From the IMG/VR virus record IMGVR_UViG_3300022839_000006, positions 62,001-126,000 of that record: DNA of 64,000 nt. One strand, written 5' to 3'. A model generated the notes under the pieces. The model did not search any database. It had not been told where the DNA came from and saw only the letters and a program-made list of their open reading frames with translations. Within the stretch, counting starts at the first letter, position 1, and every line of letters begins with the position of its first letter. Positions 1 through 64,000 of the stretch are shown one piece after another. A program made the position numbers and the translations under genes.

Positions 1-336
1 GATGATAGCTATGAAAGAGCGATTGCTGCACGGATGGAAGCAGAGGTAGAAGTTCAAAGGATTGGCCAGAATGCAGAGCGCGAAAAGGTGCAGGCGCAAA
101 TTAAAGTGATTCAAGCAGAGGCAGATGCAGCATCCCGTGTGGCACAAGCGACCGCAGAAGCACAGGCAATCACTCTTCTTGGCAATGCTGAGGCAGAGGC
201 GATCAAAGCAAGGGGCAACGCACTTCGCGATAACCCAAATCTTGTCAGTCTTGTTCAAGCAGAGCGCTGGGACGGCAAGCTACCAACGACAATGTTGCCC
301 GATATTACAGTACCATTCATGAACATGAGTAACTGA
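1..336 (+). CDS. SPFH/band-7 (prohibitin-like) protein, C-terminal part (5'-truncated by window edge)
   Basis: Ala/Glu coiled-coil (AEAEAIKARGNAL) ending NPNLVSLVQAERWDGKLP, the typical SPFH C-terminus; frame is open back to position 1. Confidence 0.85.
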   Translation, partial: DDSYERAIAARMEAEVEVQRIGQNAEREKVQAQIKVIQAEADAASRVAQATAEAQAITLLGNAEAEAIKARGNALRDNPNLVSLVQAERWDGKLPTTMLPDITVPFMNMSN

Positions 337-682
337 TCTTGAACCTTGGCATTGCAATGATTGTCGCGTATATTCCACTCTTCTATTGGATGATACACGA
401 GGCTGTTAGGCAGAAAAAAGATTTGAAAAAGATTCGACGACAACCTCGTGTTGAGGTGATCACCTCGACATATTATTCCTGACGGAGATGCTAATTTGTG
501 CTGTACAAACAACACAAAGAATATTACGATGCAATCTGATCGGCACGTTCTCTTATCTGGAAGATTTCACAACTGAAACATCTTGTGAAATCTTCCAGAC
601 TGGCATCGACGATGTCGTTGTATTTGATTCTGTTGGACAGACTGCTTTTCGAACAAAAAAGACCACACAATAGAGGTGCAAA

Positions 683-1291
683 ATGAACTACAAATTTCCT
701 GAAATTAAAACGCTATCTGATGTTCTCCCTCACGTTGAGGGGAGGTCAGAGTTTGTTGTGGCTGAACGTGTGTTTGGCACTGTAGTCAATTATATGGTTG
801 CAAAGAAAGACACGTTCGATATGAGTGGTCCTGATGATGTGGGTGGTGCGATTCGTCGTGAATGTCGTGGCATCAAATTTGACTTGGATGGAAACATCAT
901 AGCAAGACCCTTCCATAAGTTTTTCAACGTCGGCGAAAGAGAGGAGACACATCCTAACGTGCTGGACTTTTCCGTTGACCACACTGTCTATACAAAGGAA
1001 GACGGTAGCATGGCACATCCCATCATGTTCAACGGCACTGTACGGTGGTGCACCAAGATGGGACTGACAGACGTGTCTGCTTATATGGACACGTTCTGCG
1101 CGAAGAACCCCAAATACAATCAGTTTGCACGTGATTGCATTGCAGATGGCTACACGCCACTTTTTGAGTATGTGGGACCATTTAACAAAGTGGTAATTGA
1201 GCACAAAGAAGAGAATATGGTGTTGCTTGCTGTACGAAATACCATTACAGGCGAATTTGTCAACATAAACAAGGAGAATGCTAAATGGTGA
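683..1291 (+). CDS. rnlA: RNA ligase 1 (T4 Rnl1/RnlA family), N-terminal half
   Basis: RECRGI, RPFHKFFNVGE, motif I KEDGSM, motif III FEYVGP, LLAVRN..TGE; GAGG SD upstream; stops before motifs IV/V. Confidence 0.9.
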   Translation: MNYKFPEIKTLSDVLPHVEGRSEFVVAERVFGTVVNYMVAKKDTFDMSGPDDVGGAIRRECRGIKFDLDGNIIARPFHKFFNVGEREETHPNVLDFSVDHTVYTKEDGSMAHPIMFNGTVRWCTKMGLTDVSAYMDTFCAKNPKYNQFARDCIADGYTPLFEYVGPFNKVVIEHKEENMVLLAVRNTITGEFVNINKENAKW

Positions 1292-1593
1292 ATGTTGGAG
1301 CACAAGGTGAACTGCGGGGATTACACTCTATGGATATATTCGTCTCAAACATTCCTTGCACAACTTCCCGAGAGTGTGTACCAGCACCTACCAATTCGCA
1401 CATAAACCATAGAAGTTGATATACAGTGCGACGAGTCGTTAAAGAAAATCGTGTGAAGACTTATTTTGAACAAATTGCCAACAATCGTAAAAGAGCGTGT
1501 TCTTTGGTCTCGCAACTGTGGACAACACGTCCACAATCAGTTATCGTTACCCATCGGACAATAGGTTTATAGACAAATCCTACTCAACGTTCA

Positions 1594-1638
1594 ACATCAG
1601 ATATCAGTCGTCAACTCAACTCAACTGATATCTGATGT
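1594..1638. repeat. Perfect 15-bp inverted repeat (hairpin) in the rnlA intervening sequence
   Basis: acatcagatatcagt (1594-1608) / actgatatctgatgt (1624-1638); loop region has tcaac x3. Confidence 0.9.
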
Positions 1639-1671
1639 AAGTTAATAGAATTATACATTTAAGAGGGACTC

Positions 1672-2229
1672 ATGGACATCATAGAAAAAATCAAAACGTA
1701 CGACATTCCTGTTGTAGTGTCACATGGTAGGTATACTTCTGCAGAAGCATTGCTCGAATTTACTCGTCCTCTTGAGGGCATCGAGGGGTTTGTCGTTGAC
1801 TTTGACGGCCACAAGGTGAAGGTCAAGGCTGATCAGTATGTCACGCTTCATAGGGTGAAGGACCAGATTCGAACCGAACGTCACATTCTTGAGATCATCA
1901 TTAATGGAAAACTCGACGATGTTCTCCCTATCCTAGACGCAACAGATCGAGTAACCGTTGAAGAATACCAACAGCGTTTTAACGTGGGGTTCGACGCAGT
2001 TGTGAGTCGAATTGAAGGGCTAGTGTTGCTTGCGCGTGCCCTCCACAGTGGCGACAAGAAGGAAGTTGCCATAAAATTTGTGCCAAATCTCCTACACAAA
2101 GAAGATTCAAGTTTCATATTTCGTGTACTTGATGGTAAAGAATTGCGCCCACATATCATCGAGTACGTTCGCAAAAGCGTAGGTAATACTACACGCTACG
2201 ACGCTCTTCTCAAATGGCTACAAATGTAG
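1672..2229 (+). CDS. rnlA: RNA ligase 1, C-terminal half (motifs IV, V and helical C-domain)
   Basis: EGIEGFVV (motif IV), KVKVKADQYVTLH (motif V); own SD-like aagaggga just upstream of ATG. Confidence 0.88.
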   Translation: MDIIEKIKTYDIPVVVSHGRYTSAEALLEFTRPLEGIEGFVVDFDGHKVKVKADQYVTLHRVKDQIRTERHILEIIINGKLDDVLPILDATDRVTVEEYQQRFNVGFDAVVSRIEGLVLLARALHSGDKKEVAIKFVPNLLHKEDSSFIFRVLDGKELRPHIIEYVRKSVGNTTRYDALLKWLQM

Positions 2230-2301
2230 TAGGTTGTACTGACTTGTTAAAGGAAGAGGACAACGTGCAATTACGCATGCTGATTACAAAAGGACTAAAA
2301 C

Positions 2302-3246
2302 ATGACTTTCGTTAAATTTACATCTATTGACAAGTTCGCTGATGCGTGGAAAATGATGCAACGACAAGAAATTGGCCAGATCCAATACCGCTCCAAAATA
2401 AAGCTGCACGGTACAAACGCCGGAGTTCGCATTGAAGGTGGTCAGCCTTTTTATCAAAAGCGTACTACAGACGTTACACCACTTGCAGACAATGCAGGGT
2501 TCGCATCGTTCGCATGTACTGTAGACTGGAAGATTGACGAAGATATTATCATCTACGGCGAGTGGGCCGGAAAAGGCGTTCAAAAATCTGATGCTGTTTC
2601 TTCGATTCCTACAAAGATGTTGTTTGTTTTCGCAGTGAAAAAAGATGAATACATGATCACTGAACCAGCCGCAATTCGTGAGTATGTACCATACCACCCA
2701 CAGATTGTGATTCTACCATGGTTCGACGAACCAACAACACTAGACATCAACGACGTCAGCAGTGCAAAAGCACTTTCAGAACGTCTCAACGTAGACGTGG
2801 AACAGATTGGATCAGAAGACCCATTCATCAAAGAGCGTTTTGGTATCTCAGGTGTTGGTGAAGGTCTTGTCGTCTCGCCATGTTCAGAAACTGGTTCGGT
2901 CCCACTTTGGCTTTACAACACATATACATTCAAGGTCAAATCTGATGCTCACCTTGTACAGAAAACTAAAGGAATCAACTCTTCAATCTACATTGAAATT
3001 CCTGGTTCTGTCAGAGAATTCTGTGATCAATTCGTCACGGACAACCGATGTGAACAGATGGTTCAAGAACACCTTGAAGGCTCCTATACTATGAGAGGAA
3101 TGGGGACATTTCTTAAAACAATCAACGCTGATATTCTGAAAGAAAGCAGAAACGAATTTGCTGAACTTGGTGTAGAATGGAAGATGGTTGCAAAGGAAAT
3201 CAATAAACGTACTGCGAAATGGTTCAAATCTAAAAATACAGTTTGA
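2302..3246 (+). CDS. RNA ligase 2 (Rnl2-like)
   Basis: KLHGTN (motif I), IYGEWAG (III), GEGLVV (IV), FKVK (V). Confidence 0.88.
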   Translation: MTFVKFTSIDKFADAWKMMQRQEIGQIQYRSKIKLHGTNAGVRIEGGQPFYQKRTTDVTPLADNAGFASFACTVDWKIDEDIIIYGEWAGKGVQKSDAVSSIPTKMLFVFAVKKDEYMITEPAAIREYVPYHPQIVILPWFDEPTTLDINDVSSAKALSERLNVDVEQIGSEDPFIKERFGISGVGEGLVVSPCSETGSVPLWLYNTYTFKVKSDAHLVQKTKGINSSIYIEIPGSVREFCDQFVTDNRCEQMVQEHLEGSYTMRGMGTFLKTINADILKESRNEFAELGVEWKMVAKEINKRTAKWFKSKNTV

Positions 3247-3276
3247 CAAATAACGACACAGTGTCAGGAGACAGCC

Positions 3277-3624
3277 GTGAACATTTTCAACTGGATCAAA
3301 TCACTCTTCCAAAACCCTGTAGTGGCTCAACCAATTGATGGGCATGTGGTCTTTGATGGAAGACGTATTGCATGTCTTCCATCAAAGACAGCAGCGGAAG
3401 AATTCATTCGAAATCAATTCCAAGAGGTCGATGTCAAAACGGCCCGTATAAATCTAACTGCCAGAGGCAAATGTCGATCCACTCAGGATGGAAGATGGAA
3501 GGCGTTTAGAAGCAATCTGAAATTGTCAAACAGGAGACGTCAAGATGAAAAAAGAGTTCAAACCAGTAGTGGGTGGACGAGCCAGCATCTGCACATGGGA
3601 AATAGAATTTTATTTCCTAGATAA
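3277..3624 (+). CDS. hypothetical protein
   Basis: GTG start after AGGAG; 3' end overlaps the next ORF, so the end is uncertain. Confidence 0.5.
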   Translation: MNIFNWIKSLFQNPVVAQPIDGHVVFDGRRIACLPSKTAAEEFIRNQFQEVDVKTARINLTARGKCRSTQDGRWKAFRSNLKLSNRRRQDEKRVQTSSGWTSQHLHMGNRILFPR

Positions 3625-3802
3625 ACAGCAAGCGAGATCATTCATCAAACTTCTAATCAAAGACGAAATTGATTTTTCGTTTGAATATGAAAAAGTTCTT
3701 GATCAAGCTGACGAACGGCACTATGTTACAGTAACTGGCTGCTGGGCGGCAAACATGGTTCGGGTTGCTCAGATGGCAGAAGAAGTTGACTATGTTGGAT
3801 AA
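3545..3802 (+). CDS. hypothetical protein
   Basis: 85-aa ORF in a run of co-oriented small genes. Confidence 0.65.
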   Translation: MKKEFKPVVGGRASICTWEIEFYFLDKQQARSFIKLLIKDEIDFSFEYEKVLDQADERHYVTVTGCWAANMVRVAQMAEEVDYVG

Positions 3803-3820
3803 CCAAAAAGGAATATAAAC

Positions 3821-3988
3821 ATGAACAAGGATGCAAAACAGCTGGCCAGAGATATTTATCTACAGGCTCTTAGTAACGCGGCGGGCTTGGCCGATCTTAC
3901 CCAGGAGGTAAGAATACAAATGCTTCAAGAGGCTGCTCAAATATGTATTGATGCTGCTGATGTATTTTACGAAGCAATTGGTGAGTAA
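3821..3988 (+). CDS. small hypothetical protein (55 aa, not in ORF track)
   Basis: Read by eye: MNKDAKQLARDIYLQ...FYEAIGE*; AAGGA SD upstream. Confidence 0.6.
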   Translation: MNKDAKQLARDIYLQALSNAAGLADLTQEVRIQMLQEAAQICIDAADVFYEAIGE

Positions 3989-4141
3989 GAATCATCAAAA
4001 AAATCTGGTGCAATTGGCCAATAAATTATGGCACATACAATCTGAAAGCATGGCACGAAATTGCCAGAGGTGTCGTGTTTCTTCCTCTGGTAATTATAGC
4101 ATTCGCCCTGCTCTACTTTTCAGTGTGTTTGATGACAGGCA

Positions 4142-4480
4142 GTGCTGAAGCTGAACGAATTAGAAAAGATGTGCAGTGACATGATCAAAACAACAAATGG
4201 ACTAAAACGAAATCACGTAGTTGAAGATGTTAATAGTACATCTGGTTTCTGGCCTGCTAGAATCTGGCGAATATTGGACAGCGAGCATGTGATCACAATT
4301 TGCACAGGCCTTCATGTAAAAAAGATGCACGTCTCTGAATTGAGAAAGTCAGAGTATACCGGTAGGTGGATGAGCAATCGCAGCATCCGCGAAAAGACAC
4401 ACTTTCTGGGGATGACTAGACTGAGAGGATTAATTAAAGGCGCTCGGCATTATAATCCCGAACTGATCCCAGAAGAATGA
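4142..4480 (+). CDS. hypothetical protein
   Basis: 112-aa ORF, start uncertain. Confidence 0.5.
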   Translation: MLKLNELEKMCSDMIKTTNGLKRNHVVEDVNSTSGFWPARIWRILDSEHVITICTGLHVKKMHVSELRKSEYTGRWMSNRSIREKTHFLGMTRLRGLIKGARHYNPELIPEE

Positions 4481-4498
4481 AACTGGAGTAACAATGAC

Positions 4499-4702
4499 AT
4501 GAACAGTAGAGTTTATGAAGATCAGGATGGTTTGGAAATTACCACTAAAGATCGATCAATAGAATTTCTGAAATTTGACGGAGGAAAAACGATTCTTGAT
4601 GTGGTGATTCATGACAAGAAACTGCAAAATCCCGTAGTGGTGTGTCTAACATCAGATGAAGCAACCCAATTGAAAAACTGGCTGAATGATCAGGGATTCT
4701 AA
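4499..4702 (+). CDS. hypothetical protein
   Basis: GGAG SD, 67 aa. Confidence 0.65.
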   Translation: MNSRVYEDQDGLEITTKDRSIEFLKFDGGKTILDVVIHDKKLQNPVVVCLTSDEATQLKNWLNDQGF

Positions 4703-4989
4703 ATTTGATAGACAGTTGACACCGAAGTCATTCTGTTATATTTTTATATTATAGAGGAAACACACATGGGGCGACGTGGAATTAGTCAACTGTACAGTCC
4801 CTTGTGATACTGTCCCAAAGTGGGCAACGTACAGGACCTCAAGACAGCAAAGAGCCAAGCATAGCGTGCAAAATACAAGAAATCAAGTCTAGAGATCATG
4901 ACTGCTCTTGTGGCGCATCGCAGCATAAGTCCCTTCCAGTCCCAACCAATCACTAAAATTTTAACACTCATGAAATAGGAGATGTACTA

Positions 4990-5181
4990 ATGTACAATAG
5001 AAGTTTTGATCTAGGATTCGTCGCTGGAATAGTAGGTGCTGTTGTAGTGTGTATGGTTATTATTGTCGTCTTCACTACCCCGACTTCAGAGTGGCAGTCA
5101 AATGCCATCGAACGTGGTTATGCACTGTATTGTCCATCGACTGGTGACTTTGCGTGGAAAGATGAATGTGACGTAAAATGA
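4990..5181 (+). CDS. small membrane-anchored hypothetical protein
   Basis: AGGAG SD; N-terminal hydrophobic helix; overlaps next gene by 4 nt. Confidence 0.7.
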   Translation: MYNRSFDLGFVAGIVGAVVVCMVIIVVFTTPTSEWQSNAIERGYALYCPSTGDFAWKDECDVK

Positions 5182-5537
5182 CTTGGAAATTGTTCCTTGA
5201 TGATATCAGGTTCCCTGCTGATGTCAGATATGATTATGGTCCCTACCGAGATATTGTAATCTGTCGTAGTATGGACGATGCAGTGTGGTGTGTTGAACAA
5301 TATGGTCTCCCTCAATTCATCAGCTTTGACCATGATTTGGCAGACGTTCATTATGAACAGGGCGATGGAGAAAAAACAGGGTTTACATTTGCCAAGTGGC
5401 TATGTGACTATGTCATGGACAACAATCTTCAAATGCCCGAAGATTTTGGTTTTTTTGTACATTCCATGAATCCCGTCGGCGCAGAAAACATCCGTTGTTA
5501 TATGAACAACTTTTTAAAGTACTGGCAACACAAATGA
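5178..5537 (+). CDS. cyclic-phosphate-processing receiver-domain protein
   Basis: LFLDDIR.P, ISFDHDL, KTG..FAKWL and VHSMNPVG motifs. Confidence 0.8.
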   Translation: MTWKLFLDDIRFPADVRYDYGPYRDIVICRSMDDAVWCVEQYGLPQFISFDHDLADVHYEQGDGEKTGFTFAKWLCDYVMDNNLQMPEDFGFFVHSMNPVGAENIRCYMNNFLKYWQHK

Positions 5538-5893
5538 TGAAAATGTATATTGCCTTATTGGATGAATTTCCTGATCATATGACACCCACTCTTGTGGCTC
5601 ATTCGGTGTTGTCTGCACATGATAAATTCTCAGAGAGGCTTATGATTAACGGTCACTCTGGATATTATTATCCTGAATACATAGACTGGTTTGAGAATTC
5701 ATTCAAGAAAGTCACATTACGAGTGAACCAAAAAGAGTTTGACAAGATTGCTGCATTGCCAAATGTTCATTTGGGACACGAGAACACCACACTGGAAGGC
5801 AGAAAGGCCTGTGCCGTAGTTTGTCCCATGCCAAATGAAAACTTGCCCAACGTATTGAAGTATGCTAAACTGTGGAAACCCAAGCACGAATAA
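5534..5893 (+). CDS. peptidyl-tRNA hydrolase II (PTH2)-like protein
   Basis: MKMYIA..D, VAHSVL, WFENSFKKVTLRV pattern; start at 5534 overlaps the previous stop. Confidence 0.65.
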   Translation: MMKMYIALLDEFPDHMTPTLVAHSVLSAHDKFSERLMINGHSGYYYPEYIDWFENSFKKVTLRVNQKEFDKIAALPNVHLGHENTTLEGRKACAVVCPMPNENLPNVLKYAKLWKPKHE

Positions 5894-6063
5894 AGAACAC
5901 TTGTTGAGCAATCTTCAATTCCAGAGTGACTGTTTAGAGAACCCTTTATTGGAAGTAGACTTTAGGCACACTCCATAGACAATCAATAATTACAAACAAG
6001 AGTGTGACATGACACGAGAAAGTATCAAGCGAGTGATTAAATTAATCGAAAACGGAGTAAATA

Positions 6064-6282
6064 TTGATGGTAAATGATGTTGGAAGATTGAACCAAGAAA
6101 TAAAGATTGCACTTGATCAATACATCAAGACTAACGATGTGTCGCACATGGACAAAGTGCTCGAATTAACAAAAGAACGTGCGAAGTCGTTGAAAGCTCG
6201 CGACTTTGAGACTTTCTATGCAGACAAGGTTGTGCGGTTAGATAAGGGAACAAACACAACCGAGAAAAAGAAGGGTCGATGA
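6064..6282 (+). CDS. hypothetical protein
   Basis: GGAG upstream; 72 aa. Confidence 0.55.
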   Translation: MMVNDVGRLNQEIKIALDQYIKTNDVSHMDKVLELTKERAKSLKARDFETFYADKVVRLDKGTNTTEKKKGR

Positions 6283-6349
6283 ATCTTACCATGAATAATT
6301 TTTACGAAGGGAAGATAGAAGCTTACCGGAAAATGCAGGAGTCAATGAC

Positions 6350-6634
6350 GTGGTGAACATTTGGCGCGATTTAAAATCAGATCCACCCGCTGGCAACGAA
6401 TATGCGGTGATTATTTTCCCTTGTAAAAGCGATTGCGGTGTGCTTTACACAATTAGCAATCCCCATTATGCCCGAGGTGAAAACGCACTCGAAGCAGGAT
6501 ACACACATTGGTGCCTGTTTACATTGGCTAGTAACCACGACGAGTGGGAAAAATGGCAAGATGATCTGCTGCCCACTACAGGCGGAGATATCAATTGCGC
6601 CATGGCGCAATTGAAAGACTTCGAGAAGACGTGA
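6350..6634 (+). CDS. hypothetical protein (DUF551-like W..L..DPP...THW pattern)
   Basis: WRDLKSDPP ... YTHW; AGGAG SD. Confidence 0.6.
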   Translation: MVNIWRDLKSDPPAGNEYAVIIFPCKSDCGVLYTISNPHYARGENALEAGYTHWCLFTLASNHDEWEKWQDDLLPTTGGDINCAMAQLKDFEKT

Positions 6635-6770
6635 GTAGTATTCAAACAGATGATCAGAGAACTGATGGATGGGTTTGAGGATAAGATTCAAGCTTTGACA
6701 GATGCTAGATTTGATCACAAACGTGGCACTCGATTAATCTCTTTCCGAATGGATTCTGAATCCATTTCGT

Positions 6771-6992
6771 GTGCATAATTACTGGGACCACAACACAGAC
6801 AGAGAAGATGAAGCATGGGTTTCGTACACAGATCTTTTGGATCTTGATTCGGTCGATAGGATCAAAAAGGAAACACAGATAGCCAGAGAAACTGAAAACA
6901 ATCGCTTGACACTTGAGAAGCTGAAAGCAATCGAGAAAACTGAAAGAGACGACTTGAAGAAACTAATCGACAAATATGGGGTGCCTGAATGA
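6771..6992 (+). CDS. hypothetical protein (may be the 3' part of a frameshifted gene)
   Basis: Coiled C-terminus LKKLIDKYG is common in phage small proteins; poor start context. Confidence 0.45.
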   Translation: MHNYWDHNTDREDEAWVSYTDLLDLDSVDRIKKETQIARETENNRLTLEKLKAIEKTERDDLKKLIDKYGVPE

Positions 6993-7235
6993 GCTATGAC
7001 AGAGGCTGTCCTTGCGGCAGAGAATCGTGCTACGAGAACTGTACGTCAAGTGATTGTTACAGAAAACCACACCAAACATTGTAGCAAGCAAGTAAAGGTG
7101 CATACAACATCCGGCGAACACTTTTATGACGAAAGGGGTGCGCTGGACTCATCATGGCCACATGGCATCTTGAACTATTAATTGGACAATTTAATAGGAT
7201 CAAACTGACTCCATTGTAAATTATTAGGATTAAAC

Positions 7236-7670
7236 ATGAAAACTTTCCAAATCAACCGAGACTCTTGGCACTACAAGCTAAACAAAAACTTCTTTCAAGA
7301 CACTTTGATGGAGAGACAGTGGGAACCCAAACACGCCAGCTTCTGTAAATACTGGTCTGCTACTATGTTCAGAATCGTCGGTGCGGCTATCATGGCGGCT
7401 ATGACAACTATATTGTTATTTTTGATCGCCTTTGCAATCTGGACCGATCCATTGACTGTCCTGAAAGGCGTAATAGTTTTCATCGGGATCTTCGGAGCTG
7501 TACTGAGCATCGCTGTATTGGTAGATTATGTCCAGACTCGGCCAACTGCTATGCCCAACGACGAACCAAAATCCATGATCGCCATGAAATATTATTCCTT
7601 CAAGAATAAAATCTGCCCAATGATCGAATTCAAAGATTCAGAGAAACAATATGAAGGATCGATGGAGTAA
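7236..7670 (+). CDS. membrane hypothetical protein
   Basis: SWHYKL, FCKYW, two TM helices, K.KICPMIEF end; AGGA SD. Confidence 0.8.
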   Translation: MKTFQINRDSWHYKLNKNFFQDTLMERQWEPKHASFCKYWSATMFRIVGAAIMAAMTTILLFLIAFAIWTDPLTVLKGVIVFIGIFGAVLSIAVLVDYVQTRPTAMPNDEPKSMIAMKYYSFKNKICPMIEFKDSEKQYEGSME

Positions 7671-7719
7671 AATTCAAAGGACGGCAAATGCGATCATCAG
7701 AACAGTTTAGGATTGAATA

Positions 7720-8139
7720 ATGAATAGATATGAATTTCAGGACGTAGTGGACTCTATTATGGGCAAGACAGAATACGTTCCTGGTGTTAGAGCAAATTCC
7801 AAAGCTAGAATTAAAGGCAAAGACCCCTATTTCAGTCATTGCTCAAAGATAACTGCTACATGGGAAACTGGCGGAGTGAGTGGGGGTAGCTGTTGGGACG
7901 ATTCCGATCCTGTTGAGTATTCAACCTCTGAACTTGAACCTGATTTTCACCACTTGGATGAGATACTTTCTAAAGTTGCAAGCAACGTCACATTTCTTGA
8001 ATACAAAACTCTCATGAAATTAGTGAAGTACGGTACATATATAGAGAACGAGTATTACGGTAACTGTACATACTACGCGACAAAGACGATTACAATTGAT
8101 GACATCTGGGACTTTCTTGTTGCACAAAAACATGTCTGA
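7720..8139 (+). CDS. hypothetical protein
   Basis: WETGGVSGGSCWD and EYYGN motifs recurrent in phage proteins. Confidence 0.75.
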   Translation: MNRYEFQDVVDSIMGKTEYVPGVRANSKARIKGKDPYFSHCSKITATWETGGVSGGSCWDDSDPVEYSTSELEPDFHHLDEILSKVASNVTFLEYKTLMKLVKYGTYIENEYYGNCTYYATKTITIDDIWDFLVAQKHV

Positions 8140-8533
8140 GATTATCTTGTTCATTGGTCTTCCTGGCTCTGGAAAAACACACGTGTCTGGTAGGATGTGT
8201 TCTGAAATCTTTGATGATATCATTGACCTCGATTTGTTGCCACAACAAATCGAGGTTGACTCCATACTTGGTATATGTGATGTTAATTTCTGTGATGATA
8301 AGATTCTCAGCAATGCTGTTGCGTTTTTCAAGGACAAATATCCCCATTCTCGTGTCAAAAAACATTATTTTGAGAATGCGCCAGACAAATGTAGAGCCAA
8401 CGTTGTTCATCGGAATGACGGAAGAAACGTCGAAGGTACAATAAAGAGGTTTGAAAAAATCTACAACCCGCCTCAAGGCTTCCATGAGGTTTGGGGACAT
8501 GTAAAAGGAAAAGAGGACAAAAAAGGTGATTAA
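8132..8533 (+). CDS. P-loop kinase (AAA_33/polynucleotide-kinase-like)
   Basis: IILFIGLPGSGKT Walker A at N-terminus; C..NV..R lid; likely start 8132. Confidence 0.75.
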   Translation: MSEIILFIGLPGSGKTHVSGRMCSEIFDDIIDLDLLPQQIEVDSILGICDVNFCDDKILSNAVAFFKDKYPHSRVKKHYFENAPDKCRANVVHRNDGRNVEGTIKRFEKIYNPPQGFHEVWGHVKGKEDKKGD

Positions 8534-8882
8534 TGTGGCTGTAGGCACTGTTCCTAAGATTAAAAACATAACGGTTGATTCGTGCAAATGGCCTGATGGG
8601 GCATGTGCTTGCCATGTTGCACAAGAAAATAAGGGTGACGTGTATGGGCGTGTATGGATGCATTGCGAAGAAGGACTGAACTTCTCCAAGGCAAGCATGA
8701 CACGTTTTGTGATGTTCTGTCTTGGAAACAATGTGGAAATTGGAGATCTGTATCCATTCGATGCGAAGTTTCCAAGATGTCAAGTATCTGCTTCTGTTCG
8801 ATTGCGAAAGGATCAATTCGCTAAATTTGAAAGTGAGACAGGCGGAAAGTTGAGACTGCCCGCTAGAACTGTATTGTGTTGA
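8526..8882 (+). CDS. hypothetical protein (Cys-rich)
   Basis: GTG start overlapping previous stop. Confidence 0.6.
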   Translation: MINVAVGTVPKIKNITVDSCKWPDGACACHVAQENKGDVYGRVWMHCEEGLNFSKASMTRFVMFCLGNNVEIGDLYPFDAKFPRCQVSASVRLRKDQFAKFESETGGKLRLPARTVLC

Positions 8883-8945
8883 ATCGTTGTTGACTGCAAG
8901 GCTGTGTTCCTATAACCTAAACATAGGAACACAAAGGAGTCAATC

Positions 8946-9155
8946 ATGCCTGCAGTTACAATTAAGAACATCAACAAAGCTTTGAACGACGCAAATCTCC
9001 CTTTAGAGATTGTAAAGGGTGATGGATACTTCTGGTTCGCAGCAACGGAAAATGCACCAGCTGGGGTTGAAGATAATGTAGGCAGCATCTACTCCAACTA
9101 TCTTCGTGGAATGAGCATAGAAGATTATGTGGAACACGTAAAAGACAGCCAATAA
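8946..9155 (+). CDS. hypothetical protein
   Basis: AAGGAG SD; LEIVKGDGYFWF motif. Confidence 0.75.
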   Translation: MPAVTIKNINKALNDANLPLEIVKGDGYFWFAATENAPAGVEDNVGSIYSNYLRGMSIEDYVEHVKDSQ

Positions 9156-9175
9156 AAACAGATGAAGGAAACACA

Positions 9176-9385
9176 ATGGACTACATTACAACACCAAAGA
9201 CCTCCCAAGAGGCGTATCGACTGATTCACCAGCATGCCGCCATGTGGTTGGCTGGATGTATTGGAAACGGCAGTGCTTGTGATGACTTCTTCCACACAGA
9301 GCTGAAACTTCCAAGTGTTATGAGAGAAATTGAATCGCATACAGACTTGGAGGAGCATCGTCCTCGCTTCGAAGACGGATGTTAA
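9176..9385 (+). CDS. hypothetical protein
   Basis: AAGGA SD; 69 aa. Confidence 0.6.
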   Translation: MDYITTPKTSQEAYRLIHQHAAMWLAGCIGNGSACDDFFHTELKLPSVMREIESHTDLEEHRPRFEDGC

Positions 9386-9386
9386 G

Positions 9387-10019
9387 ATGGAACACCTGAC
9401 ATTTGTAGTTGCAGACATTCACGGACGCTTTGATCTTCTGGAATTGGCACTAAAAGAGATCGACTTACAGGGTGGGAAGAATATAATCTTTACAGGCGAT
9501 TACATTGACCGTGGTCCTCAAAGCCGTGAAGTTGTTGAGCTATTGATTGCAGGCCCTCAAGATAATGATTGTACCTGGTCATTCATCAAGGGCAACCACG
9601 AAGACATGATTCTCCACTGTATAGACGGAACAGACATCGAATGGTGGATTCAACACGGCGGTGACACAACAATCAAATCGTACGGCAGCAATATTCCTGC
9701 CAAACATCTTCAATGGTTTGATGAGATGCCTCGTTTGCTGTGGGATACACATCGAGTATACGTCCATGCAGGAGTGTCTGAATCACATTCACTTGATAAT
9801 CAGCCTGACCAAACAACACAGTGGCATCGTTACGGAAAGAATGAAGATATTGGCTACCACGATAAACACGTAGTTCATGGACACACAATTGGTACAAAGT
9901 TTCTTGTAAACCGTACCAATTTAGATGCAGGATCTTTTCGCACGGGAAGATTGACTGTCGGCGTGTTTGATGACAACAAAGAGGGTGGGCCCATTCGCAC
10001 GATTGGGATCTCTGTCTAA
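9387..10019 (+). CDS. metallophosphoesterase (Ser/Thr protein phosphatase, lambda NinI/PrpA-like)
   Basis: DIHG, GDYIDRG, GNHE, HAG, HGHT motifs; likely start 9387. Confidence 0.92.
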   Translation: MEHLTFVVADIHGRFDLLELALKEIDLQGGKNIIFTGDYIDRGPQSREVVELLIAGPQDNDCTWSFIKGNHEDMILHCIDGTDIEWWIQHGGDTTIKSYGSNIPAKHLQWFDEMPRLLWDTHRVYVHAGVSESHSLDNQPDQTTQWHRYGKNEDIGYHDKHVVHGHTIGTKFLVNRTNLDAGSFRTGRLTVGVFDDNKEGGPIRTIGISV

Positions 10020-10120
10020 AGTTTTAAAAGAGACTGAGACAATCACATTTTGGAGGATAATTATACTATGAACATTGTTACAATTCCACTTGAAAACCAT
10101 AAATAGTATCGAAAGAAGGA

Positions 10121-10435
10121 TTGTTAAACGTGGTATATTCATACATTAAAAGACTCGGCATAGCTATCTCTATTCTACTCAATGTAATTTTTGGCGGAGA
10201 TTCCAACCAGACATTTAGTGCAAGGAATTACGGGTGGAAGAGAGAACAAAAGTTAAATCTTGTCTGGACAATAGACTTACTTTTTCGCGTGTTGTTTAAA
10301 GACGATGACCATTGCCTTCAGTCGTGGGTTTATTGGTATGTGAGAACAAGCTCTTATGAGGTGACGTCCGAAGTTCAAAGAACTCGTAATGACATGCTAG
10401 AAGGATTGAAGAAAATTGATAAAAATTTACGGTAA
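10121..10435 (+). CDS. hypothetical protein
   Basis: LNVIFGGDSNQTFSAR ... ID.LF...DHC pattern of a small phage protein family. Confidence 0.65.
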   Translation: MLNVVYSYIKRLGIAISILLNVIFGGDSNQTFSARNYGWKREQKLNLVWTIDLLFRVLFKDDDHCLQSWVYWYVRTSSYEVTSEVQRTRNDMLEGLKKIDKNLR

Positions 10436-10667
10436 CCAAACTTGTGCGTTTTGTCTACGTGCTAAACGTCTTGCACATTCCTACAATCTGAGGTACGAGT
10501 GGGTAGACACAGACATTGACGAGAATCTCGATGAGCTGAGAAGGCTACGTCCTGGTTTCAAAACAATTCCTCAAATTTGGTGGTATGACAAGTATGTTGG
10601 TGGTTACAATGAGTTTGCCACAGCTGTAGGGGAAACGATAGGTGGTTTTGGCGATGGAAGGCTGTAA
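10416..10667 (+). CDS. glutaredoxin
   Basis: CAFC active site, TIPQI cis-Pro loop, VGGY. Confidence 0.92.
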   Translation: MIKIYGNQTCAFCLRAKRLAHSYNLRYEWVDTDIDENLDELRRLRPGFKTIPQIWWYDKYVGGYNEFATAVGETIGGFGDGRL

Positions 10668-10678
10668 GAGGTCTGAGT

Positions 10679-10933
10679 GTGGCACCGCAGAATCTTGAGA
10701 AAATGCTTGTAATGGTCATGGGCCGTGAAAAGTGTTCCTTGGTTGCAGCTCTCGAGATTGTGTTCGATTATTATTGTGTTAATGGTGATGATGTGTATGA
10801 TGTTGTAGAATTTCTTGAATGTGGTCTTCCTGATCTAGACACAGTGTCACACTTCATGAAAATCTGGACAGGAGAAGAGAGCGATCTCGTGTTAAAAACG
10901 CGCGCTAAAAACGAAAAATTGAGAGGAATTTAA
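10679..10933 (+). CDS. hypothetical protein
   Basis: GAGG SD, GTG start. Confidence 0.6.
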   Translation: MAPQNLEKMLVMVMGREKCSLVAALEIVFDYYCVNGDDVYDVVEFLECGLPDLDTVSHFMKIWTGEESDLVLKTRAKNEKLRGI

Positions 10934-10936
10934 ATA

Positions 10937-11326
10937 ATGAATCTACACGACCATTTAAGACGACAGATGGCCTTCAGTAGGGCTACATATGGACCAGGCG
11001 ATCGCCTAGGCGGAGTAACAGACCATATTACCAAAGAACTAGTCGAAGTTAAAGAGGCAGGTGATCCGCGTGAATGGGTGGATCTTGTACTTCTTTCCCT
11101 TGATGGTTTGTGGAGAAGCCTAGCTTATGACGGTCAAGACCCATACATTGGAATGTATACAAGCGGAGGCAAAAAGGCATTGGAGAACAATTGGGACAAC
11201 ATCCCTGAAATTATTACGTTGCTCATTCAAGAAAAACAATCCAGGAATGAGCAACGAACATGGCCTGATTGGAGAGGTGCTGATCCCACAAAAGCAATTG
11301 AGCGCGATCGATCGATCGAAGGCTGA
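10937..11326 (+). CDS. DUF550-family (MazG-like) dNTP pyrophosphohydrolase
   Basis: S.ATYGPG, DHITKEL.EV, EWVDL..L.LDG.WR, N..R.WPDWR..DP.KAIE. Confidence 0.8.
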   Translation: MNLHDHLRRQMAFSRATYGPGDRLGGVTDHITKELVEVKEAGDPREWVDLVLLSLDGLWRSLAYDGQDPYIGMYTSGGKKALENNWDNIPEIITLLIQEKQSRNEQRTWPDWRGADPTKAIERDRSIEG

Positions 11327-11360
11327 TTAGGTTAATAAATAAGCCTAAAAGGGGACGTTT

Positions 11361-11951
11361 ATGATTCTTGCAGGCATTGATTACAGTATGACATCACCAT
11401 CGATATGTGTTCACGATGGTGCAGAGTGGTCGATTGACAATTGCACCTTCCATTACATCGTTCAAAGAGACAAACACCTCGTGGTTACAAAACAGCTGCG
11501 CGGAAGTCTATATCCTGAATGGTCTTTGCTTGAGCAAAGATTTGACAACTTAGCAAAATGGTCACTTGGTGTTCTCCTTGAACACCAAGTTTCTTCCGTG
11601 ATGATAGAAGGTTATAGCTATGGAAGTAGCTCAAGTAGACTATTCCAAATCGCGGAGAACGGTGGAACACTAAAGCAAGCAATATGGAAAAGTAATATTC
11701 CATTTGCAGTCACACCGCCCACTGTAATTAAAAAATTAGCCACATCTAAAGGAAATTCCAACAAAGAAAAAATGTGGGATTCTTTCATCGAGGAGACCTC
11801 CCTCAATCTGTTCAATATTCTCGGCCAAGAAGAAAAAAAGAATTGGAATCCCGTATCAGACATGGTCGACGCGTACTATTTGGCAAAACACTGCTTCAAC
11901 GAACAGCACCCTCTACCCTTTATCTTAGAGCGTAACTCTATTATCGTCTAA
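11361..11951 (+). CDS. RuvC-like Holliday junction resolvase/endonuclease
   Basis: GIDYS, IEGYSYGS, PTVIKK..T.KGN..K, D..DAY. Confidence 0.85.
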   Translation: MILAGIDYSMTSPSICVHDGAEWSIDNCTFHYIVQRDKHLVVTKQLRGSLYPEWSLLEQRFDNLAKWSLGVLLEHQVSSVMIEGYSYGSSSSRLFQIAENGGTLKQAIWKSNIPFAVTPPTVIKKLATSKGNSNKEKMWDSFIEETSLNLFNILGQEEKKNWNPVSDMVDAYYLAKHCFNEQHPLPFILERNSIIV

Positions 11952-11967
11952 ATGCAAATTAAGTCAA
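11909..11967 (-). promoter_or_regulatory. antisense sigma70-like promoter element (TTGACT-16-GATAAT plus conserved downstream motif)
   Basis: -35 at 11967-11962, -10 at 11945-11940; downstream agagttacgctctaagataaagggtagaggg resembles the element at 35297. Confidence 0.55.
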
Positions 11968-12259
11968 CTGCAAAAAGCGTACAGTCACATTCTTATTTGT
12001 GGTTGACAGCGTCCCCTTTGTAGGGGATGTTTCAAGAGTAGATCAAATAGGATACACGTTGTGCTGATGCTCGATAATGTACTGAATCGCCTGAAAAATC
12101 TTAACGACGTACAATCGGTTAATATGATTGACATTCTTTGACAGATGTACTACCTTTAATGTACAAGGAAATCAATTGTCCAAAATTAACAGCCTCATCG
12201 ACGACCATGTAGGCCATCTGAACACGTGATCTAAATTTTATATTATGGAGGGCTACAAT

Positions 12260-12463
12260 ATGCTAATCAAACGTGTGAGCGTCATTACAGGAGTCGAACG
12301 TCAACAGGACATTCCTGTTGATCCCAATGACGTGGTCTTGTGGGACCTTGGGTTGGGCAGCATTGAAGAGTTGATGCCATACCTGTCCGACAACGACCGA
12401 GACTTTATCCTGTCAGGAATTACAACCACAGAATGGCAGGAGGCGTTTGCTGAGTTTGTGTGA
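12260..12463 (+). CDS. conserved T4-like hypothetical protein
   Basis: R.S..TG...DIPV ... MPYLS...R.FI.SGIT..EW pattern; GGAGG SD. Confidence 0.75.
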   Translation: MLIKRVSVITGVERQQDIPVDPNDVVLWDLGLGSIEELMPYLSDNDRDFILSGITTTEWQEAFAEFV

Positions 12464-12476
12464 GAATGCTCTTACC

Positions 12477-12484
12477 TATAAATA
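12477..12484 (+). promoter_or_regulatory. T4-type late promoter TATAAATA
   Basis: Exact consensus ~35 nt upstream of ORF 12520. Confidence 0.7.
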
Positions 12485-12519
12485 TCAGCAAATGAAATCT
12501 TTATGAAAAGAGGAAATGA

Positions 12520-12732
12520 ATGTCAACAAAAAAGATGCTGTTTCTAGAAAATCCGTATGATGTGGAGACGCTCCTAGAATGCATTAAGATTGCTACAGAA
12601 CATAATCGAGAATTAGTATACATGGACAGATTGGTAGGAATGTTAAGACTCGATCCTGAGGCCGATTTGATTAATCTAAACTACCGTATAATGCACGACT
12701 TGTCACTGTTGAAACTCGAACCTGTCGAATAA
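12520..12732 (+). CDS. hypothetical protein
   Basis: GAGG SD, follows a late promoter. Confidence 0.7.
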   Translation: MSTKKMLFLENPYDVETLLECIKIATEHNRELVYMDRLVGMLRLDPEADLINLNYRIMHDLSLLKLEPVE

Positions 12733-13011
12733 AGGAATACATCATGGGAAGAACTACACCTCAAAAGGTCAGCGCAACTGTACATCGACCTCTACTCGTC
12801 GACAAACGTAGCTTAACAGTGAAAACGCGTGGTTGACCATCACAAAACAGATTCAAGTCGTCTGTTCATTATTGTCCGGACCAACAACTTGAATCGCGGC
12901 ACATCGAAAGATCGCGCAAGTAAAACGTTTGTGGCAAAGTAAGAAAATATTAACCTAGAATGAGTAGAGCATTGACCTTTACTCATTCTTTCACATCTGA
13001 AAGATACTACA

Positions 13012-13389
13012 ATGCTCGATCAATACAGTAACATCGTAAAATTTCCTAATGGCAAAACTGTAAAACCGTCCACACTTCAAACTGAAGATAATATAGTAGA
13101 TCAGATCTTCGAATTAGAATCTCCTTTGGCTAAGGAGATTTCAGACACACTCTTGAATTACATCTTTGGTGAAATGCAGCGGACAGGTGCAGATATTGAT
13201 ATTGACGATGTGTATCCATCATTGACTCTTGTAATGGGGGCGTTGCAGTCTTTCCAACTGAAATTAATGAACATTCACCATTCACATCAAGACTATGCTG
13301 ATAAAATTTACCGCGGTTCTGACGTTGACCTCCATCTGATTACAGCAGATGCTCAATCATTCTATAAAAATGATAACGGAGATGAATAA
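13012..13389 (+). CDS. hypothetical protein
   Basis: NIVKFP N-terminal motif common in phage proteins; abuts rnh. Confidence 0.75.
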   Translation: MLDQYSNIVKFPNGKTVKPSTLQTEDNIVDQIFELESPLAKEISDTLLNYIFGEMQRTGADIDIDDVYPSLTLVMGALQSFQLKLMNIHHSHQDYADKIYRGSDVDLHLITADAQSFYKNDNGDE

Positions 13390-14250
13390 GTGCCAATACT
13401 AATGGACTACAGCCAGGTCATAATCGCGTCGCTATTTGCCAGCATCGGCAATCACACGAACGTAGAGATATCTGAAGATCTGATTCGACACATGTTCCTT
13501 GTGTCGCTACGCCACAACAGAATGAAGTTTGCTCAAACATATGGCGAGTTGGTAATCTGTTGCGATGGCAAGAATTCATGGCGTCGCGAGTTGTTTCCAT
13601 ACTACAAGGCGTCGCGTAGATCTGATCGCGAGAAATCTGAACTAAACTGGAGTGAACTGTTTGGAATCATAAACAACATCAGAGAAGAATTGTCTGACCA
13701 CTTCCCATACAAGGTCATTAACGTCGATCAATGCGAAGCAGACGACATCATCGGCGTTGTCTGTCACGAAAACGGCACACAGTTAAACAACGGCAGTGAA
13801 AAGTATCTGATCCTTTCAGGAGACAAAGACTATATTCAGTTGCAAAAATATGCCAACATCGATCAGTACGACCCTACACGAAAAAAATTCATTCGTCACG
13901 ACAATCCTGATCAATACCTCGTCGAGCACATTCTCAAGGGTGACAGAGGCGATGGCGTTCCAAATGCATTGTCTCCAGACAATTGTCTGGCAATTGGCCA
14001 ACGTCAAAAATCAATGACTGCTATAAAGCTTAGTCTGTTTTCAAAATCGCGTGACAACATGGACGAGGAGACACGAGGACGCTTTGATCGGAACAAGCAG
14101 TTGATCGATCTTGGCGAAACGCCTGAGAATTTTCGTCAAGAGATCATTACCGCGTATAACAAAGAAAAAAACATTGGACGCTCTAAACTCTTCAACTACT
14201 TCATTCAGAAGCAACTCAAACACCTCATGACAGATATACAGGACTATTAA
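13390..14250 (+). CDS. rnh: T4 RNase H (5'-3' exonuclease/flap nuclease)
   Basis: WRR..FPYYKA.R, EADDIIG, SGDKDYIQLQ, KGDRGDGVPN. Confidence 0.95.
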   Translation: MPILMDYSQVIIASLFASIGNHTNVEISEDLIRHMFLVSLRHNRMKFAQTYGELVICCDGKNSWRRELFPYYKASRRSDREKSELNWSELFGIINNIREELSDHFPYKVINVDQCEADDIIGVVCHENGTQLNNGSEKYLILSGDKDYIQLQKYANIDQYDPTRKKFIRHDNPDQYLVEHILKGDRGDGVPNALSPDNCLAIGQRQKSMTAIKLSLFSKSRDNMDEETRGRFDRNKQLIDLGETPENFRQEIITAYNKEKNIGRSKLFNYFIQKQLKHLMTDIQDY

Positions 14251-14251
14251 C

Positions 14252-14689
14252 ATGCTACTATCACTATCAGAAATTGTAAACAAAACAATTAAACTCCCTA
14301 CCAAACAGGAAAAAATTGACTGGCTTCAATCAAATAAAAGCGTTCCACTGTTGACTGTGCTCAACATCATGTATAATAAAGACGTACGGATGTTGATTCC
14401 TGATTCTGCCCCACCGTGGAAGAAGAATGGTTATATTGGTGTAGAAGGGATGCTATACAAAGAGACACGCCGCCTTAAAATCTTCATTGAAGGTGGCGGA
14501 TACGACAACCTTCAACAGACGAAGAGGGAACAATTGTTCATTTCCCTACTTGAAGATGTGGATGACAATGACGCAGACCTTCTGTGTCAAATGATTGCAC
14601 AGAAGTCACTAAAGGGTATGTCACGTACTGTTGTAGCTGAAGCGTTCCCTGAATTAAACTTGAAATCTGAAGTTAAAGAGGATCTATAA
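14252..14689 (+). CDS. conserved T4-like hypothetical protein
   Basis: LY.E.RRL..F..GG...L...KRE.LFI.LLE pattern, typically found next to rnh. Confidence 0.8.
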   Translation: MLLSLSEIVNKTIKLPTKQEKIDWLQSNKSVPLLTVLNIMYNKDVRMLIPDSAPPWKKNGYIGVEGMLYKETRRLKIFIEGGGYDNLQQTKREQLFISLLEDVDDNDADLLCQMIAQKSLKGMSRTVVAEAFPELNLKSEVKEDL

Positions 14690-14690
14690 G

Positions 14691-14852
14691 ATGGCAAAAT
14701 CATTCCGCAAATTCCGTGAAGATTCGTACGGCGATTGGGACGATCAAGACAACGACATCCGCGAAAAGCACAAAAAAATGGAATCGAGACGTGATCAACG
14801 ACGGAAGAAGCTGAGCGAACAGCAGTCAGTAAACGACACAGATGAACAGTGA
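14691..14852 (+). CDS. small charged hypothetical protein (53 aa, not in ORF track)
   Basis: Read by eye: MAKSFRKFREDSYGDWDD...; GAGG SD. Confidence 0.65.
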   Translation: MAKSFRKFREDSYGDWDDQDNDIREKHKKMESRRDQRRKKLSEQQSVNDTDEQ

Positions 14853-15435
14853 ACGAACCATCCTTGTGGATGTTGACGGTGTTCTCTTGAACTGGATCGT
14901 GTCTTTCGAACGATGGATGCGATCTAGAAACTACAAAAAGAAAAACCGATCAATGTATAGGATCGAAGATGTGTATGGTATTACGTCCTCCGACGCACAC
15001 AAAGAGATTGTCAGTTTCCACAACAGTAAATATATTGGATTGCTCCCTTCTTTCAGAGATGCAAGAAAATACGTAAGAAAACTTCACGTGGAGCATGGAT
15101 ACGTCTTTCACTGTGTAACTGCTATTCCTGATTCAGATCACATTAAAAAAATGCGACATCAAAACATTGATGGAATATTCGGTTCGAATGCAATCAAGAA
15201 AATTGACTGTGTCACAAAGAGTACTAACAAGGAGGCGATACTTGCACAGTATGCAGGATCGGGCGCTCCATGGGTCGAAGATTTGTACTCTAATGTCCTC
15301 ACAGGCCAGAAAGTTGGTCTCACACCTTATATAATGGATCATTGGTACAACCGCCAAGCTGAAGAAGAAAAAGGTGTTGTTCGTGTAAAAAACTGGGCCA
15401 ATCTTTACGAACTTATTGTATCTACACATAAATAG
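14842..15435 (+). CDS. HAD-family 5'(3')-deoxyribonucleotidase
   Basis: ILVDVDGVL motif I, WVED motif IV, DHWYN, RVKNW. Confidence 0.85.
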   Translation: MNSERTILVDVDGVLLNWIVSFERWMRSRNYKKKNRSMYRIEDVYGITSSDAHKEIVSFHNSKYIGLLPSFRDARKYVRKLHVEHGYVFHCVTAIPDSDHIKKMRHQNIDGIFGSNAIKKIDCVTKSTNKEAILAQYAGSGAPWVEDLYSNVLTGQKVGLTPYIMDHWYNRQAEEEKGVVRVKNWANLYELIVSTHK

Positions 15436-15469
15436 ATTTGTAAAGATCTGTTGTAATGAGACACAATTG

Positions 15470-15504
15470 AGCGGTTCTTTTACAGAACCGCTTTTCGCTT
15501 TTTT
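15470..15504 (+). terminator. putative intrinsic terminator
   Basis: agcggttct/agaaccgct 9-bp stem followed by T-rich tract. Confidence 0.55.
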
Positions 15505-15513
15505 GGAGGGCAA

Positions 15514-15750
15514 ATGCCAATATATAGTATCATGAACAAAGAAACTGACGATGTTTTTGAAGTAAACATCAAGTTTGCAGAACTGGACAAATATTTGTCC
15601 GACAATCCCACATACAAACAAGTATTCACAAAATTCCCAAGCTTCGGCGATCCTGTACGTTTGGGCCTTAGAAAGCCTGACGATGGCTTTCGCGATGTAT
15701 TGAGAACTGTCCAACATCACCATAAAAAGGATTCAATCAACACATTCTAA
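15514..15750 (+). CDS. conserved T4-like small protein (FmdB-like, MPxY start)
   Basis: MPIY...YL..NP...DPVRLG..KPD.GFRDVL; usual neighbour of phoH. Confidence 0.75.
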   Translation: MPIYSIMNKETDDVFEVNIKFAELDKYLSDNPTYKQVFTKFPSFGDPVRLGLRKPDDGFRDVLRTVQHHHKKDSINTF

Positions 15751-15789
15751 CCACGTCCTTCCGTTTCTTTAACAAAAATAGGAGTTCAC

Positions 15790-16518
15790 ATGTCCATTAG
15801 ACGTATGACCAAAACAAGAAAAAAGCAACACACTAGAGAAGCTAACCAAATACTGAATGTGAAATTTGGCATGAAGCAAATTGCACCTATCACAGACAAC
15901 CAAGACTTGTTGTTTGAAGCGTACGAAGAAGGAAAAAACATCCTTGCAATTGGCTCAGCAGGAACAGGAAAAACGTTCACAGCTCTCTATTTGGCACTTA
16001 AAGACGTTATGGCAAACAATGACTACAAAGAGATTATCATCGTCAGATCATCGGTCCAATCGCGGGAGCAGGGTCACCTGCCAGGCGACGCAAAGGAAAA
16101 GATGGCATATTTCGAGTCACCATACGCTGACATTGTTAATGAGTTGTTTGGACGTGGTGACGCTTATGAAATTATGAAACAAAAGAACACTATTAGGTTT
16201 ATGAGCACGTCGTTTATTCGCGGACTTACGTTTGACGATGCGCTGATTATTGTCGACGAATGTCAGTCATGCACGTACCACGAGCTCGATAGTATCATAA
16301 CGCGTGTGGGCGAAGGATCTCGCATCATTTTCTGCGGTGATGTGAAGCAAGACGACCTGAAAACAGGTGGTAGAGGACGAAATGACGTATCAGGTCTGAA
16401 AGACTTTGTGAAGGTTCTCAACAACATGTCCTCTGTTCAAACCATTGAATTCACCATAAACGATGTGGTTAGATCAGGACTCGTCAAGGAGTACTTGATA
16501 GCTAAAGAAGCAGCCTAA
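15790..16518 (+). CDS. phoH: PhoH-family ATPase
   Basis: GSAGTGKT, GHLPG, FIRGLTF, IVDECQ, GD..Q.DL, VRSGLVK. Confidence 0.95.
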   Translation: MSIRRMTKTRKKQHTREANQILNVKFGMKQIAPITDNQDLLFEAYEEGKNILAIGSAGTGKTFTALYLALKDVMANNDYKEIIIVRSSVQSREQGHLPGDAKEKMAYFESPYADIVNELFGRGDAYEIMKQKNTIRFMSTSFIRGLTFDDALIIVDECQSCTYHELDSIITRVGEGSRIIFCGDVKQDDLKTGGRGRNDVSGLKDFVKVLNNMSSVQTIEFTINDVVRSGLVKEYLIAKEAA

Positions 16519-16523
16519 GCAAC

Positions 16524-16560
16524 CAAGGGGCATGTTTTTCTCTGATTGACATGCCCCTTG
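16524..16560. repeat. 12-bp stem hairpin between phoH and the late promoter
   Basis: caaggggcatgt / acatgccccttg. Confidence 0.7.
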
Positions 16561-16582
16561 TCTCGCATCTACTTCAATTGGG

Positions 16583-16590
16583 TATAAATA
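16583..16590 (+). promoter_or_regulatory. T4-type late promoter TATAAATA
   Basis: Exact consensus upstream of the PAAR gene. Confidence 0.8.
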
Positions 16591-16621
16591 GTTGTGTAGA
16601 CTATAAGAGTGGAACATCATA

Positions 16622-16927
16622 ATGTCAGCAGTAGCAAGAGTCAGTGTGGATAATGTGAACACAGGACACGGATGTGATAGTATCGCGGGGATAGAAGGTC
16701 AACTACAAACCAAGGTTTTTATAAACGGTTCTCCTGCCGCTGTTATGGGCGACGCAATTGCTTCTCACACAATACTATCAGGTGGAAGCTGTGTGCCACA
16801 CAGCGCTGTCATAAATCAAGGATCGTCAAAGGTTTTCTGTCAAGGGATCGCAATCGCAAGAGTGAACGATTCAGCTGATGCAGGTGCCGTCGCAACAGGG
16901 TCACCTACCTGCTCTGCTGGAGGATAA
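16622..16927 (+). CDS. PAAR-domain tail spike tip protein (T4 gp5.4-like)
   Basis: GHGC, VFINGSPAA..GD, H...GSSKVF..G..IARV.D, GSP. Confidence 0.9.
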   Translation: MSAVARVSVDNVNTGHGCDSIAGIEGQLQTKVFINGSPAAVMGDAIASHTILSGGSCVPHSAVINQGSSKVFCQGIAIARVNDSADAGAVATGSPTCSAGG

Positions 16928-16929
16928 CA

Positions 16930-17409
16930 ATGAAATCGTTAAAAGAATACATGACAACGCGTAAATACGTTTGTGTCAATTACACAAAGGAATCGCAGAA
17001 CCGACTCCGGGAATGGGCTCAAAACAATGGGTTTGACCTAAGCATAGGTTTCAACGGTGCAGACCAAGATCCAACAGACTTTAACTTTCACACAACAATA
17101 TTCTATTCCACGAACGACGTTTATCTTAGAAACCAAGAAATGAGCGAGAGTGAGACAGAAGTATTTGTTACAGGCTTTGACATGTTTGGCGACAACAAAG
17201 ATATACCTGTGCTCATTCTTTCGTATTCAGGCGGACTAAAAGACATCCGTGAACATTTCGAAAGACTTGGACTAGAAGATAAGTATCCAAGATACCGACC
17301 ACACATCTCCCTGTCGTATGTAAGGGAACGAAAAGACGTCTCTAAAATGGAGCTACCAGACTTCAGGCCAAAATTTGATAAAATTGCAATACGTGAGATA
17401 AAGGACTAA
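16930..17409 (+). CDS. acb1: 2H phosphodiesterase, Acb1/T4 gp57B-like (putative anti-CBASS)
   Basis: Paired HxT/HxS motifs FHTTIFYS and RPHISLSY with T4 57B-like spacing and size. Confidence 0.78.
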   Translation: MKSLKEYMTTRKYVCVNYTKESQNRLREWAQNNGFDLSIGFNGADQDPTDFNFHTTIFYSTNDVYLRNQEMSESETEVFVTGFDMFGDNKDIPVLILSYSGGLKDIREHFERLGLEDKYPRYRPHISLSYVRERKDVSKMELPDFRPKFDKIAIREIKD

Positions 17410-17412
17410 CTC

Positions 17413-18069
17413 GTGTTTAATCATGAAACTAATTTTGATCTTCCTGAACTAAGTGCTGAATTGACCGAGAAGGGGCGCTTCTACACCACACCTAACGGCG
17501 ACGTGTATCCGTCTGTCACTACAGTTATAGGACACGGCACAGATAAGTCATTTATTCAGAGGTGGAGAGATCGAGTCGGTGACGTTGAGGCTGATAAAGT
17601 GTTGGCACAAGCTAATCGTAGAGGGACTGCTGTACACGAGATATGTGAGCAGTATCTAAAAAACGATCCGCTATACAAAAAAGGTCACATGCCTGTGAAC
17701 ATTGCAAACTTTCTTGATATGAAGCCCCACTTAGACAAACACATTACAACAGTTGGCGGCTTAGAGATTCCCCTTTATTCAGACAAGTTTCGTGTAGCAG
17801 GTAGAGTTGATTGTCTTGCGAAGTGGGACAATGAGTGGGCAATTGTAGACTTCAAAACAAGCAGAAGAGTTAAGAAGCACGAAGAAATTCACGGTTACTT
17901 TATGCAAGCGAGTTGCTATGCATACATGGTTTATGAGCGGACCAACGTCGTGCCGAAGAACATTGTAATTGTCATGTCCGTGGACGATTCTGATTCTTTG
18001 GTGTTCATCGAGAAGGCGAGAGACTGGTTGCCAAAATTTGTTGTCGTTCGCAACTCTGTTGACCTTTAA
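17413..18069 (+). CDS. PD-(D/E)XK exonuclease (Cas4/RecB-like)
   Basis: YPSVTTV, RGTAVH, AGRVD, VDFKTS, Q...YA. Confidence 0.9.
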   Translation: MFNHETNFDLPELSAELTEKGRFYTTPNGDVYPSVTTVIGHGTDKSFIQRWRDRVGDVEADKVLAQANRRGTAVHEICEQYLKNDPLYKKGHMPVNIANFLDMKPHLDKHITTVGGLEIPLYSDKFRVAGRVDCLAKWDNEWAIVDFKTSRRVKKHEEIHGYFMQASCYAYMVYERTNVVPKNIVIVMSVDDSDSLVFIEKARDWLPKFVVVRNSVDL

Positions 18070-18169
18070 CTGAAATCTCTCTACGTTGATCCTATGAATT
18101 GGTGAGTATACGTAACCGCCTTTTCAGCCTTCTGCACACGATTGTTACCATTGTATTTGAAGGAAAACT

Positions 18170-18481
18170 ATGAAAAATAAACTAACAATCATCGTAGAAC
18201 AGAACCTAGGAATCTTTCTTGGTAATCATGCAGGCATTGCAATTTTCAGTTACAGCGACGCGACGCTTGCCACAAAAGCATATGGATTCAGAAGCAAAGA
18301 TGATGCTAAGAAGTACGTTCGGAATTATCTTAAACACATGAAAAACAATGTTGAATATGTTGTTGTTCCGTGTCCACATCGCGAACATTATGTGACAGTA
18401 GTCGATCTAATTAAGGCAGGACATGCGGACCTTGCTGCAGATCTGTTTCTGAACATGTCCGCACATCCTACATTGCAATAA
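18170..18481 (+). CDS. hypothetical protein
   Basis: AAGGA SD, 103 aa. Confidence 0.7.
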   Translation: MKNKLTIIVEQNLGIFLGNHAGIAIFSYSDATLATKAYGFRSKDDAKKYVRNYLKHMKNNVEYVVVPCPHREHYVTVVDLIKAGHADLAADLFLNMSAHPTLQ

Positions 18482-18494
18482 AAGGAGAACACCA

Positions 18495-18842
18495 ATCGCA
18501 CATGTATTTGTTGCTGCGTTATACGCAGCAGGTCTCTATCTTTCTACACACGGTTTTGTAGGTGGTACTTATCTACTGTTTGGACTGCTTAGCATACACG
18601 TTATCGTTCTCGTACTTGCAAGTTCTGTAATGTTGGGAATTTCTCATAGAAAGGCAGAAGGGAAAGCTAAAATACTACCAGGAAATGTGCTGTTAGGTCA
18701 AGTGTTTGTTGGAATTGCAGGTTATCACATGTTTATGATGGGTCACCTGTTGATTGCAGGAGTAATATCCACTACGCTCACAATTGCAGTTGTTGGGGAT
18801 CTTGTACGCATGTTGACAACAAAGGACAAACCAACACAATGA
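18495..18842 (+). CDS. multi-pass membrane hypothetical protein (apparent ATC start)
   Basis: Frame of ORF 18630 is open upstream and hydrophobic; AAGGAG at 18482-18487 lies 7 nt before ATC 18495. Confidence 0.5.
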   Translation: MAHVFVAALYAAGLYLSTHGFVGGTYLLFGLLSIHVIVLVLASSVMLGISHRKAEGKAKILPGNVLLGQVFVGIAGYHMFMMGHLLIAGVISTTLTIAVVGDLVRMLTTKDKPTQ

Positions 18843-19267
18843 CTGTCCCTGTACTCTACATCATAATGAGAACAGATCTCGACTCGATGAATTCAGGCAA
18901 GGCAATGGCCCAAGCGTCCCACGCATCTAATGCGTTTGTAAAGGCTTGCAACAAAGCAATAGAGACAAACACAAACTCTCAACCACTAAGTGACGCTTTT
19001 GAAAAATGGCAGAACGAAACGGCTCAGGGATTTGGTACTGTCCTCGTGTTAGAAGGACAGACGATGAGTAGCATTGAGGATTCAATCGAACTGCTCTATG
19101 GTTACGGACACGTTGCAGGTGTTGTTCACGATCCTACCTATCCAATACTCGATGGATATGCAGTCCACCACATCCCACTCTACACATGTGGATACGTTTT
19201 TATCGAAGACAAAAGCCTACACACAGCCGCCTCTGACATTCTAAAACACTACAATCTACACAAATAA
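18839..19267 (+). CDS. peptidyl-tRNA hydrolase II (PTH2)-like protein
   Basis: YIIMRTDL.SMNSGK.MAQ.SHA, W....GFGTVLVL. Confidence 0.75.
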   Translation: MTVPVLYIIMRTDLDSMNSGKAMAQASHASNAFVKACNKAIETNTNSQPLSDAFEKWQNETAQGFGTVLVLEGQTMSSIEDSIELLYGYGHVAGVVHDPTYPILDGYAVHHIPLYTCGYVFIEDKSLHTAASDILKHYNLHK

Positions 19268-19296
19268 CAATGAAACTGCTTGAAAGGCAATATATT

Positions 19297-19566
19297 ATGA
19301 ACGACGTAACAACAGACACAGCAAACGACACAACATATAGCGTGACAGCGGACGAACTCCGCTCATTCATTGAGCGATATGAGCGTCTTCAGATTGAGAA
19401 GACGGACGTTGGCGATGCTCAGAAAGAGGTGATGGCCGAAGCTAAAGGGCGTGGGTATGACACCAAAGTTCTACGGAAAATCATCGCACTCCGTAAGCGT
19501 AGTAACGGTGACGTTCAAGAAGAAGAGGCCGTACTTGAAATGTACAAAGAAGCGTTGGGAATGTAA
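19297..19566 (+). CDS. gapR: GapR/DUF2312 nucleoid-associated protein
   Basis: ELRSFIERYERL..EK......KEVMAEAKGRGYDTKVLRKIIALRK......EEEAVLEMYKEALGM; likely start 19297. Confidence 0.92.
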   Translation: MNDVTTDTANDTTYSVTADELRSFIERYERLQIEKTDVGDAQKEVMAEAKGRGYDTKVLRKIIALRKRSNGDVQEEEAVLEMYKEALGM

Positions 19567-19577
19567 CCACACAATAC

Positions 19578-19624
19578 ATGCACGCTGAGAAAGGAATGCT
19601 TGTATGTCCTTTCTCAGCGTGTGT
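19578..19624. repeat. 15-bp perfect stem hairpin between gapR and the endonuclease gene
   Basis: cacgctgagaaagga / tcctttctcagcgtg. Confidence 0.8.
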
Positions 19625-19693
19625 TGACCTTATAGTCAATGGGCATATAGTGCAAGAAGTACAAAAATAACACAAGATCAGTCGAGGATAAAA

Positions 19694-21154
19694 ATGTGTA
19701 CAAATAACGAGCTGGTCGCACTTGCAACAAAAATTGTCAAGTTGATAGGGAACGCTAAACAACACAAGGACAAGGTCCTACAAAATATTGATTCTGATCT
19801 ACACGCACGTTTTGTAGAGTCGACAAGCTTCATGCCTGAGGATACCAAACTCTCACAGAGAGTTGCACATGGCCTGACAGGAATCGATCGTATGTTGATA
19901 TGCGTTGTATGTGGTAACACACACATGAGAATATACCCTCCTTCCCAAAGAGATTATTGTTGTAAAGGGTGCTACTTTTCAGACACAAAAGCAATGAAGC
20001 AACGCGTAAGTGTTGTAGATCAAACTGCACGTGTGAAGAAGATGGCACACACCAACAAAGTAAAGTACGGATACGAATTTAATAGTCAAAGACCCGACGT
20101 CAAAAAACTGTTGAGCAAATCTAAATTGGAACGTACCAATCCCGAGGCTGTAGACAGGCTCGCAGATAAGCTGTGGCTTGAAGAACAATACGCTAAACAA
20201 ACCTCCGTTGAAATTTCAAACACTCTAAACGTGCATTACAGCACTGTTCTTTTCCACTTGAGAAAACATGGGATAGAAATAACACCATATGCAAACACGA
20301 GTGCGGTTGAACGTAGTATAAACCAATTCATACTTGACAGTGGTGCACGAACAACAACGTCCACTCGTAACATTCTCACAGGCAACAGAGAGATCGACAT
20401 CTATGTCCCTGAAAAACACCTCGCAATTGAAGTTAATGGGCTATATTGGCATAGTAGCACAGATTTCACCAATTCGGCCAAGCACTTAACCAAGACGGAG
20501 GAGTGTTTGAGTAACGGGATTCGGCTCATACACATATCTGACGAAAAGTGGTTCACGAAGCCAGATGTTGTAAAGTCTATGCTGTTGAATAGACTCGGCA
20601 TGTCTCAGACACGAATACATGCAAGACAATGTACGGTCAGGTCTGTAGATCCGTCTACATCCAACGAATTTATTAACAGAAACCACATCAATGGCACAGC
20701 AAACGCAAACAAGAAGTATGGTCTATATCACAATGATGTGTTGGTATTGGTAATGACGTTTAGTAAATCACGGTATTCTAAGATGCACGAGTGGGAGTTA
20801 ATAAGGTTGTGTTCTGCTCACAATACGGTTATTGTAGGAGGAGCATCTAAAGTATTTCAACACTTCATTAGAGAGCAGTCGCCTATCAGCATTATGACTT
20901 ATGCTGATAGGCAATATGGAGAGGGACACGCATATCCAAAACTTGGCTTTAAATTTTCTCACATTACCAAGCCAGGATATTCCTGGACAGATGGCAATAA
21001 AACTTACAATAGAATCAACTTTCAAAAACACAAACTCCACAAACTACTAGATGTCTATAGTGACAGCCTGACAGAAAGAGAAAACATGATTAACAACGGA
21101 TATCGTTTATATTTCGATTGCGGTCACAATGTTTATGAGTGGAGCCAACAATAA
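19694..21154 (+). mobile_element. Hef-like free-standing homing endonuclease (Vsr/DUF559-type nuclease plus C-terminal GNAT/Mom-like region)
   Basis: CxxC zinc motif, HTH-like segment, EIDIY.P...LAIE.NGLYWHS, GIRLIHI, then NH..G, WELIRLC, GGASK, TYADR. Confidence 0.78.
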
Positions 21155-21178
21155 AAAAGGCGGACCGAAGCCCGCCTT
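21153..21178 (-). terminator. intrinsic terminator of gp23 with C(UUCG)G tetraloop
   Basis: Minus strand aaggcgggc-ttcg-gtccgcctt followed by a T run, just downstream of the capsid gene. Confidence 0.9.
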
Positions 21179-21215
21179 AATTGATCTGGTTTGTTCCAGA
21201 TTCTTTTGGTGTTTA

Positions 21216-22517
21216 TTAGAACAGGTTGTTAACAACCACTTTGCGGTAGTACTCGTTCGTTGCAGACTGCAGACGACCAAGTCCTTGAGCGCTACCTTCT
21301 GCAAAAGGATTCGCGACCATGCCGTAGCGTGTCTTGAAGCCGATTTTTGGTTGGAAGCTATTCTCACCGATTGCACGCACCATCTGAAGCGGAACATATG
21401 GGCAGTAGAAGATTCCCGCATCAAATGAAGAGGAGCCTTTGTAGCCGACTACAAGGTAGTTGTTGCCTGCATATGGATCGATGTATACGCGGTAACGACC
21501 ATTAAGAACACCTGCGAAAGTATTGCCTGTGTCATCAACTTGTAGGTTGTTGCTGTTAAGTGCTGGTGTATAATCAAGTACGCCTGCCATCTGAAGTGCG
21601 GAAGCAACATCAGAAGAACAAATTACCAGATTGCCTTTGCCGCGACGAGTAGCTTTTGCAATTGCGTTTGCTTCCGTCTCGATTTGGAACATCAGACCCT
21701 TGAACTTCTCAACAGACCAGCGACCGTTTGCATCGACATCAAGGTCGAACACACCTGGCGTTGCTGTTCTTTGAGCTCCGACGACTGCGTTAGTAAAGAT
21801 TGTACGTACAACTTCACGGTTGATTTCAACAAGAATCTCGCTCGAAAGAATGTTTGCGAGTTCTGTTTCTGCGTCAAGACCGTGAACAGCACGAAGATCC
21901 TGTGCAAGTTCAGTGGTGTATTCCGCTTTCAGTGCGCGTGTTTTTGCTTCAACAGCAACTTTTTCAATTGAGAAAGCCATTTCTGCGAAGGGTGTTGCAC
22001 CACCTGCAGCACCAAGTGCTTCTGCAGCTGCTGTGTTCATGCCCGTACCGAAGTCTGCGTTACCTGGAAGGCCTGCTGTGTTGGCTGTACCAGTACCACC
22101 AAAGGCGGTGTTGGCTTCGTTGTAGAATGCTTCGTCGCCTGCTTGTGATGCATACTTGGAGCGCATTGCAAAGATCAGGCCAGTTGGACCTGTCATTGGC
22201 TGTACGCCACAAATGTCGTATGCAATCAAATTTGGCATTGCACGACGAACCAGGCTGATAAGTACTGGGTCATAACCAGCGACTGGACCTGCAGCAGCTG
22301 CTCCGGCAGAGAAGCCACCAGTCCCAGCATCGTTGGCTGGCGATTCATTGAGCAATGAAGTCATTGTAACGCCCGTACGATCTTCTGCAAGTGCCTTCTC
22401 AGTGTTCTCAAGAATTGTTGCAGTCACGCCACGACGGTACTTGTCTTTGATTGATTCGAACTGATCGTGGTCCAGAATCGGTGCCCACTTTTCTGTTAGA
22501 AGATTATGTTGACTCAT
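21216..22517 (-). CDS. gp23: major capsid protein
   Basis: DPVLISLVRRAMPNLIAYDICGVQPMTGPTGLIFAMR, FQPKIGFKTRYG. Confidence 0.98.
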   Translation of the reverse strand: MSQHNLLTEKWAPILDHDQFESIKDKYRRGVTATILENTEKALAEDRTGVTMTSLLNESPANDAGTGGFSAGAAAAGPVAGYDPVLISLVRRAMPNLIAYDICGVQPMTGPTGLIFAMRSKYASQAGDEAFYNEANTAFGGTGTANTAGLPGNADFGTGMNTAAAEALGAAGGATPFAEMAFSIEKVAVEAKTRALKAEYTTELAQDLRAVHGLDAETELANILSSEILVEINREVVRTIFTNAVVGAQRTATPGVFDLDVDANGRWSVEKFKGLMFQIETEANAIAKATRRGKGNLVICSSDVASALQMAGVLDYTPALNSNNLQVDDTGNTFAGVLNGRYRVYIDPYAGNNYLVVGYKGSSSFDAGIFYCPYVPLQMVRAIGENSFQPKIGFKTRYGMVANPFAEGSAQGLGRLQSATNEYYRKVVVNNLF

Positions 22518-22564
22518 CTCTTAGTCTCCTTATTGAGTTGTTATTCGTATTATAGCTTTATTTA

Positions 22565-23617
22565 TTATTTAAAGTTTTTCATGGCTGATGCGTAGGCATT
22601 GATCGAATCATACTGCGAAATCTTCTTTGGTGCTGATTCTTCAAGAGTCGGTGCACTGTTTTCTTCATCGAGGCTTTCGCTGATTACAGTATCTTTCTTT
22701 ACTTTAAAGAAAGATTCTTTGAGAGTTTTCAGGTTTTCTGTATAAGCTACGTGATCTGAATTGTCAAGTTTTTCAGAAAGTACGCGAAGGCGCTCTACTT
22801 GTGCTACAGACAGTCCTTCGACCATTGTTTCAAAAATCTGTGCTCCACGAAGTGTTTTGATCTCTTCTTCGAGGTCAAGACGATCGTTGATTGCACGGCT
22901 TGCTGTTGCTTTCATCGTGGAAAGCTCTTCTTCAAGACCTGCAACAATGTCGATTGTTTCTTCATCGATCTCTACATTGTGATCGTAAAACAGCTCTTTG
23001 AGACCGATCATCAGCGATTCAGCCATCTCTACTTTGATGCCTGATTCAACAGCAACAGTGTTTTCTTCCATCCACTCTTTAACAACATAATCAAGATAAC
23101 CGTCAAGATTTTCAACAATGTCGTCTAGTGATTCGGACAGTGCGGCGTCAAACTGCTCTTTAAGATCAGCCTCAACAGCCTCAACAACGCTGGCAGACTT
23201 TGCTGTTGCAGCTTCGTGAACAGCAGCTTCGAACACAAGCGTTGCTTTACCTTTAAAATCTTCAGAAAGGTCAAGACCTTCGAACAGGTCAGAAAGGTCA
23301 AAAGACTCGCCCATGCCCGCTTTCATCTTTTCAGACTTCATCGTCTTGCTGTGCATGGCTTCATCCGTGTCGTCCTCGTCATCCATGTCATCCCCGTCAT
23401 CCATGTCATCCATCTCAGATTTCATTGCTTCGACAGCAACAAGAGGCTTGTTTGTCTTTTTTGTTACACCATCGGTAACTGTTTCCGCATCTGGGTCTAC
23501 TTGTTGCATTACATCTGCTGAACTGCGCTTAGCTTTGCCACCAGCCGCATTGACAGGAGCTTCAACCGAAGATACTCCGTCGGCAGACATTACTTTTTCT
23601 TCTAGGTTATTTGCCAT
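22565..23617 (-). CDS. gp22: prohead core scaffold protein
   Basis: LSEDFK.KA..VFEAAV, YL.YVV.EWMEEN..AVE.GIK; position upstream of gp23. Confidence 0.92.
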   Translation of the reverse strand: MANNLEEKVMSADGVSSVEAPVNAAGGKAKRSSADVMQQVDPDAETVTDGVTKKTNKPLVAVEAMKSEMDDMDDGDDMDDEDDTDEAMHSKTMKSEKMKAGMGESFDLSDLFEGLDLSEDFKGKATLVFEAAVHEAATAKSASVVEAVEADLKEQFDAALSESLDDIVENLDGYLDYVVKEWMEENTVAVESGIKVEMAESLMIGLKELFYDHNVEIDEETIDIVAGLEEELSTMKATASRAINDRLDLEEEIKTLRGAQIFETMVEGLSVAQVERLRVLSEKLDNSDHVAYTENLKTLKESFFKVKKDTVISESLDEENSAPTLEESAPKKISQYDSINAYASAMKNFK

Positions 23618-23651
23618 AGTAGATTTTTCCTTTTTGTTTATAGATCACGAT

Positions 23652-23659
23652 TATTTATA
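23652..23659 (-). promoter_or_regulatory. T4-type late promoter TATAAATA
   Basis: Exact consensus upstream of gp22. Confidence 0.85.
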
Positions 23660-23724
23660 ATATTTTATTTCTCAAGGTTATTTATCAAGATGAGAATTTC
23701 TATTTAAAACAAAATTCCCAACTG

Positions 23725-24486
23725 TTACTTTCTTAGTGTGGACATGTAGCTTTCAAACATCTTCAAAGCTTTATGCTCGTCAATTTTTTTAGAGGGCTTG
23801 TTAAACGATTCTTTGATTGTCATTATTGCGTCTTCGAGCATTTGAAGGCGGTCCATTGCTTGATTAAATAGCAGCGCATCAATAGACTGAACCACAGCTT
23901 CTTCAACAATTGGCTCGTCAAAAGCTCCTTGGTTCCATGTAGACGTCGCCATGTCAAAAAAGTACTGAGTGTTCTCCATAATTCCCTTTACAAAGCAGTT
24001 GGGCCCGCTGGGATCTGTCACAATGTCAACAGTTGCTAAATGGAAATCGCCTTGAACTTCCATGATTCCTTCTTTCGATTGCTTTACAGAACCTAGGCCA
24101 CGCGTCGATACGCCAATCTTCACACCTTCATCGATGAACGTCTTTACAATATTGCCCATTGGTGTGCCAAGAATTTTTGCTTTTCCAATAAAGTTGGAAC
24201 CATCACGACCCATTTCTATGATAAGATGTGATGCACGGTCACCGTTGATCTGAGGTCCGTCTGGATGGCCAAGCTCGCCTAATGCACGCTTAGTTTTAAC
24301 AAATTGCTCATTGTAGCGGTTCATTTCTTTTTCAAGAATATTAGATGGATACATGCGGCCGTTTCTATTCTTAATGTCACCTTGCATGAAGATGCCTTCG
24401 ATGTAATGTGACTTGTTGCCACTCTCATTAGCCTCAACAAGAACAGCAATGTCTTCGTTGAATACCTCTGTCATCAGTAATGCCAT
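23725..24486 (-). CDS. gp21: prohead protease
   Basis: IEGIFMQ..IKNRNGR.YP, ALGELGHP, GVSTRGLGS, DIVTDPS. Confidence 0.97.
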   Translation of the reverse strand: MALLMTEVFNEDIAVLVEANESGNKSHYIEGIFMQGDIKNRNGRMYPSNILEKEMNRYNEQFVKTKRALGELGHPDGPQINGDRASHLIIEMGRDGSNFIGKAKILGTPMGNIVKTFIDEGVKIGVSTRGLGSVKQSKEGIMEVQGDFHLATVDIVTDPSGPNCFVKGIMENTQYFFDMATSTWNQGAFDEPIVEEAVVQSIDALLFNQAMDRLQMLEDAIMTIKESFNKPSKKIDEHKALKMFESYMSTLRK

Positions 24487-24529
24487 GTCGGTTGCTCCAG
24501 TTTGCTTTTGTTTCTTCTATTTATCAATT

Positions 24530-24769
24530 TTACGATTTGTACGAAACGGGAGTGCACAAGATACTAGTAGAACCGGATATTGTGTTTTCTGGTATCTTTT
24601 CAACGAAAGTCACAGAACCTGCCGGTGCAGTAAAAGAAGCCACATCGCTGTTAGCGTCTGCAATAGTTATGACTGACACAGAGTTTGCATATATGCGAAT
24701 CAATCGCCCATTATAAACAGTGTCCGCAGTCGTGACGGACATTTCAATCGCCAGAGGTTTTACAATCAT
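24530..24769 (-). CDS. small hypothetical late protein
   Basis: Overlaps upstream stop; head-gene cluster position. Confidence 0.7.
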
Positions 24770-25467
24770 GATTCTAAGACCTCTTTTGCAAACTTCAAAA
24801 TGTCTCGGAATCCTCTTTTGTCTTTCATTGCTGTCTTCATCATTGATTTCTTGTTTGATGAACTCAACTCGTCGAACATCTGGTTGAGCATCTTGGTCTC
24901 AGGTTCTTTAAGCGTTACAGAAGATCCGTCGCCAAGCTGCACATTGCCTGTTTTAAACGCTTCGTTGGTCCCTTCAGAGACATCTTCGTGTCTGTCTGTT
25001 TTTTGTTTGTTCACTGCACGCGTGACAACTTTTCTACGATTTTTCAAATAATCATCGGAGCTGTCCACATCACCGTCATTGTCAATGTCATCATCTTCTT
25101 TTCCGACGGCATCGAGTGCTTCTTTCATTGCCTTGGAGATTGCCTTGGAGATTGCCTTCCGACGGTTGTGCAAATAATCATCAGAGCTATCTACGTCACC
25201 GTCATTGTCAATATCTTTGTCCTTGCGATTATCAAAGTCTTTTTTGAGCGCATCTTGATCGACCTTGTCCAGCTTTTCATATACAGCCTTGTCTTGCCCT
25301 GCCGCATAATCAGCGAGACGCTTAGCCTTTTTCATTACTGAAGAGTGTTGACTCTCTTCAGACTCGGGATGATCTAAGATGTTGAATGTGTGCTTGGCCT
25401 TGAAATCAATTTCGTCTACTGATGTTGGTTGGGCCACTTCTGCGATAAGTTTCTTGAACGATTTCAC
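24766..25467 (-). CDS. prohead core/internal head protein with duplicated [15 protein letters not shown] motif
   Basis: MKSFK start, highly charged, between portal and protease. Confidence 0.7.
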
Positions 25468-27170
25468 CGTGCTTTTCTCCGCTTTTCTTTATAATGTTGA
25501 AATGTGTTTTTATTATTTATCTGAAGCGATTCTTCTGATGGAGGAGTATCTTGTTCTCCATCACTGTCGTCCGTTTCGGAGTCTGCATCATCATCCACTT
25601 CATCGTCCACTTCATCATTATCCACTTCATCGTCGCTACCACGATCGTCCATATCATCAGGATCGCGATAGAGACCTGCTGCGCGCTCAGCAGCAATTTG
25701 AGCTTGCATCTCCATCGTTTCGGTTTCTGACATGAATAGAACATTTTTCTGAACCCATTGACGAGAGAAGTACTTGCCAACTTGCTCTTCCATTTCTCTT
25801 ATCGTACCGATCTTTTCTTTTAGAATCTCCATCTCCTTGAGCTCTTCAAAGTAGCTATCTTTCATGAAGTCGTAACGAACTTCGTCTTTAATGTCCTTCC
25901 ATTCGTCGGGCGTTAATACACCTTTCAATATGAGCTGTTTTTCAAGTATAATATCGAATAAGATGGAGAAGCGGGTACGAAGACGTCGAACGAACTTTCC
26001 GAAGCGCATTTCGTCGCGTGTCATTTCCGACACTCGACCAAACGAATAACTATTTTCAGATTCCAATCTGGATACAGGAACACCAAGCGATTTGTAGAGT
26101 TTTTTCTGAAAGTATGCTAAGTTGTCGTTATCGCCGAGTGACGCACCACCAGGAAGCGAGTCTACTTCAGTGCTACGATTTCCTTCTCTTCTTGGAAACC
26201 AAAAGTCTTCTGTCATAGTCATAAACTTACGACTGTCGCTCATTTCGCCAGTACTTGAATTGTACTGAAGTTTATTCTTGTGTCTTGCCATCATATCAGC
26301 TAGGTATTGCTCTGCCTTTGCTTTTGGCAAGTTGCCCACATCGACGTAGAATATTCTACGCTCTGGTGCGCGAGTCAACGTGTAGATTACAGTAGCATCT
26401 TCTAGTACTCTTAGCTGATTGAGTGGCTTAATTGCACGGTGTAGGTGTGATAAAACAAGTGACTGATTTTCATTCATCAGACCTGATGTAACACGTGCAA
26501 TTGAGTCTTTTGCAATTTTATATCCGTTTGTCACTTGACTGCTTGCAGAACCGCCCGAGGACGAAACGCCAAAGCCGCCATCTGAATACATAAAATATTC
26601 TGACTTAATTCTTTTCAGTGGGAGACCGGTCTGTCTATCTGCTGTACTGGAATCGTTTTCACGAATTAGTCGTACTTTACGAGGATCGAGATATCTAAGC
26701 TCCTGAATTCCCTTTCTGAGATTGCTCTCATCAATTATAATATGATAATTAATTCTACCATCCACAAAAAATCTTTGAAAAATGTCGTAACCTTGGTTCG
26801 AAAAGTCGAGTAGGTGAAGAACATTTTCAAACTCTTCTAAAATTGCGCTCTTTACCTTATCAGGCAGTTCAACACCATCTAGTACAATTGTAACTACTTT
26901 TTGATTTGCCGAAACAGAGATTGATTCGTTTACAACCTCGTCTACGGCTTGTTGAACTTCAGGCTGTAATGCCATGGATCTATACCTAGTCACAAGTTCC
27001 GATTCGTTTTTGGCTGTTCCTTCAATGTCAAGGAAATATCCATACGACCCGCCGGTAGCAGTTGCTTCTACGTTAACCGCGCCGTCATCGTTTTGCGGAG
27101 CTGCAAACGATGACGGCTGGTATTCGTCTTTATTATTGCGCTTAATTTCAAAGCCAAATAATTTTGCCAT
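25464..27170 (-). CDS. gp20: portal protein
   Basis: [47 protein letters not shown]. Confidence 0.98.
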
Positions 27171-27186
27171 AGTATAAAGTCCCTTA

Positions 27187-27723
27187 TTAGGTTACAGGGT
27201 TTCCAGTAGTTCCGCCAACGACAGTCCACAGGTCATATTGGAACGTAGTGGTAAACTCTTCAATAGTGTCAGTTGTTTCCCAGGACAGTGCAATGTCGCT
27301 AACTGCGACGGGGTAGATCCCTTGGAAGTTATATATACGCAGTGTAGCACCATCTTTGCCGTACTGTGTAATAATAGCATCTGATTTATAATCCTGTGGC
27401 AATGCTCTTGAATTTGCCACATGACTGTTGATTGCGTTTGACCAAGCTTCCAGTGCATTGCGCACTGCAAAGTCTTCGTCGTTGATGATTGTTACTGTCC
27501 AATCTTCGAAGGTTCTATCACCTGCATATTTAATCTGGCGACCAAAGTATGGAACTGTGTAGGACCCAAGGTTAGATGAAGGAATAGCAGCAGTTTTAGC
27601 CATGAATGGCACTTTAAAATCTGCTACGCCCAAGACTGGATTTGCAATTTGTACTTGGAAGAGGGTGGGACGTGCTCCACCCCCCACTAACTGCGATTTA
27701 AATTCATTGACTGAGAATGACAT
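27187..27723 (-). CDS. gp19: tail tube protein
   Basis: GGARP.LF, AGDRTFEDWTVTIINDEDF. Confidence 0.97.
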   Translation of the reverse strand: MSFSVNEFKSQLVGGGARPTLFQVQIANPVLGVADFKVPFMAKTAAIPSSNLGSYTVPYFGRQIKYAGDRTFEDWTVTIINDEDFAVRNALEAWSNAINSHVANSRALPQDYKSDAIITQYGKDGATLRIYNFQGIYPVAVSDIALSWETTDTIEEFTTTFQYDLWTVVGGTTGNPVT

Positions 27724-27747
27724 GTTAATTGTTCTCCTTGTTATATC

Positions 27748-27755
27748 TATTTATA
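27748..27755 (-). promoter_or_regulatory. T4-type late promoter TATAAATA
   Basis: Exact consensus upstream of gp19. Confidence 0.85.
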
Positions 27756-29621
27756 TCAGAACTGTTGACCGACAATTTCGTCAAATTCGACACCAGTTCT
27801 AGTTGCAACAAATGTCAGTTCGATGAAGTTGATTGATCTTGCAGGTTTGATAAAGATATTCGAGCGGAATTTATTGGCATCAATAACGTCAGCCGTGTTT
27901 ACCGTAGCATCAGAAACAACACGATAGTCGATAATGCCGCGACGGCCTTGAATATCACGGAGGAACGGATCCACAATCTGGCGGAATTGGTTCTGTGTGA
28001 ACTCATCATTGAACTCGAAAAGGAATTGTGCAGAAATTGTTGCAATTGCCTTTTCTACTGTAATGAATAGACGACGTACGTTAATCCGCGTGAATGCACT
28101 TCCAGTTGCGGTGCCTAGACCTGTCTTGTCGCCGAATAGAATTGTCCCCTGACCTGATTGTGCAATCACTGGGTTAACATCACGGCCGTAAAGTTGATCA
28201 CGCTGTGCTTTAGTTGGATTGAATGCAAGCTTGATAACATTGCGTACCCGTCCCTTACGGTAACCAGCTGGTGATTCCCACGATTCGACACGAGCACAAA
28301 GGCCTGCCATATCACCGTTTAGTGGAGTCCAGCGATACTGGTCATTGTACTTATCATAACGGTACTTATAACCACTGTCCATAAACCAATATGACGAATT
28401 CTGCATGGACGTTCTAAAGCCTATAACATTGTTCATTTTGTCCTGTTCGGAAGCAACACCAACAACATCAGTAATTTCTGGCGATATAAATGCAATGCAA
28501 TCTTTACGATATTCAGCAACATTTGAAACGATGTAGTTTGCAAGGTTAGAACCACTTACTGCTTTGCCTTGGAGAAGAAAGGAAATATCAATGTCATTTG
28601 CTTCTCTGTATAGGTCATAACCGAAAGCAATTGTACCAAGCGATACTAGGCTTTCTGATAGACTGTCGACACCAAGTGCAAAGGTCAGATATTCACGCTG
28701 CGCGGTAACAACACCAGTAGTAACGTCACCAATATTATCTTCGCCTGCTTCAATGTATGCAGATCTTTCTTCGATGTACGATCTATAAAAGATGTTCGTG
28801 CCGTCAGTTGTTTTAGTACCAGATTTAATTGCTAGGTTTTCAAACTTTTCAAGTATTTGACCAGCAGTGCCTGATACCAAGCCTGTTCTGTCAGTTACAA
28901 TGATGTGCATCTTACTAGCTTCTGGAGCTTCACCGAACGCGTCGGCATACGCCCAACGGCGCGTAACATCAGTAGGAATGTTCACCATTGTGAATCGCTC
29001 TCTAAAGATGAACGAGTGCACATATTCAAATTCAGAACCAGAAGTCGGTGTGGTGCTAAGAGTTTCAAGAGCAAGGATTTCCATGTCCTGGTAACCACTT
29101 GACGTGTCAATGCGTAGAACATCGCCTATCTTTACATTAATATCAACAAGAGCTTGGTCTGTTGTTATATCTAATGTTTGCTCTCTGAATGTGATGTCAT
29201 ATGTAGTTGCAATGCTAAACACATCTTCTGCGAAGCCACTTTCACCAATTTCGGATGTGGTGATATATGAAATTTCAATGCCGTTTGCGATGGTACCTGG
29301 GTATTTCGCCTTAAAAACAACATCGTCTGCTATATTTGAAACAGTTGCTGTACTAGCAGTATCATCTACTACACGGGTCACGTATAGAGCATTTGAATAC
29401 GAGAGGTAATCAGCAGCGGTAAAGAATGTTTCCGCATTGTGATCTGTAGGTTGGCCGAAAACATTAGCAAGTTCTATTTCTGAAGAGATTAGAACTCTTT
29501 CGTTTACAGGACCCCAGCGGAACACACCTGCGATTGCAGCTGGTAGCGTGGTGATTGCGGGAATTGTGGTAGTAAGATCAACTTCTCTTACCGTTACTGA
29601 TGGACTTACAGAAAAAACCAT
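27756..29621 (-). CDS. gp18: tail sheath protein
   Basis: SPSV.VRE.DLT, YDKYND.YRW.PLNGD.AG, RINVRRLF, FIKPARSINFI.L.FVATRTG. Confidence 0.98.
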   Translation of the reverse strand: MVFSVSPSVTVREVDLTTTIPAITTLPAAIAGVFRWGPVNERVLISSEIELANVFGQPTDHNAETFFTAADYLSYSNALYVTRVVDDTASTATVSNIADDVVFKAKYPGTIANGIEISYITTSEIGESGFAEDVFSIATTYDITFREQTLDITTDQALVDINVKIGDVLRIDTSSGYQDMEILALETLSTTPTSGSEFEYVHSFIFRERFTMVNIPTDVTRRWAYADAFGEAPEASKMHIIVTDRTGLVSGTAGQILEKFENLAIKSGTKTTDGTNIFYRSYIEERSAYIEAGEDNIGDVTTGVVTAQREYLTFALGVDSLSESLVSLGTIAFGYDLYREANDIDISFLLQGKAVSGSNLANYIVSNVAEYRKDCIAFISPEITDVVGVASEQDKMNNVIGFRTSMQNSSYWFMDSGYKYRYDKYNDQYRWTPLNGDMAGLCARVESWESPAGYRKGRVRNVIKLAFNPTKAQRDQLYGRDVNPVIAQSGQGTILFGDKTGLGTATGSAFTRINVRRLFITVEKAIATISAQFLFEFNDEFTQNQFRQIVDPFLRDIQGRRGIIDYRVVSDATVNTADVIDANKFRSNIFIKPARSINFIELTFVATRTGVEFDEIVGQQF

Positions 29622-29705
29622 TTGTTTTGTTCTCCTTTGACATAATAGCTTTATTGAACTAGTTTCACTTTAATCCTATTTATTATAATTGAGTTCTCAC
29701 ACAAT

Positions 29706-30851
29706 CTAGAGCCAGCTGTTGTACCGTACAGGCATATCATCTTCTTCTAGCTCGTCACCTATACTTACAAAGCCGAAAGGGAGTAATTCTTCCTCTATTT
29801 GTTCTTCGCTCTTTTCACGCAATTTCATCATTGTGTTGATGTCAGTCAGGTCTTTGAAGTAACCTTGATCAGTTAACCACGAAAACAGAACCAGGGTCAT
29901 AACAAGATCATCGTGTGAGCCAGATTCTGCCTCATATGATAGACCCTTCTTAGAGAATTTGGAAAGCTCTTGAATGGTGTTGAAATCTGGAACGAGCAAT
30001 TGGTTCTGCTCGATTAACATTTTTAGAATTGAACAGCCGATAGATTTTACTGATTTTGTTGTTCTGATACCTCGATCTACATTCTTACCAAAACCGCCAG
30101 AGACTCTTTTTCCCGACCGGCCTCCATTTTCTGTCATGACAAGATTTTCATATCCATAGTCAAGGAAAAGAATGTCTGATACCTGACCACCTATGTCATT
30201 GACCTCGACCATAACATGTGCTTCATTATAAAGCGTCGCAACTCTAAATATAGTAGCGGCATAATCAACAGGGCCAGTAAAATTATCTCTAAATGTACAC
30301 ACTTGCTTGTACGGCATTTGAGTTATGTCCAGAACAGAGAAAGCAGAATAATCCAAACCTTTGCCACGAGAAACATCAACTACCATTGCATATGTATGAC
30401 CAGTAACAACAGGGTCATACTGAAGCAGGCCCTCACTTTGAGTCACTGGTTTTGAATGTGCCATTTCTTTGAGTTTCTGTCCTGCGATCAAAGTACCAGA
30501 GCTGCCAAGGAATTCGCAGTTATGAGATACCATATTATTAGTATAATATTTGTGGCCGTTGCTCACTTCAAGCGCGTCGTATACATCCGCAGTTTCATTC
30601 TTATCTATAGAAAGAGTTGCTACTCTCGAATAGCCGCTCTTCGTTTTCAATCTCGATCCTATATATAAATTCTGCGCTTGTATAAACCCTGCTTCAGTCT
30701 CTATTTTATGATCCAGCGTACATTCTAATAGATTGCCGATTTCATCTACAATGGTTACTATACCGGTAGTGGTTTTTTTATACACACCGTGAAAATCCGC
30801 CCATCCACTGTCCGTTAGTATTTCATACTGGGTGTTGTTCTTTTTCGTCAT
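29706..30851 (-). CDS. gp17: terminase large subunit C-extein (nuclease domain) preceded by split-intein IntC
   Basis: ...VSHN/CEFLGSSGTLI junction; VDVSRGKGLDYSAF, EVNDIG, HDDLVM. Confidence 0.95.
   Translation of the reverse strand: MTKKNNTQYEILTDSGWADFHGVYKKTTTGIVTIVDEIGNLLECTLDHKIETEAGFIQAQNLYIGSRLKTKSGYSRVATLSIDKNETADVYDALEVSNGHKYYTNNMVSHNCEFLGSSGTLIAGQKLKEMAHSKPVTQSEGLLQYDPVVTGHTYAMVVDVSRGKGLDYSAFSVLDITQMPYKQVCTFRDNFTGPVDYAATIFRVATLYNEAHVMVEVNDIGGQVSDILFLDYGYENLVMTENGGRSGKRVSGGFGKNVDRGIRTTKSVKSIGCSILKMLIEQNQLLVPDFNTIQELSKFSKKGLSYEAESGSHDDLVMTLVLFSWLTDQGYFKDLTDINTMMKLREKSEEQIEEELLPFGFVSIGDELEEDDMPVRYNSWL
30519..30851 (-). mobile_element. split intein C-fragment (111 aa)
   Basis: Block B LECTLDH (TxxH), block F VYD..EV, block G SHN followed by Cys+1. 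Confidence 0.92.
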
Positions 30852-31035
30852 GGTAGGTCCTTTGTGGGAATGCCTTTTCTCTATGGTGTTGTTCTTATAG
30901 CAGCCGGCACCACATCACATGTTTCAGCGCGCCACAGAACGAGAAGCGGACTTCTCGTTAAATCTCCTTTATTCTTTCTTCTGGAGTCGTTCGCCGCGAT
31001 TTGTACACGTGTGTTTTCTCATCTCCATCCTATTT

Positions 31036-31043
31036 TATTTATA
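31036..31043 (-). promoter_or_regulatory. T4-type late promoter between the two terL halves
   Basis: Exact TATAAATA 11 nt after the N-half stop. Confidence 0.8.
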
Positions 31044-31054
31044 AATCAAGGAAT

Positions 31055-31942
31055 TCACAAGTGCAAATTTTCATAAAGTTCTTCTATGAAGATCGTTTTT
31101 ATCTCGCCTGTTTCTTTGTCTCTTATGGTGATTTGAGTGTTGCCCTTCACGCAGCAATATTCTTGCGCAAACTTGTCTTGGTCGTGATCAAGAGCTTCGA
31201 GAGTTTCCTGTTTCCAAGCTTCACCTCTGCCTGGGACATCATTCCACATAACACGTACAAACTCATATCCGTTGGTGCCTTCCTCTGCACCTTTACAGGT
31301 TTTCCAATAGTGGTTAATGCCATTTGGAGTTGAAGTCATTAATAATTTTGTTGTCTCGCCGGACGAAATTGTAGGATAAACAGAGGCGAAGAATTCATCG
31401 TACCCTTCGATAAACGCGACCTCGTCGAGATACAGAAACGAGATTGACTTGCCTCGAATTGCACTTGATGACGTAGTGCCTGCATATATCTTACAACCGT
31501 TTTCTAATTCTATAGAGCCTTTGTTCCACTCCTCTACGCCTTGCTGTAGCCACCTAGGGAGCGCCTCGTACGCAAGCTGAATTCTATTGAGAACTTCTCT
31601 TGCAGAGTCACCTTTATTTGCAAGGATTGCTGCTGTCTTATATTCGTTAAATAGAATATAGTGTAGAATCACGGCTGCGGCAGTTGTGGTTTTGCCACTT
31701 TGCCTTGCTGTCAACACCGCAACTCTTCTATTATCTGTAATTTTACGGACAATTTCCTCTTGGTAACCGTACATTTCAAACGGTATAAGCCCTTTGTCTA
31801 CGTGCACAATTTTTATATATGTCTTGGCAAAATATACCGGATCGTTGGCACATTTCATGTACTCTTGTAGTAATTCCGGCGTCCATTCAATTGCGGTACC
31901 AGACTTCTTGAGGTGTTGGTTTCCAAGATAACCTTCTGTCAT
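31055..31942 (-). CDS. gp17: terminase large subunit N-extein (ATPase domain) plus IntN
   Basis: YLGN..LK, RQSGKTT Walker A, YLDE.AF Walker B, STPNG. Confidence 0.96.
   Translation of the reverse strand: MTEGYLGNQHLKKSGTAIEWTPELLQEYMKCANDPVYFAKTYIKIVHVDKGLIPFEMYGYQEEIVRKITDNRRVAVLTARQSGKTTTAAAVILHYILFNEYKTAAILANKGDSAREVLNRIQLAYEALPRWLQQGVEEWNKGSIELENGCKIYAGTTSSSAIRGKSISFLYLDEVAFIEGYDEFFASVYPTISSGETTKLLMTSTPNGINHYWKTCKGAEEGTNGYEFVRVMWNDVPGRGEAWKQETLEALDHDQDKFAQEYCCVKGNTQITIRDKETGEIKTIFIEELYENLHL
31058..31153 (-). mobile_element. split intein N-fragment (32 aa)
   Basis: Block A CVKGNTQITIRD...IEELY directly after extein FAQEYC, then stop. Confidence 0.9.
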
Positions 31943-31991
31943 TATAATGCCTGCAGCGATCTTATAATATGTTCTGAGTTACAGCATTTCA

Positions 31992-32462
31992 TTAGGTTTC
32001 ACCTTTCATCATCCTCAACAGGTCAGCAGTAGATATTATCAAATTGTTATTTGTAACATTCGTCTGAGCTTGTTCTTTAGATCCAGTTAGTTCTTCTCTT
32101 TGATACTTTTTCTTCATAGACATATCTACAAAGTCTTTGTTTGCATCAAGAAGCGTTTTCATCAGGCCGGATGCAACTTCAAACGCTCTTGGAGACTCTG
32201 ATTGCTTAGCAAGCTCAATCATTTCTTTAAGAGATTCGTCGCCCTTCTCTATAATATTTTTGATGTTTGATCTTGCCTGTTCGATGTCTCTATATGTCTC
32301 GTCCGCTTCTACATTGACAGGAACCACTATGTTGGAGGTGTCATCAATCAATATAGGCAGTACGTCTGAGTCGTCAGTAGGTGCGGAGCGCTCGTCAGCT
32401 AGAGCATCACCCATTGGCCTTAGTCCAAGTGCAGCATCTATTGGGTTCTCATTCATCTTCAT
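31992..32462 (-). CDS. gp16: terminase small subunit
   Basis: ELAKQSESPRAFEV, NVTNNNL..STADL. Confidence 0.92.
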   Translation of the reverse strand: MKMNENPIDAALGLRPMGDALADERSAPTDDSDVLPILIDDTSNIVVPVNVEADETYRDIEQARSNIKNIIEKGDESLKEMIELAKQSESPRAFEVASGLMKTLLDANKDFVDMSMKKKYQREELTGSKEQAQTNVTNNNLIISTADLLRMMKGET

Positions 32463-33249
32463 AGTCCTTCACCAATGGCACCACACCCCAGTCGTCATCG
32501 ATATTTATTTCATCGTATGCAATTGTTTCGTTGATGTCGGTAGTAGGTGCGCCTGCAACTGTCAGTCCTGGTTGGACTGTTACCTGACCAGAAGTTGCAA
32601 CTTCTGGTGTTACGTCGTTGTGTGTTCTAACATCGACAAATTTTACAACACCACGAGATCTCTCCGGACCAAAAAACCAACCCTTCATTGTAAATGAAAG
32701 TGTCCACATGAGCGAACGTCTCGTTTCGAAGTCTGCTTCATATAGGTCTTCTAGGGAAACAGAATTTAATATCAAAGGAATATCAATTGCTGGGAGATCG
32801 TCAATAATTCTTGCGCTAAACGTGTATTCTGGCTTGAAGAACGGAAGCAATTGTTCCAAGATTTTTGTGCCATCCTCTGCGTGCTTGGTCATAATGTAAA
32901 GAGTAAATTCTAAATTGTACGGAGCAGGAGAATACATGAACGTAGTGTCGGTTGAAGTTGATCTCAGTTTATTCAACGAATTGGTTTTACGCTGACCATC
33001 AAAAGACATGGAATTAATTTCAAACGCCATGCGAGGAAGTGATATTGCTTGTGGTCGATTCAGTCCTGGATCTTGTGTTACTCTAGCAAGAAATTTCTGG
33101 AACGGGCCATAGGCAATAGGTACTACCATAAATTGCTCTTCTTCATTGCCATTATTATCTCTTGTAACAGAGATTTTATTAAAAAGAGATCCAAATAATG
33201 CAATGTAACGGCGAGTAGAACCGTTATAGAAGTGATTTACAATTGACAT
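32449..33249 (-). CDS. gp15: tail sheath stabiliser/terminator
   Basis: FY....R.Y...FG.LFN, VP.AYGP.QKFL.R, LPRM.FE, QLLPFF.P. Confidence 0.95.
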   Translation of the reverse strand: MSIVNHFYNGSTRRYIALFGSLFNKISVTRDNNGNEEEQFMVVPIAYGPFQKFLARVTQDPGLNRPQAISLPRMAFEINSMSFDGQRKTNSLNKLRSTSTDTTFMYSPAPYNLEFTLYIMTKHAEDGTKILEQLLPFFKPEYTFSARIIDDLPAIDIPLILNSVSLEDLYEADFETRRSLMWTLSFTMKGWFFGPERSRGVVKFVDVRTHNDVTPEVATSGQVTVQPGLTVAGAPTTDINETIAYDEINIDDDWGVVPLVKDYEDE

Positions 33250-33268
33250 GTTATTATCCTATATCTTA

Positions 33269-34525
33269 TTAAAGACTTGCTATTCTTGCCTGAAAGTCTA
33301 CAAAATCAGCACTATCTGCAACCAGAGTCTTTAAATCAGTTACGCTGATAGAAGCGCCCGATTGTATTGAAGTGTCGGGGAACGTCAAATTGCCATCAAC
33401 TCCAAATTTCCAAACAGCATCAGCGACGTCTACGGTCCAATCAATTGCAGTGTCAACACTTGCAACTATTTTTCCTTTTGAACCATCAACCATCAAATCA
33501 TTACTTGTCGAATATACAGACCCGTTTAACGTTGACTGGATGCCTGAAGGAGACAGTGTCCACGTGTTTTCGTCAGTCTTAATCAGAAAAGCAATCGACT
33601 GTGAGTCTAACGGGTAATCAACGTTGCCATATTCATCTGTGACTGGAACGATTTGTGTTTCTAAAGTTAGAACTGTACTTGAATTACTATATTGTTTCAA
33701 TCTGAGCGATGAAGGGGCTACATCTCCTACAACCAACGTGTAGAATGTTCCTACTGGGCAATCGTTTTCTGTGTTGTCTGTAAGTATAACATGCGTGTTG
33801 TAGAAATAAATGATATTACCACCTTCTTCTGCATTTAACTCGTGTCCGCTATATTGACCTATGTAAGATGTATTATAATTTCCAAATGCTCCTGTCCATG
33901 CAGTAGGTTGGTATGTCCCGTCCGGGAAGGTTACACCTATTGAAGCATTAACTAAAATTTCTGCTCTATTGTAACCAAATGTGCCGACTTCAACTGCCCA
34001 CTGCGTAAATTTTACTTTATAATACTTATCATTTATCGTGTCGTGCATTACCAGGTCGGCTTTAAGAACATTAGCATCAACAGCGTGCTTTAACGCTTCT
34101 GTAAAATCGGTATAGTATCTATTTTTAACAGTGTCCAAGTTGTCATAGCCATCTGCGTTCCACTCGGTGCCCAGTGGGCTATTTCTAACCACCTGATCAT
34201 AACCAGCTTCTAATTCTGAATTGTAAATAGCGCCGGTGGCAGAGTTTCGCTTGATGGTGATGCCAGTGCCGATTGCATCACCAAGAGAAACATCCACTAC
34301 ATTGGAAAAGGATGTAGTGGTCCCCAAGCCATATCTTCCAGTCAATATAATGTGGTCTGCGTTTGATGTCAGATATCCCGTGTCGTTATCTAGTTGGCTA
34401 ACAGCAGTAACGAGGCCTCCATATGTTTCGGTAAAGTTTTGATTTATTTTTCCGAATGCATTTCTTAGAGTATCACCAGAGCCATCGTTGGCAACAGCTC
34501 CTAGATTTATTGTTTGTTTAGTCAT
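33269..34525 (-). CDS. virion structural protein with gp9/gp10-type N-terminal attachment motif
   Basis: KQTINLG..ANDGSGDTLR.AF.KIN.NF.E; TFPD.T.Q motifs. Confidence 0.75.
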   Translation of the reverse strand: MTKQTINLGAVANDGSGDTLRNAFGKINQNFTETYGGLVTAVSQLDNDTGYLTSNADHIILTGRYGLGTTTSFSNVVDVSLGDAIGTGITIKRNSATGAIYNSELEAGYDQVVRNSPLGTEWNADGYDNLDTVKNRYYTDFTEALKHAVDANVLKADLVMHDTINDKYYKVKFTQWAVEVGTFGYNRAEILVNASIGVTFPDGTYQPTAWTGAFGNYNTSYIGQYSGHELNAEEGGNIIYFYNTHVILTDNTENDCPVGTFYTLVVGDVAPSSLRLKQYSNSSTVLTLETQIVPVTDEYGNVDYPLDSQSIAFLIKTDENTWTLSPSGIQSTLNGSVYSTSNDLMVDGSKGKIVASVDTAIDWTVDVADAVWKFGVDGNLTFPDTSIQSGASISVTDLKTLVADSADFVDFQARIASL

Positions 34526-34534
34526 GATATCCTC

Positions 34535-35278
34535 TTAATTTATATCTGCTGTTAAACTGGCAGAGTCCGCTGTTAAACTGGTAGAATCTGCGGTAACTGC
34601 ATTGTTGTTTGCTGGTCTACGAATCACTTCGCTGAACGGATCTATTTCCGAGAAGTCTATAATATCATCTGCTTCTTCTTCGAAGAAGATATTCTTTGCA
34701 ATTGGGTCACTGTCATTGAGGCCAGTAAGTGTAGTGATAGTATCTGTTCTAATGCTATCAAAGAAACCGTCAATAGAAGGCGAGCCGGTTTCAAACCGCT
34801 CTCCAGAAAATTCAAACAGCTCACATTTCATATCAAAAACTTGTAATGCGCCAGTCTGGTAGAACACCGATTCGTGTTCAACAAATGCAATTTCAAAGAA
34901 CTTGCTATTAAGTGGCAAATATATAAGATCGCCTTCTTTAGGCCTCTCAATGAGAGGATTTGATCTTGTAATATATCGCTCAAAAGTTCTACGGGCAATT
35001 GTAAATGTTGCCTGATCTCGTATCTGCAAACCAAATTTACTTAGGAAGTCGCCTTCGCCTTGGAAGCCATCTACAGATTTAACATACATTTCAGCAGAAT
35101 ATGCAGCTGTGAAGATCGACAAGTCATCTTCGTTTAAAATCTGATCTACAGCTTGAAGAGACCTGGCAATATACACCATATCCAGTCCGTGAATCTGGAT
35201 GGATTCGATGACTAGATCATCGATGAGACTTTGCTCATTGAAGTTGTCATAGTTCCGAAAAAATACATTAGTCGCCAT
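34535..35278 (-). CDS. gp14: neck protein
   Basis: EQ.LI.DLV.ESI, GF.GEGD.LSKFGL, RPKEGDLIY.P. Confidence 0.95.
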   Translation of the reverse strand: MATNVFFRNYDNFNEQSLIDDLVIESIQIHGLDMVYIARSLQAVDQILNEDDLSIFTAAYSAEMYVKSVDGFQGEGDFLSKFGLQIRDQATFTIARRTFERYITRSNPLIERPKEGDLIYLPLNSKFFEIAFVEHESVFYQTGALQVFDMKCELFEFSGERFETGSPSIDGFFDSIRTDTITTLTGLNDSDPIAKNIFFEEEADDIIDFSEIDPFSEVIRRPANNNAVTADSTSLTADSASLTADIN

Positions 35279-35296
35279 ATCTTGTGCACTTTTTTG

Positions 35297-35360
35297 TTGA
35301 CATGTTTTCTATGTGTGGTATAATGGATTTATCCTCTATAGAATAAAGAGTAGGGGGGCG
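35297..35360 (+). promoter_or_regulatory. antisense sigma70 consensus promoter element
   Basis: TTGACA(35297)-16-TATAAT(35319) with extended TG, followed by ggatttatcctctatagaataaagagtagggggg; faces the gp13 3' end. Confidence 0.75.
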
Positions 35361-35368
35361 GATGAGGG

Positions 35369-36112
35369 TCATCCGATGAAGTTGAACACAAGTGGTTGCA
35401 GTGTATTAATTGCTTGTTCTTCAAGGCGAAGTCTCTCTTCACGTGCATCACTTAGGATTTGTGCTCCGTTGAATGTCACACCGCCGACAAGTTGCATATT
35501 TTCAAATTTTGTAAGGTTAAAGCCCCACTGTTCTTTTACAAGAGTGGTTGCATAATTCTGTAACCATCTGTCTCTCCAGAAGTCCGAATATAGCGTATCA
35601 TCTATAATGTCATATGCTTCCATGATAATAACCATTCCAGGGTAAAATTTCTTAGCATCAATATCAATAAAAAGTTTATCTACGTGTCTGTTATATCTGA
35701 TTAGAGGCGTGCCTACGAGCATTTCCTGAATAAACTCTAAATGTTGCATTGACATGACGTAATTTGTCAAGTTATATCCTGTGACGTCCGACAAATTATT
35801 CAACACGAACTGATACGACACATTAAACATGCCAGCCCCAGTAGATATTGAACTTGACAGATTAAAGATTCTTGTAACCCCAAGTAGTCTAGGAGATACA
35901 GAGATATAACCATTATCAATGTCTTCTTGTGTCATTGCATGCTTGAGATATATAAGTTGCGAGCCGTCGTAGTGGTAATCTCTAAAAAAACTAATTGCTT
36001 CATCAACACGATCGTCGACCTGCTCATCAGAGACGTTCACCTGAATAACAGGAGCACCGATTTTGCGAAGCAAATATTCTTTAAATTCTTCTCTGTTGCT
36101 TGGCTGAGCCAT
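35369..36112 (-). CDS. gp13: neck protein
   Basis: YLLRK.GAPVIQVNV.DEQ..DR.DEA, QWG.NL.KF..MQL.GGVT.NG; likely start MAQPS at 36112. Confidence 0.95.
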   Translation of the reverse strand: MAQPSNREEFKEYLLRKIGAPVIQVNVSDEQVDDRVDEAISFFRDYHYDGSQLIYLKHAMTQEDIDNGYISVSPRLLGVTRIFNLSSSISTGAGMFNVSYQFVLNNLSDVTGYNLTNYVMSMQHLEFIQEMLVGTPLIRYNRHVDKLFIDIDAKKFYPGMVIIMEAYDIIDDTLYSDFWRDRWLQNYATTLVKEQWGFNLTKFENMQLVGGVTFNGAQILSDAREERLRLEEQAINTLQPLVFNFIG

Positions 36113-36133
36113 TGTCCACACCCCTTTTTATTG

Positions 36134-36141
36134 TATTTATA
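36134..36141 (-). promoter_or_regulatory. T4-type late promoter TATAAATA
   Basis: Exact consensus upstream of gp13. Confidence 0.85.
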
Positions 36142-36150
36142 CAAAAGGTG

Positions 36151-36720
36151 TTATGTCGCTGAAGCATCTAGAAACAGCACTTGATCTTCCTTATAGTATT
36201 CAAGTAACACTTCAATAAAAGCGGGATCTGAAAGCAACTCATTAACATAAGGCTCGACTTTGAGCTTATGTTCATTTTCTATTGTAGAGTTGTATTTTTT
36301 CACGTCATTGATGCCCAATGCTTTAGATATATTGAGTTTGAAGTTTTTATCCATCGCAATGTATGTTGGGTTGGTAAGGTCTCTACAGAAATATGAAAGT
36401 GGCTGGTGATGAAGGTCGCCTATTGATTTGAAGTTCTTCCAATTTTTCCTTTCAAACCAAGCAGCAAAATTGTCAAATTTAAAGTTGTTATATTGCAAAT
36501 GGTGGTAGCAGACTTCAATAGTAGAACCTTTCCACCTTTCCACCACATCTCGAACAACAATTATTGCTTCATAATCGTATATTGAATCTCTTATATAATT
36601 GCCATTTTTCCAACCCATTCTCATTAGATCGTGCGAAACGCTTTTGGATGCATTCTTAGGTATATCTAACCACATCTTCCTTTCAGTGTGGTTAAGATAG
36701 CAATTGCCTGGAAAGTTCAT
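36151..36720 (-). CDS. sulfotransferase (Sulfotransfer_2-like)
   Basis: 5'-PSB-like IPKNASKS, 3'-PB-like VRD..ERW.GS, H..P..Y, terminal YY.ED. Confidence 0.72.
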   Translation of the reverse strand: MNFPGNCYLNHTERKMWLDIPKNASKSVSHDLMRMGWKNGNYIRDSIYDYEAIIVVRDVVERWKGSTIEVCYHHLQYNNFKFDNFAAWFERKNWKNFKSIGDLHHQPLSYFCRDLTNPTYIAMDKNFKLNISKALGINDVKKYNSTIENEHKLKVEPYVNELLSDPAFIEVLLEYYKEDQVLFLDASAT

Positions 36721-37424
36721 AACCCGAAGTTAGCCTTTACTGAATCGTGAACTGCGATGTAATCTGGACCAATAAAATCTTCGTCGGTCAGACTATACTC
36801 GTGGAACTCAACGTTGTCTGGTTTCAGCTTTCCTAATGTAAAACCAAGTGGTTGTAGGAACTTATAACTATCAATCAACATCCATTTAGTCAACACACAT
36901 ATAAAACTATATTCAAACTGTATTACTTTTACTTTTCCTTCTTTGAGTGTATTTTCAAACCCTTTAAACACTTTACCTTCAGCACCTTCAGTGTCAATTT
37001 TTAGATAATCAATTTGCTGAATTTGTCTACTTTCAACATACTGATCGCCTGTCATTGTGAGGCCTGTTCTGATCTCGCTATCATCAAGTTGCAAGTCAAG
37101 AATTGAAGTGCTGAGTGCGTCATAAGAAGCTTTATATCTCATGGGGATTGAGCCAGCGGAATCAGACAAACCGAAACTGTTTGGGATCATCTTGTCGTCG
37201 AGTTCAATGTTGGAAAGCATTCTTCGGTATGTATCTGGTATTACCTCGAACATATGAATATCAGCGTCCGCTTGATATTGTCTTGTCATGTTAGTCCACT
37301 CGCCGATATTTGAACCAACGTCAAAAATGGTTTTAAACTGATTTTTAAATCTTTCTTGGATCCAAGTCTCGCCGTGCTCTTGAAATTCTCTCGTTGCGTA
37401 GGATCTATCGTATACGTGTGTCAT
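36717..37424 (-). CDS. FkbM-family SAM methyltransferase
   Basis: IFDVGSNIGEW, FE..P, IDYLKIDTEGAE..V..G, IQFEY. Confidence 0.92.
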   Translation of the reverse strand: MTHVYDRSYATREFQEHGETWIQERFKNQFKTIFDVGSNIGEWTNMTRQYQADADIHMFEVIPDTYRRMLSNIELDDKMIPNSFGLSDSAGSIPMRYKASYDALSTSILDLQLDDSEIRTGLTMTGDQYVESRQIQQIDYLKIDTEGAEGKVFKGFENTLKEGKVKVIQFEYSFICVLTKWMLIDSYKFLQPLGFTLGKLKPDNVEFHEYSLTDEDFIGPDYIAVHDSVKANFGL

Positions 37425-40141
37425 TATCTAAAAACCCTTGTATCATTATGTGTTACGGATACTGTATTTTCTTTTTCAACTGTTTGTGACTCGACTGGCT
37501 GCTCTGTCTTTTCGACCACAGCAATTTGCTCATTCAATTTGAAGGTGTGATTTCCTATGTGTTCGCACTTAATCGAAGTGTCTGCCCAAATCTTAAATCC
37601 TAGGTCTCTTGCTTTTTTGCAAAAGTAAACGTCCTCAGAAACGGTGTTGATATGTTCAAGAGCTGACGTGTAATAAAAATGTGGGTATTCCATTGTGCGT
37701 ATTACATTTGCTTTTACTAGACATGCACCGAAACCACATCCAGCAATTTCAACAACACCTCTGTCTTTGAGCATCTCGTAAGGAATGTTAGTCATACCGC
37801 CAGACGGCGTGTCCATATACAATTCAACTGTATGGGTATTTGTGATTCGTTGTATGTACAATCCAGAGATTACATCCACATCAGCAGACAACATTCTTAC
37901 GAGTGCATCTTCAGGTAGTACTATATCACTGTCTACCGAAAAGAGATAATCATATCTCTTTGTCCATTCAGCAATTAAATTTCGAATCTGGTCGATTTGA
38001 TATCCATAAGCATACTGAAAGTCTACTTTGTATCCTTCTGGGACGGTCATATTATATATTGACTTCATAGTTTCAGGCTCTATGTATCTATTAGTTGGTA
38101 TTGCTAATAGTATTGTTTTCACTGTTGCATCCTTTTTATCTTTTTCGTATGAAAGATTGGCATTTTTATTCTGCTCGTCTCCACTTACCTTATAATCATT
38201 GAGTGGGTTTGCATCGTTATAATTGCAGACTATTTCCTTATTACAATAGATCTTTTCTGGTTCTATTCTTTCTATCAGTTCATAGAAAAGAGGGTTGTCG
38301 TGCCCTGATTTCATCCACTCTCCATTCACTTTGAATTTTTCGACATCAAGAGTGGGAAAATATTCTCCCAAGCATGTCCTGAGATGCGTATACGGAATTT
38401 TCCAGTTGAAGTGATGATCTCTATAAGATCTCGTTTTCTTTACTTCAATGGGATAATCTTGAGCTATCAGAGGTATGTTATCTGCAACGGACCACATTGA
38501 CCCGTAAGTAAATTCATAGCCCTGACCATAAAGGTCGTTGTAGTAATGGAAGATTGTATTGTTATTTATAAGCCAATCGTCACCGTCTAACAACATCACA
38601 ATGTCGTCTGGTTTGCAACCACTCACCGCTTTGATCTGATTTGCGATGGCACCTTCATTTTCTTCATTTCTAATCAACTGAAATTTTGATTTTAGATTGT
38701 GTGAAAGAGAGTTGATTGTCTGTTGTGCTATTTCGAACGAGTTGTCGTCCGAGCAATCGTCAATTAAAATGTGTGTATAGTTGTCATAATCCTGCTGGGC
38801 AATTGAAAGAATATTCTTCTGAATGTACTTTTCAGCGTTCCAAAACGGAGATATTACTGAAATTCTTTTCTGGTTGTTGAACGATCTATACTCTTTTCTG
38901 ACTGGCATTTCGCTAGTTCTTCCGAACACGCGAGAAACCTTGTCGTTGATGCGAGTGACATTTTGATAGTCTTCAACGGAGAGAAACTCGTCATTGATCT
39001 TATATAAGAATTGCTTCCATTGAAGAGCAACTGTATCCCATCCGTAAACATCCTTGATGACATCGCAGTAATTTTGCTTCTGTTGATGAGCATATGGGTT
39101 ATTATAGGCATTAAAGAATGTAGCAAGAAACTTTTTAACCTGTTCTTCTTTGTTGATGTGAGGAAAAAGATTGTTAGGCTCAATTGCATAATCAATTTGA
39201 TAGCACGCAAGATCAATTGCTGTTTCTTCAAGTGCGCCAAATCGTGTTGTTACGATAGGAGTTCTATACAGTAGAGATTCAAGCGACGATATGCCGAATG
39301 TTTCTGGGAAAGCACCTGGGTACAGCATCATATATGCGTTTGCAAGTATTCCTGCAATTTCGTGCTGAGGGATTACCCCAGTAAATGTGACACCTAAATC
39401 TTTTAGATCTTGACTGTTTGTTAGTTCAGAAACTGTATTTTCCTGAGCATCAGGCTCGGCACCTTCTCTGAAACGGTAATACCCACCGATAATGGTCAAC
39501 CTTGCTTCTGGGATATGTTTCTTAATCTCTGGCCAAATATGTTGTACTAGAGGCAACATTCCCTTAGTTGCAGATGCATTGTAAACAAAATGGTTCTTGT
39601 CTTTTTTTGATATGTCAACTTCAGGAATGTGACAGACAGCGCCGTTGCGAGTTTGAAAGATTGACTTCTTGAGAACTTCATAATTTCTCTTTTTACCGTG
39701 TGCGCAAGTAAGAATATACGAGGTGTGCCAATCAGAAAGAGTAAATATGTGGTCAATTTTACCAGAAATTACAAGGTCTTCTACCAGCTGATCGCCTTCT
39801 ATAAAGGTATCATGAAGCCAGAGTAACCTCTTGTTAGCAGTATGTATGAATGGGTAGTCGTTATTTACAAATGGCTCGACAGTTCTCGAAACTATGACCG
39901 AATCGTAGGTTTCATTGTGCGACTTTGCATCTTTGTTGTCGATGTATCGAACGTTATCATACGTACCAGCTTGAGAACGGGAAGAGTCATCACAGTTGTT
40001 AAAAACCGTGACGTGAAACCCTAGTTCTGCTAGTTCTTTTGAAATCAGTGTTACAGCGGACTCTGAGCCCCCAAGACCTTGTTTTGATAGTGTAGTGCCA
40101 TCATAACATAAGCCGATCTTGTCAATAAGTGCTATTTTCAT
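37424..40141 (-). CDS. three-domain glycosyltransferase (GT4-like GT-B + GT2 + GT2-like GT-A)
   Basis: GLGGSE and YP..FPETFGISSLE (GT4); ISVI.P..N...IDDCS.D and LDGDD (GT2); VDSDI, GCGFG, SED.YFC, CEHIG (GT-A). Confidence 0.9.
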   Translation of the reverse strand: MKIALIDKIGLCYDGTTLSKQGLGGSESAVTLISKELAELGFHVTVFNNCDDSSRSQAGTYDNVRYIDNKDAKSHNETYDSVIVSRTVEPFVNNDYPFIHTANKRLLWLHDTFIEGDQLVEDLVISGKIDHIFTLSDWHTSYILTCAHGKKRNYEVLKKSIFQTRNGAVCHIPEVDISKKDKNHFVYNASATKGMLPLVQHIWPEIKKHIPEARLTIIGGYYRFREGAEPDAQENTVSELTNSQDLKDLGVTFTGVIPQHEIAGILANAYMMLYPGAFPETFGISSLESLLYRTPIVTTRFGALEETAIDLACYQIDYAIEPNNLFPHINKEEQVKKFLATFFNAYNNPYAHQQKQNYCDVIKDVYGWDTVALQWKQFLYKINDEFLSVEDYQNVTRINDKVSRVFGRTSEMPVRKEYRSFNNQKRISVISPFWNAEKYIQKNILSIAQQDYDNYTHILIDDCSDDNSFEIAQQTINSLSHNLKSKFQLIRNEENEGAIANQIKAVSGCKPDDIVMLLDGDDWLINNNTIFHYYNDLYGQGYEFTYGSMWSVADNIPLIAQDYPIEVKKTRSYRDHHFNWKIPYTHLRTCLGEYFPTLDVEKFKVNGEWMKSGHDNPLFYELIERIEPEKIYCNKEIVCNYNDANPLNDYKVSGDEQNKNANLSYEKDKKDATVKTILLAIPTNRYIEPETMKSIYNMTVPEGYKVDFQYAYGYQIDQIRNLIAEWTKRYDYLFSVDSDIVLPEDALVRMLSADVDVISGLYIQRITNTHTVELYMDTPSGGMTNIPYEMLKDRGVVEIAGCGFGACLVKANVIRTMEYPHFYYTSALEHINTVSEDVYFCKKARDLGFKIWADTSIKCEHIGNHTFKLNEQIAVVEKTEQPVESQTVEKENTVSVTHNDTRVFR

Positions 40142-40175
40142 TTTATATCCATCATGTAGAATTTAAGGTATTGGT

Positions 40176-41936
40176 TTATTTATCCTTGCTCAATTTCCTT
40201 ACCGCGTCAACCAATATTGCAATCAGAGGTATGTAAGAGACCGACTTGACACCATTTTCGTTTGTTGTTACTAAATCTGGCACAATCTGCTCTAGTTCTT
40301 GTGCAATAACACCGTAGCTTTTCTTCTTGTTGTCTTTCCAATTAAAGGAGTATGTGCCAATTTGATTAATAATACCAAGACTGTCTATATCAGAATTGAA
40401 ATTCTCTTTATAATTTGCATCAGATAGAGAGTTAAATTCAGTAGCATTTAATGTGCCAGTTGAAGGATTAAAATACAATTTATCTGAAGCAACGTATACT
40501 ACCTGCGCAACTCCGCTACTAGATCCAACGAAACCTAAAAATCTGGTTGCATCAGTAGTTTCGTTGGTTATAGTAATACTTGAACCTTCTGCAGCAGGAC
40601 CTTGACTTCCGGTAAATCCTAAGTCACCTTTGGATCCGGTAAATCCTGCCCCTTGTGAGCCGACATAGCCAGTGTCACCTTTGGATCCGGTAAATCCTAC
40701 GTCACCTTTGGATCCAGTAAACCCAGCTGTGCCTTGACTTCCAGTAAAACCAAAGTCTCCCTTGGAACCAACAAAGCCAGTATCACCTCGACTGCCAGTG
40801 TAACCAATTGAACCTGCATAGCCTAGGTCACCTTTGGATCCAACAAAACCAGTAAATCCTAGTGACCCGGTGTAACCAATTGAACCAGCATAACCCAAAT
40901 CGCCTTTGGACCCAGCATATCCTACGTCACCTTGCGATCCAGAATAACCCAAAACACCTTTACTGCCAGTAAATCCAAAAGATCCAGTGTATCCTACATC
41001 GCCTTTGGATCCAGAATAACCAGTTGTACCTTGACTTCCGACATAACCAATTGAACCAGCATAACCCAAATCACCTTTGGATCCATCAAAACCAGTTGTA
41101 CCTTGGCTACCGACATAACCAATCGAACCGACATAACCCAAATCGCCTTTGGATCCATCAAAACCAGTTGTACCTTGGCTACCAGTAAATCCTTGCGACC
41201 CAGTGTAACCAATCGAACCGACATAACCCAAATCGCCTTTGGATCCATCAAAACCAGTTGTACCTTGGCTACCAGTAAATCCTGCCCCTTGGGAACCAGC
41301 ATAACCCAAATCGCCTTTGGACCCATCAAAACCAGTTGTACCTTGGCTACCAGTAAATCCTAGCGACCCAGTGTAACCAATCGACCCAGTAAACCCTAGT
41401 TGGCCGCGCGACCCAGAAAAGCCTATCAAGCCCTGTGATCCTGCGAAACCTATACTGCCCTGTGATCCTGCGAAACCTATACTGCCCTGCGAACCCGCGT
41501 ATCCCCGAGAACCTATATCGCCTTTCGAACCTGTGAAGCCGAGAGGACCTGTGAAGCCAGTCTCGCCTTTTGAGCCTGTAAAGCCAACAGAGGCGGCCTC
41601 TCCTGCTACACCTTGAATGCCTTGGGACCCAGAAAAGCCTAACGAACCAGTGTAACCCAGTTCGCCTTGGGATCCTGCAAAGCCAAGTGATCCAGTAAAG
41701 CCGAGAGAACCTGTGAAGCCTATCTCGCCTTTTGAGCCTGTATAGCCAACAGCAGCATATGCGCCCGCTACACCTTGAGATCCAGTAAAACCTCTACTAC
41801 CAGAAAAGCCACTGTTGCCTTTAGATCCGTCAAAGCCGCTGGTGCCCTGTGAACCTGTGTACCCTCTATTTCCTACAGTATTTACTGCTATTCTAGGACC
41901 TACGGTGGTGCTAGGTATCACGATTAAATCGCTCAA
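40176..41936 (-). CDS. collagen-like fibre protein with C-terminal S74 intramolecular chaperone
   Basis: Long (G-F/Y-T/A/V/S/D-G-S-X)n run; SD..YKEN, YGVIAQELE..VP.LV, V.Y..L. Confidence 0.88.
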   Translation of the reverse strand: MSDLIVIPSTTVGPRIAVNTVGNRGYTGSQGTSGFDGSKGNSGFSGSRGFTGSQGVAGAYAAVGYTGSKGEIGFTGSLGFTGSLGFAGSQGELGYTGSLGFSGSQGIQGVAGEAASVGFTGSKGETGFTGPLGFTGSKGDIGSRGYAGSQGSIGFAGSQGSIGFAGSQGLIGFSGSRGQLGFTGSIGYTGSLGFTGSQGTTGFDGSKGDLGYAGSQGAGFTGSQGTTGFDGSKGDLGYVGSIGYTGSQGFTGSQGTTGFDGSKGDLGYVGSIGYVGSQGTTGFDGSKGDLGYAGSIGYVGSQGTTGYSGSKGDVGYTGSFGFTGSKGVLGYSGSQGDVGYAGSKGDLGYAGSIGYTGSLGFTGFVGSKGDLGYAGSIGYTGSRGDTGFVGSKGDFGFTGSQGTAGFTGSKGDVGFTGSKGDTGYVGSQGAGFTGSKGDLGFTGSQGPAAEGSSITITNETTDATRFLGFVGSSSGVAQVVYVASDKLYFNPSTGTLNATEFNSLSDANYKENFNSDIDSLGIINQIGTYSFNWKDNKKKSYGVIAQELEQIVPDLVTTNENGVKSVSYIPLIAILVDAVRKLSKDK

Positions 41937-41940
41937 TTTC

Positions 41941-42279
41941 CTACTCCGGTCTTGTGATAGTTGGGATTATGTGGACAGTGCCTTCCAGTAACTTTTTCAC
42001 ATTTCCATTTTGATTGGTATAAATTACATCGTACTGGTATTTACCAGGTTCTAGATCGGCGGTCTTTTCAGCTCCAATGAAAATGTCTAAATCTACTGTT
42101 TCACCACCGCCATTTTCTTGTATTGTAACTGAGGCATCAAACAACTTAGCAGATGAATAAACTTTTCTTGCACTAGAGTAGAAAGCTAAACCTTCTGTGG
42201 TGTTTTCATCTAGTGTAATCTGAAGACGAAGTAGAAAATCAATTCCCTGATCTACATAGAGATTTGCTCTTGTTGTCAT
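41941..42279 (-). CDS. small structural protein (T4-like, ANL.VDQG.DF motif)
   Basis: RANLYVDQG.DF, T..L..GKY.YDV, LEG.V.I.P.IT. Confidence 0.75.
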   Translation of the reverse strand: MTTRANLYVDQGIDFLLRLQITLDENTTEGLAFYSSARKVYSSAKLFDASVTIQENGGGETVDLDIFIGAEKTADLEPGKYQYDVIYTNQNGNVKKLLEGTVHIIPTITRPE

Positions 42280-42310
42280 TGTGGAAACCTTCTACTCTTG
42301 TTGTTAATCC

Positions 42311-42318
42311 TATTTATA
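42311..42318 (-). promoter_or_regulatory. T4-type late promoter heading the collagen-GT-MTase-sulfotransferase unit
   Basis: Exact TATAAATA upstream of ORF 41941-42279; downstream genes abut or overlap through 36151. Confidence 0.8.
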
Positions 42319-42593
42319 ACAAATAGCATATCTGTTATCCAGCACGTACGTATGTTTATATAGATATTCAGGAAAAGTAATAATGTTAAGTTTTGCAGAA
42401 GTGCAACATCCATGAAACTTCTTGTATTGCCTGTTCACATATTAAAGATACATGATTTATTGAATGTCGTGCTTTCTGATGCTACGCCATTCTCGTGCAC
42501 AGAATTTAAAAACAACATTTGTGTTGTGGCAAATACAATACTGTTTATTAAATAGGTTTGCAGTAATGTGTAAAACCTACTTCAGTGGCAAGA

Positions 42594-42851
42594 TTACAAA
42601 AGATAATTTACTGTGTCTGGATCAGTCCAGTTGGGATTCAGCGTAAAGTCTGTGCCGTCATAAAAGTACTTGCCACCTGTCCAATCTTCCGGGCCAGTGA
42701 CACCTTCATGTAAGACTGTGTCCTCACTGCGGCAGTCACCGATGATAAACTCGGCAGGATCACCAACAGTAATTTTGTCAGCTTCGATCAGCAGTGGTTT
42801 GTCATCTTCAAATAGGTAGAGGGACAGGTTGTCTTTGGTGAGCGTTTTCAT
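42594..42851 (-). CDS. small fibre-associated protein (possible assembly chaperone)
   Basis: V..P.DW.G.KY.YDG..F.LNP.W pattern; directly after the propeller gene. Confidence 0.7.
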   Translation of the reverse strand: MKTLTKDNLSLYLFEDDKPLLIEADKITVGDPAEFIIGDCRSEDTVLHEGVTGPEDWTGGKYFYDGTDFTLNPNWTDPDTVNYLL

Positions 42852-42857
42852 TTGTGT

Positions 42858-44468
42858 TTATCCTTTTATAATGATTTTAGTGGTGGCTACAGCAACCCCT
42901 GCATAGACATTTGGGTTGCCTGGAGTTTGAGCTAAGGCGCCGGTACCGGTCACGAAGTATTGCTGCGCCGTTACCAAGCCTGACTGTGACTCATTTACCG
43001 AACCGCCAATTTGCACAGTAGCTGTGGCAGCATCAGCGTAGGCTCCAGCAGAAAAGCCAATGTAGTTCTCAGTGGTCAGATTTGTTCCTACAGCGTCTAG
43101 GCTATCAATTGAAATAGCAGTACCGAAGTTAGAGTTGCCGAAGTCTCTGTAAGCAATGGCAACTTTGTTTGAGTTGCTGTCAAAAGTTGCCAAGGGGGTG
43201 AAGGTACTTGCACTTTCAAACACGACAGGAGTGCCAAAGCTGATTGAAGTCCCACTGACAGTCCCTACAACGGCAGTGCCGAAGCCAGAGTTGGCTTCGT
43301 CTCTATAGGCAATGACGACCTTGTTGTTGAAACTGTCAAAAGTGATTGTGATGTTGGTGGTATCGGCACTTGCAAACACGACAGTAGTACCAAAGCTAAT
43401 TGAAGTTCCACTGACAGTACCTACTCTGGCAGTGCCGAAGCTGGAGCTGCCTCTATAGGCAATGACGACCTTGTTGTTGAAACTGTCAAAAGTGGCTGAG
43501 ATATGGTATGTGTATGCACTATTGAACACGACAGCAGTGCCAAAGCTGATTGAGGTTCCACTGACAGTACCTACTACAGCAGTGCCGAAGCCAGAGTTGC
43601 CGCTGTCTCTATAAGCAATGACGACTTTGTTTGAGTTGCTGTCAAAAGTGGCTGAGATAAGGGCGGTATTTGCACTTTCAAACACGACAGGAGTGCCGAA
43701 GCTAATTGAAGTTCCACTGACAGTACCTACTCTGGCAGTGCCGAAGCTGGAGTTGCCGGCGTCTGAATAAGCAATGACAACCTTATTGTTGGAACTGTCA
43801 AAGGTGGCTGAGATGTTGGTAGCATTTGCACTCTCGAACACGACATGAGTGCCGAAGCTGATTGAAGTCCCACTGACAGTTCCTACAACGGCAGTGCCGA
43901 ATTGAGAGTTGCCGTTGTCTCTATAAGCAATGACGACCTTGTTTGAGTTGCTGTCAAAGGTGGCCGCGGTATAGGTGGCACTTGCACTCTCGAACACGAC
44001 AGGAGTGCCGAAGCTGATTGAGGTTCCGCTGACAGTACCTACAACGGCAGTGCCGAAGCCGGAGTTGCCGTAGTCTGTATAAGCAACGACAACCTTATTG
44101 TTGAAACTGTCAAAAGTGGCTGACATCCAGTCGGTAGTTGCACTATTGAACACGACAGCTTCAGAAGAACTAAGACCAACCGCACTCACAGTACCATCTG
44201 CGTTAATAACTACAGGCACGCCATTTGGCAGTGTACCAGAGGCGATTGCTTGCAATGTCGGACCGGTCGATCCGCCAATTGATCCCCACTCAACCCCACC
44301 AAATCCTTCAAATGTAGCGGCTGTGCTGTTGTATCTTAGTTGTCCAATGACGCCCACAGGTCTTTCAAGATCAGTACCTACTGGAACCTTAATTGCAGTG
44401 GTTCCTGCTAAATCTATGTATGCAGTCTGATCGTTTATGATCGTGGTGCCTTGTATTTTGATTGCCAT
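42858..44468 (-). CDS. putative receptor-binding protein A, 7 x 52-aa repeat beta-propeller
   Basis: N-terminal P.GT..ERP....GQLRYN....FEG fibre motif; seven SATFDS.NNKVVIAY..GNS.FGTAVVGTVSGTSISFGT repeats. Confidence 0.8.
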   Translation of the reverse strand: MAIKIQGTTIINDQTAYIDLAGTTAIKVPVGTDLERPVGVIGQLRYNSTAATFEGFGGVEWGSIGGSTGPTLQAIASGTLPNGVPVVINADGTVSAVGLSSSEAVVFNSATTDWMSATFDSFNNKVVVAYTDYGNSGFGTAVVGTVSGTSISFGTPVVFESASATYTAATFDSNSNKVVIAYRDNGNSQFGTAVVGTVSGTSISFGTHVVFESANATNISATFDSSNNKVVIAYSDAGNSSFGTARVGTVSGTSISFGTPVVFESANTALISATFDSNSNKVVIAYRDSGNSGFGTAVVGTVSGTSISFGTAVVFNSAYTYHISATFDSFNNKVVIAYRGSSSFGTARVGTVSGTSISFGTTVVFASADTTNITITFDSFNNKVVIAYRDEANSGFGTAVVGTVSGTSISFGTPVVFESASTFTPLATFDSNSNKVAIAYRDFGNSNFGTAISIDSLDAVGTNLTTENYIGFSAGAYADAATATVQIGGSVNESQSGLVTAQQYFVTGTGALAQTPGNPNVYAGVAVATTKIIIKG

Positions 44469-44559
44469 CTTCGCTTCCCCTTGTGGATACTCGGCTATTA
44501 TTTGTAATTTTCACTATAATCATTATATGTATTGTATTTTCGTACTTCAGTGTTACTTG

Positions 44560-44567
44560 TATTTATA
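44560..44567 (-). promoter_or_regulatory. T4-type late promoter TATAAATA
   Basis: Exact consensus upstream of propeller A. Confidence 0.75.
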
Positions 44568-44620
44568 AAGGATAGACATTTAATTGTGTGAGCAAAGTAC
44601 ACTTAAAATAGCATCACTGT

Positions 44621-44712
44621 CAGTGATTTTGTCACTTTCAATTAGTAGTGTCTTAGTGTCTTAGTGTCTTCAAAAGGTAGAGGGATAAATTATCTTTAGT
44701 AAGTGTTTTTAT
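44621..44712 (-). pseudogene. decayed copy of the 5' part of the 85-aa gene (42594-42851)
   Basis: Aligns by eye with ~42768-42851 (aggtagaggga, attttgtca); ATG changed to ATA; tcttagtg slippage repeat. Confidence 0.75.
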
Positions 44713-44717
44713 TTGGT

Positions 44718-46337
44718 TTATCTTTTCACTATGAGTTTTGTAGAGGATACAGCAACACCCGCATAGACTTCAGGGTTGCTCGGAGTTTCAGCTAAGGTGC
44801 CATTACCGGTCACGAAGTATTGCTGTCCGGCTGTCAAGCCTAATTGAACACCGTTGATCGCACCGATAAGCTGCACAGTAGCTGTGGTAGCATCAGCGTA
44901 GGCTCCAGCAGAAAAGCCAATATAGTTCTCAGTGGTCAGATTTGTTCCTGCAGCGCTTAGACTATCAATTGAAATAGCAGTGCCGAAGCCGGAGTTGCCG
45001 TCGTCTCTATAAGCAATGACAACCTTGTTTGAGTTACTGTCAAAGGTGGCTGAGATAAAGTAGGTAGTTGCACTTTCAAACACGACAGGAGTGCCGAAGC
45101 TGATTGAAGTCCCACTGACAGTCCCTACAACGGCAGTGCCGAAGCTGGAATTGCCCACGTCTCTATAAGCAATGACGACTTTGTTGTTGAAACTGTCAAA
45201 AGTGGCTGAGATCCGGTCGGTACCTGCACTCGCGAACACGACAGGAGTGCCGAAGCTGATTGAAGTCCCACTGACAGTTCCTACAATGGCAGTGCCGAAG
45301 TAAGAATTGCCGTTGTCTGAATAAGCAATGACGACCTTGTTTGAGTTGCTGTCAAAAGTGGCCGAGATGTAGTTGGCAGTTGCACTCTCGAACACGACAG
45401 TAGTGCCGAAGCTGATTGAAGTCCCACTGACAGTTCCTACGACAGCAGTGCCGAAGCCAGAGTTGCCGTCGTCTCTATAAGCAATGACAACCTTGTTTGA
45501 GTTACTGTCAAAGGTGGCTGAGATAAAGTAGGTACTTGCACTCTCGAACACGACAGCAGTGCCGAAGCTGATTGAAGTCCCATTGACAGTTCCTACGACA
45601 GCAGTGCCGAATCGAGAGTTGTTGCCTTCGTCTCTATAAGCAATGACAACCTTATTGTTGAAACTGTCAAAGGTGGCCGAGATGTGGCTGGTAGTTGCAC
45701 TCTCGAACACGACAGTAGTGCCGAAGCTGATTGAAGTCCCACTGACAGTTCCTACGACAGCAGTGCCGAATCGAGAGTTGCCCACGTCTGTATAAGCAAT
45801 GACAACCTTATTGTTGAAACTGTCAAAAGTGGATAAGATGTAGTTGGTAGGTACACTCGCGAACACGACAGGAGTGCCGAAGCTGATTGAAGTCCCACTG
45901 ACAGTTCCTACGACAGCAGTGCCGAAGCCGGAGTTGTATGAGTCATAATAAGCAACGACAACCTTATTGTTGAAACTGTCAAAGGTGTCCGAGATCCAGC
46001 TGGTACCTGCACTCTCGAACACGACAGCTTCAGAAGAACTAAGACCAACCGCACTCACAGTACCATCTGCGTTAATAACTACAGGCACTCCATTTGGCAG
46101 TGTACCAGATGCAATTGCTTCTAATGTTGGGTTGGCCGATCCGCCAATTGATCCCCAGCCAGCCCCACCAAATCCTTCAAATGCAGCCGCGGTGCTGTTG
46201 TATCGTATCTGTCCAGTGACACCCGCAGGTCTTTCAAGATCAGCACCTACCGGAACCTTAATTGCAGTGGTTCCTGCTAAATCTATGTATGCAGTCTGAT
46301 CGTTTATGATCGTGGTGCCTTGTATTTTGATTGCCAT
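44718..46337 (-). CDS. putative receptor-binding protein B, 7 x 52-aa repeat beta-propeller (paralog of A)
   Basis: Same N-terminus MAIKIQGTTIINDQTAYIDLAGTTAIKVPVG and same repeat framework. Confidence 0.8.
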   Translation of the reverse strand: MAIKIQGTTIINDQTAYIDLAGTTAIKVPVGADLERPAGVTGQIRYNSTAAAFEGFGGAGWGSIGGSANPTLEAIASGTLPNGVPVVINADGTVSAVGLSSSEAVVFESAGTSWISDTFDSFNNKVVVAYYDSYNSGFGTAVVGTVSGTSISFGTPVVFASVPTNYILSTFDSFNNKVVIAYTDVGNSRFGTAVVGTVSGTSISFGTTVVFESATTSHISATFDSFNNKVVIAYRDEGNNSRFGTAVVGTVNGTSISFGTAVVFESASTYFISATFDSNSNKVVIAYRDDGNSGFGTAVVGTVSGTSISFGTTVVFESATANYISATFDSNSNKVVIAYSDNGNSYFGTAIVGTVSGTSISFGTPVVFASAGTDRISATFDSFNNKVVIAYRDVGNSSFGTAVVGTVSGTSISFGTPVVFESATTYFISATFDSNSNKVVIAYRDDGNSGFGTAISIDSLSAAGTNLTTENYIGFSAGAYADATTATVQLIGAINGVQLGLTAGQQYFVTGNGTLAETPSNPEVYAGVAVSSTKLIVKR

Positions 46338-46373
46338 CTTCGCTTCCCCTTATGGATACTCGGCTATTTGGTT

Positions 46374-47999
46374 CTATTTATACTTCGTGGTTTCTATATT
46401 CTCTACGCGATCTGACAGTGTTTTAAAGCCGTCAATTAAGATGGCAATTAAAGGAATGTAATTCACATACTTCTTACCGGATGTATTTGTCACCAATTCA
46501 GGCAGTATTTGCTCAAGTTGCTGAGCAATTACACCGTAGCTTCTAACACCAGTTTCTTTCCAATCGAATGATATTGTTTCAATGCTATTAAGTATTGCAT
46601 TTGAATTGTAGATTTTATTTGGGTTATCTTTAAGTGTAATATCAGAGAGTGAATTGAATTCAGTAGCGTTTAGTGTTCCAGTCGAAGGGTTGTAGAATAA
46701 TTTTGTAGATGAAACAAACAGATCATCCGTGGCACCAGAAGTATTGTTTACAAACGTAATGTATCTCGTGTTGTCAGTTGCAACATCATCAGTTATTACA
46801 AGATCTGCTCCAGCGCCAGCACTTCCAGTAAATCCAACATTTCCCTGCGAACCTGTGAAGCCATTTGAACCAGAATATCCACTAGAACCACTAAAGCCAT
46901 CTTCTCCTTTTGATCCGGCAAAGCCTTGTGGGCCGACATCACTTACATTAATAACCCCTGCCATACTTGCGTGTATAGAACACTGGTAATATAGAGTACT
47001 TGGGGCATTGTATGGCAATCTAACGATCACTATCCCATTTTCAGCGCCATTATTAGTAACACCGTCATTATATTGACTGCCAGTACCGGTTACTTGTGCT
47101 GTCTTAATGTAAAACGGATGTCCCGGAGCTGCGACGTTGAAAGCATACGTAAACCCACGAATGAGATTCAAGGTCGGCTGAGATGCACCGTCAATGATAT
47201 AATTCGAAGAACCATTATTAGTTACTGTATATTCTCTTCTGCCTTCTATTCCAGCTGATCCTGTAAAACCTTGTGAACCTGTGAAGCCAAAAGATCCAGC
47301 AAACCCAGTTTCACCTTGGGAACCGGAGTAACCCAAGGAACCAGTAAAACCTACATCTCCTTGTGAACCAGTAAACCCAGTATCAGCCGCTTCGCCCGCA
47401 ACACCTTGCGAACCAGAATACCCCATATCACCTTTAGACCCGTCAAAGCCAGTTGTGCCTCGACTGCCTGTAAAACCAAACGAGCCAGTAAAACCAACAA
47501 GGCCCTGTGAACCCGTGTAACCCAATTCACCTTGTACACCCTGCGAGCCAGTATACCCAAAAGAACCAGTATACCCTACATCTCCTTGAGAGCCAGTATA
47601 ACCTTGAGAGCCAGTATAGCCGACGAAGCCGCCCTGTCCAGTCGAACCAGTAAACCCTTTACTTCCGGAATAACCTCGCGAGCCTGCATAACCCAAATCT
47701 CCTTGAGAGCCAGTAAAGCCAAACGAACCAGTAAAACCAACAATACCCTGAGAACCCGTATATCCTTGGGATCCATCAAATCCTGTAATACCTTGAGAGC
47801 CAACAAATCCAGTTTCGCCTTGAGAGCCAGTATAACCTTGAGAACCTGTATAGCCTTGAGAACCCGTATAACCTATAGAAGCAGCTTCGCCGGGAACACC
47901 TTGTGAACCTACGAAGCCAGCGCCTTGACTTCCCGTAAAGCCCCGAGAACCGTCAAACCCCTTATATGAACCACTTATAAAACTACTTAAAACTGTCAT
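46374..47999 (-). CDS. collagen-like fibre protein with inserted cupredoxin-like domain and S74 chaperone
   Basis: GFTGSQ repeats; GHPF...LYYQCSIHASM; SDITLKDN, YGVIAQ. Confidence 0.85.
   Translation of the reverse strand: MTVLSSFISGSYKGFDGSRGFTGSQGAGFVGSQGVPGEAASIGYTGSQGYTGSQGYTGSQGETGFVGSQGITGFDGSQGYTGSQGIVGFTGSFGFTGSQGDLGYAGSRGYSGSKGFTGSTGQGGFVGYTGSQGYTGSQGDVGYTGSFGYTGSQGVQGELGYTGSQGLVGFTGSFGFTGSRGTTGFDGSKGDMGYSGSQGVAGEAADTGFTGSQGDVGFTGSLGYSGSQGETGFAGSFGFTGSQGFTGSAGIEGRREYTVTNNGSSNYIIDGASQPTLNLIRGFTYAFNVAAPGHPFYIKTAQVTGTGSQYNDGVTNNGAENGIVIVRLPYNAPSTLYYQCSIHASMAGVINVSDVGPQGFAGSKGEDGFSGSSGYSGSNGFTGSQGNVGFTGSAGAGADLVITDDVATDNTRYITFVNNTSGATDDLFVSSTKLFYNPSTGTLNATEFNSLSDITLKDNPNKIYNSNAILNSIETISFDWKETGVRSYGVIAQQLEQILPELVTNTSGKKYVNYIPLIAILIDGFKTLSDRVENIETTKYK
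46375..46382 (-). promoter_or_regulatory. T4-type late promoter TATAAATA
   Basis: Exact consensus overlapping the upstream stop, ahead of propeller B. Confidence 0.75.
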
Positions 48000-48012
48000 T
48001 TACTTTACCTTG

Positions 48013-50052
48013 TTATACTAGGAAATTTCCGGTATTTGTTGATGGATACTCTCTAGTGTTATTTATATTCCCCCAGATTATGCGAACTGCGCCGGAGCTG
48101 CCGCCGTAGCCTGTGCCACCCAATGTAGTAGATGGTACGATGTTACTGTTCCATCCACTGCCGCCTTGCCCGCCACCGCCTGCAAATATCGGACCAACTG
48201 AGCCATTCCTTATAGCCCCACTGCCACTGACCGCACCAGATGTACCTTCTGCTATAATTCCAACCCGACCTCCATCGGATACGCTACCGGCTCTGTTTCC
48301 TCCAGCACCGCCGCCGCCAGTTCCAGCAGCCGCGACTGTTGGGCCAGGTGCATATCCTGCACCCGCGCCGCCGTCACCAGAATAACCGGCAGCGCCTCCA
48401 CCACCGCTGGGACTTCCGCCCAGTTCCTGGGTGGAGTGCTGTCCACCGTTGCCACCGTTGCCACCGCCAAGTCTTCCAGTACCACTAGACAAAATACTAC
48501 CAGAACCGTCAGGACCAATTGTACCGTATACGCCACCGCCTTCACCGCCACCTGCACCCAATAACGACGTGCCAGAAAAACTATCTCGTCTTATATAAGT
48601 AGACAGTCCGTCATTACCATGATTACCTTTGCCTATGCCAGCACCTGAACCAGTTCGATTGGCGCCACCAGAACCTACAGTAATGTAAAGAATCTCGCCA
48701 GGAGTGACACTGAATGTTCCATATGCGAGTGCACCGCCACCGCCACCACCACCACCGGACGTAGCATTTGTTGAAGTTCCTTTATTTACGCCACTGGCAC
48801 CACTACCACCGCCGCCTATAGCAACAGCAGACAACTCTGATATTCCCAAAGGCACAACAAACTCATATAGCGACTCGGTTTGCGAAGAACTCAATTGACC
48901 ATAATACACCTCTTCTGGCAGTGCTTTATTTTCTATTGTTACCTCATGTGAAACTGATCTTGTTTGGTTTCCGGCACTGTCGGTCGCGGCCAGTGTTATT
49001 CTGAAAATTTCAGCATCAGGTTCTACAACATAAACTGCGTATATACCGCTAAATGTAGCAGTAAGATCCCAGGTCGCCAAAAATTCGGAAGTGCTCAAAT
49101 CCCACGGTGTAAGCAATTTATATACGTGTACTTTACCAGAGTCATCAGACAAATACATTTTTGTGCCTAATAGTGGGTCCACAAACACATCAGACACACT
49201 AAATCCTACAGTAAGTGTATGTGAGAGAGTCCAGTTGTTGCATTGGTTTGCGACTCCGCTGTACTCCAACACTACAGTAGGTGATAGACTCGAGACGAAT
49301 GCCCTTGTACCATCACGGCTTACGGCAATCCCTGATGGAAGAGAAGTAGCAGCAGAAATATCGAGAGTTCTTGCAGGTGCGTCTGGAAAAAGTGGACTCC
49401 ATGCTGGAATATCATCTTGCAATATGGTCTGAATATCGCGATCTACTTGGAATAGTATTGTTCCTGTTTCATCTATCCACATCCCTTGATGGTTGCCGCC
49501 GGTACTCCCATAACTTCCTGTGACTGCGGTAGGATTTATTGTGCTGAGATTCCACTGATCTACGCTAGGGGCTGCAGTCAATGAATACTCTCTAAACTGA
49601 TCGTTCGTCGCATCTTGTAGCCACATTTTACTACCATCAGGCTTAAAAAACATGCCTAAGTTAGAACTTGATTCTACCTCGTTGTATGTTTCTTGTAATA
49701 CAGGGGAAGAAAGTTTTCTATCTGTTGAATATCTTTTGACAGTTTTGGATCCTAAACCAGAATCTCCTAGGACAAAAATAAGAGTATCATCATTTTGAGT
49801 TGTCGTTGTGGACAATTGAGCAGAATTGTTTGTCAAAGAAAACTGACCAGACAATGACGAAGTAATATCATTGCTATTAATACCATCGATGGTGTAATTT
49901 ACTGTAGTGCCATTTGCAAGAACTATGCCCTCGGCATCAAGTGTTATTGTAAATCCATTGCCTTCAGAAACCAATGCGGTAGAGCTTAATAAATTAAACC
50001 TTACCGACGCCAAGAAATTTGCCAATACCATGTGTAAATTGCCTATTGACAT
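48013..50052 (-). CDS. virion structural protein (Ig-like + propeller-like + glycine-rich domains)
   Basis: FFKPDGSKMW...WNLST and L.TPWDLST repeats; C-terminal GGGG-rich domain ending GAVRIIWG; likely start 50052. Confidence 0.72.
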   Translation of the reverse strand: MSIGNLHMVLANFLASVRFNLLSSTALVSEGNGFTITLDAEGIVLANGTTVNYTIDGINSNDITSSLSGQFSLTNNSAQLSTTTTQNDDTLIFVLGDSGLGSKTVKRYSTDRKLSSPVLQETYNEVESSSNLGMFFKPDGSKMWLQDATNDQFREYSLTAAPSVDQWNLSTINPTAVTGSYGSTGGNHQGMWIDETGTILFQVDRDIQTILQDDIPAWSPLFPDAPARTLDISAATSLPSGIAVSRDGTRAFVSSLSPTVVLEYSGVANQCNNWTLSHTLTVGFSVSDVFVDPLLGTKMYLSDDSGKVHVYKLLTPWDLSTSEFLATWDLTATFSGIYAVYVVEPDAEIFRITLAATDSAGNQTRSVSHEVTIENKALPEEVYYGQLSSSQTESLYEFVVPLGISELSAVAIGGGGSGASGVNKGTSTNATSGGGGGGGGALAYGTFSVTPGEILYITVGSGGANRTGSGAGIGKGNHGNDGLSTYIRRDSFSGTSLLGAGGGEGGGVYGTIGPDGSGSILSSGTGRLGGGNGGNGGQHSTQELGGSPSGGGGAAGYSGDGGAGAGYAPGPTVAAAGTGGGGAGGNRAGSVSDGGRVGIIAEGTSGAVSGSGAIRNGSVGPIFAGGGGQGGSGWNSNIVPSTTLGGTGYGGSSGAVRIIWGNINNTREYPSTNTGNFLV

Positions 50053-51980
50053 TAGAATATAGCCCCACCCACAACACACTTATTAGTATCAACAAACAAC
50101 ACAGTACATATTCCTCTTGTAGCTAAGGTAACAGAAGACACGTTGGTATTTACACCGGATATATATGCAGTAGCAACAGAGCATGTAATTGTTGCATTTC
50201 CTGTAGTATCGTTATAGATGGTAATTACATCGCCAGGCGAAAACACGCTATTTGGAATTGTAATACTTCCACCAGTTCCTATCGAAACGTATTCGCCTTT
50301 GTCTGCAATCGCTAAGGTATATGATGTCGTTTTATCTGTGCCTGCACTTGGTACTGTATTTACACCTTGCGAGCCTGTAAAGCCGATGGACCCCTGTGAA
50401 CCTGCAAAGCCTGTAGAGCCTGTATTACCGCTTGAGCCTTGAGAACCTGAAAATCCACGAGAACCTGTGAAGCCTGCAACAGTACTTGCCTCACCTGCAG
50501 GTCCCTGAGATCCGGAAAACCCACGAGAACCTGTAAAGCCTGTATCAGCTACAGCTCCTTCTATTCCTTGTGCACCACGGGAACCTGTAAAACCTATATC
50601 GCCTTTTGAACCTGTATAACCAATTGCGTCAGCTGCGCCCGGAATACCTTGCGAGCCTGTATACCCAAGATCGCCCCCAGATCCTGTATAACCAATTGTG
50701 CCGAAAGAACCTTGCTCTCCTTGAGAGCCAGTGTATCCGATTGCTTCTGCTGCCCCAGGGACACCTTGCGAACCTGTATAACCAACTGCGTCAGCTGCGC
50801 CTGGAATACCACGGGAACCTGTAAAACCTACATCGCCTTTCGATCCTGTATAACCAATTGCATCAGCTGCGCCTGGAACACCTTGTGAACCAGTAAAGCC
50901 GATGTTGCCCCTAGATCCATCATATCCTGTGCCAGCAGAGCCTGTAAATCCAACAGGGCCCTGGTTTCCGACGTTGGCATAAAGCTGCCAAGTAGATCCG
51001 TCCCATGCAAAATCTACACGGACATTAGGAAGATCAATAACAAGGTCTTGAGCAGAACCTTCAATTGTGTTGCCATTGCCATCTACAATTAAGTTGAAAG
51101 TCTGAAAACTACTTCCGTCTGCAATCGTTATGACACTGCCTTCTTCTGGGTTGAGAGGAAAAAATATCGTAAATGTGCCGCCGCTAGTATCTGCAATAAT
51201 ACCATCTTGGTTGATCGCTGTGTAGTTTGATGTCTTTCTTGCCCAATTAAGAGTAGCATTCAGTCCAGCAGATCCTGTAAAGCCAAAAGATCCTGCAAAT
51301 CCCTGTGAGCCTGTGAAGCCACGGGAGCCATCATATCCACGAGATCCTGTAAAACCAATAGCACCGAAAGATCCAACAGATCCTGTAAAGCCTTGAGAGC
51401 CAGTAAAGCCAAACGAACCAGTGAAACCACGAGATCCTGTAAAACCACGAGATCCTGTAAAACCACGAGATCCTGAAAAGCCCCGAGATCCATCAAATCC
51501 TGTTGAGCCTGAGAAACCTTGTGAACCTGTGTATCCAAACGAGCCCGTATAGCCAATAGAACCTGTAAAACCGGTTGGGCCCAAGATAGGTCCTATCACG
51601 TTGAATTCAGATCCGTTCCACACGTAAAGAATTGCTTCATCTTCTACAAAGTATGCTGTGTTTGTCTCGTTGCCTACAGTAGGAAGGTCATTGGCAGTGG
51701 GTACTGCGTCTTCGAACGTAAAGCCCTCTCCTCTTTCGCCGCGAGAACCTGTGAAACCACGAGAACCTGTAAAACCAAACGAACCTGTGAAGCCGCGGGA
51801 ACCTGTGAAACCAGAACTAACAGGCAGCCAAATATATCCATCCGATGCGTAAATTACATCATCATCGCCATAAACCATTGCTCCACGGTATACGGCCGGG
51901 TCCAGACCGATCGGTGTTGGTTGAGGCAACCCGTGTGACAGAAGCTGCGTTCTACCTCGTGTTGTTTTAAACGACATCAT
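50052..51980 (-). CDS. collagen-like fibre protein with interspersed beta domains
   Basis: GFTGSR/Q repeats alternating with globular inserts (ADTSGG.FTI..P..P, LATRG.CT.LF). Confidence 0.85.
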   Translation of the reverse strand: MMSFKTTRGRTQLLSHGLPQPTPIGLDPAVYRGAMVYGDDDVIYASDGYIWLPVSSGFTGSRGFTGSFGFTGSRGFTGSRGERGEGFTFEDAVPTANDLPTVGNETNTAYFVEDEAILYVWNGSEFNVIGPILGPTGFTGSIGYTGSFGYTGSQGFSGSTGFDGSRGFSGSRGFTGSRGFTGSRGFTGSFGFTGSQGFTGSVGSFGAIGFTGSRGYDGSRGFTGSQGFAGSFGFTGSAGLNATLNWARKTSNYTAINQDGIIADTSGGTFTIFFPLNPEEGSVITIADGSSFQTFNLIVDGNGNTIEGSAQDLVIDLPNVRVDFAWDGSTWQLYANVGNQGPVGFTGSAGTGYDGSRGNIGFTGSQGVPGAADAIGYTGSKGDVGFTGSRGIPGAADAVGYTGSQGVPGAAEAIGYTGSQGEQGSFGTIGYTGSGGDLGYTGSQGIPGAADAIGYTGSKGDIGFTGSRGAQGIEGAVADTGFTGSRGFSGSQGPAGEASTVAGFTGSRGFSGSQGSSGNTGSTGFAGSQGSIGFTGSQGVNTVPSAGTDKTTSYTLAIADKGEYVSIGTGGSITIPNSVFSPGDVITIYNDTTGNATITCSVATAYISGVNTNVSSVTLATRGICTVLFVDTNKCVVGGAIF

Positions 51981-52413
51981 CTTGCTCCGCTTGTCCTACG
52001 GTATATGAAATTGTTATGTCGATTGCACCATTGACAGATGCAAGAACATCCAACGTATCTCCCCTAAAGATGAACTGACCGTTCAGTGGAATTGGTATCA
52101 TGTCATTTACTGGAATCGGCACATCCTTCATAACAAAGAAATATGTCCCTGTATTGTTGCCCAAGTCTTCTTGATTTTCTCTGTAGATGCGAATACTCAC
52201 TGTTGCGGTTGCTGCTGAAAAGTTAGAAATAAGAAGAGGGCTGATAATTTCCCCGACGCCAGGAACAATATCAACTCCGCCACCGAATGACTGTTGCGGA
52301 ACTTCGTATGAAGGAACTTCAATAATTGAAACCCAGTCTGTAGTAAGTGTTGTACTAAAAGCAACGGGTTTCGCGTCTGGAGCTTGACTTGTGATAATTA
52401 GCTGTGTTGTCAT
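51967..52413 (-). CDS. small structural protein
   Basis: Beta-rich 148 aa, overlapping both neighbours. Confidence 0.7.
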   Translation of the reverse strand: MTTQLIITSQAPDAKPVAFSTTLTTDWVSIIEVPSYEVPQQSFGGGVDIVPGVGEIISPLLISNFSAATATVSIRIYRENQEDLGNNTGTYFFVMKDVPIPVNDMIPIPLNGQFIFRGDTLDVLASVNGAIDITISYTVGQAEQDDVV

Positions 52414-55337
52414 AGTGTTGTCCTACTGTTAGCGGCTCTTCTAGCCAATCTTCTTACTGATGATGTGAAGGGGCGACCTTCAAGTCGCCCGGTTCTTCCG
52501 TTAATTTTCAAACCTCTCGCAAAATACTGGTTATTAAGTTCGTCAGCACCTGACCAACGGACTCTACCAAGATCTTCTTGGAGAACAGAACCGCTTGCTG
52601 CAAGCGGAGTTCCCACTCTTCTGAAGTTCAACGGAAGAGCGTTCGTGTTAACACCAGCGCCAGCAAGGTTGAACTGATGACCAATAGATTCAATTAGACT
52701 TCCGAATTGTAATTTTTTAGGTTTCAATAGTGTTGTTTTAAGTAATATAAACAACTCGTCCAGCATAACGAGTTCTGGCGTTGTCAATGTCACGTTATTT
52801 ACTATATATTCTTCTATTTTTCCATATGCAAATACAAACGAATCTAAGACTGATGTGTTGTTCGGACCGTCATTTATCCATGCAGAACCGCTCCAGTAAT
52901 ATATATTTCCTTCATAGTAATTATTAACTGTCACTGCAACAATATATGCATCATTTACATTAGGCAGAAGAACACTTTCGTCAAGAGAAGCAATGCTGAA
53001 AAGACTTTTAATATATGTCAAGCCATCTGTTACTGGGTTGAATACTCTGAAAACATGATCTCCCTTATAATCGAAAAATCCAGCTGCATAGTTTCGAATT
53101 GGTGATTGATTGCCAGATTGGAAGTCATACACAAGAGAAGTTATAAGATTCCCGGTATCCCTTCTAGTAAAGATTTCATCAATGAAGTTATATTCAAGAT
53201 TGATATAAACTGCTGTGTCAATTTTAATTTTCTCTGCGTCAGCCTCGATCAGTTCTTTACTTTCGATGAAGTTGGATGCAACCCAATCGAAATCTGGTTC
53301 AAATCCAAGTGCAAGTGCGCCAAGAGTATTTTGTTTAATTACAGTTGATATAATACCTGTTAGCCGTGCACATAGCAGAGCTTCTACGTCCGATGCAACA
53401 TTGCCTGATATTACCTGAGTAGGTAATGTGCCAACAACCGCAAGTGCACATTGGCTGCCTAGGTATTCGATAGCTGCGGCAGTGGATGCTCTCTGATCAG
53501 CGGGCAATTGACTCGAAGATCCAAGAAAATAAGCTTGTGCATTGACTATAGAAGCAAGGTTGCCACCGTAGTTTAAATCGTGTGAAAGCGCATCAATGAT
53601 GTACCCAGTATCTCTAACACACGTGGCTGTGTTATACGATATAGAAGGATGATTCGTACCAATCCAACTTATTACGCTATCTATAATCAGAGATCTGTTT
53701 GCTAGCAATTGAGTTCTTGCACTTACTTGATTTGGCACACCAGAATCTGCGAAAGTGAGGACATTTGCATTTGCACTTCCGTTTACTAATATGTCAAGCG
53801 TTTCATCAAAAGAAGCGTTTGATCTTGTTATGCTTGGAGCATCAGTTAGAAGTGCAGCAACTGCATTCCTAGCATATACAATTCCACCAACAGTTTCCTC
53901 TAACTGATCAGTAATTACAAGGGCGGACATTGCTCTTCTGTATGATATACCATTTACTATTGACCAATAGTTCGTATCAAGAGTAATATCTCTTCCCACA
54001 CCATCTAGTATATAACCAATGTCTCTTTTGCACTTAGTTGAATCATAACCTTGGTAGCCTAGATCAGAAACAAGCGCGTCCCATACATAATCAGTGATGT
54101 CGTCTTTAATTGCCGTTATGTCAGCAGCGGCCTGTTCGCCTACGACCATAAGGTCTGTGTCTGACACCTCGAAAGGATCTACTACAAACGTCGAACCTTT
54201 CGAGCGCATTGATATGTCGCCGAATTGAGTGCCTGAGTTGTTTAATGTAACCTGGCCGCCATTGAGTGCGAAGAATGCACATCTCTGGAATATTGTGATA
54301 GAACCAATTCCGTTAATACCAGCGCCATTCTTAGCAACATATCCTAGCCCGTTTGGCGAGCGAGGAGTAGCACCAAAAGCAAGCATGTATGGGAATATTG
54401 AATTTTGATTTAATACTGATCTGTCTGCAAGAAGCATGCCGCCGCCACGGCCGACCAATGAGTTAGGATGGTCAGTACCGCCAAGATCACTAATTCCGCC
54501 TAGACTGTTTGTTGGATTTAAAGGGGCAGCAATTGTTTTGCGTCTATAGTTTGAAATTTGACTACTATCTCTTATATAAGGAGATCGAAGAATAAGAGCA
54601 CCAGGTCTATATGCTACTGCAAATCCCTTAGTAGGGTTATCAAAACTGTCAACTTGCTGGCCTATAAATGCAAACCCTTGCACATAGCATCCAGATCCAA
54701 CTAGGAAGACATTGTTTACTTCATAACCTTCTTGCATAATGATATTTGTTGCGTACTGGCCGTTTGTGGAGACGACAGAGCAGTCGTCTGGTAACGCCAA
54801 ATTGCCTTTTGTGTAGTAACTACCTGGAAGTACAGATATTGCTACAGGAGTCAAGCTACGCTGTGCTGCAGCAAAGCCATCTTCAAGTGTGTTGTAGGGC
54901 TTCATGTAACTTCCGTTGGCGGAAGTTGCGGAATATCCATCAGCTGAAATGTACACTTTTGTAGTTTTCTTGAATTCGTCAGCAATGCTAGCTGTCAAGT
55001 CAGCCCAAGAAAAAGATACAATGGTATCGGCTGACTGGTCTTTTAGCAGGAAATGATCATCTTCAGCAACAGTATCGGTTAGGACAGGAAGATTTGAAAA
55101 TGTCGGGTTTAAAATATCAATAACATCGAATGACGAGTTTCTTATGGTAACATTAGATATGTCACCGCCTGTAATATTAATATCAGAAAAATCTTCTTGC
55201 TGTATAGCGTTTACAAGTTCTTTTCGTGTAATGTTCTTAGTACCAAGATCACCAGCTTCTACATCAACTGTAACAAACAAATCGTTGGTTTTTGTTTGAA
55301 TACCGGCCTTTGGTAATAACTCAGAGATTTTTGACAT
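52410..55337 (-). CDS. large virion structural protein (beta-helix-like region plus helical C.RD.GY repeats)
   Basis: KISEL start, PY.T...A..PG.Y, RSPYI, KCKRDIGY and TCVRDTGY repeats. Confidence 0.75.
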   Translation of the reverse strand: MSKISELLPKAGIQTKTNDLFVTVDVEAGDLGTKNITRKELVNAIQQEDFSDINITGGDISNVTIRNSSFDVIDILNPTFSNLPVLTDTVAEDDHFLLKDQSADTIVSFSWADLTASIADEFKKTTKVYISADGYSATSANGSYMKPYNTLEDGFAAAQRSLTPVAISVLPGSYYTKGNLALPDDCSVVSTNGQYATNIIMQEGYEVNNVFLVGSGCYVQGFAFIGQQVDSFDNPTKGFAVAYRPGALILRSPYIRDSSQISNYRRKTIAAPLNPTNSLGGISDLGGTDHPNSLVGRGGGMLLADRSVLNQNSIFPYMLAFGATPRSPNGLGYVAKNGAGINGIGSITIFQRCAFFALNGGQVTLNNSGTQFGDISMRSKGSTFVVDPFEVSDTDLMVVGEQAAADITAIKDDITDYVWDALVSDLGYQGYDSTKCKRDIGYILDGVGRDITLDTNYWSIVNGISYRRAMSALVITDQLEETVGGIVYARNAVAALLTDAPSITRSNASFDETLDILVNGSANANVLTFADSGVPNQVSARTQLLANRSLIIDSVISWIGTNHPSISYNTATCVRDTGYIIDALSHDLNYGGNLASIVNAQAYFLGSSSQLPADQRASTAAAIEYLGSQCALAVVGTLPTQVISGNVASDVEALLCARLTGIISTVIKQNTLGALALGFEPDFDWVASNFIESKELIEADAEKIKIDTAVYINLEYNFIDEIFTRRDTGNLITSLVYDFQSGNQSPIRNYAAGFFDYKGDHVFRVFNPVTDGLTYIKSLFSIASLDESVLLPNVNDAYIVAVTVNNYYEGNIYYWSGSAWINDGPNNTSVLDSFVFAYGKIEEYIVNNVTLTTPELVMLDELFILLKTTLLKPKKLQFGSLIESIGHQFNLAGAGVNTNALPLNFRRVGTPLAASGSVLQEDLGRVRWSGADELNNQYFARGLKINGRTGRLEGRPFTSSVRRLARRAANSRTTL

Positions 55338-55477
55338 AGTCTGCCTTTTCCATGTGGTGTTATTTGATTCTATTTATACTTTTTGAGTTGACAGAAATGT
55401 GTTGACCTAGTCTGCCTTATCCATGCGGTGTCATTTGATTCTATTTATACGTTTGAGTTGACAGAAATGTGTTGACA
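55331..55477. repeat. ~70-bp tandem duplication, each copy with a late promoter (TATAAATA at 55371-55378 and 55442-55449, - strand)
   Basis: ttgac.tagtctgcctt.tccatg.ggtgt.atttgattctatttatac...tttgagttgacagaaatgtg occurs twice. Confidence 0.92.
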
Positions 55478-55530
55478 TGCTTCAAAGTGAGTGGTATAAT
55501 GGATTTATCCCCTATAATATGATAGAGTGT
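55472..55530 (+). promoter_or_regulatory. antisense sigma70 consensus promoter element
   Basis: TTGACA(55472)-17-TATAAT(55495), then ggatttatcc.ctata as at 35297. Confidence 0.78.
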
Positions 55531-55563
55531 GTGTAGGTCCGTTGTAGTGGAATTCTTAGAGAT

Positions 55564-57000
55564 TTAAGGGAATGTAGGATCGACAGGTGCAGTTGGTGAC
55601 AACTGTGTCTTTGTTCCACTTCCGTTAAGTGGAACTGTAAGAGTAGCATTTTTTGAGAAAGTATAAGAGTTGCCATTAAACGATATTTCCGCGTAGCCCT
55701 GCCTTGCAGGCGCACCCGAATATCTAAAGTCGTGACCTTGTCCACCAGCGCCCAGTTTAATTTTTATTGTGTCGCCTATGTTGACATTAATCGTGCCCGA
55801 CACGATTTTACCTGCCTCGCCGCCACGTCCTCCATTGCCACTGGAATCAAAAGTACTAGGGCTGTCACCACCACCACCGCCGCCCCCAGATCCCCAAGCG
55901 CCAGCTCCAGGTGAACTGCCCCTTTGTTTTAAGCCACCGCGTCTACCGCCCGTGTTTGGAAACCAACCAGATTTTCCATCCATTTGGGTAAGATCATTAT
56001 AGCTATTCGCAAATGATCGACCAGCTGTTCCTCCCGCGGCAGTTTTCTTTACTGTGTTGTTAATCGCAAAGGTAGAACTTCCGCCAGGAGCAGGATATAT
56101 GCCAGCGCCAGCGCCACCGTCATCTTCTCTGCCAGCACCTCCACCACCACCGCCTCCTATAATTTTATAGGTTACAGTATAAAAAGTAGGCAGTGCTGGT
56201 CGTACTGCAATAAATACATTTGCTGATCTACTAACTGATTGAGTTACGTTGCCTGCATATGTGGCGGTAACAGTAGTATTTGTTGCAAGCAATTGGTAAT
56301 TAGTGGTTGATGTAGCACCACTTCCTGAATATGTTGGAGATACAGATCTCGTGCCAGTTGAAGATACGGTCCCAATTCCTACTAATTCAACTTTGGTCGC
56401 ACCTGTAACACTCCACGATAGAGTAGCACTGTCACCTGAATATATAGTGGCAGGGCTTCTAGAAAATGTGATGCTGGGTGCAACAGGAGGTGTGATAGAT
56501 TCATCAAGTATCACAACAGTAGATGATGTTGATACTATAGTACCAGATACCGAGCCAGTTCTTAGTTGAATATTAAATGACTGAGTGCCCTCTGTTAACA
56601 GATCCTTTTTAAGTGTCCTTGTAAATTGTGCAGCGTTGTTAACAATAGTAATAGAACCCGTTAGAGCAGAATCAGTAAAATCTGCTGCTGTTGCAGAACC
56701 AGATGTTGACCAATACAATTTGGTGCCGTCTACTATAGCGGTAGTTCTGACTTGGAAAGTTGCAGTGGAACCTTCTGGGATTGAACCTGCCGAAGTCACA
56801 ACACTAAACGATTCGTTTACTGAACCATAAAAATTAGAGAAAAGAATTCTGCCAGATGTTGGTATATTAATATTTTCTGTGCCACTAGGAACACGGACAC
56901 CGCTGCGATAGTATTCACTTACATCATGAGGTGCAGTTCCGCCAAACTCTGCTACTACGTCCGCGCTTAAACCCAGAGCTCCAGCCGATTTAATTACCAT
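55564..57000 (-). CDS. glycine-rich fibre tip/adhesin-like structural protein
   Basis: G.L.LS.DV.AEFGG..PH..SEYYR N-terminus, Ig-like domains, GGGGG-rich C-domain. Confidence 0.75.
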   Translation of the reverse strand: MVIKSAGALGLSADVVAEFGGTAPHDVSEYYRSGVRVPSGTENINIPTSGRILFSNFYGSVNESFSVVTSAGSIPEGSTATFQVRTTAIVDGTKLYWSTSGSATAADFTDSALTGSITIVNNAAQFTRTLKKDLLTEGTQSFNIQLRTGSVSGTIVSTSSTVVILDESITPPVAPSITFSRSPATIYSGDSATLSWSVTGATKVELVGIGTVSSTGTRSVSPTYSGSGATSTTNYQLLATNTTVTATYAGNVTQSVSRSANVFIAVRPALPTFYTVTYKIIGGGGGGGAGREDDGGAGAGIYPAPGGSSTFAINNTVKKTAAGGTAGRSFANSYNDLTQMDGKSGWFPNTGGRRGGLKQRGSSPGAGAWGSGGGGGGGDSPSTFDSSGNGGRGGEAGKIVSGTINVNIGDTIKIKLGAGGQGHDFRYSGAPARQGYAEISFNGNSYTFSKNATLTVPLNGSGTKTQLSPTAPVDPTFP

Positions 57001-58042
57001 TTTTAAAAACTTCTATTTCTTGCTTTAACTCTTTGATCGCTTCTATCAAGAGGCCTACAATATTTCCGTATGCTACAGATTTATAGTCTCCATTGTCAAC
57101 AACAACTTCAGGTATTACTTTTTCAACTTCTTGTGCAATGACACCCATGCCGTTCTTGTCATCTTTTGTAAAATAGACTCCTCTTAGCTTTAAGACTTTT
57201 TCTAACGCTGAATCTATTGTTACGACGTTACTCTTTAGGCGAATATCAGAGAACGCAGTCACGTCACCAGAAGCCAAAATACTGCCATTGACTGTCAATG
57301 CTTGAGTTGGATTTGAGTTGTTGATTCCTACTCTTGCAGTTGCACCAATCCAAGTCACTCCACTTATTGCAACATTCCCAGTACCATTTCCTACTAGTAG
57401 CTTGTTTGCTTGAAGAGTTGCAAGTCCTGTCCCGCCACGCACCACGGGCAAAGCTCCGGCAGTGATCTTGTCCGCATCAAGATCGGGTATTCTTGCCACG
57501 TCGAATGTTCCTGTGCCAATAGCATTGGGATCAATGTTGGTTATGAGAGACCCGTCGCCTTGGAGCTTTGCTACAGTAAGAGTTCCATTCTGATCTAATC
57601 TTAGCTGGGGGTCTACTCCAACTCCAGTTCTTATTACAAATGGTGTCGAAGCGTTAGCTGTTTCAAGAGCTACGTTCCACGTAGTGACTGCACCGTTTGT
57701 AAGTCTTATTATAGGTCGAAAGCCAGAACTTGCAATCACGTCTAAAAGGTTTTCTTGGGATCCTGGTCCGTTAATTCTAAGAGGCGAGTTTACATCAATG
57801 GAAAGTTCTGCGTCAGTTTCACGAGTTATCGAACTTAATGCAACGTCTGATATTGTAGAAAAATCTGCAACAAAAGCACCTGCGGAAAATTCTCCATCAA
57901 TTGCAACATTGCCTATTCTTGGAACTGGGGTTCCTGCTGTTACAACAAGAGCACTATCATTTATTACGCTAATAACCTCATTGGTTCGGTTTAACCAAAC
58001 CTGAAAGGTGTCTGATATTACGATTGGGTCTACAGTTGACAT
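56990..58042 (-). CDS. tail fibre protein with S74 intramolecular chaperone
   Basis: DTF..W..RTN; TAFSDIRLKSN, GVIAQEVEKV.PE.V, SVAYGN.VGLLIEAIKEL. Confidence 0.88.
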   Translation of the reverse strand: MSTVDPIVISDTFQVWLNRTNEVISVINDSALVVTAGTPVPRIGNVAIDGEFSAGAFVADFSTISDVALSSITRETDAELSIDVNSPLRINGPGSQENLLDVIASSGFRPIIRLTNGAVTTWNVALETANASTPFVIRTGVGVDPQLRLDQNGTLTVAKLQGDGSLITNIDPNAIGTGTFDVARIPDLDADKITAGALPVVRGGTGLATLQANKLLVGNGTGNVAISGVTWIGATARVGINNSNPTQALTVNGSILASGDVTAFSDIRLKSNVVTIDSALEKVLKLRGVYFTKDDKNGMGVIAQEVEKVIPEVVVDNGDYKSVAYGNIVGLLIEAIKELKQEIEVFKNGN

Positions 58043-58046
58043 TTAA

Positions 58047-58223
58047 TTACCTATTCTCTAGTCTTATAACAGTTTCGCTCAATCTATTTATACACTCTGT
58101 CAAAGACTTCACTTCTAGTCTCAGATCTGTTAGTTCCTTTGCCCGATTTCTTTCTGCCTGGTACTTTTTTAATTCTTGTAGATTTGTTTCGACGATTGCT
58201 TTTGAAAAATTATCTCTTATCAT
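58047..58223 (-). CDS. small coiled-coil late protein (58 aa, not in ORF track)
   Basis: Read by eye: MIRDNFSKAIVETN...RLENR*; overlaps upstream stop; contains TATAAATA at 58085-58092. Confidence 0.7.
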   Translation of the reverse strand: MIRDNFSKAIVETNLQELKKYQAERNRAKELTDLRLEVKSLTECINRLSETVIRLENR

Positions 58224-61200
58224 TGGAAGGAAATCCCTCTATAATCTAGTACCTTTGGCACTCGAGCAACATCGTCCGAAAGTAAATCAATCCGAATCGA
58301 GAACGATCTAAACGAATAGTATGTGCCAGTGGAATTTGTATATGTTGTAATGCCAGCGAGTTTTTCTGTTTCTGGTATTTCAAATACAAATTCCTTATAA
58401 TCATTCACGTTTGATGTGCTAGAGAATAGTGTAGAACCTTCAATTTTGTCCAATTCGAACCATTCGTTGTTACGCAACGAAACAGGGTCATCGCCATTCT
58501 TTACTTTCAGGTAAACCTTAATGTCAGAACCTATCGGTCTGTATCCTGTGAGATACAATCTAAAGTCTTCTGCATCAAATCCTTCTTGTAATTCCACTCT
58601 TTTGGATATGTACTTAGAAGTAGTTTCGACAGTGTCTGTTATATTATAGACATATGCAAATATCTTGGCAGTTTCAATGTCAACAAGCGGGGTGGTTGTT
58701 GCAATGGAATCTTTCTCAAGTGTGAGAACTACACGCAAGTTCTTGTCGTTTGTGATATCATTTGATTTACTATAAACAACACAACCCTTTTCGTTGAATG
58801 CTTTTTTGTCTGCAAAGCTGAACTCACTTGTATAAGCAGCATTTCCAGGCGCAGCAGGGTCTATCGCCTTCACTGCAGTTCTAACATTCGTATTTGTGTC
58901 AGTTATTCTATTGACCATAGCCTGTATGTAGCTCAATTCAATGTTATCAACTGAAACAATTGAAGCAGTTGCTCCGCTATCAATGCCGTATATAATCCCA
59001 GCAGATGCAAATATTCTTGTGTCTCTTGCAGACGAATCTTCAAGAACTAAGAAGTCTGGCTTTCTGGTATTAAAATAATTGATTTTTCCTGCAACTACTG
59101 GTCTTGAATTTATGGTACCTGCAAACTTTGGAAGCTTGTCTACAATAATTTGGGTAGAATTTGTGACAGATACGACCCGCAGAAGATCTTTTTCTCCTGA
59201 AGTGTGTTCAACATACACATAATCGCCTGCGCTGTAATTATTTAGAGCAGAACCTGTAACTACATTTGTTGTTACGTTGAGAACTAACTGATATGTGGTA
59301 CCTGCCGCAGCAGTGAACACGTATGCAAGTTCGTTGTTAGCAAATCCACCTACAGTATTTTGAATGGAGAAGAATTCTGCGTTATCAGTTTCTAATTCGA
59401 CAGTACCCTGGTCAACATTGAAGTTGTAGCGATAAAGATCAAACCTGATATCCTCATCCTGATACGAGTTCCATGAGCGGTTGTTTGTCGACGTAAACAG
59501 AACACCGTCACCCCAATCCGAATTTACAGCAGTTCCTGTTAAGAGGTCAGTGCCTCCTACTTTCTGTGTAAAGATTAGGTAGTCTGGGTCTGCTGCGTCT
59601 GGCATTACAACTATTGCGTATTCTTTTTCGGTGTCTAGTCTTACAGGAGCCTCGAAGATTATAGAAGTTACGACTGATGCGTCATTGGATATGTTCACTT
59701 GGGATGCTCTTAGGTGTATCTTTGAAAAAGGAAGTATTTCAAAGCTAGGATATCCGTTTTCTACTTCTCTTATCATCACAGTAATGCCATTAGTGGCACT
59801 TTTTCTGCTAAAGTAAAGATCGAGTCTTCCTAGGTATAGGCAATCCGCCCCTTGTGTCATGGTATCTTTAACAAAGAAGGTCTGTGCGAGAGGATCTCTT
59901 GGTGGGTCGCGGTCATCTCTTTCGCTTCTTTGTATTACCGGTGGAACTGGCGGTATGTTTCTTATAGTAACCGAGTTTGTGGTCGTGACAGAGCGCGTGC
60001 TCTTAATGTCAAACTCTGGTTTTCTTGTAGACATCGTTAGCCCAGTTTTTTCAATGCTGAAGTTATATGCGTTGAATTTCAGTCTTCCTGCTGATGCAGC
60101 AGCGCTTTCTATATCTTCGAATGTGCCGACGTCTGCAATTACTAATTCTCTTTCGCCAATGATAAACGTATTGCCTGGGATTTTAAATATAGCAAACAAT
60201 TCTCCGTTACTGTTTGTTGTAACGGAGGTTCCAAATTTTCCTGCTCTACGGACTCTATCACCTGAAGTTGCTCCAGAGATATCACTGCGTAGCGTTCCAG
60301 GCGCAATGAAGTCATCTACAATTTTTTCGTCAAAGAAGAAGAAGTGTTGCGTGTTCGGTCTTAGACCATACATTTCGACAGAAAGCTCAATCGATTTGAT
60401 GTAAGGCTTGTATTGGAAATTGGTAACAAAGTCGCCTACAAATTCCTCTTGTGCAGGTCCACTAGCAACATTTAATTCTTTAAATATGTTTTTGAATGTG
60501 TCGGTTGTAGTAGTTGTAATCTGCCTACCTGCCGCAGCATTTCCAGTTTCAGACACCTTGTTCGTCGATTTGATCTTTTTCTTTTTCGAGGACGTGAGAG
60601 GCACGAATTCGCTTATTGCCTCAGCAAATTCAGCAAATGGCGACACAAGATCGATTGCGTATGTCTTTGGAGTCGTTACAGTGTCATACGCAACATCGTA
60701 TTCTGGGGTAAGGTAACCAGTGCCTTTGTAGCTATAGAAATTGCTTGTACAGGTTCTAACATTTGTTGCATACTGCTGTCTCAAAAACCGAACATACTGG
60801 TTTGAACTTAGCGTAGCAGTTTTGTTGTCTACATCAAACGATTGGGTATCAGTAAATCCTTTCACCTTCAAGTTCAAAGGGAATTGTCTAAAGCTTGGGT
60901 ATAGAGCATTTTCAGTAAAGTCAACAGAAGAGTTGAATGTGGGATCGCTGACGTCAGCAATTGACAGGTCGTTAAACGGATCCACTACGATTCCATTTTT
61001 AAATCTGTTCAAGCCGTTTTCATCTTGAATTAGCAAATCACGTGTTGCATTTTCTAGCGCAGTAAGCTGCGTGTAGTATGTGATTTGATCAAGTTGCGAA
61101 GAAATTTTATCAATGTCTTGCATAGTGTATGTTTTTGTAGTTTTTCTCGTGAGCTGCAACGTCTCGTTTCTGCGACCCAATCTTGCAGCAAGTTCAGAGG

Positions 61201-63688
61201 ACAGCAAAGGATATCCAGGAACTGTTATTTCAGCAATAATAGAATTTTCGCTCTTGTCAATTGCGTTGGCGGAATTGCCAGTAACGTCGCCAACAATATA
61301 TTTGAAGCGACCATAAGAGTTGCCCACAATATAATCTACTCTGCTTCCGTAGTATTCAATGTCAACAGAAGCGCTAGTATTAAATGCAGGAACCACGTGA
61401 TTTATGTCTATATCAAATAACTGTGTTGCGCTTGTTGGTAGAGAGACACCTGGTGCTAGCGTAGTAGCACCCCCAACAGTTGCGGAATAACTAGCAGTCG
61501 CTAGTCTATAAGGTCTAAAGTCTATTGACGATTTTAAATCAAAAACGTCTCCGTTTTCTGTCTCGAAATACGAGACGTATTCTTGGTCAATGTTAACATA
61601 GCTATCTACTGTAAAGAAGTTAATATCAGAGCTTACATCTACTTTGAATGTTCTTACTTTTATAGTCAACGCTGCGTTGTTAGCAGGTAAAGTGCGGCCA
61701 GGTATCTTTTCGATGTATGAGTGGTCATAGAAATTGTCTTTTTGGTTTTTTACTAAGCGGAAGCTACTAGTAAAATCTTTATTCGAAGAGTCTACTATGC
61801 TAATAATCTCAGCTACATCAGGGAGACCTAACGTATATTTTGATATGTCTGCATCTGTTTTGTATGTGGTTTTTACATACACATCAAGTAGTTGTTTCAC
61901 TCTTTGTTCAGCACTTGTAAGTTTTGCGTTATAATAAACTGTTACGTTTTGCGTGCCTGCAGATGTTGTAATAACAAGGTTGGATCCTACAATGGCAGTA
62001 TTTGTAATTGTCGAAGCAGTATTATTGTTACTTTGTATTACAAGAACATCTCTTAGTGTTTCCGCATCAAACACTTCATCGACCGCTGGTTCTACTGTTA
62101 TGGTACCAGCCGAAGAAGGTGCAACTTTACTTTTTCTAATGCTGAACGACATGTCTGAAAGTGATTTTACAAAAGATTTGTTTGCATCAAAGATTAGTTT
62201 TGATTCGGACGAATTGATGATTTTTGGCGTTATCTGAATTTGCCCATTAGTAGAACCTTCTTTCACGTAGCCAACATTTTCAAATGCTTGACCTGTGTTC
62301 ATACGAATGGCATATAGATATACCCTGTCTCTCGTGTAGTTTTTAACAATAGCGGAACCAATTGCAACAAGTGACGAGTTCAAAAGTGAAACGTTGGCCA
62401 TGGTGCCTATCGTGACACTACCAGTTGCTGCTATGACTTTACAGAAGCCGCCGTAATTGAAGTTTACTGGTTGGCTGTTAATGTCGAATGTTACAGTATT
62501 TGCATTTGGAACTTCGAATATTCTTTTTGAATCGTTTGCAATGCGATATCCTTTTGAATATGCGATTCCTTCGCCCATTTCAACAAAGAATGTGTCTGTT
62601 GCATCGTTCTTTACAATTTCAAATTGAAATTTGTTCTTCGTAAAGTCACCGTTTGTTTCGTACGTTCTACGTGCAAGCTCTTTAGCAATCGAATTAAATT
62701 CAGAGACGTTTCTTGTTTCGACTGCGTATCCATTTTCATATCTACGAAGAATGAAAAACTCAGCATCAGCTTCTGCTGCTACTGTATTCAGTGCAATCAA
62801 TCTTGGGACGAGTAGCAATCTGTCCGCACCGGGGGCGTTCTCGTTCGCTGAGCCGTTTGCGTTATCAAGCAGTGAAGTGTCCTGTTGGGAGTTAACGATT
62901 GACTCATCAACTGCGTAACCCACCGATGTGTTATTAGGCTGAATTGCAAAGGGGTCTTCTTCATCAACTTCAGACAAATATTTACTAACAATGACTGTTT
63001 GATCATCAACGAATAGGAAGTGCCCACGCTGGAACACAATACCTTCGGATGAGTTAAGACCGAACGACTTTCCGATTGGGCTAGAGAAACCTGCAACTGA
63101 AGTGCTTGCTACAATGCCGTTGTCTATAGTTGTTTCGCTCGATACGCCCTCGACAACTTGTGTTCTAAGGATGTATTCTCTTACTGAAAGTGAATCGTTA
63201 GGTTCATACACTTTCTTTTCAATGCCTTCTACTTCAACGGTGTTTAGATATACCATGAAGAACGTGTTAAGGTCTGGTGCTCTACTTTGAAAACCACTTG
63301 TTCCTTGAATAATAAGAGACTTGAGACCCGAACTGTCTTCTATCTCGAAGTAATATTCATCAACCGTGCCGTCAATCTGAACTACAGTACGCTCGATAAA
63401 ATCTTCTGGTCTTGCTCTTCCTCCACCACCAGCAAGTAGAATACTATCTACAACTTTTGCATATTGAAGGTTGCGAATCTCTGTGAATGTGCAGCCCTTA
63501 ATGATTGAACCTTCTTTATAGATATTCTCCCCAAACTGTTCAATTTGGTTTTGAAGCGTTGTTTGTAGCTGAGTCAATTCTCTCGCTTGAACCGCAAAGC
63601 CAGGCTTAAAAAGCACTCTATAATATTTGTTGGCAATATCATAGTCGTCAAAGTACGGTGCAATATTCAGATCTGTTTTGATACTCAT
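58220..63688 (-). CDS. large baseplate/structural protein (DUF4815/VrlC-like)
   Basis: LN..PYFDD, RVLFKPG..VQARELTQLQ..LQNQIE.FG, APGADR, RF.NG..VDPF, DPLAQTF. Confidence 0.9.
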   Translation of the reverse strand: MSIKTDLNIAPYFDDYDIANKYYRVLFKPGFAVQARELTQLQTTLQNQIEQFGENIYKEGSIIKGCTFTEIRNLQYAKVVDSILLAGGGGRARPEDFIERTVVQIDGTVDEYYFEIEDSSGLKSLIIQGTSGFQSRAPDLNTFFMVYLNTVEVEGIEKKVYEPNDSLSVREYILRTQVVEGVSSETTIDNGIVASTSVAGFSSPIGKSFGLNSSEGIVFQRGHFLFVDDQTVIVSKYLSEVDEEDPFAIQPNNTSVGYAVDESIVNSQQDTSLLDNANGSANENAPGADRLLLVPRLIALNTVAAEADAEFFILRRYENGYAVETRNVSEFNSIAKELARRTYETNGDFTKNKFQFEIVKNDATDTFFVEMGEGIAYSKGYRIANDSKRIFEVPNANTVTFDINSQPVNFNYGGFCKVIAATGSVTIGTMANVSLLNSSLVAIGSAIVKNYTRDRVYLYAIRMNTGQAFENVGYVKEGSTNGQIQITPKIINSSESKLIFDANKSFVKSLSDMSFSIRKSKVAPSSAGTITVEPAVDEVFDAETLRDVLVIQSNNNTASTITNTAIVGSNLVITTSAGTQNVTVYYNAKLTSAEQRVKQLLDVYVKTTYKTDADISKYTLGLPDVAEIISIVDSSNKDFTSSFRLVKNQKDNFYDHSYIEKIPGRTLPANNAALTIKVRTFKVDVSSDINFFTVDSYVNIDQEYVSYFETENGDVFDLKSSIDFRPYRLATASYSATVGGATTLAPGVSLPTSATQLFDIDINHVVPAFNTSASVDIEYYGSRVDYIVGNSYGRFKYIVGDVTGNSANAIDKSENSIIAEITVPGYPLLSSELAARLGRRNETLQLTRKTTKTYTMQDIDKISSQLDQITYYTQLTALENATRDLLIQDENGLNRFKNGIVVDPFNDLSIADVSDPTFNSSVDFTENALYPSFRQFPLNLKVKGFTDTQSFDVDNKTATLSSNQYVRFLRQQYATNVRTCTSNFYSYKGTGYLTPEYDVAYDTVTTPKTYAIDLVSPFAEFAEAISEFVPLTSSKKKKIKSTNKVSETGNAAAGRQITTTTTDTFKNIFKELNVASGPAQEEFVGDFVTNFQYKPYIKSIELSVEMYGLRPNTQHFFFFDEKIVDDFIAPGTLRSDISGATSGDRVRRAGKFGTSVTTNSNGELFAIFKIPGNTFIIGERELVIADVGTFEDIESAAASAGRLKFNAYNFSIEKTGLTMSTRKPEFDIKSTRSVTTTNSVTIRNIPPVPPVIQRSERDDRDPPRDPLAQTFFVKDTMTQGADCLYLGRLDLYFSRKSATNGITVMIREVENGYPSFEILPFSKIHLRASQVNISNDASVVTSIIFEAPVRLDTEKEYAIVVMPDAADPDYLIFTQKVGGTDLLTGTAVNSDWGDGVLFTSTNNRSWNSYQDEDIRFDLYRYNFNVDQGTVELETDNAEFFSIQNTVGGFANNELAYVFTAAAGTTYQLVLNVTTNVVTGSALNNYSAGDYVYVEHTSGEKDLLRVVSVTNSTQIIVDKLPKFAGTINSRPVVAGKINYFNTRKPDFLVLEDSSARDTRIFASAGIIYGIDSGATASIVSVDNIELSYIQAMVNRITDTNTNVRTAVKAIDPAAPGNAAYTSEFSFADKKAFNEKGCVVYSKSNDITNDKNLRVVLTLEKDSIATTTPLVDIETAKIFAYVYNITDTVETTSKYISKRVELQEGFDAEDFRLYLTGYRPIGSDIKVYLKVKNGDDPVSLRNNEWFELDKIEGSTLFSSTSNVNDYKEFVFEIPETEKLAGITTYTNSTGTYYSFRSFSIRIDLLSDDVARVPKVLDYRGISFQ

Positions 63689-63703
63689 GGTGTGCTTTTA
63701 TCC

Positions 63704-64000
63704 TTAGAAGTCTATGATTAAACGTATTTGCTCAGCTTTGTCTTCTGTTCTATCAATTGGTGTCGAATCCGCAATAAATAAAACATCTCCGCTATCACCA
63801 ACATACGGTGAATATTCAATAGTATTTATACCAAAACTTGTAGAGTTGATTGTTAGTGGAAGTGAATCCACAAAACTTTCAGAATAAGGGCCTTTGTAGT
63901 CCGAAAGATATATTGTATTTTCTGCTGCAATCACTTGATGCACGATGCCTTGAACCGGTTCTTGTGTTACAGTAGAACCAACATCTATGCCTACAGATCC
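63704..64000 (-). CDS. baseplate wedge protein gp8-like, C-terminal end (truncated by window edge)
   Basis: SGDVLFI....PI.R..D..E.IRLIIDF terminus; frame open to 64000. Confidence 0.75.
   Translation of the reverse strand, partial: GSVGIDVGSTVTQEPVQGIVHQVIAAENTIYLSDYKGPYSESFVDSLPLTINSTSFGINTIEYSPYVGDSGDVLFIADSTPIDRTEDKAEQIRLIIDF

What the first reader, a model, noticed from the sequence alone, without database searches (positions are those of the whole stretch)
683..2229. RNA ligase 1 split through its catalytic domain into two intact genes, with no intein
Seen: ORF 683-1291 carries motifs I (KEDG) and III, while ORF 1672-2229 carries motifs IV (EGFVV) and V (KVK). Together they total 387 aa, about one full Rnl1. 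They are in different frames, 380 nt apart, neither has internal lesions, the second has its own SD, and no intein motifs are present. Established: the nucleotidyltransferase active site needs residues from all these motifs, and Aeh1 nrdA is a precedent for an endonuclease-split enzyme that reassembles non-covalently. Inference: a heterodimeric RNA ligase with a composite active site. Alternatives are RNA splicing, ribosomal bypassing, or a recently inactivated gene backed up by the adjacent Rnl2.
Basis: partly seen in the sequence, partly recalled or inferred. Interest (0 to 1): 0.72.

Follow-up and report, generated by a model that had tools for sequence, protein, structure and literature searches.

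The report
Two-piece phage RNA ligase 1
A T4-like phage from a salt lake encodes its tRNA-repair enzyme RNA ligase 1 as two separate genes cut inside the catalytic domain. Many related phages share this arrangement and keep both pieces under selection, so it is almost certainly a working two-subunit enzyme, not a broken gene or an intron.

Summary
ORF 683-1291 (202 aa) carries Rnl1 motifs I and III. ORF 1672-2229 (185 aa) carries motifs IV and V plus the C-terminal domain. They are in different frames, 380 nt apart, with no room for an intein.

The interpretation, a two-subunit ligase with a composite active site, is well supported in silico:
- At least 66 clusters of stand-alone C-halves of the same length exist in public data.
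- In relatives the halves are separated by -14 to about 2,200 nt. Some abut or overlap (TGA-ATG, TAATG), which rules out an intron as the general explanation.
- All catalytic residues are invariant in both halves.
- dN/dS is 0.10-0.18 against 92%-identical relatives.
- A complex prediction scores 0.90, against 0.00 for the best control.
- An independent metagenome carries the same structure.

The 380-nt spacer is a deletion remnant of a ~2.2-kb accessory-gene cassette that is still intact in close relatives. In other lineages the same junction holds antisense GIY-YIG or HNH homing endonuclease genes. The split state changed at least five times on the Rnl1 tree.

This is a new member of the known "genes-in-pieces" class (Aeh1 nrdA, phage 25/44RR gp43, T4 gp39/60). 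No biochemical test was possible.

The parts
683..1291 (+). Rnl1 N-half gene (202 aa). It carries the N-terminal part of the nucleotidyltransferase domain, with the RECRG element, K79/F81, motif I K105xDG108, K125 and motif III E162.
   Evidence: Pfam RNA_lig_T4_1 positions 1-158 of 227, E 1.8e-22. It aligns to T4 Rnl1 residues 53-193 of PDB 2c5u. Invariant residues are listed in alignment A4.
995..1006 (+). Motif I (KEDG), holding the predicted adenylylated lysine K105.
   Evidence: K105, D107 and G108 are invariant in 23 split N-halves.
1271..1291 (+). Last six codons and stop of the N-half (KENAKW*). They are derived from the Shine-Dalgarno and start region of a lost downstream gene.
   Evidence: Alignment with L009. 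L009 ends the N-half at ...NINN*, followed by 70 nt that look like a promoter, then AAGGAG and the ATG of a 121-aa ORF. The window lacks those 70 nt and reads through the former SD.
1292..1671 (+). 380-nt non-coding spacer. It is a collinear deletion remnant of a ~2.2-kb cassette that lies between the halves in 92%-identical relatives.
   Evidence: blastn and tblastx against L175 and L009. Window 1267-1316 matches L175 25-74, 1344-1432 matches 1406-1494, 1436-1476 matches 1542-1582, and 1482-1669 matches 1987-2173. There is no intact ORF and no Rfam family at E<=1 apart from chance miRNA-like hairpins.
1285..1316 (+). Remnant of the first ~11 codons of the 121-aa ORF of L009/L175 (MxNxGAQGELR).
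1344..1432 (+). Remnant of the 3' end of a DUF6745-family gene (..LPESxYQHxPIRT*) and the sequence downstream of it.
   Evidence: 88% identity to L175 1406-1494. L175 481-1467 matches Pfam DUF6745, E 3e-19.
1426..1572 (+). Frameshifted remnant of a small 'MTYFEQ..' ORF that is present in three tandem paralogous copies in L175.
   Evidence: The start of the ORF is in one frame (1426-) and the rest in another (1466-1564).
1595..1637 (+). Perfect 14-bp hairpin (arms 1595-1608 and 1624-1637, loop 15 nt) upstream of the C-half. Its function is unknown, and it has no T-run after it.
   Evidence: X2 has a 5-nt deletion in the loop with the stems kept. The hairpin is less perfect in L173-L175.
1661..1668 (+). 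Shine-Dalgarno-like AAGAGGGA for the C-half, 3 nt upstream of its ATG.
   Evidence: ATTTAAGAGGGAC is identical in L173, L174 and L175. SD-like GGAG/AGGA lies before the C-half ATG in most split relatives.
1672..2229 (+). Rnl1 C-half gene (185 aa). It carries the last strands of the nucleotidyltransferase domain, with motif IV E38-G39 and motif V K50/K52, plus the helical C-terminal domain.
   Evidence: It aligns to T4 Rnl1 residues 216-304. There are 66 clusters of stand-alone homologues of 143-303 aa, most 184-189 aa. Invariant residues are listed in A3.
2302..3246 (+). Neighbouring Rnl2-like ligase gene (314 aa). It is context only, not part of the split.
   Evidence: Pfam RNA_ligase PF09414, E 1.8e-5, just under the cut-off. 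Homologues near the split Rnl1 in L089 and L090 carry PF09414.

Best explanation
The window holds a genes-in-pieces RNA ligase 1. The phage is a T4-like myovirus of 208 kb from a salt lake.

Shown:
- The cut falls in a variable linker that corresponds to about residues 194-205 of T4 Rnl1. This lies inside the nucleotidyltransferase domain, between motifs III and IV.
- The N-half carries the ATP-binding lysine (motif I) and motif III.
- The C-half carries motifs IV and V and the C-terminal domain, which in T4 is the tRNA-specificity domain.
- The C-half has its own ATG and a Shine-Dalgarno-like site.
- The 380-nt spacer has no intact gene. It is what remains, after several internal deletions, of a ~2.2-kb accessory-gene cassette still present between the halves in 92%-identical relatives. 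One deletion fused the N-half to the former ribosome-binding site of the first cassette gene, which gave the N-half its odd KENAKW tail.

Inferred:
- Each half is translated separately, and the two chains assemble non-covalently to rebuild one active site.
- With the phage's polynucleotide kinase homologue, the enzyme repairs tRNAs cut by host anticodon nucleases, as T4 Rnl1 does.
- The split arose when a free-standing homing endonuclease gene inserted at this linker and supplied a stop and a start. GIY-YIG and HNH genes occupy exactly this junction, antisense, in other lineages.
- Once the gene was split, the gap became a neutral landing pad where endonuclease genes and other accessory genes come and go.
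For: 1. Collinearity. ORF1 residues 1-193 and ORF2 residues ~8-185 align without loss to intact Rnl1 genes, and the two alignments meet within 2-10 codons.

2. The split is widespread and stable.
- 66 clusters of stand-alone C-halves were found, 46-70% identical to ORF2. Most are 184-189 aa. The 34 that were aligned all start at the same Met.
- The window lies in a clade of 7 sequences, all split, with 100% SH-aLRT support.
- Spacers in split loci are -14, -4, -1, 0, 1, 51, 293, 380 and 632-1145 nt, and about 2,200 nt in the 92%-identical relatives.

3. Where the halves abut, the frame offset varies (0, +1, +2), and GGAG lies 6-8 nt before the ATG, inside the N-half tail. This fits translational coupling and argues against splicing or recoding.

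4. Residues matching those known to be essential in T4 Rnl1 are invariant: R62, K79, F81, K105, G108, K125 and E162 in 23 N-halves, and E38, G39, K50 and K52 in 34 C-halves. The correspondence to T4 residues rests and on my knowledge of the T4 mutational work.

5. dN/dS (NG86) is 0.10 for the N-half (window against L009) and 0.17-0.18 for the C-half (window against L173-L175). Deeper pairs within the split clade give <=0.1.

6. In an independent metagenome (X2), ORF1 is unchanged and ORF2 has one change (D11N). The 380-nt spacer has 3 substitutions and a 5-nt deletion.

7. Complex prediction gave ipSAE 0.90 in three runs, against 0.00 for the best of three controls. That mark was reached by 58 of 80 solved complexes and 2 of 110 mismatched pairs. 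The interface includes N-half 98-107 and 162 and C-half 36-52, which is the composite active site.

8. The genome has no other Rnl1 copy. It has a polynucleotide kinase homologue and a T4-type major capsid gene.

9. The origin of the spacer is shown by the collinear matches to L175 and L009.

10. Homing endonuclease genes lie at the same junction in L011, L092, L109, L111, L112, L114, L117, L125, L169, L178, L182, L196, L197, L203, L210 and L213.
Against: - There is no biochemical or expression evidence. No RNA run could be listed, so separate translation and assembly are inferred.
- The complex score may reflect the model's memory of the single-chain T4 Rnl1 fold, and I supplied my own alignments.
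- No endonuclease remnant was found in the window's own spacer, so an endonuclease origin for this clade's split is inferred from other lineages.
- No sigma-70-type promoter or terminator of note was found in the spacer, so how the C-half is transcribed is unknown.
- dS is saturated for the deeper pairs, which makes those ratios only qualitative.
Confidence: 0.8

Rival explanations
1. The 380-nt spacer is a self-splicing (group I or II) intron, and the mRNA is spliced to give a single-chain Rnl1.
For: - Phage genes of T4-like viruses do carry group I introns (PMC2988022).
- Removing 1289-1671 (383 nt) would restore the frame.
- The spacer has some secondary structure.
Against: - No group I or II model matched at E<=1 in the window, or at gathering score in 14 split loci.
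- The fold z-score is only -1.35.
- The spacer consists of recognisable fragments of protein-coding genes from a larger cassette.
- Clade members have spacers of -14 to 1 nt and are still split by a stop and a new ATG.
- The C-half has a conserved ATG and SD, which an exon would not need.
Confidence: 0.03
2. The gene is a recently inactivated pseudogene. The phage relies on the neighbouring Rnl2-like ligase.
For: - An Rnl2-like gene lies 70 nt downstream.
- The spacer itself is decaying DNA.
Against: - Both halves are intact.
- dN/dS is 0.10-0.18.
- Catalytic residues are invariant across a deep split clade.
- An independent population shows 0 and 1 changes in the halves, against 4 in the spacer.
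- The split state persists across lineages whose halves are only 50-70% identical.
Confidence: 0.06
3. Both halves are functional but no longer form a ligase. For example, one keeps only the tail-fibre-attachment role known for T4 gp63, or each has a new separate role.
For: - T4 Rnl1 has a second, genetically separable function in tail fibre attachment (established knowledge; also mentioned in PMC3322345).
- Selection on each half does not by itself prove that they act together.
Against: - Nucleotidyl-transfer residues are invariant in both halves. That would not be expected if ligation were lost.
- The halves are always adjacent and often translationally coupled.
- A confident predicted interface rebuilds the active site.
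Confidence: 0.08
4. Ribosomal bypassing, stop-codon read-through or frameshifting joins the two ORFs during translation.
For: - T4 gene 60 has a 50-nt hop.
- In L089 the halves are separated only by an in-frame TGA.
Against: - 380 nt is far beyond any known hop.
- The frame relation between the halves differs among relatives (0, +1, +2), so no single recoding signal could be conserved.
- Every C-half has its own ATG with an SD.
Confidence: 0.02
5. An assembly or sequencing error created an artificial split.
For: The window comes from a metagenome assembly.
Against: The same structure is present in an independently assembled contig from another sample and study, in a second IMG/VR contig (L008), and, with other spacers, in dozens of contigs.
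Confidence: 0.01

Closest known systems
Aeromonas phage Aeh1 split nrdA (nrdA-a / mobE / nrdA-b), 'genes-in-pieces' (Friedrich et al. 2007, cited in PMC2988022)
   Same: An enzyme gene of a T4-like phage is cut inside a catalytic region into two cistrons that are collinear with intact homologues. A free-standing homing endonuclease gene sits at the junction (here in related lineages). The halves are expected to reassemble non-covalently.
   Different: - The enzyme is Rnl1, a covalent nucleotidyltransferase.
- The window itself has no endonuclease gene, only a decayed spacer.
- The endonuclease genes at this junction are all antisense.
- The split is conserved in a large clade and recurs in several lineages.
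- Activity is not demonstrated here.
Split DNA polymerase gp43 (43A/43B) of Aeromonas phages 25 and 44RR (Petrov et al., cited in PMC2988022)
   Same: Related phages carry either a seg-type endonuclease gene or only an untranslated intercistronic sequence (IC-UTS) between the two halves. This is the pattern seen here: 380 nt of non-coding spacer in the window and endonuclease genes in relatives. [quoted passage not shown]
   Different: - The enzyme is different.
- The window's spacer can be traced to decayed accessory genes.
- Compact forms with overlapping stop and start exist.
T4 topoisomerase genes 39 and 60 separated by mobA (PMC2988022)
   Same: An endonuclease-associated split of a subunit gene that is single in related phages.
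   Different: - T4 gene 60 additionally uses a 50-nt translational bypass. Nothing comparable is seen here.
- The enzyme is different.
T4 RNA ligase 1 (gp63; PDB 2c5u, 5tt6)
   Same: Same family: Pfam RNA_lig_T4_1 plus T4_Rnl1_C. All motif residues are present, and there is a polynucleotide kinase partner in the genome.
   Different: T4 Rnl1 is a single 374-aa chain. Here the chain is cut at about residue 194-205, within the nucleotidyltransferase domain.

Membership tests
Rnl1-type RNA ligase (T4 gp63 family) | Nucleotidyltransferase motif I KxDG with the catalytic lysine | tested here: met
   K105-E-D-G108 in ORF1. These residues are invariant in 23 N-halves and align to T4 Rnl1.
Rnl1-type RNA ligase (T4 gp63 family) | Motifs III, IV (EG) and V (KxK) | tested here: met
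   E162 in ORF1, and E38-G39 and K50/K52 in ORF2. All are invariant and align to T4 IEGYV...KIKSD.
Rnl1-type RNA ligase (T4 gp63 family) | Rnl1-specific helical C-terminal domain | tested here: inconclusive
   Pfam T4_Rnl1_C scores only 16.7 bits against a cut-off of 27. The profile of the family aligns to T4 residues 216-304, which reach into the C-domain. Several homologues carry a precomputed PF20819 hit.
Rnl1-type RNA ligase (T4 gp63 family) | Single polypeptide | tested here: not met
   There are two ORFs in different frames. This is the point of the finding.
Rnl1-type RNA ligase (T4 gp63 family) | ATP-dependent adenylylation and RNA end-joining activity | not testable with these tools
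   This needs biochemistry.
Genes-in-pieces created by a free-standing homing endonuclease | The two cistrons are collinear with a single gene in related phages, with nothing lost | tested here: met
Genes-in-pieces created by a free-standing homing endonuclease | A homing endonuclease gene at the junction | tested here: inconclusive
   Not present in the window: the spacer holds remnants of other genes. It is present at the same junction in many relatives, as GIY-YIG and HNH genes that are all antisense, including L092 within the window's clade.
Genes-in-pieces created by a free-standing homing endonuclease | Separate translation signals for the downstream half | tested here: met
   An ATG with an SD-like site is found in the window and its relatives.
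Genes-in-pieces created by a free-standing homing endonuclease | The halves assemble into an active enzyme | tested here: inconclusive
   The predicted complex scores 0.90 against 0.00 for the best control. Selection acts on both halves. There is no experiment.
Group I / group II intron | Conserved ribozyme core detectable by covariance models | tested here: not met
   Searches gave no match. Relatives have spacers of 0 to 1 nt.
Split intein (protein trans-splicing) | An N-intein (~100 aa) at the end of the first chain and a C-intein (~35 aa) at the start of the second | tested here: not met
   The N-half ends 3-12 residues after the conserved TGEY. The C-half starts ~10 residues before the conserved IPVV. 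No extra sequence is present.

The most novel reading that the evidence does not exclude
The linker between motifs III and IV of Rnl1 is a recurrent target where mobile endonuclease cassettes split the gene without killing it. The cassettes are always antisense, and they bring a stop for the upstream half and a ribosome-binding site and start for the downstream half. The resulting two-subunit ligase is then kept for long periods, even after the endonuclease gene is lost. That would be the first natural two-chain covalent nucleotidyltransferase. It would also make Rnl1 a model for how homing endonucleases create, swap and abandon gene splits. Subunit separation may itself be useful, for example for regulation or for escaping host factors aimed at Rnl1.
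Probability: 0.35. Interest if true: 0.7.

Novelty: new member of a known kind. Interest (0 to 1): 0.6.

Why it matters
- Ligases and capping enzymes of the covalent nucleotidyltransferase superfamily are textbook single-chain catalysts. A natural version whose active site is built from two polypeptides would show where the fold tolerates a break. It would also give a ready-made split-ligase scaffold for biotechnology.
- For phage biology it adds a fourth enzyme, and by far the most widely sampled one, to the short list of endonuclease-associated genes-in-pieces.
- It comes with an unusually complete series of stages: an endonuclease gene present, other accessory genes in its place, a decayed spacer, and tightly coupled halves.
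- The repeated use of one site by two unrelated nuclease superfamilies, always antisense, poses a concrete, testable question about how free-standing homing endonucleases choose and reshape their insertion sites.

Tried and rejected
- **Rfam scans.** An E-value-mode scan of window 1-6000 and a gathering-mode scan of 14 split loci gave no intron or other RNA family. The only hits were chance miRNA/snoRNA-like ones.
- **RNA fold of 1270-1690.** The z-score is -1.35, which is unremarkable.
- **Nucleotide search of cultured phages.** There was no near match. By protein, the best cultured relatives are only 30-45% identical, and those inspected (RpAliso, B23) are intact. I found no isolate with a split Rnl1 of this clade. 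The 1,698 records with an N-half match were not all examined.
- **Promoter and terminator scan.** It found nothing above shuffles in the spacer.
- **Repeat search.** The spacer is not repeated elsewhere in its own genome, so it is not a repeated mobile element.
- **RNA sequencing runs.** None was listed, so no direct test of splicing or expression was possible.
- **Pfam on the L009/L175 121-aa ORF and the L088 77-aa ORF.** No family matched.
- **Literature searches for a described split Rnl1.** Nothing was found in the searchable library. Subscription journals are not covered.
- **Single origin of all split forms.** Rejected by the AU test.
Full report
**Observation**

The window is bases 62,001-126,000 of a 208,230-bp IMG/VR virus record that CheckV rates as complete. 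The record encodes a T4-type major capsid protein (Pfam Gp23, E 9e-148). DNA runs that hold it are labelled salt lake metagenome.

- ORF 683-1291 (202 aa) matches Pfam RNA_lig_T4_1 over profile positions 1-158 of 227 (E 1.8e-22).
- ORF 1672-2229 (185 aa) matches the T4 Rnl1 C-terminal domain weakly.
- The ORFs are in different frames and 380 nt apart. AAGAGGGA lies 3 nt before the second ATG.
- Profiles of the two halves align to T4 Rnl1 (PDB 2c5u) residues 53-193 and 216-304.
- The cut therefore lies at about T4 residue 194-205, inside the nucleotidyltransferase domain, between motifs III and IV.

The structure is not an assembly error. A contig from a different sample and study covers 400-2600 in one piece, with 11 substitutions and a 5-nt deletion.

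**Collinearity with intact genes**

In Ruegeria phage RpAliso, Synechococcus phage B23 and most metagenomic relatives, one ORF covers both halves. The end of the ORF1 match and the start of the ORF2 match are 2-30 codons apart. Nothing is missing and nothing is added, so there is no room for intein blocks. The junction region in intact genes is a variable linker that often already contains a Met.

**The split is a family trait**

A search of 5.8 billion proteins with ORF2 returned 66 clusters of stand-alone proteins, 46-70% identical to ORF2, many on contigs of 100-275 kb. Most are 184-189 aa. The 34 that were aligned all begin at the same methionine.

Among the loci I fetched, split arrangements have these spacers:

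| Spacer (nt) | Loci | Content |
|---|---|---|
| -14 | L205 | overlap |
| -4 | L184 | overlap |
| -1 | L090 | TAATG overlap |
| 0 | L089 | TGA directly followed by ATG |
| 1 | L100, L181 | none |
| 51 | L186 | not examined |
| 293 | L088, L094 | a 77-aa ORF |
| 380 | the window | decayed gene fragments |
| 632-1145 | many | endonuclease genes |

In the compact forms the frame offset between the halves is 0, +1 or +2. The last codons of the N-half contain GGAG 6-8 nt before the C-half ATG. These are the usual signs of translational coupling, and they are incompatible with a conserved splicing or recoding signal. Rfam found no intron in the window or in 14 split loci.

**What the 380-nt spacer is**

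Two sets of contigs from 92%-identical relatives overlap each other. L009 holds the N-half plus 610 nt downstream. L175 holds 2,175 nt upstream of the C-half. L009's tail matches L175 1-568 at 94%.

Together they show a cassette of about 2.2 kb between the halves:
- a promoter-like 70 nt;
- a 121-aa ORF;
- a 328-aa DUF6745 gene (E 3e-19);
- three tandem small paralogous ORFs.

The window's spacer is a collinear series of pieces of this cassette:

| Window | L175 |
|---|---|
| 1267-1316 | 25-74 |
| 1344-1432 | 1406-1494 |
| 1436-1476 | 1542-1582 |
| 1482-1669 | 1987-2173 |

The retained pieces include the first ~11 codons of the 121-aa ORF, the last ~17 codons of the DUF6745 gene and a frameshifted small ORF. 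Deletion from the longer form is therefore the parsimonious direction.

One deletion removed the 70 nt after the N-half's original stop region. The N-half now reads through the former Shine-Dalgarno site of the 121-aa ORF, which explains its unusual tail KENAKW. The last ~190 nt before the C-half, including ATTTAAGAGGGAC, are shared with the relatives.

**Selection**

Positions corresponding to residues reported as essential in T4 Rnl1 are invariant. The residue correspondence comes, and the essentiality from my knowledge of the T4 mutational analysis.
- In 23 split N-halves: R62, K79, F81, K105, G108, K125 and E162.
- In 34 C-halves: E38, G39, K50 and K52.

Pairwise dN/dS (NG86) is 0.10 for the N-half (window against L009) and 0.17-0.18 for the C-half (window against L173-L175). 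Deeper pairs within the split clade give <=0.1, with saturated dS.

In the independent population X2, ORF1 has no change and ORF2 has one (D11N, at a variable position). The spacer has three substitutions and an indel. The genome has no second Rnl1. It does have a polynucleotide kinase homologue, the expected partner for tRNA repair.

**Assembly of the halves**

A complex prediction with my alignments of the two halves scored ipSAE 0.90 in each of three runs. The best of three controls scored 0.00. The pass mark was reached by 58 of 80 solved complexes and 2 of 110 mismatched pairs. The tool warns that these counts hold only roughly with user alignments and that a pass may reflect memory of a known fold.

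The confident interface includes N-half residues 98-107 and 162 and C-half residues 36-52. Motifs I and III therefore face motifs IV and V. This supports a composite active site but does not prove it.

**Homing endonucleases and recurrence**

In L011, L092, L109, L111, L112, L114, L117, L125, L169, L178, L182, L196, L197, L203, L210 and L213, the gap holds one ORF of 215-333 aa.
- The ORF is always on the strand opposite to Rnl1, and it usually overlaps the N-half's stop.
- The ORFs fall into two unrelated groups, GIY-YIG (Pfam GIY-YIG, SegE_GIY-YIG, LEM-3_GIY-YIG) and HNH (HNH, NUMOD3, HTH).
- L204 also carries an antisense GIY-YIG gene, but its split lies about 20 residues further downstream.
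- Closely related Rnl1 genes can carry different classes. L011 has GIY-YIG, while L109 and L111 have HNH. This implies replacement at an existing split.

On a maximum-likelihood tree of 100 concatenated or intact Rnl1 sequences, the split state needs at least five changes. The window sits in an all-split clade with L088, L094, L089, L090, L092 and L100 (100% SH-aLRT). Forcing all split forms into one clade is rejected (delta lnL 478, p-AU 1.7e-82).

Whether these are independent splits or lateral spread of a junction cassette by homing cannot be told from these data.

**Comparison with what is known**

The review of mobile DNA in T4-related phages (PMC2988022) describes three endonuclease-associated splits:
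- nrdA of Aeh1 (mobE), shown to retain activity;
- gene 43 of phages 25 and 44RR, which carry a seg gene or only an untranslated intercistronic sequence, and whose halves co-purify and are active;
- T4 genes 39 and 60 (mobA).

The present case works like these and closely parallels the gp43 pair. Searches of the paper library found no description of a split Rnl1. I therefore class it as a new member of a known kind.

It has three notable extras: a very large and old split clade, a full series of spacer states, and exclusive antisense orientation of the endonuclease genes.

**Limits**

No transcript, protein or activity data exist. No RNA run could be listed. How the C-half is transcribed across a 380-nt spacer with a 14-bp hairpin (1595-1637) is unknown. 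The endonuclease origin of the window clade's split is an inference.

Noticed in passing
L011 4584-5249, L109 2062-2856, L112 2187-2870, L117 2298-2948, L125 2310-2957, L169 2097-2936, L092 1854-2855 and others: Every homing endonuclease gene found between Rnl1 halves lies on the strand opposite to Rnl1. There are 17 loci, from two unrelated nuclease superfamilies. Most overlap the last codons of the N-half in antisense. I have no explanation for the uniform orientation.
   Followed up: partly
L175 43-2173 (and L009 4595-5198): The cassette between the halves in 92%-identical relatives holds a 121-aa ORF with no Pfam family, a DUF6745 gene, and three tandem paralogous small ORFs that start MT(A)YFEQ. 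One of these gives a weak sub-threshold hit to MbnB/TglH/ChrH.
   Followed up: partly
window 1595-1637: A perfect 14-bp inverted repeat with a 15-nt loop lies just upstream of the C-half, with no T-run after it. An independent population has a 5-nt deletion confined to the loop. The hairpin is less perfect in L173-L175. It might be an RNA processing or stability element.
   Followed up: partly
L204 1726-2453: Here Rnl1 is split about 20 residues further downstream: the C-half starts ~17 residues before motif IV. The gap again holds an antisense GIY-YIG gene. This is a second split site in the same domain.
   Followed up: no
L115 1429-2502; L222 2501-2615: L115 has an in-frame TAG inside the N-terminal part of an otherwise collinear Rnl1. 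L222 has overlapping, poorly matching halves. These may be pseudogenes or sequencing errors.
   Followed up: no
window 1-336 and L088, L089, L090 upstream regions: A Band_7/SPFH (prohibitin-like) gene lies a few small ORFs upstream of the split Rnl1 in the window and in distant members of the clade. The position of the Rnl2-like gene varies: downstream in the window and L089, upstream in L090.
   Followed up: no
L011 5353-5372, L196, L203, L213 (20 nt before the C-half ATG): In several endonuclease-bearing loci a perfect TATAAT lies about 10 nt upstream of the C-half ATG, in place of a Shine-Dalgarno site. This hints at a promoter in the endonuclease/C-half intergenic region and a very short leader.
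   Followed up: no

Follow-up and report, generated by a model that had tools for sequence, protein, structure and literature searches.

The large terminase subunit (TerL) of an uncultured T4-like phage from a salt lake very probably comes from two adjacent late genes: a naturally split class 1 intein breaks the coding sequence at the atypical S2 position, and protein trans-splicing would join the two halves. The locus lies on the minus strand of the window, the 64,000-nt stretch of DNA that was analysed, and its coordinates and sequences were verified (Table 1). An earlier note on this DNA had described a fractured TerL with a 32-aa IntN and a 111-aa IntC, the second gene beginning about 200 nt after the first; the ORF coordinates, lengths and sequences hold, and the spacer measures 203 nt. 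Both halves are located within a T4-like late module whose neighbouring genes are annotated as other late proteins.

Table 1. Features of the fractured TerL locus (positions in the window).
Feature	Position	Strand	Description
N-half ORF	31055..31942	-	295 aa: 263-aa TerL ATPase part + 32-aa IntN; ends ...FAQEYC/CVKGNT...ENLHL, stop
N-extein	31154..31942	-	TerL (gp17-like) ATPase part, residues 1-263, Cys at -1 (...FAQEYC); Pfam Terminase_6N, E 1.8e-24
IntN	31058..31153	-	32 aa (CVKGNT...IEELYENLHL); Cys1 at 31151-31153; stop codon TGA at 31055-31057
Spacer between the halves	30852..31054	-	203 nt; stops in every frame
Conserved box	31031..31056	-	GAATTCCTTGATTTATAAATAAAATA; begins inside the IntN stop codon; contains the T4-type late-promoter consensus TATAAATA at 31036-31043
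Rest of spacer	30852..31030	-	no endonuclease gene
Mini-ORF in spacer	30969-31028	-	19 codons
Hairpin in spacer	30938-30959	-	perfect, 9 bp
Shine-Dalgarno sequence	30858-30862	-	AAGGA, 6 nt before the C-half ATG
C-half ORF	29706..30851	-	381 aa: 111-aa IntC + 270-aa TerL nuclease part
IntC	30519..30851	-	111 aa; block B T45-x-x-H48, block F D92, terminal H110-N111
C-extein	29706..30518	-	TerL nuclease part, 270 aa from Cys+1 (CEFLGSSGTLI), + stop codon; Pfam Terminase_6C

The TerL halves carry the two parts of a class 1 intein

The N-extein matched the T4 gp17 structures 3EZK, 2O0H and 3CPE with E-values of about 1e-62, and the C-extein matched the nuclease domain of RB49 and T4 gp17 (E 1e-39 and 5e-36). 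In addition to Terminase_6C, the C-half gave a sub-threshold Pfam match to HINT. A search of the PDB with the IntC sequence returned five solved inteins, the best of which was 6DSL_B (CatC) with an E-value of 1.6e-5, or 8.8e-8 when 10 extein residues were included. The AlphaFold model of IntC (pLDDT 94.6) was then compared with the PDB by Foldseek, and the top 50 matches were all inteins or HINT domains, with TM-scores from 0.64 to 0.82. By TM-score over the whole length of CatC, 6DSL_B was again the best solved match (TM 0.82/0.77, rmsd 2.1 Å); gp41-1 was the best by E-value, and VidaL, a weak match in sequence, matched the model with a TM-score of 0.79. Since IntC matches five solved inteins and its model finds only inteins and HINT domains in the top 50, the intein assignment is not a matter of chance. 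Splicing activity, by contrast, cannot be assumed from homology, because IntC is only about 28-30% identical to CatC and the Cat consensus. IntN searched alone against PDB sequences, as a peptide too short for such a search, gave only spurious matches to repeat proteins.

The class 1 residue set is complete (C1, T45-L-D-H48, D92, H110-N111 and C+1). The motifs TxxH, VYD and SHN that the earlier note had read in IntC were found as TLDH at 45-48, VYD at 90-92 and SHN at 109-111, followed by CEFLGSSGTLI. Across 102 family members, H48 and N111 never vary and T13, G16, F20, D92 and V96 hardly ever do, and all the splicing residues that are conserved across the family are retained in this IntC.

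The predicted junction is that of uninterrupted terminases

Removal of the intein leaves a collinear host TerL, as found in 72 related loci: N-extein residue 263 directly abuts C-extein residue 1 in 72 of the 79 related loci with a readable junction. The predicted junction QEYC-CEFLGSSGT is the commonest one among these 72 uninterrupted TerL genes and occurs exactly in 23 of them, so that the sequence that splicing had been expected to restore, QEYC-CEFLGS, is native in uninterrupted relatives. The intein boundaries drawn at the outset are likewise borne out, as the residue ahead of CV[KH]G varies (C, N, A or E) among split relatives. Cysteines are indeed present at both -1 and +1, the former being a plain native extein residue of this TerL clade.

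The position of the break was placed on a model (pLDDT 96.4) of the contiguous intein of a relative, P0020. IntN shares 56% identity with the N-terminal 34 aa of this intein and aligns to its residues 1-30, which form beta1, beta2 and helix alpha1 in the model (strands 7-12 and 18-22, helix 23-30, loop 31-35, next strand 36-40). In the IntC model, the first strand starts at residue 10. The break thus lies in the loop between helix alpha1 and beta3, that is, at the S2 site. Together, IntN and IntC tile the contiguous mini-inteins of the same site with nothing missing, and eight further N-halves of about 295 aa carry the same kind of C-terminal tail.

A second lake population keeps the split layout

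Two contigs in IMG/VR match the window without a difference. The whole locus is also covered by a Logan contig, which was obtained in another study from a different sample and has the same split layout, with 21 substitutions and no indel. The extein differences between the two lake populations are all synonymous (14/14; 6/6 in the N-extein and 8/8 in the C-extein). The spacer is 203 nt long in both, with two substitutions within it, and IntC shows three differences, two of which are non-synonymous (V108I and T79N) and lie outside the conserved positions. The exteins are under purifying selection and the locus is functional; this selection on both halves lends indirect support to the predicted splicing activity.

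It may be asked whether the intein pieces are splicing-dead and simply keep the ATPase half bound to the nuclease half by non-covalent contacts, TerL being then a two-chain enzyme. That two of the three IntC differences are non-synonymous would be compatible with relaxed constraint, and splicing is predicted from sequence. The fragments of canonical split inteins pair electrostatically. Here IntN and IntC are both mildly acidic and have no complementary charge, so that they would associate without such pairing. However, the residues needed for the chemistry alone are all kept (Cys1, T-x-x-H, Asp92, His110-Asn111 and Cys+1), including the positions at which the 102 members show no or almost no variation, and neither V108I nor T79N touches a conserved position. 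We therefore regard a two-chain TerL as improbable.

A decaying terminase pseudogene in a defective phage would account for the stop codon and the 203-nt non-coding spacer in the middle of the gene. However, both ORFs are intact with a Shine-Dalgarno sequence before the C-half, the 14 extein substitutions between the two populations are synonymous and free of indels, the same architecture recurs in diverged relatives, and the window showed no second TerL (the genome is 208 kb or larger). Decay of the gene is thus very unlikely.

The spacer retains a late-promoter box

Group I introns and the bypassing of gene 60 are known from T4-like phages, and the spacer contains a perfect hairpin; the break could on these grounds be repaired at the level of RNA or translation, by a self-splicing intron, translational bypass or read-through. 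However, a search of Rfam found no family at the locus at a permissive threshold, nor any in the whole window, so that an intron or riboswitch in the spacer was rejected. At 203 nt the spacer is short for a group I intron and has stops in all frames, and the coding sequences that flank it are complementary HINT parts, which would still require protein splicing afterwards. The predicted RNA fold of the spacer is not unusual (z -1.3). Such repair is accordingly even less likely than decay of the gene. Finally, that mis-assembly or a sequencing error split one contiguous intein ORF is hardly credible for this metagenome-derived window, because the two identical IMG/VR contigs and the independent Logan contig, with the same layout and a substituted spacer of the same length, exclude an assembly artefact, and related phages, whose spacers differ, are broken at the same point.

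In the nearest split relatives (L003, L005 and L006), the spacer houses a free-standing gene for a 233-aa GIY-YIG homing endonuclease. The conserved box of the window is 23/26 to 25/27 identical to the box ahead of this gene in the three relatives. The box contains the TATAAATA motif, of which the window has 15 copies where 2.7 are expected; 13 of the 15 are on the coding strand, mostly 29-142 nt before long ORFs. Measured from motif start to ATG, the spacer copy is 192 nt ahead of the C-half; among the copies in the window, only an intragenic motif at 38563-38570 has a longer distance. Terminator-like matches returned by a scanner all fell inside coding sequences and none in the spacer.

No ORF of 60 aa or more was found in the spacer. 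When it was compared with the GIY-YIG genes of the relatives by blastn, tblastn and Smith-Waterman alignment with shuffles, only the first 27 nt were homologous. A match to AAGGAGATT deeper in the spacer was considered as an endonuclease remnant and discarded as not significant, being equalled by 19-35 of 300 shuffles. In the intein tree (102 rows, 112 columns; largely unresolved), the IntC of the window groups with those of L003 and L005. This weakly supported node (SH-aLRT 85) and the 27-nt shared box suggest that an ancestral endonuclease gene was probably lost here and its late-promoter box retained.

A model for the production of TerL

We propose that the two halves are translated separately, the C-half from its own Shine-Dalgarno sequence and probably from its own late promoter. 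The 32-aa IntN tail would dock onto the 111-aa IntC head to complete the HINT fold. Splicing would then follow established intein chemistry, with formation of a thioester at Cys1, attack by Cys+1, cyclisation of Asn111 and an S-to-N shift. The predicted product is a 533-aa TerL that reads ...QEYC-CEFLGSSG... at the ATPase/nuclease hinge, which by extrapolation would correspond to about residue 354 of T4 gp17. The origin of the break was probably a free-standing gene for a GIY-YIG homing endonuclease that sat in the alpha1-beta3 loop region, where the nearest relatives still have one; its later loss would have left the promoter box behind. The locus would be a clear instance of an essential phage gene which remains fractured after the disappearance of the selfish endonuclease that probably broke it.

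Comparison with characterised split inteins

AceL-TerL, GOS-TerL and the Cat intein (PDB 6DSL) likewise reside in phage TerL. Short IntN and long IntC fragments are common to AceL-TerL and GOS-TerL (25/104 and 37/115 aa) and to the present intein (32/111 aa). The AceL and GOS TerL inteins are split after helix alpha1, at the S2 site (PMC13014065), as is this one. Cys1 and Cys+1 are shared with AceL and Cat, and the Cat construct, an engineered AceL-/GOS-TerL consensus, carries C-E at +1/+2, the same residues that begin the C-extein of the window. What distinguishes the present intein is its host, a gp17-type TerL of a T4-like myophage, its fragment lengths and its low identity to CatC; the GOS locus has also been described as gp17-like (Dassa et al. 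2009, PMC2677866). This description and the C-E of the Cat construct bear indirectly on whether the insertion point in TerL is the one of AceL-TerL and GOS-TerL, as the earlier note had it.

VidaL and PolB16 OarG are split after beta2, at the S1 site, with an IntN of 15-16 aa (PMC13014065). They are naturally split with a short IntN as in the window, and differ in the site, S1 instead of S2; moreover, PolB16 OarG is located in a DNA polymerase and is cysteine-independent, unlike the TerL intein studied here. Canonical split inteins are broken at the usual endonuclease-insertion point into fragments of about 90-120 aa (IntN) and about 35-50 aa (IntC) (PMC13014065, PMC2677866). Thus, gp41-1 and Npu DnaE share the HINT fold and the class 1 residues with the intein of the window, whereas the asymmetry of their fragments is reversed.

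The layout of the locus recalls the fractured-gene loci in which an essential phage gene is broken by a split intein with a free-standing homing endonuclease between the halves (Dassa et al. 2009, PMC2677866). Two adjacent genes and a TATAAATA late-promoter element in the intervening region are found in those loci and here; by contrast, their defining endonuclease gene is absent between the halves in this locus and present in L003, L005 and L006. The same study reported a gp17 terminase locus from Lake Gatun whose break is at an unusual point and whose IntC is unusually long, with a C part of 122 aa (PMC2677866).

A short IntN can be made by chemical synthesis, which makes split inteins of this kind useful for protein semisynthesis and labelling. 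In the cited literature, just four natural examples are named as characterised, AceL-TerL, GOS-TerL, VidaL and PolB16. The locus adds to them a diverged natural candidate pair from a salt lake (32/111 aa, Cys1/Cys+1, with a native Cys at -1), with an IntN not shorter than those already in use. It is a real but fairly ordinary addition to a known, widespread family, and changes no concept.

Distribution of related TerL inteins

The same split layout was found in six relatives (L003-L006, L059 and L084). Since megablast of the locus against GenBank phages gave no match, the phage is without a close cultured relative; the nearest cultured relatives of its TerL, in the Sinorhizobium phages phiN3 and phiM12, are about 60% identical. 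A word-indexed protein search with IntC returned three proteins only, and an exhaustive profile search was needed to recover the family. Related TerL inteins were then found in dozens of protein clusters and in about 90 phage genomes of GenBank, with many split ones among those examined. The description of this intein as a member of a rare class therefore stands for characterised inteins and fails for sequence data. The locus points to many more candidates in public data, and the variation between relatives shows which parts are kept by selection.

A broader reading, which fits the data and which we put forward tentatively as possible rather than probable, is that the locus is one tip of a large and mostly unannotated S2-split intein family in which the alpha1-beta3 loop, and not the canonical site, hosts endonuclease genes, the copy in the window being a post-endonuclease fossil with a retained late promoter driving the C-half. 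Such a family may occupy at least four TerL sites (Walker A, Walker B, just after Walker B, and the ATPase/nuclease hinge) in T4-like phages, Ackermannviridae and Campylobacter (Fletchervirus) phages. Its endonucleases may be of the GIY-YIG or PD-(D/E)xK type and either free-standing or fused to either fragment. If the fossil reading is right, the split state would be locked in, as nothing short of a precise deletion could restore the gene.

Some cultured phages carry unannotated split TerL genes with related inteins in other arrangements. In the Vibrio phages 1.244.A and VP-1, the long IntC comes first in the C-piece and the hinge site is the same (CSF[LR]GSVGTLI); unlike in the window, IntN and a GIY-YIG endonuclease form one in-frame fusion. 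In Shigella phage JK32 and Campylobacter phage CP30A, the C-piece is also headed by a long IntC and the intein is sited after Walker B; the IntN of JK32 is fused to a TnsA-like nuclease, and the N piece of CP30A is not adjacent to the C piece.

The two halves of the terminase gene and the boundaries of the intein

The terminase large subunit (TerL) is encoded by two ORFs separated by a spacer (see table), and ORFs, spacer and motifs are all as the earlier note had described them, with a 32-aa IntN and a 111-aa IntC about 200 nt apart. Pfam assigns Terminase_6N to the N-half protein, and Terminase_6C together with a HINT match below threshold to the C-half protein. Both exteins align with the T4/RB49 gp17 structures (E values of 1e-62 for the N-extein and 1e-39 for the C-extein), and extrapolation from these alignments would place the junction at about residue 354 of T4 gp17, in the ATPase/nuclease hinge. 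An AAGGA Shine-Dalgarno sequence is located 6 nt 5' of the C-half ATG, and the surrounding genes form a T4-like late module (gp13, gp14, gp15, small terminase, split TerL, sheath, tube, portal, protease, scaffold and major capsid protein).

Coordinates of the split TerL locus, of other genes in the window and of related phage loci
Feature	Record	Position	Strand	Description
N-half ORF, 295 aa	window	31055..31942	-	TerL N part of 263 aa up to FAQEYC, followed by the 32-aa IntN and a TGA stop
IntN, 32 aa	window	C-terminal tail of 31055..31942	-	CVKGNT...IEELYENLHL
Spacer, 203 nt	window	30852..31054	-	stops in every frame
TATAAATA	window	31036-31043	-	inside conserved box 31031-31056
C-half ORF, 381 aa	window	29706..30851	-	IntC of 111 aa (motifs TLDH, VYD and, at its end, SHN), followed by CEFLGSSGTLI and remaining TerL
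Endonuclease-like ORF, 508 aa	window	19628-21151	+	convergent with major capsid gene
Glycosyltransferase, 904 aa	window	37430-40141	-	GT1-type and GT2-type domains; inside tail/baseplate block
TATAAATA	window	38563-38570		within the glycosyltransferase ORF
Collagen-repeat protein	window	40182-41966	-	probably tail fibre; ends in Peptidase_S74 intramolecular chaperone domain
Collagen-repeat protein	window	50058-51995	-	probably tail fibre
DUF4815 protein, 1,821 aa	window	58226-63688
L081, Vibrio phage VP-1	MH363700	337-3679		split TerL
L082, Vibrio phage 1.244.A	MG592609	520-3670		split TerL
L083, Shigella phage JK32 (cultured T4-like coliphage)	MK962753	745-3856		gp17 annotated as a pair of overlapping CDS, both "terminase large subunit"
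L088, Campylobacter phage CP30A		2998-4326		TerL C piece beginning with IntC
L057, relative without hinge intein		100-234		IntC-like stretch

Among 80 related IMG/VR loci, 79 had a readable junction, and in 72 of these N-extein residue 263 directly abuts C-extein residue 1. The junction is Cys-Cys in 48 of the 72 and reads exactly QEYC/CEFLGSSGT in 23; excision of the 32 and 111 aa would thus give back the commonest native sequence, as proposed earlier for QEYC-CEFLGS. The Cys at -1 belongs to the native extein. Since other split loci have N, A, C or E before CV[KH]G, the N-terminal boundary of the intein is fixed.

By sequence, IntC matches five solved inteins, the best being CatC (6DSL chain B), the C fragment of the engineered AceL-TerL/GOS-TerL consensus Cat. 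An alignment of 102 family members shows His48 and Asn111 to be invariant and Thr13, Gly16, Phe20, Asp92 and Val96 nearly so, and all are present in this IntC. Its AlphaFold model (pLDDT 94.6) retrieved only inteins or HINT domains among the top 50 PDB matches, with top TM-scores of 0.82/0.77 against 6DSL_B (rmsd 2.1 A, 30% identity).

The position of the break within the HINT fold

Other phages carry contiguous mini-inteins of this family at the same position in TerL; the N-terminal 30-45 residues of these run directly into the IntC-like part. IntN shares 56% identity with residues 1-34 of one of them, P0020, whose remaining part is 38% identical to IntC. In the P0020 model (pLDDT 96.4), a helix (23-30) follows the strands at residues 7-12 and 18-22, and a loop (31-35) leads to the next strand (36-40). 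Mapped on this model, IntN ends two residues past the helix and the conserved YEILT of IntC forms the next strand, which places the break at S2, after alpha1. The same split position is reported for the AceL and GOS TerL inteins, and S1 for VidaL and PolB16 (PMC13014065). Together with the match to CatC, it upholds the assignment to the AceL/GOS-TerL kind.

Proposed trans-splicing and its alternatives

The two TerL halves would be joined by class 1 protein trans-splicing, which is very probably the best explanation of the locus. Separated domains of T4 gp17 keep ATPase and nuclease activity but are not known to reconstitute packaging, so that the halves would have to be joined covalently or, at the least, associate tightly. 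A two-chain TerL whose halves are held together by the intein fragments without splicing is improbable given the conservation of residues needed solely for the chemistry.

The locus is identical in two IMG/VR contigs, one of 208 kb, and the runs containing the sequence come from salt-lake metagenomes. A contig assembled separately from another sample in another study covers 29300-32500 with 21 substitutions and no indels; rather than one contiguous intein ORF, it shows the same stop, spacer and start, with two substitutions in the spacer. Among the differences listed, all 14 in the exteins are synonymous; IntN has none, and IntC has one synonymous change plus V108I and T79N (conservative or at a non-conserved site). 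Synonymous extein changes and an unchanged split layout in the second population argue that the split gene is kept by selection in at least two populations, and with purifying selection a pseudogene is very unlikely. Repair at the RNA or translational level is less credible still, as Rfam gives no matches and the coding sequences beside the spacer are two halves of a HINT domain. An assembly error has a negligible probability.

Both the observation and the interpretation of the earlier note are correct. The locus is a new, diverged member (about 28-30% identical to Cat) of the S2-split TerL inteins already known, and a variant that lacks the endonuclease. It has some value as a further candidate tool for protein ligation and as a case of a fractured gene that has probably outlived its endonuclease; for the specialist it holds no surprise, and it does not unlock an open question.

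P0001 and P0154, which are near-identical and identical copies of the TerL halves, are recorded on a 263,791-bp contig, so the phage genome may exceed the 208-kb IMG/VR contig in which the window lies.

A spacer without an endonuclease gene

In a fractured gene, an endonuclease gene lies between the split-intein halves; Dassa et al. (2009, PMC2677866) described one gp17 terminase locus with an unusual break point and a C part of 122 aa, as well as TATAAATA elements 5' of endonucleases. The nearest split relatives (L003/L004, L005 and L006) match this layout, with a spacer of about 740 nt holding a free-standing 233-aa GIY-YIG homing endonuclease gene, whereas the window spacer contains no endonuclease gene. 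The first 27 nt or so past the IntN stop are 23/26 to 25/27 identical to the pre-endonuclease box of L003/L005/L006; the other 180 nt or so show no significant similarity. The late-promoter consensus of T4-type phages, TATAAATA, is found 15 times in the window where 2.7 occurrences would be expected; 13 of the 15 are on the coding strand, mostly 29-142 nt 5' of long ORFs. IntC clusters with L003 and L005 in a tree of weak resolution (SH-aLRT 85). On the most economical reading, the endonuclease would have been lost and its promoter box would now serve the C-half. Two other lineages, L059 (spacer of about 120 nt) and L084 (18 nt), have no endonuclease in the spacer and would likewise have ended without one.

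The 508-aa ORF matches PHROG 3339 "homing endonuclease" (E 9e-105), so the phage does have a free-standing endonuclease-like gene outside the TerL spacer. This ORF also has a weak Pfam match to REase_MTES_1575 and is 37% identical to an ORF 3' of the TerL C-half in L084.

Distribution of split and contiguous relatives

On the extein tree, split alleles occur at two or three places amid uninterrupted ones, as expected of a mobile element, and the closest TerL neighbours of the window carry no interruption. Seven IntC sequences were used in an exhaustive profile search, which retrieved 4,299 cluster representatives at E <= 1e-3, 1,055 of them at E <= 1e-10. The IntC-like domain stands at the protein start in 62 of the best 152 matches, followed by the hinge-site extein (xF[L]GSSGTLI) in at least 25 and by exteins of Walker A, Walker B or post-Walker B TerL sites in the rest. 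In 18 of the 152 it is internal at the hinge site; most of these are contiguous inteins, and in three (P0048, P0100 and P0102) another domain of about 90-330 residues precedes it. An IntN of 30-32 aa ends eight more N-halves of about 295 aa. In GenBank, IntC-like sequence is found in TerL of 92 phage records (Campylobacter 44, Escherichia 14, Pseudomonas 13, and others), and intein annotation was absent from all four records examined. These counts suggest that the class, called rare in the earlier note, is so only among characterised inteins and not in sequence data.

The TerL genes of Vibrio phages 1.244.A and VP-1 (Ackermannviridae) are also split at the hinge site, and their IntN continues in frame into a GIY-YIG domain. 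P0048, P0100 and P0102 may be the mirror image, endonuclease-IntC fusions; the preceding domain of P0100 ends in "...VLVIWED", a motif which we take to be Vsr-like. VP-1 has, in addition, a contiguous mini-intein in its Walker A loop (SGK/C...SHN/TT); its C piece seems to have been annotated with too late a start, as the tblastn match begins 141 nt earlier.

S2-type splits after Walker B are found in Shigella phage JK32 and Campylobacter phage CP30A. The first JK32 CDS has an IntN-like peptide (IYIDE/CVSG...) fused to a TnsA-like/endonuclease I-like domain, and the second starts with a long IntC ending SHN/CAFIQNW; this gp17 seems to hold a split intein of S2 type, not annotated as such, at a different TerL site. 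The gene 5' of the C piece encodes a neck protein in CP30A and a 5'-3' exonuclease in L086/L087 (P0002), whose C piece also begins with IntC. In neither case is that gene the TerL N piece, and the two halves seem to lie at distant places in these genomes. In L057, the IntC-like stretch just 5' of N-extein residue 82 suggests a Walker A-site intein.

What the first reader, a model, noticed from the sequence alone, without database searches (positions are those of the whole stretch)
35297..35375. Family of antisense sigma70 promoter elements firing into gene 3' ends (35297+, 55472+, 11967-)
Seen: two perfect TTGACA/TATAAT promoters lie in the late region on the non-coding strand and share gtggTATAATggatttatcc.ctata. 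A third (TTGACT-16-GATAAT, minus strand at the ruvC-like gene end) shares the downstream motif: agagttacgctctaagataaagggtagaggg versus ggatttatcctctatagaataaagagtagggggg. None has a credible downstream gene, and each transcript would start with a tiny hairpin and, in two cases, a purine/G-rich tract. Established: T4 replication origins are primed by promoter-driven R-loops. Inference: these are dispersed R-loop origins, or antisense RNAs that dampen premature late-gene expression.
Basis: partly seen in the sequence, partly recalled or inferred. Interest (0 to 1): 0.62.

Follow-up and report, generated by a model that had tools for sequence, protein, structure and literature searches.

The report
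Backward-facing gene-less consensus promoters in phage
A salt-lake T4-like phage and its relatives, including the cultured Sinorhizobium phage phiM12, carry a few textbook-perfect host-type promoters with no gene behind them, pointing backwards between phage genes; they are real and conserved, but whether they make regulatory antisense RNA or prime DNA replication could not be tested here.

Summary
In the whole 208-kb phage genome, only window 35297(+) and 55472(+) match TTGACA/TATAAT perfectly. Both have a TG extended -10, lie in gaps of the minus-strand late cluster, and share an exact 20-mer (25 of 26 bases). The third site, 11967(-), shares a 14-mer that occurs nowhere else.

A profile search adds two members outside the window. 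Relatives carry the same design, often at the same neck-gene junction (T4 gp13-like | gp14-like). So do the cultured phages phiM12 and phiN3.

No conserved ORF, Rfam family or conserved RNA fold lies downstream.

One new hallmark separates this class from ordinary sense early promoters: a 4-6 bp inverted repeat, of varying sequence, that starts at the first base after the -10 and spans the predicted start site (14/21 against 1/13).

Function is inferred only, because no RNA data exist. My best guess (0.38) is strong early promoters that make untranslated antisense transcripts acting in cis. The main rival (0.30) is R-loop replication origins like T4 oriE and oriG, whose primer RNAs are also antisense to late genes.

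I rate it a new variant of known kinds, of moderate interest.

The parts
35297..35324 (+). Site 1 promoter: TTGACA, 16-nt spacer, TGn, TATAAT. It sits in the 90-nt gap between the gp13-like and gp14-like neck genes.
35325..35334 (+). Inverted repeat GGAT-tt-ATCC that abuts the -10. The predicted +1 is A35331, inside it.
35332..35375 (+). Predicted transcript start: stem 35332-35339 / 35350-35357 with an A-rich loop, then hairpin 35359-35375, which contains the stop codon of the gp13-like gene on the other strand. The fold is weakly supported and specific to this genome.
35369..36121 (-). Head-tail adaptor Ad2 (T4 gp13-like). The site-1 transcript would run antisense into its 3' end. Its own late promoter TATAAATA is at 36141-36134.
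34535..35278 (-). Head closure Hc2 (T4 gp14-like, Pfam T4_neck-protein). Its start codon lies 18 nt from the -35 of site 1. No late promoter of its own was found, so late transcripts must read through site 1.
55472..55500 (+). Site 2 promoter: TTGACA, 17-nt spacer, TGn, TATAAT.
55501..55518 (+). Inverted repeat GGAT-tt-ATCC (55501-55510) followed by a second perfect TATAAT at 55513-55518, about +7 to +12 of the predicted transcript.
55331..55478 (-). 71-bp tandem duplication (2.1 copies, 91%). On the minus strand it holds two late promoters (TATAAATA at 55449-55442 and 55378-55371), the leader, and the ATGTCAA start of the 975-aa fibre gene. The -35 of site 2 is the reverse complement of the distal ATGTCAA.
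55564..57000 (-). 478-aa virion or fibre-cluster protein. The site-2 transcript would enter its 3' end after 57 nt.
11940..11967 (-). Site 3 promoter: TTGACT, 16-nt spacer, GATAAT. The -10 and everything downstream lie inside the last codons of the RuvC-like gene.
11910..11939 (-). Inverted repeat AGAG-ttacg-CTCT (11939-11927), then the shared ATAAAGGGTAGAGG motif (11923-11910). The motif forms the loop and 3' arm of a predicted CUCUA/UAGAG stem.
11361..11951 (+). RuvC-like Holliday junction resolvase, the gene that site 3 fires into.

Best explanation
SHOWN: these are genuine, selectively maintained promoters for the host's primary-sigma RNA polymerase. They carry a perfect -35, a 16-17 nt spacer, often TGn, a perfect -10, G two bases after the -10, and T/A at -1/+1. 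They sit in short gaps between co-oriented phage genes and point backwards. There is no ORF behind them. INFERRED: right after infection they load host polymerase very efficiently and launch an untranslated transcript that runs antisense into the 3' end of the upstream gene. Their job is then cis-acting and tied to the early phase: polymerase parked at, and firing from, the site opposes read-through into the downstream gene, and the RNA can pair with the intercistronic part of the sense message. The block lifts when host-type promoters are shut off, so late polymerase can cross. At site 1 it must cross to express the gp14-like gene. The start-site-spanning inverted repeat is a defining but unexplained part of the design.
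For: - Uniqueness: these are the only two 12/12 sites in 208 kb, and both are gene-less and antisense. Ordinary early promoters in the genome are 10-11/12 and are followed by a leader, an AAAGGA-type ribosome site and ATG.
- Conservation: 8 distinct relatives (62-78% aa identity in the gp14-like protein) carry an antisense promoter at the same gp13|gp14 junction. Seven have perfect TTGACA-16-TATAAT and L010 has TTGACT-16-GATAAT. Spacer and downstream sequence differ between them. Most relatives have no gap at that junction.
- Near relative: L083 keeps both hexamers and the repeat arms of site 3, while the spacer, the loop and the upstream sequence have changed.
- Excess over control: 36 pattern hits in 10 relatives' records against 5 in reversed-pattern controls. 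Many are antisense and intergenic.
- Cultured phages: phiM12 and phiN3 each have three such antisense intergenic copies.
- Class-specific features against sense promoters: inverted repeat 14/21 vs 1/13 (p=0.001); a -10-like TA box near +7, 18/25 vs 3/18; G at the second base after the -10, 16/25 vs 3/18.
- No ORF, no Rfam family.
- The late promoter map shows site 1 lies inside a late operon.
- Precedent for early antisense RNAs over structural genes: PMC4933390.
Against: - No expression data exist for this phage.
- The transcripts would cover the 3' end of the upstream gene, not a ribosome site. Only 2-5 sites exist per genome, so they cannot silence a whole late region unless the RNAs run for many kb.
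- The upstream and downstream genes share no function: neck, fibre, resolvase, helicase fragment, lysis-region gene.
- Site 3 is not at an early/late boundary.
- A structured RNA 5' end is not a general feature of the class, which argues against a classical kissing-loop antisense RNA.
- In phiM12 one copy precedes a small ORF that is conserved in phiN3, so some members may simply be promoters of tiny genes.
Confidence: 0.38

Rival explanations
1. They are R-loop replication origins of the T4 oriE/oriG type. The strong promoter makes an untranslated RNA that stays hybridised to the template and primes leading-strand synthesis. The inverted repeat in the displaced strand might help hold the loop open or attract the helicase loader.
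For: - The T4 record says the oriE primer RNA is the complement of the late gene 5 transcript, and the oriG primer RNA runs opposite to late fibre gene 34.
- The minimal T4 origins are about 100 bp: a promoter plus a downstream unwinding element. Early T4 DNA synthesis starts in late-gene regions (PMC3016281).
- The numbers are comparable: 5 sites in 208 kb here, and roughly 2-5 antisense sites in the complete relatives.
- Being gene-less and the strongest promoters in the genome fits a priming role.
- The phage has a gp59 helicase-loader homologue, and no MotA or AsiA was detected. Origin promoters would therefore have to be plain sigma70-type.
- Site 2 lies in the fibre cluster, as oriG does.
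Against: - There is no distinct A+T-rich unwinding element. The 30 nt after the -10 are 33% GC, against 35% for sense promoter leaders, and the next 70 nt are 38% in both.
- In compact copies the transcript enters conserved coding sequence about 20-25 nt after the -10.
- The G/purine tract is not general to the class.
- The 5' stem-loops predicted for this genome's copies would compete with hybrid formation.
- Forks primed here would move head-on into local genes, including early ones at site 3.
- No replication data exist.
Confidence: 0.3
2. They are mobile or recombining promoter cassettes related to PeSLs: units that spread or are homogenised by recombination. In this genome they are orphan copies that have lost, or never had, a small ORF, and the promoter has little function of its own.
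For: - Copies at unrelated loci share identical cores: 26 nt for sites 1 and 2; 16-20 nt for site 3 and the two extra copies.
- In relative G005, three copies share about 130-200 nt, and two of them lie 140 kb apart on opposite strands.
- L010 carries a site-3-type copy at the gp13|gp14 junction, where this phage has a site-1-type copy.
- The junction element is present or absent among relatives.
- phiM12 copies share the promoter, the leader and an ATGAGCGAAGCGAA start, followed by divergent small ORFs, which is PeSL-like.
- The -35 regions of sites 1 and 2 are copies of gene starts (ATGTCAA...).
- PeSLs are described in PMC2839356 and PMC4122927.
Against: - Perfect hexamers and fixed spacing are kept across relatives at 62-78% aa identity while the surrounding bases diverge. 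That indicates selection on promoter activity, not decay.
- There is no terminator stem-loop upstream of the -35 and no ribosome site plus ORF downstream.
- Orientation is consistently against the neighbours, which neutral insertion would not produce.
Confidence: 0.17
3. They are promoters for very small proteins or for a trans-acting small RNA, for example one aimed at a host factor or a defence system.
For: Tiny ORFs follow some copies: 5, 5, 17 and 10-11 aa here (read) and 4 aa with a good ribosome site in G005 (read). phiM12 gp042 and its phiN3 counterpart share a C-terminal IGDNV.P.YRRF.
Against: No ORF is conserved among copies or between relatives at the same junction. There is no Rfam hit. 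The phiM12 and phiN3 transcripts have no consensus RNA structure. No clear terminator defines a short RNA.
Confidence: 0.1
4. They are chance matches to the promoter consensus in A+T-rich intergenic DNA.
For: Weak promoter-like matches (9-10 of 12) are no more frequent than in shuffled sequence.
Against: Perfect matches: 2 observed against 0.02 expected. They also share extra sequence, are conserved in relatives, and show class-specific features.
Confidence: 0.01

Closest known systems
T4 replication origins oriE and oriG (promoter-driven primer RNA antisense to late genes 5 and 34)
   Same: A promoter without a conventional gene product, set in a late structural region and transcribing against the late genes. 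A few per genome. Positions are not fixed among relatives. Site 2 is in the fibre cluster, as oriG is.
   Different: oriF and oriG use MotA-dependent middle promoters plus an A+T-rich unwinding element, and oriE has 12-nt iterons and the repEA/repEB genes. Here the promoters are plain consensus sigma70 sites in intergenic gaps. No distinct unwinding element or iterons were found, and there is a start-site inverted repeat. T4 itself has no match to the pattern.
PeSLs (promoter-early stem-loop regulatory cassettes of T4-type phages; Arbiol 2010, Comeau 2014)
   Same: Near-perfect sigma70 promoters repeated around a T4-type genome. Copies share sequence and seem to exchange. They are associated with insertions and deletions. 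The phiM12 copies share promoter, leader and start codon ahead of divergent small ORFs.
   Different: PeSLs have a terminator stem-loop upstream of the -35 and a ribosome site plus ORF downstream. They lie in hyperplastic early regions in the same orientation as their genes. These elements point against their neighbours, lack an ORF in this genome, and carry the inverted repeat downstream of the -10.
Early cis-antisense RNAs over structural genes (phage PAK_P3; T4 'anti-late' RNA, the latter from my own knowledge)
   Same: Antisense orientation in structural regions, presumably made by host polymerase early, and proposed to hold back late-gene expression.
   Different: In PAK_P3, 19 of 20 antisense RNAs start inside genes and were found by RNA-seq. 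Here the evidence is sequence only. The starts are intergenic, the promoters are the best in the genome, and three of five copies are not in the structural region.
Sigma70-dependent promoter-proximal pause elements (lambdoid PR' and lacUV5; from my own knowledge)
   Same: A strong promoter followed by a second -10-like hexamer in the first dozen transcribed bases. It is perfect TATAAT at 55513-55518 and TAGAAT at site 1. TA at that position is seen in 18/25 class members.
   Different: No Q-type antiterminator or terminated leader RNA is evident. The box may simply be the mirror half of a larger imperfect palindrome around the start site. Pausing was not tested.

Membership tests
Bacterial sigma70 (primary sigma) promoter | -35 TTGACA and -10 TATAAT separated by 16-18 nt | tested here: met
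   Sites 1 and 2 are 12/12 and site 3 is 10/12.
Bacterial sigma70 (primary sigma) promoter | Accessory optimum elements: TGn extended -10, G two bases after the -10, pyrimidine/purine at -1/+1 | tested here: met
   TG is present at sites 1 and 2. Across the class, G is at the second base in 16/25 and T/A at -1/+1 in 23/25.
Bacterial sigma70 (primary sigma) promoter | Hexamers conserved in relatives while the spacer and flanks diverge | tested here: met
Bacterial sigma70 (primary sigma) promoter | A mapped transcription start | not testable with these tools
   No RNA run holds this phage.
PeSL regulatory cassette | Strong sigma70-like early promoter present in several copies | tested here: met
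PeSL regulatory cassette | Terminator stem-loop just upstream of the -35 | tested here: not met
   Upstream of sites 1 and 2 lie the neighbour gene's ribosome site and start codon, or a late promoter. Site 3 has only a 6-bp hairpin about 45 nt upstream with no U tract on that strand.
PeSL regulatory cassette | Shine-Dalgarno site and start codon of a downstream ORF, in the same orientation as neighbouring genes | tested here: not met
   No conserved ORF, and antisense orientation.
T4-type R-loop origin (oriF/oriG) | A promoter whose transcript has no other needed product and runs against late genes | tested here: met
T4-type R-loop origin (oriF/oriG) | [quoted passage not shown] | tested here: inconclusive
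   Downstream GC content does not differ from that of sense promoters.
T4-type R-loop origin (oriF/oriG) | Persistent RNA-DNA hybrid, and origin activity on plasmids or in the genome | not testable with these tools
   Needs DRIP, 2D gels, marker-frequency analysis or a plasmid replication assay.
Early cis-antisense RNA of lytic phages | A transcript antisense to annotated genes, more abundant early than late | not testable with these tools
   Orientation is met. Timing and abundance are unknown.
Any Rfam RNA family | A covariance-model match | tested here: not met
   No hit in the window at gathering score. There was no meaningful hit in the phiM12 and G005 copies: the only match at E up to 1 was a eukaryotic snoRNA model at E=0.67, far below its gathering score.

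The most novel reading that the evidence does not exclude
These sites define an undescribed class of promoter-only genome elements in a broad clade of environmental and rhizobial T4-like phages. The design is a fully optimised host promoter, an inverted repeat that spans the start site, and a second -10-like box. The element works at the DNA or initiation level, as a time-gated polymerase roadblock or an R-loop origin lock, rather than through a gene product.
Probability: 0.3. Interest if true: 0.7.

Novelty: new variant of a known kind. Interest (0 to 1): 0.55.

Why it matters
How T4-like phages outside the T-even group time their late genes and start replication is largely unknown, especially for the many that lack MotA and AsiA. 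A small set of conserved, gene-less, maximal-strength host promoters that face backwards is a concrete and testable candidate for either role. The same design occurs in the cultured phage phiM12 on Sinorhizobium meliloti, so it can be tested at the bench. The start-site inverted repeat is a sequence rule that separates these sites from ordinary early promoters. It could be used to annotate them in metagenomic phage genomes.

Tried and rejected
- Megablast of the site-1 region against GenBank phages found nothing. The nearest cultured relatives are only about 48% identical at the protein level.
- Rfam found nothing in the window, and only a meaningless snoRNA match (E=0.67) in the phiM12 and G005 copies.
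- A search for RNA sequencing runs found none, only salt-lake DNA metagenomes.
- The purine/G-rich tract as a class feature was rejected: 0.58 against 0.62 in sense promoters, p=0.27.
- An A+T-rich unwinding element as a class feature was not supported.
- A structured RNA 5' end as a class feature was rejected: mean z -0.41 against -0.87 for sense promoters. Only site 1 stands out, at z -2.2.
- No consensus RNA structure was found for the phiM12/phiN3 transcripts.
- A conserved small ORF downstream was rejected for the window's sites. The 80-aa ORF 35313-35555 starts upstream of the predicted +1. It is an open antisense frame of the gp13-like gene that also exists in relatives without the promoter.
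- Synteny of site 2 with T4 oriE, on the idea that the 478-aa protein is gp5-like, was rejected: Pfam shows fibre-type neighbours and no lysozyme or hub domain.
- Site 3 as an early/late boundary was rejected: the downstream genes are exonucleases, PhoH and the like.
- The annotated 'promoter' next to the neck gene in Pseudomonas phage pf16 is a sense-strand prediction and unrelated.
- A single palindrome-binding protein per genome is unlikely, because copies within one genome carry different arms.
- A wide IMG/VR pattern scan mostly returned unrelated sense promoter families from other phages.
- A literature search for T4 'anti-late' RNA found nothing in the held library, and one search timed out.

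Full report
CONTEXT. The window is bases 62,001-126,000 of a single 208,230-bp contig with 42% GC. It is a T4-like myovirus. The window holds a head-tail adaptor Ad2 (T4 gp13-like, 35369-36121, minus strand), a head closure protein Hc2 (T4 gp14-like, 34535-35278, minus strand), a gp9/10-like protein, fibre proteins and a RuvC-like resolvase. The gp13/gp14 naming follows the phiM12 annotation. The nearest cultured phages, Stenotrophomonas DLP6 and Sinorhizobium phiM12/phiN3, are only about 48% identical in the gp14-like protein. The DNA comes from salt-lake metagenomes. Genes run on the plus strand up to about window 21,400 and on the minus strand from there on. T4-type late promoters (TATAAATA followed by a leader, a ribosome site and ATG) are easy to recognise, for example at 36141, 55449, 55378 and 58092 on the minus strand. 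No AsiA or MotA domain was detected. A gp59 helicase-loader homologue is present.

Site 1 is TTGACA (35297-35302), a 16-nt spacer and TATAAT (35319-35324), with TG at 35316-35317. Site 2 is TTGACA (55472-55477), a 17-nt spacer and TATAAT (55495-55500), also with TG. They are the only perfect matches in the window, against 0.02 expected from shuffles. They are also the only perfect matches on either strand of the whole genome. The two share an exact 20-mer across the -10, and 25 of 26 bases overall. Site 3 is TTGACT-16-GATAAT at 11967-11940 on the minus strand. It shares with site 1 a 14-mer that occurs nowhere else in the genome, against 0.00 expected. All three point against the flanking genes. 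Contigs from four separate studies carry the site-1 region unchanged. A strain with 27 differences in 4 kb has only one in the 90-nt gap, and it lies outside the promoter.

THE FAMILY IS LARGER. A profile built from ten copies finds the three sites (E 7e-13 to 1e-9) and two more outside the window.
- Genome 168651(+) is TTGACC-16-GATAAT. It lies in an 83-nt gap just after the C-terminal fragment of a helicase gene that is split by a homing endonuclease.
- Genome 19324(-) is TTGTCA-17-GATAAT. It lies inside a plus-strand ORF next to the endolysin gene.
Both are again antisense. The genome therefore has two sub-types. Sites 1 and 2 share the -10 plus GGATTTATCC. Site 3 and the two extra copies share GATAAT plus AGAGTTAYGCTCT.

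RELATIVES.
- Of 80 IMG/VR loci with a gp14-like gene, most have the gp13-like stop and the gp14-like start abutting. Eight distinct relatives (62-78% identity) carry an antisense promoter in an 80-190 nt gap at exactly this junction. Seven have perfect TTGACA-16-TATAAT and L010 has TTGACT-16-GATAAT. Spacers and downstream sequence differ, and no ORF follows.
- L010 has a site-3-type copy at that junction.
- The conserved 'cacttttctc' upstream of the -35 is the reverse complement of the ribosome site of the gp14-like gene.
- Site 3 is kept in a 97%-identical relative. Both hexamers and the repeat arms are unchanged, while the spacer, loop and flank have changed. In relatives at 60-69% identity it is replaced by a sense promoter.
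- Scanning ten relatives' full records for TTGACW-N16/17-KATAAT gave 36 hits against 5 for a reversed control. Many lie in gaps between co-oriented genes and point backwards. Some are back-to-back with a late promoter, as at site 2.
- Three copies in one relative share about 130-200 nt, and two of them are 140 kb apart on opposite strands.
- phiM12 and phiN3 each carry three antisense intergenic copies: between gp55 and the uvsW operon, after a beta-glucanase gene, and before nrdJ.
- T4 and DLP6 have none.

WHAT DISTINGUISHES THE CLASS. A 4-6 bp inverted repeat with a 2-7 nt loop starts at the first base after the -10. At least 13 different arm sequences occur, including GGAT, AGAG, CAGT, AGCA, TGGAT, TGAAT, CAGAAT, TAGAT, AGGTA, AGCAT and CAGGA.
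- The repeat is present in 14 of 21 antisense consensus promoters and 1 of 13 sense ones (Fisher p=0.001). The rate in shuffled sequence is 4.6%.
- Close pairs differ in the loop but keep the arms.
- The seventh or eighth base after the -10 is an A preceded by T in 23/25 copies. The likely start therefore lies in the loop, and only the 3' arm would be transcribed. The repeat is thus a DNA-level or initiation-level feature, or it acts in the sense transcript. I cannot explain it.
- Also enriched are G at the second base after the -10 (16/25 vs 3/18) and a TA-initiated -10-like hexamer about 12 bases after the -10 (18/25 vs 3/18). At site 2 that hexamer is a perfect TATAAT at 55513-55518.

WHAT IS NOT GENERAL. 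The purine/G-rich tract and a low-GC downstream stretch do not separate the class from sense promoters. In this genome, the motif shared by sites 1 and 3 forms the loop and 3' arm of a predicted 5' stem-loop. Across the class, however, 5' folding is no better than in shuffles or in sense leaders. The phiM12/phiN3 transcripts have no consensus fold. They share an ATGAGCGAAGCGAA start about 76 nt downstream, followed by divergent small ORFs. One of these ORFs is annotated and conserved between the two phages. Some class members may therefore drive tiny genes. The window's copies do not.

LOCAL DETAILS. Site 1 lies inside a late operon. The only late promoter upstream of the gp14-like gene is the one at 36141, ahead of the gp13-like gene. 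Late polymerase must therefore pass site 1 head-on. At site 2, the -35 is the reverse complement of ATGTCAA at the distal end of a 71-bp tandem duplication. That duplication repeats the late promoter, the leader and the start of the 975-aa fibre gene. The -35 flank of site 1 is a 15-nt reverse-complement copy of the start of gene 12520-12732.

INTERPRETATION. It is shown that these are real, conserved, optimised host-type promoters that are gene-less in this genome and antisense. Function is inferred.
- I favour (0.38) early untranslated antisense transcription acting in cis, as a block or antisense RNA that exists only while host-type promoters are active. This fits the position right before the next gene or late promoter, the need for late read-through at site 1, and the documented early antisense RNAs of PAK_P3.
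- The R-loop origin reading (0.30) has strong T4 precedent: oriE and oriG use primer RNAs antisense to late genes 5 and 34, and a promoter plus an unwinding element suffices. No unwinding element or other origin-specific signal was found here.
- A PeSL-like recombining cassette (0.17) explains the shared cores and the patchy distribution. It does not explain the preserved perfect hexamers, and the defining PeSL parts are missing.

Noticed in passing
window 55331-55478: A 71-bp tandem duplication (2.1 copies, 91% identical) gives the 975-aa fibre gene two TATAAATA late promoters and a decoy start in which ATG has become AGG. The junctions are at the short repeat ATGTCAA.
   Followed up: partly
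window 35289-35303 and 12520-12534: The 15 bases that include the -35 of site 1 are the exact reverse complement of the first 15 bases of the plus-strand gene 12520-12732 (ATGTCAACAAAAAAG). Several late genes here begin ATGTCAA, which supplies a ready-made antisense -35.
   Followed up: partly
window 35268-35303 (minus strand): An 11-codon upstream ORF starts at that ATGTCAA and stops 8 nt after the start codon of the gp14-like gene. It may give translational coupling in place of the stop/start overlap seen in relatives without the insert. This was read directly from the sequence, not from a tool result.
   Followed up: no
genome 168,727-171,595 (locus L088 5727-8595), outside the window: A DNA helicase gene is split into a 450-aa N-terminal part and a 92-aa C-terminal part by a 384-aa homing endonuclease gene. 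One extra family member sits directly after the C-terminal fragment.
   Followed up: partly
window 19694-21154: A 486-aa HNH homing endonuclease gene lies at the point where the plus-strand and minus-strand gene blocks converge.
   Followed up: no
window 40176-41936, 42858-46337, 46374-51980: There is a run of large minus-strand genes full of tandem repeats. Two are paralogues of about 540 aa with 156-nt units. Several others have 9/18/27-nt periodic repeats, which look like collagen-like or fibre repeats.
   Followed up: no
window 37424-40141: A 905-aa protein with several glycosyltransferase-type matches lies just upstream of the neck genes. Relatives also have glycosyltransferase-like genes at this position.
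   Followed up: no
Sinorhizobium phage phiM12 NC_027204.1 around 22169(+), 84385(-), 156286(-), and the same places in phiN3: These cultured phages carry the same antisense consensus promoters with CAGG(A)...(T)CCTG repeats at the start site and a shared ATGAGCGAAGCGAA block. No description of them was found in the papers held.
   Followed up: partly
window 34544-34537 (minus strand): TATAAATT, one mismatch from the late-promoter consensus, lies 11 nt ahead of the start of the 418-aa gp9/10-like gene. It is a likely variant late promoter.
   Followed up: no
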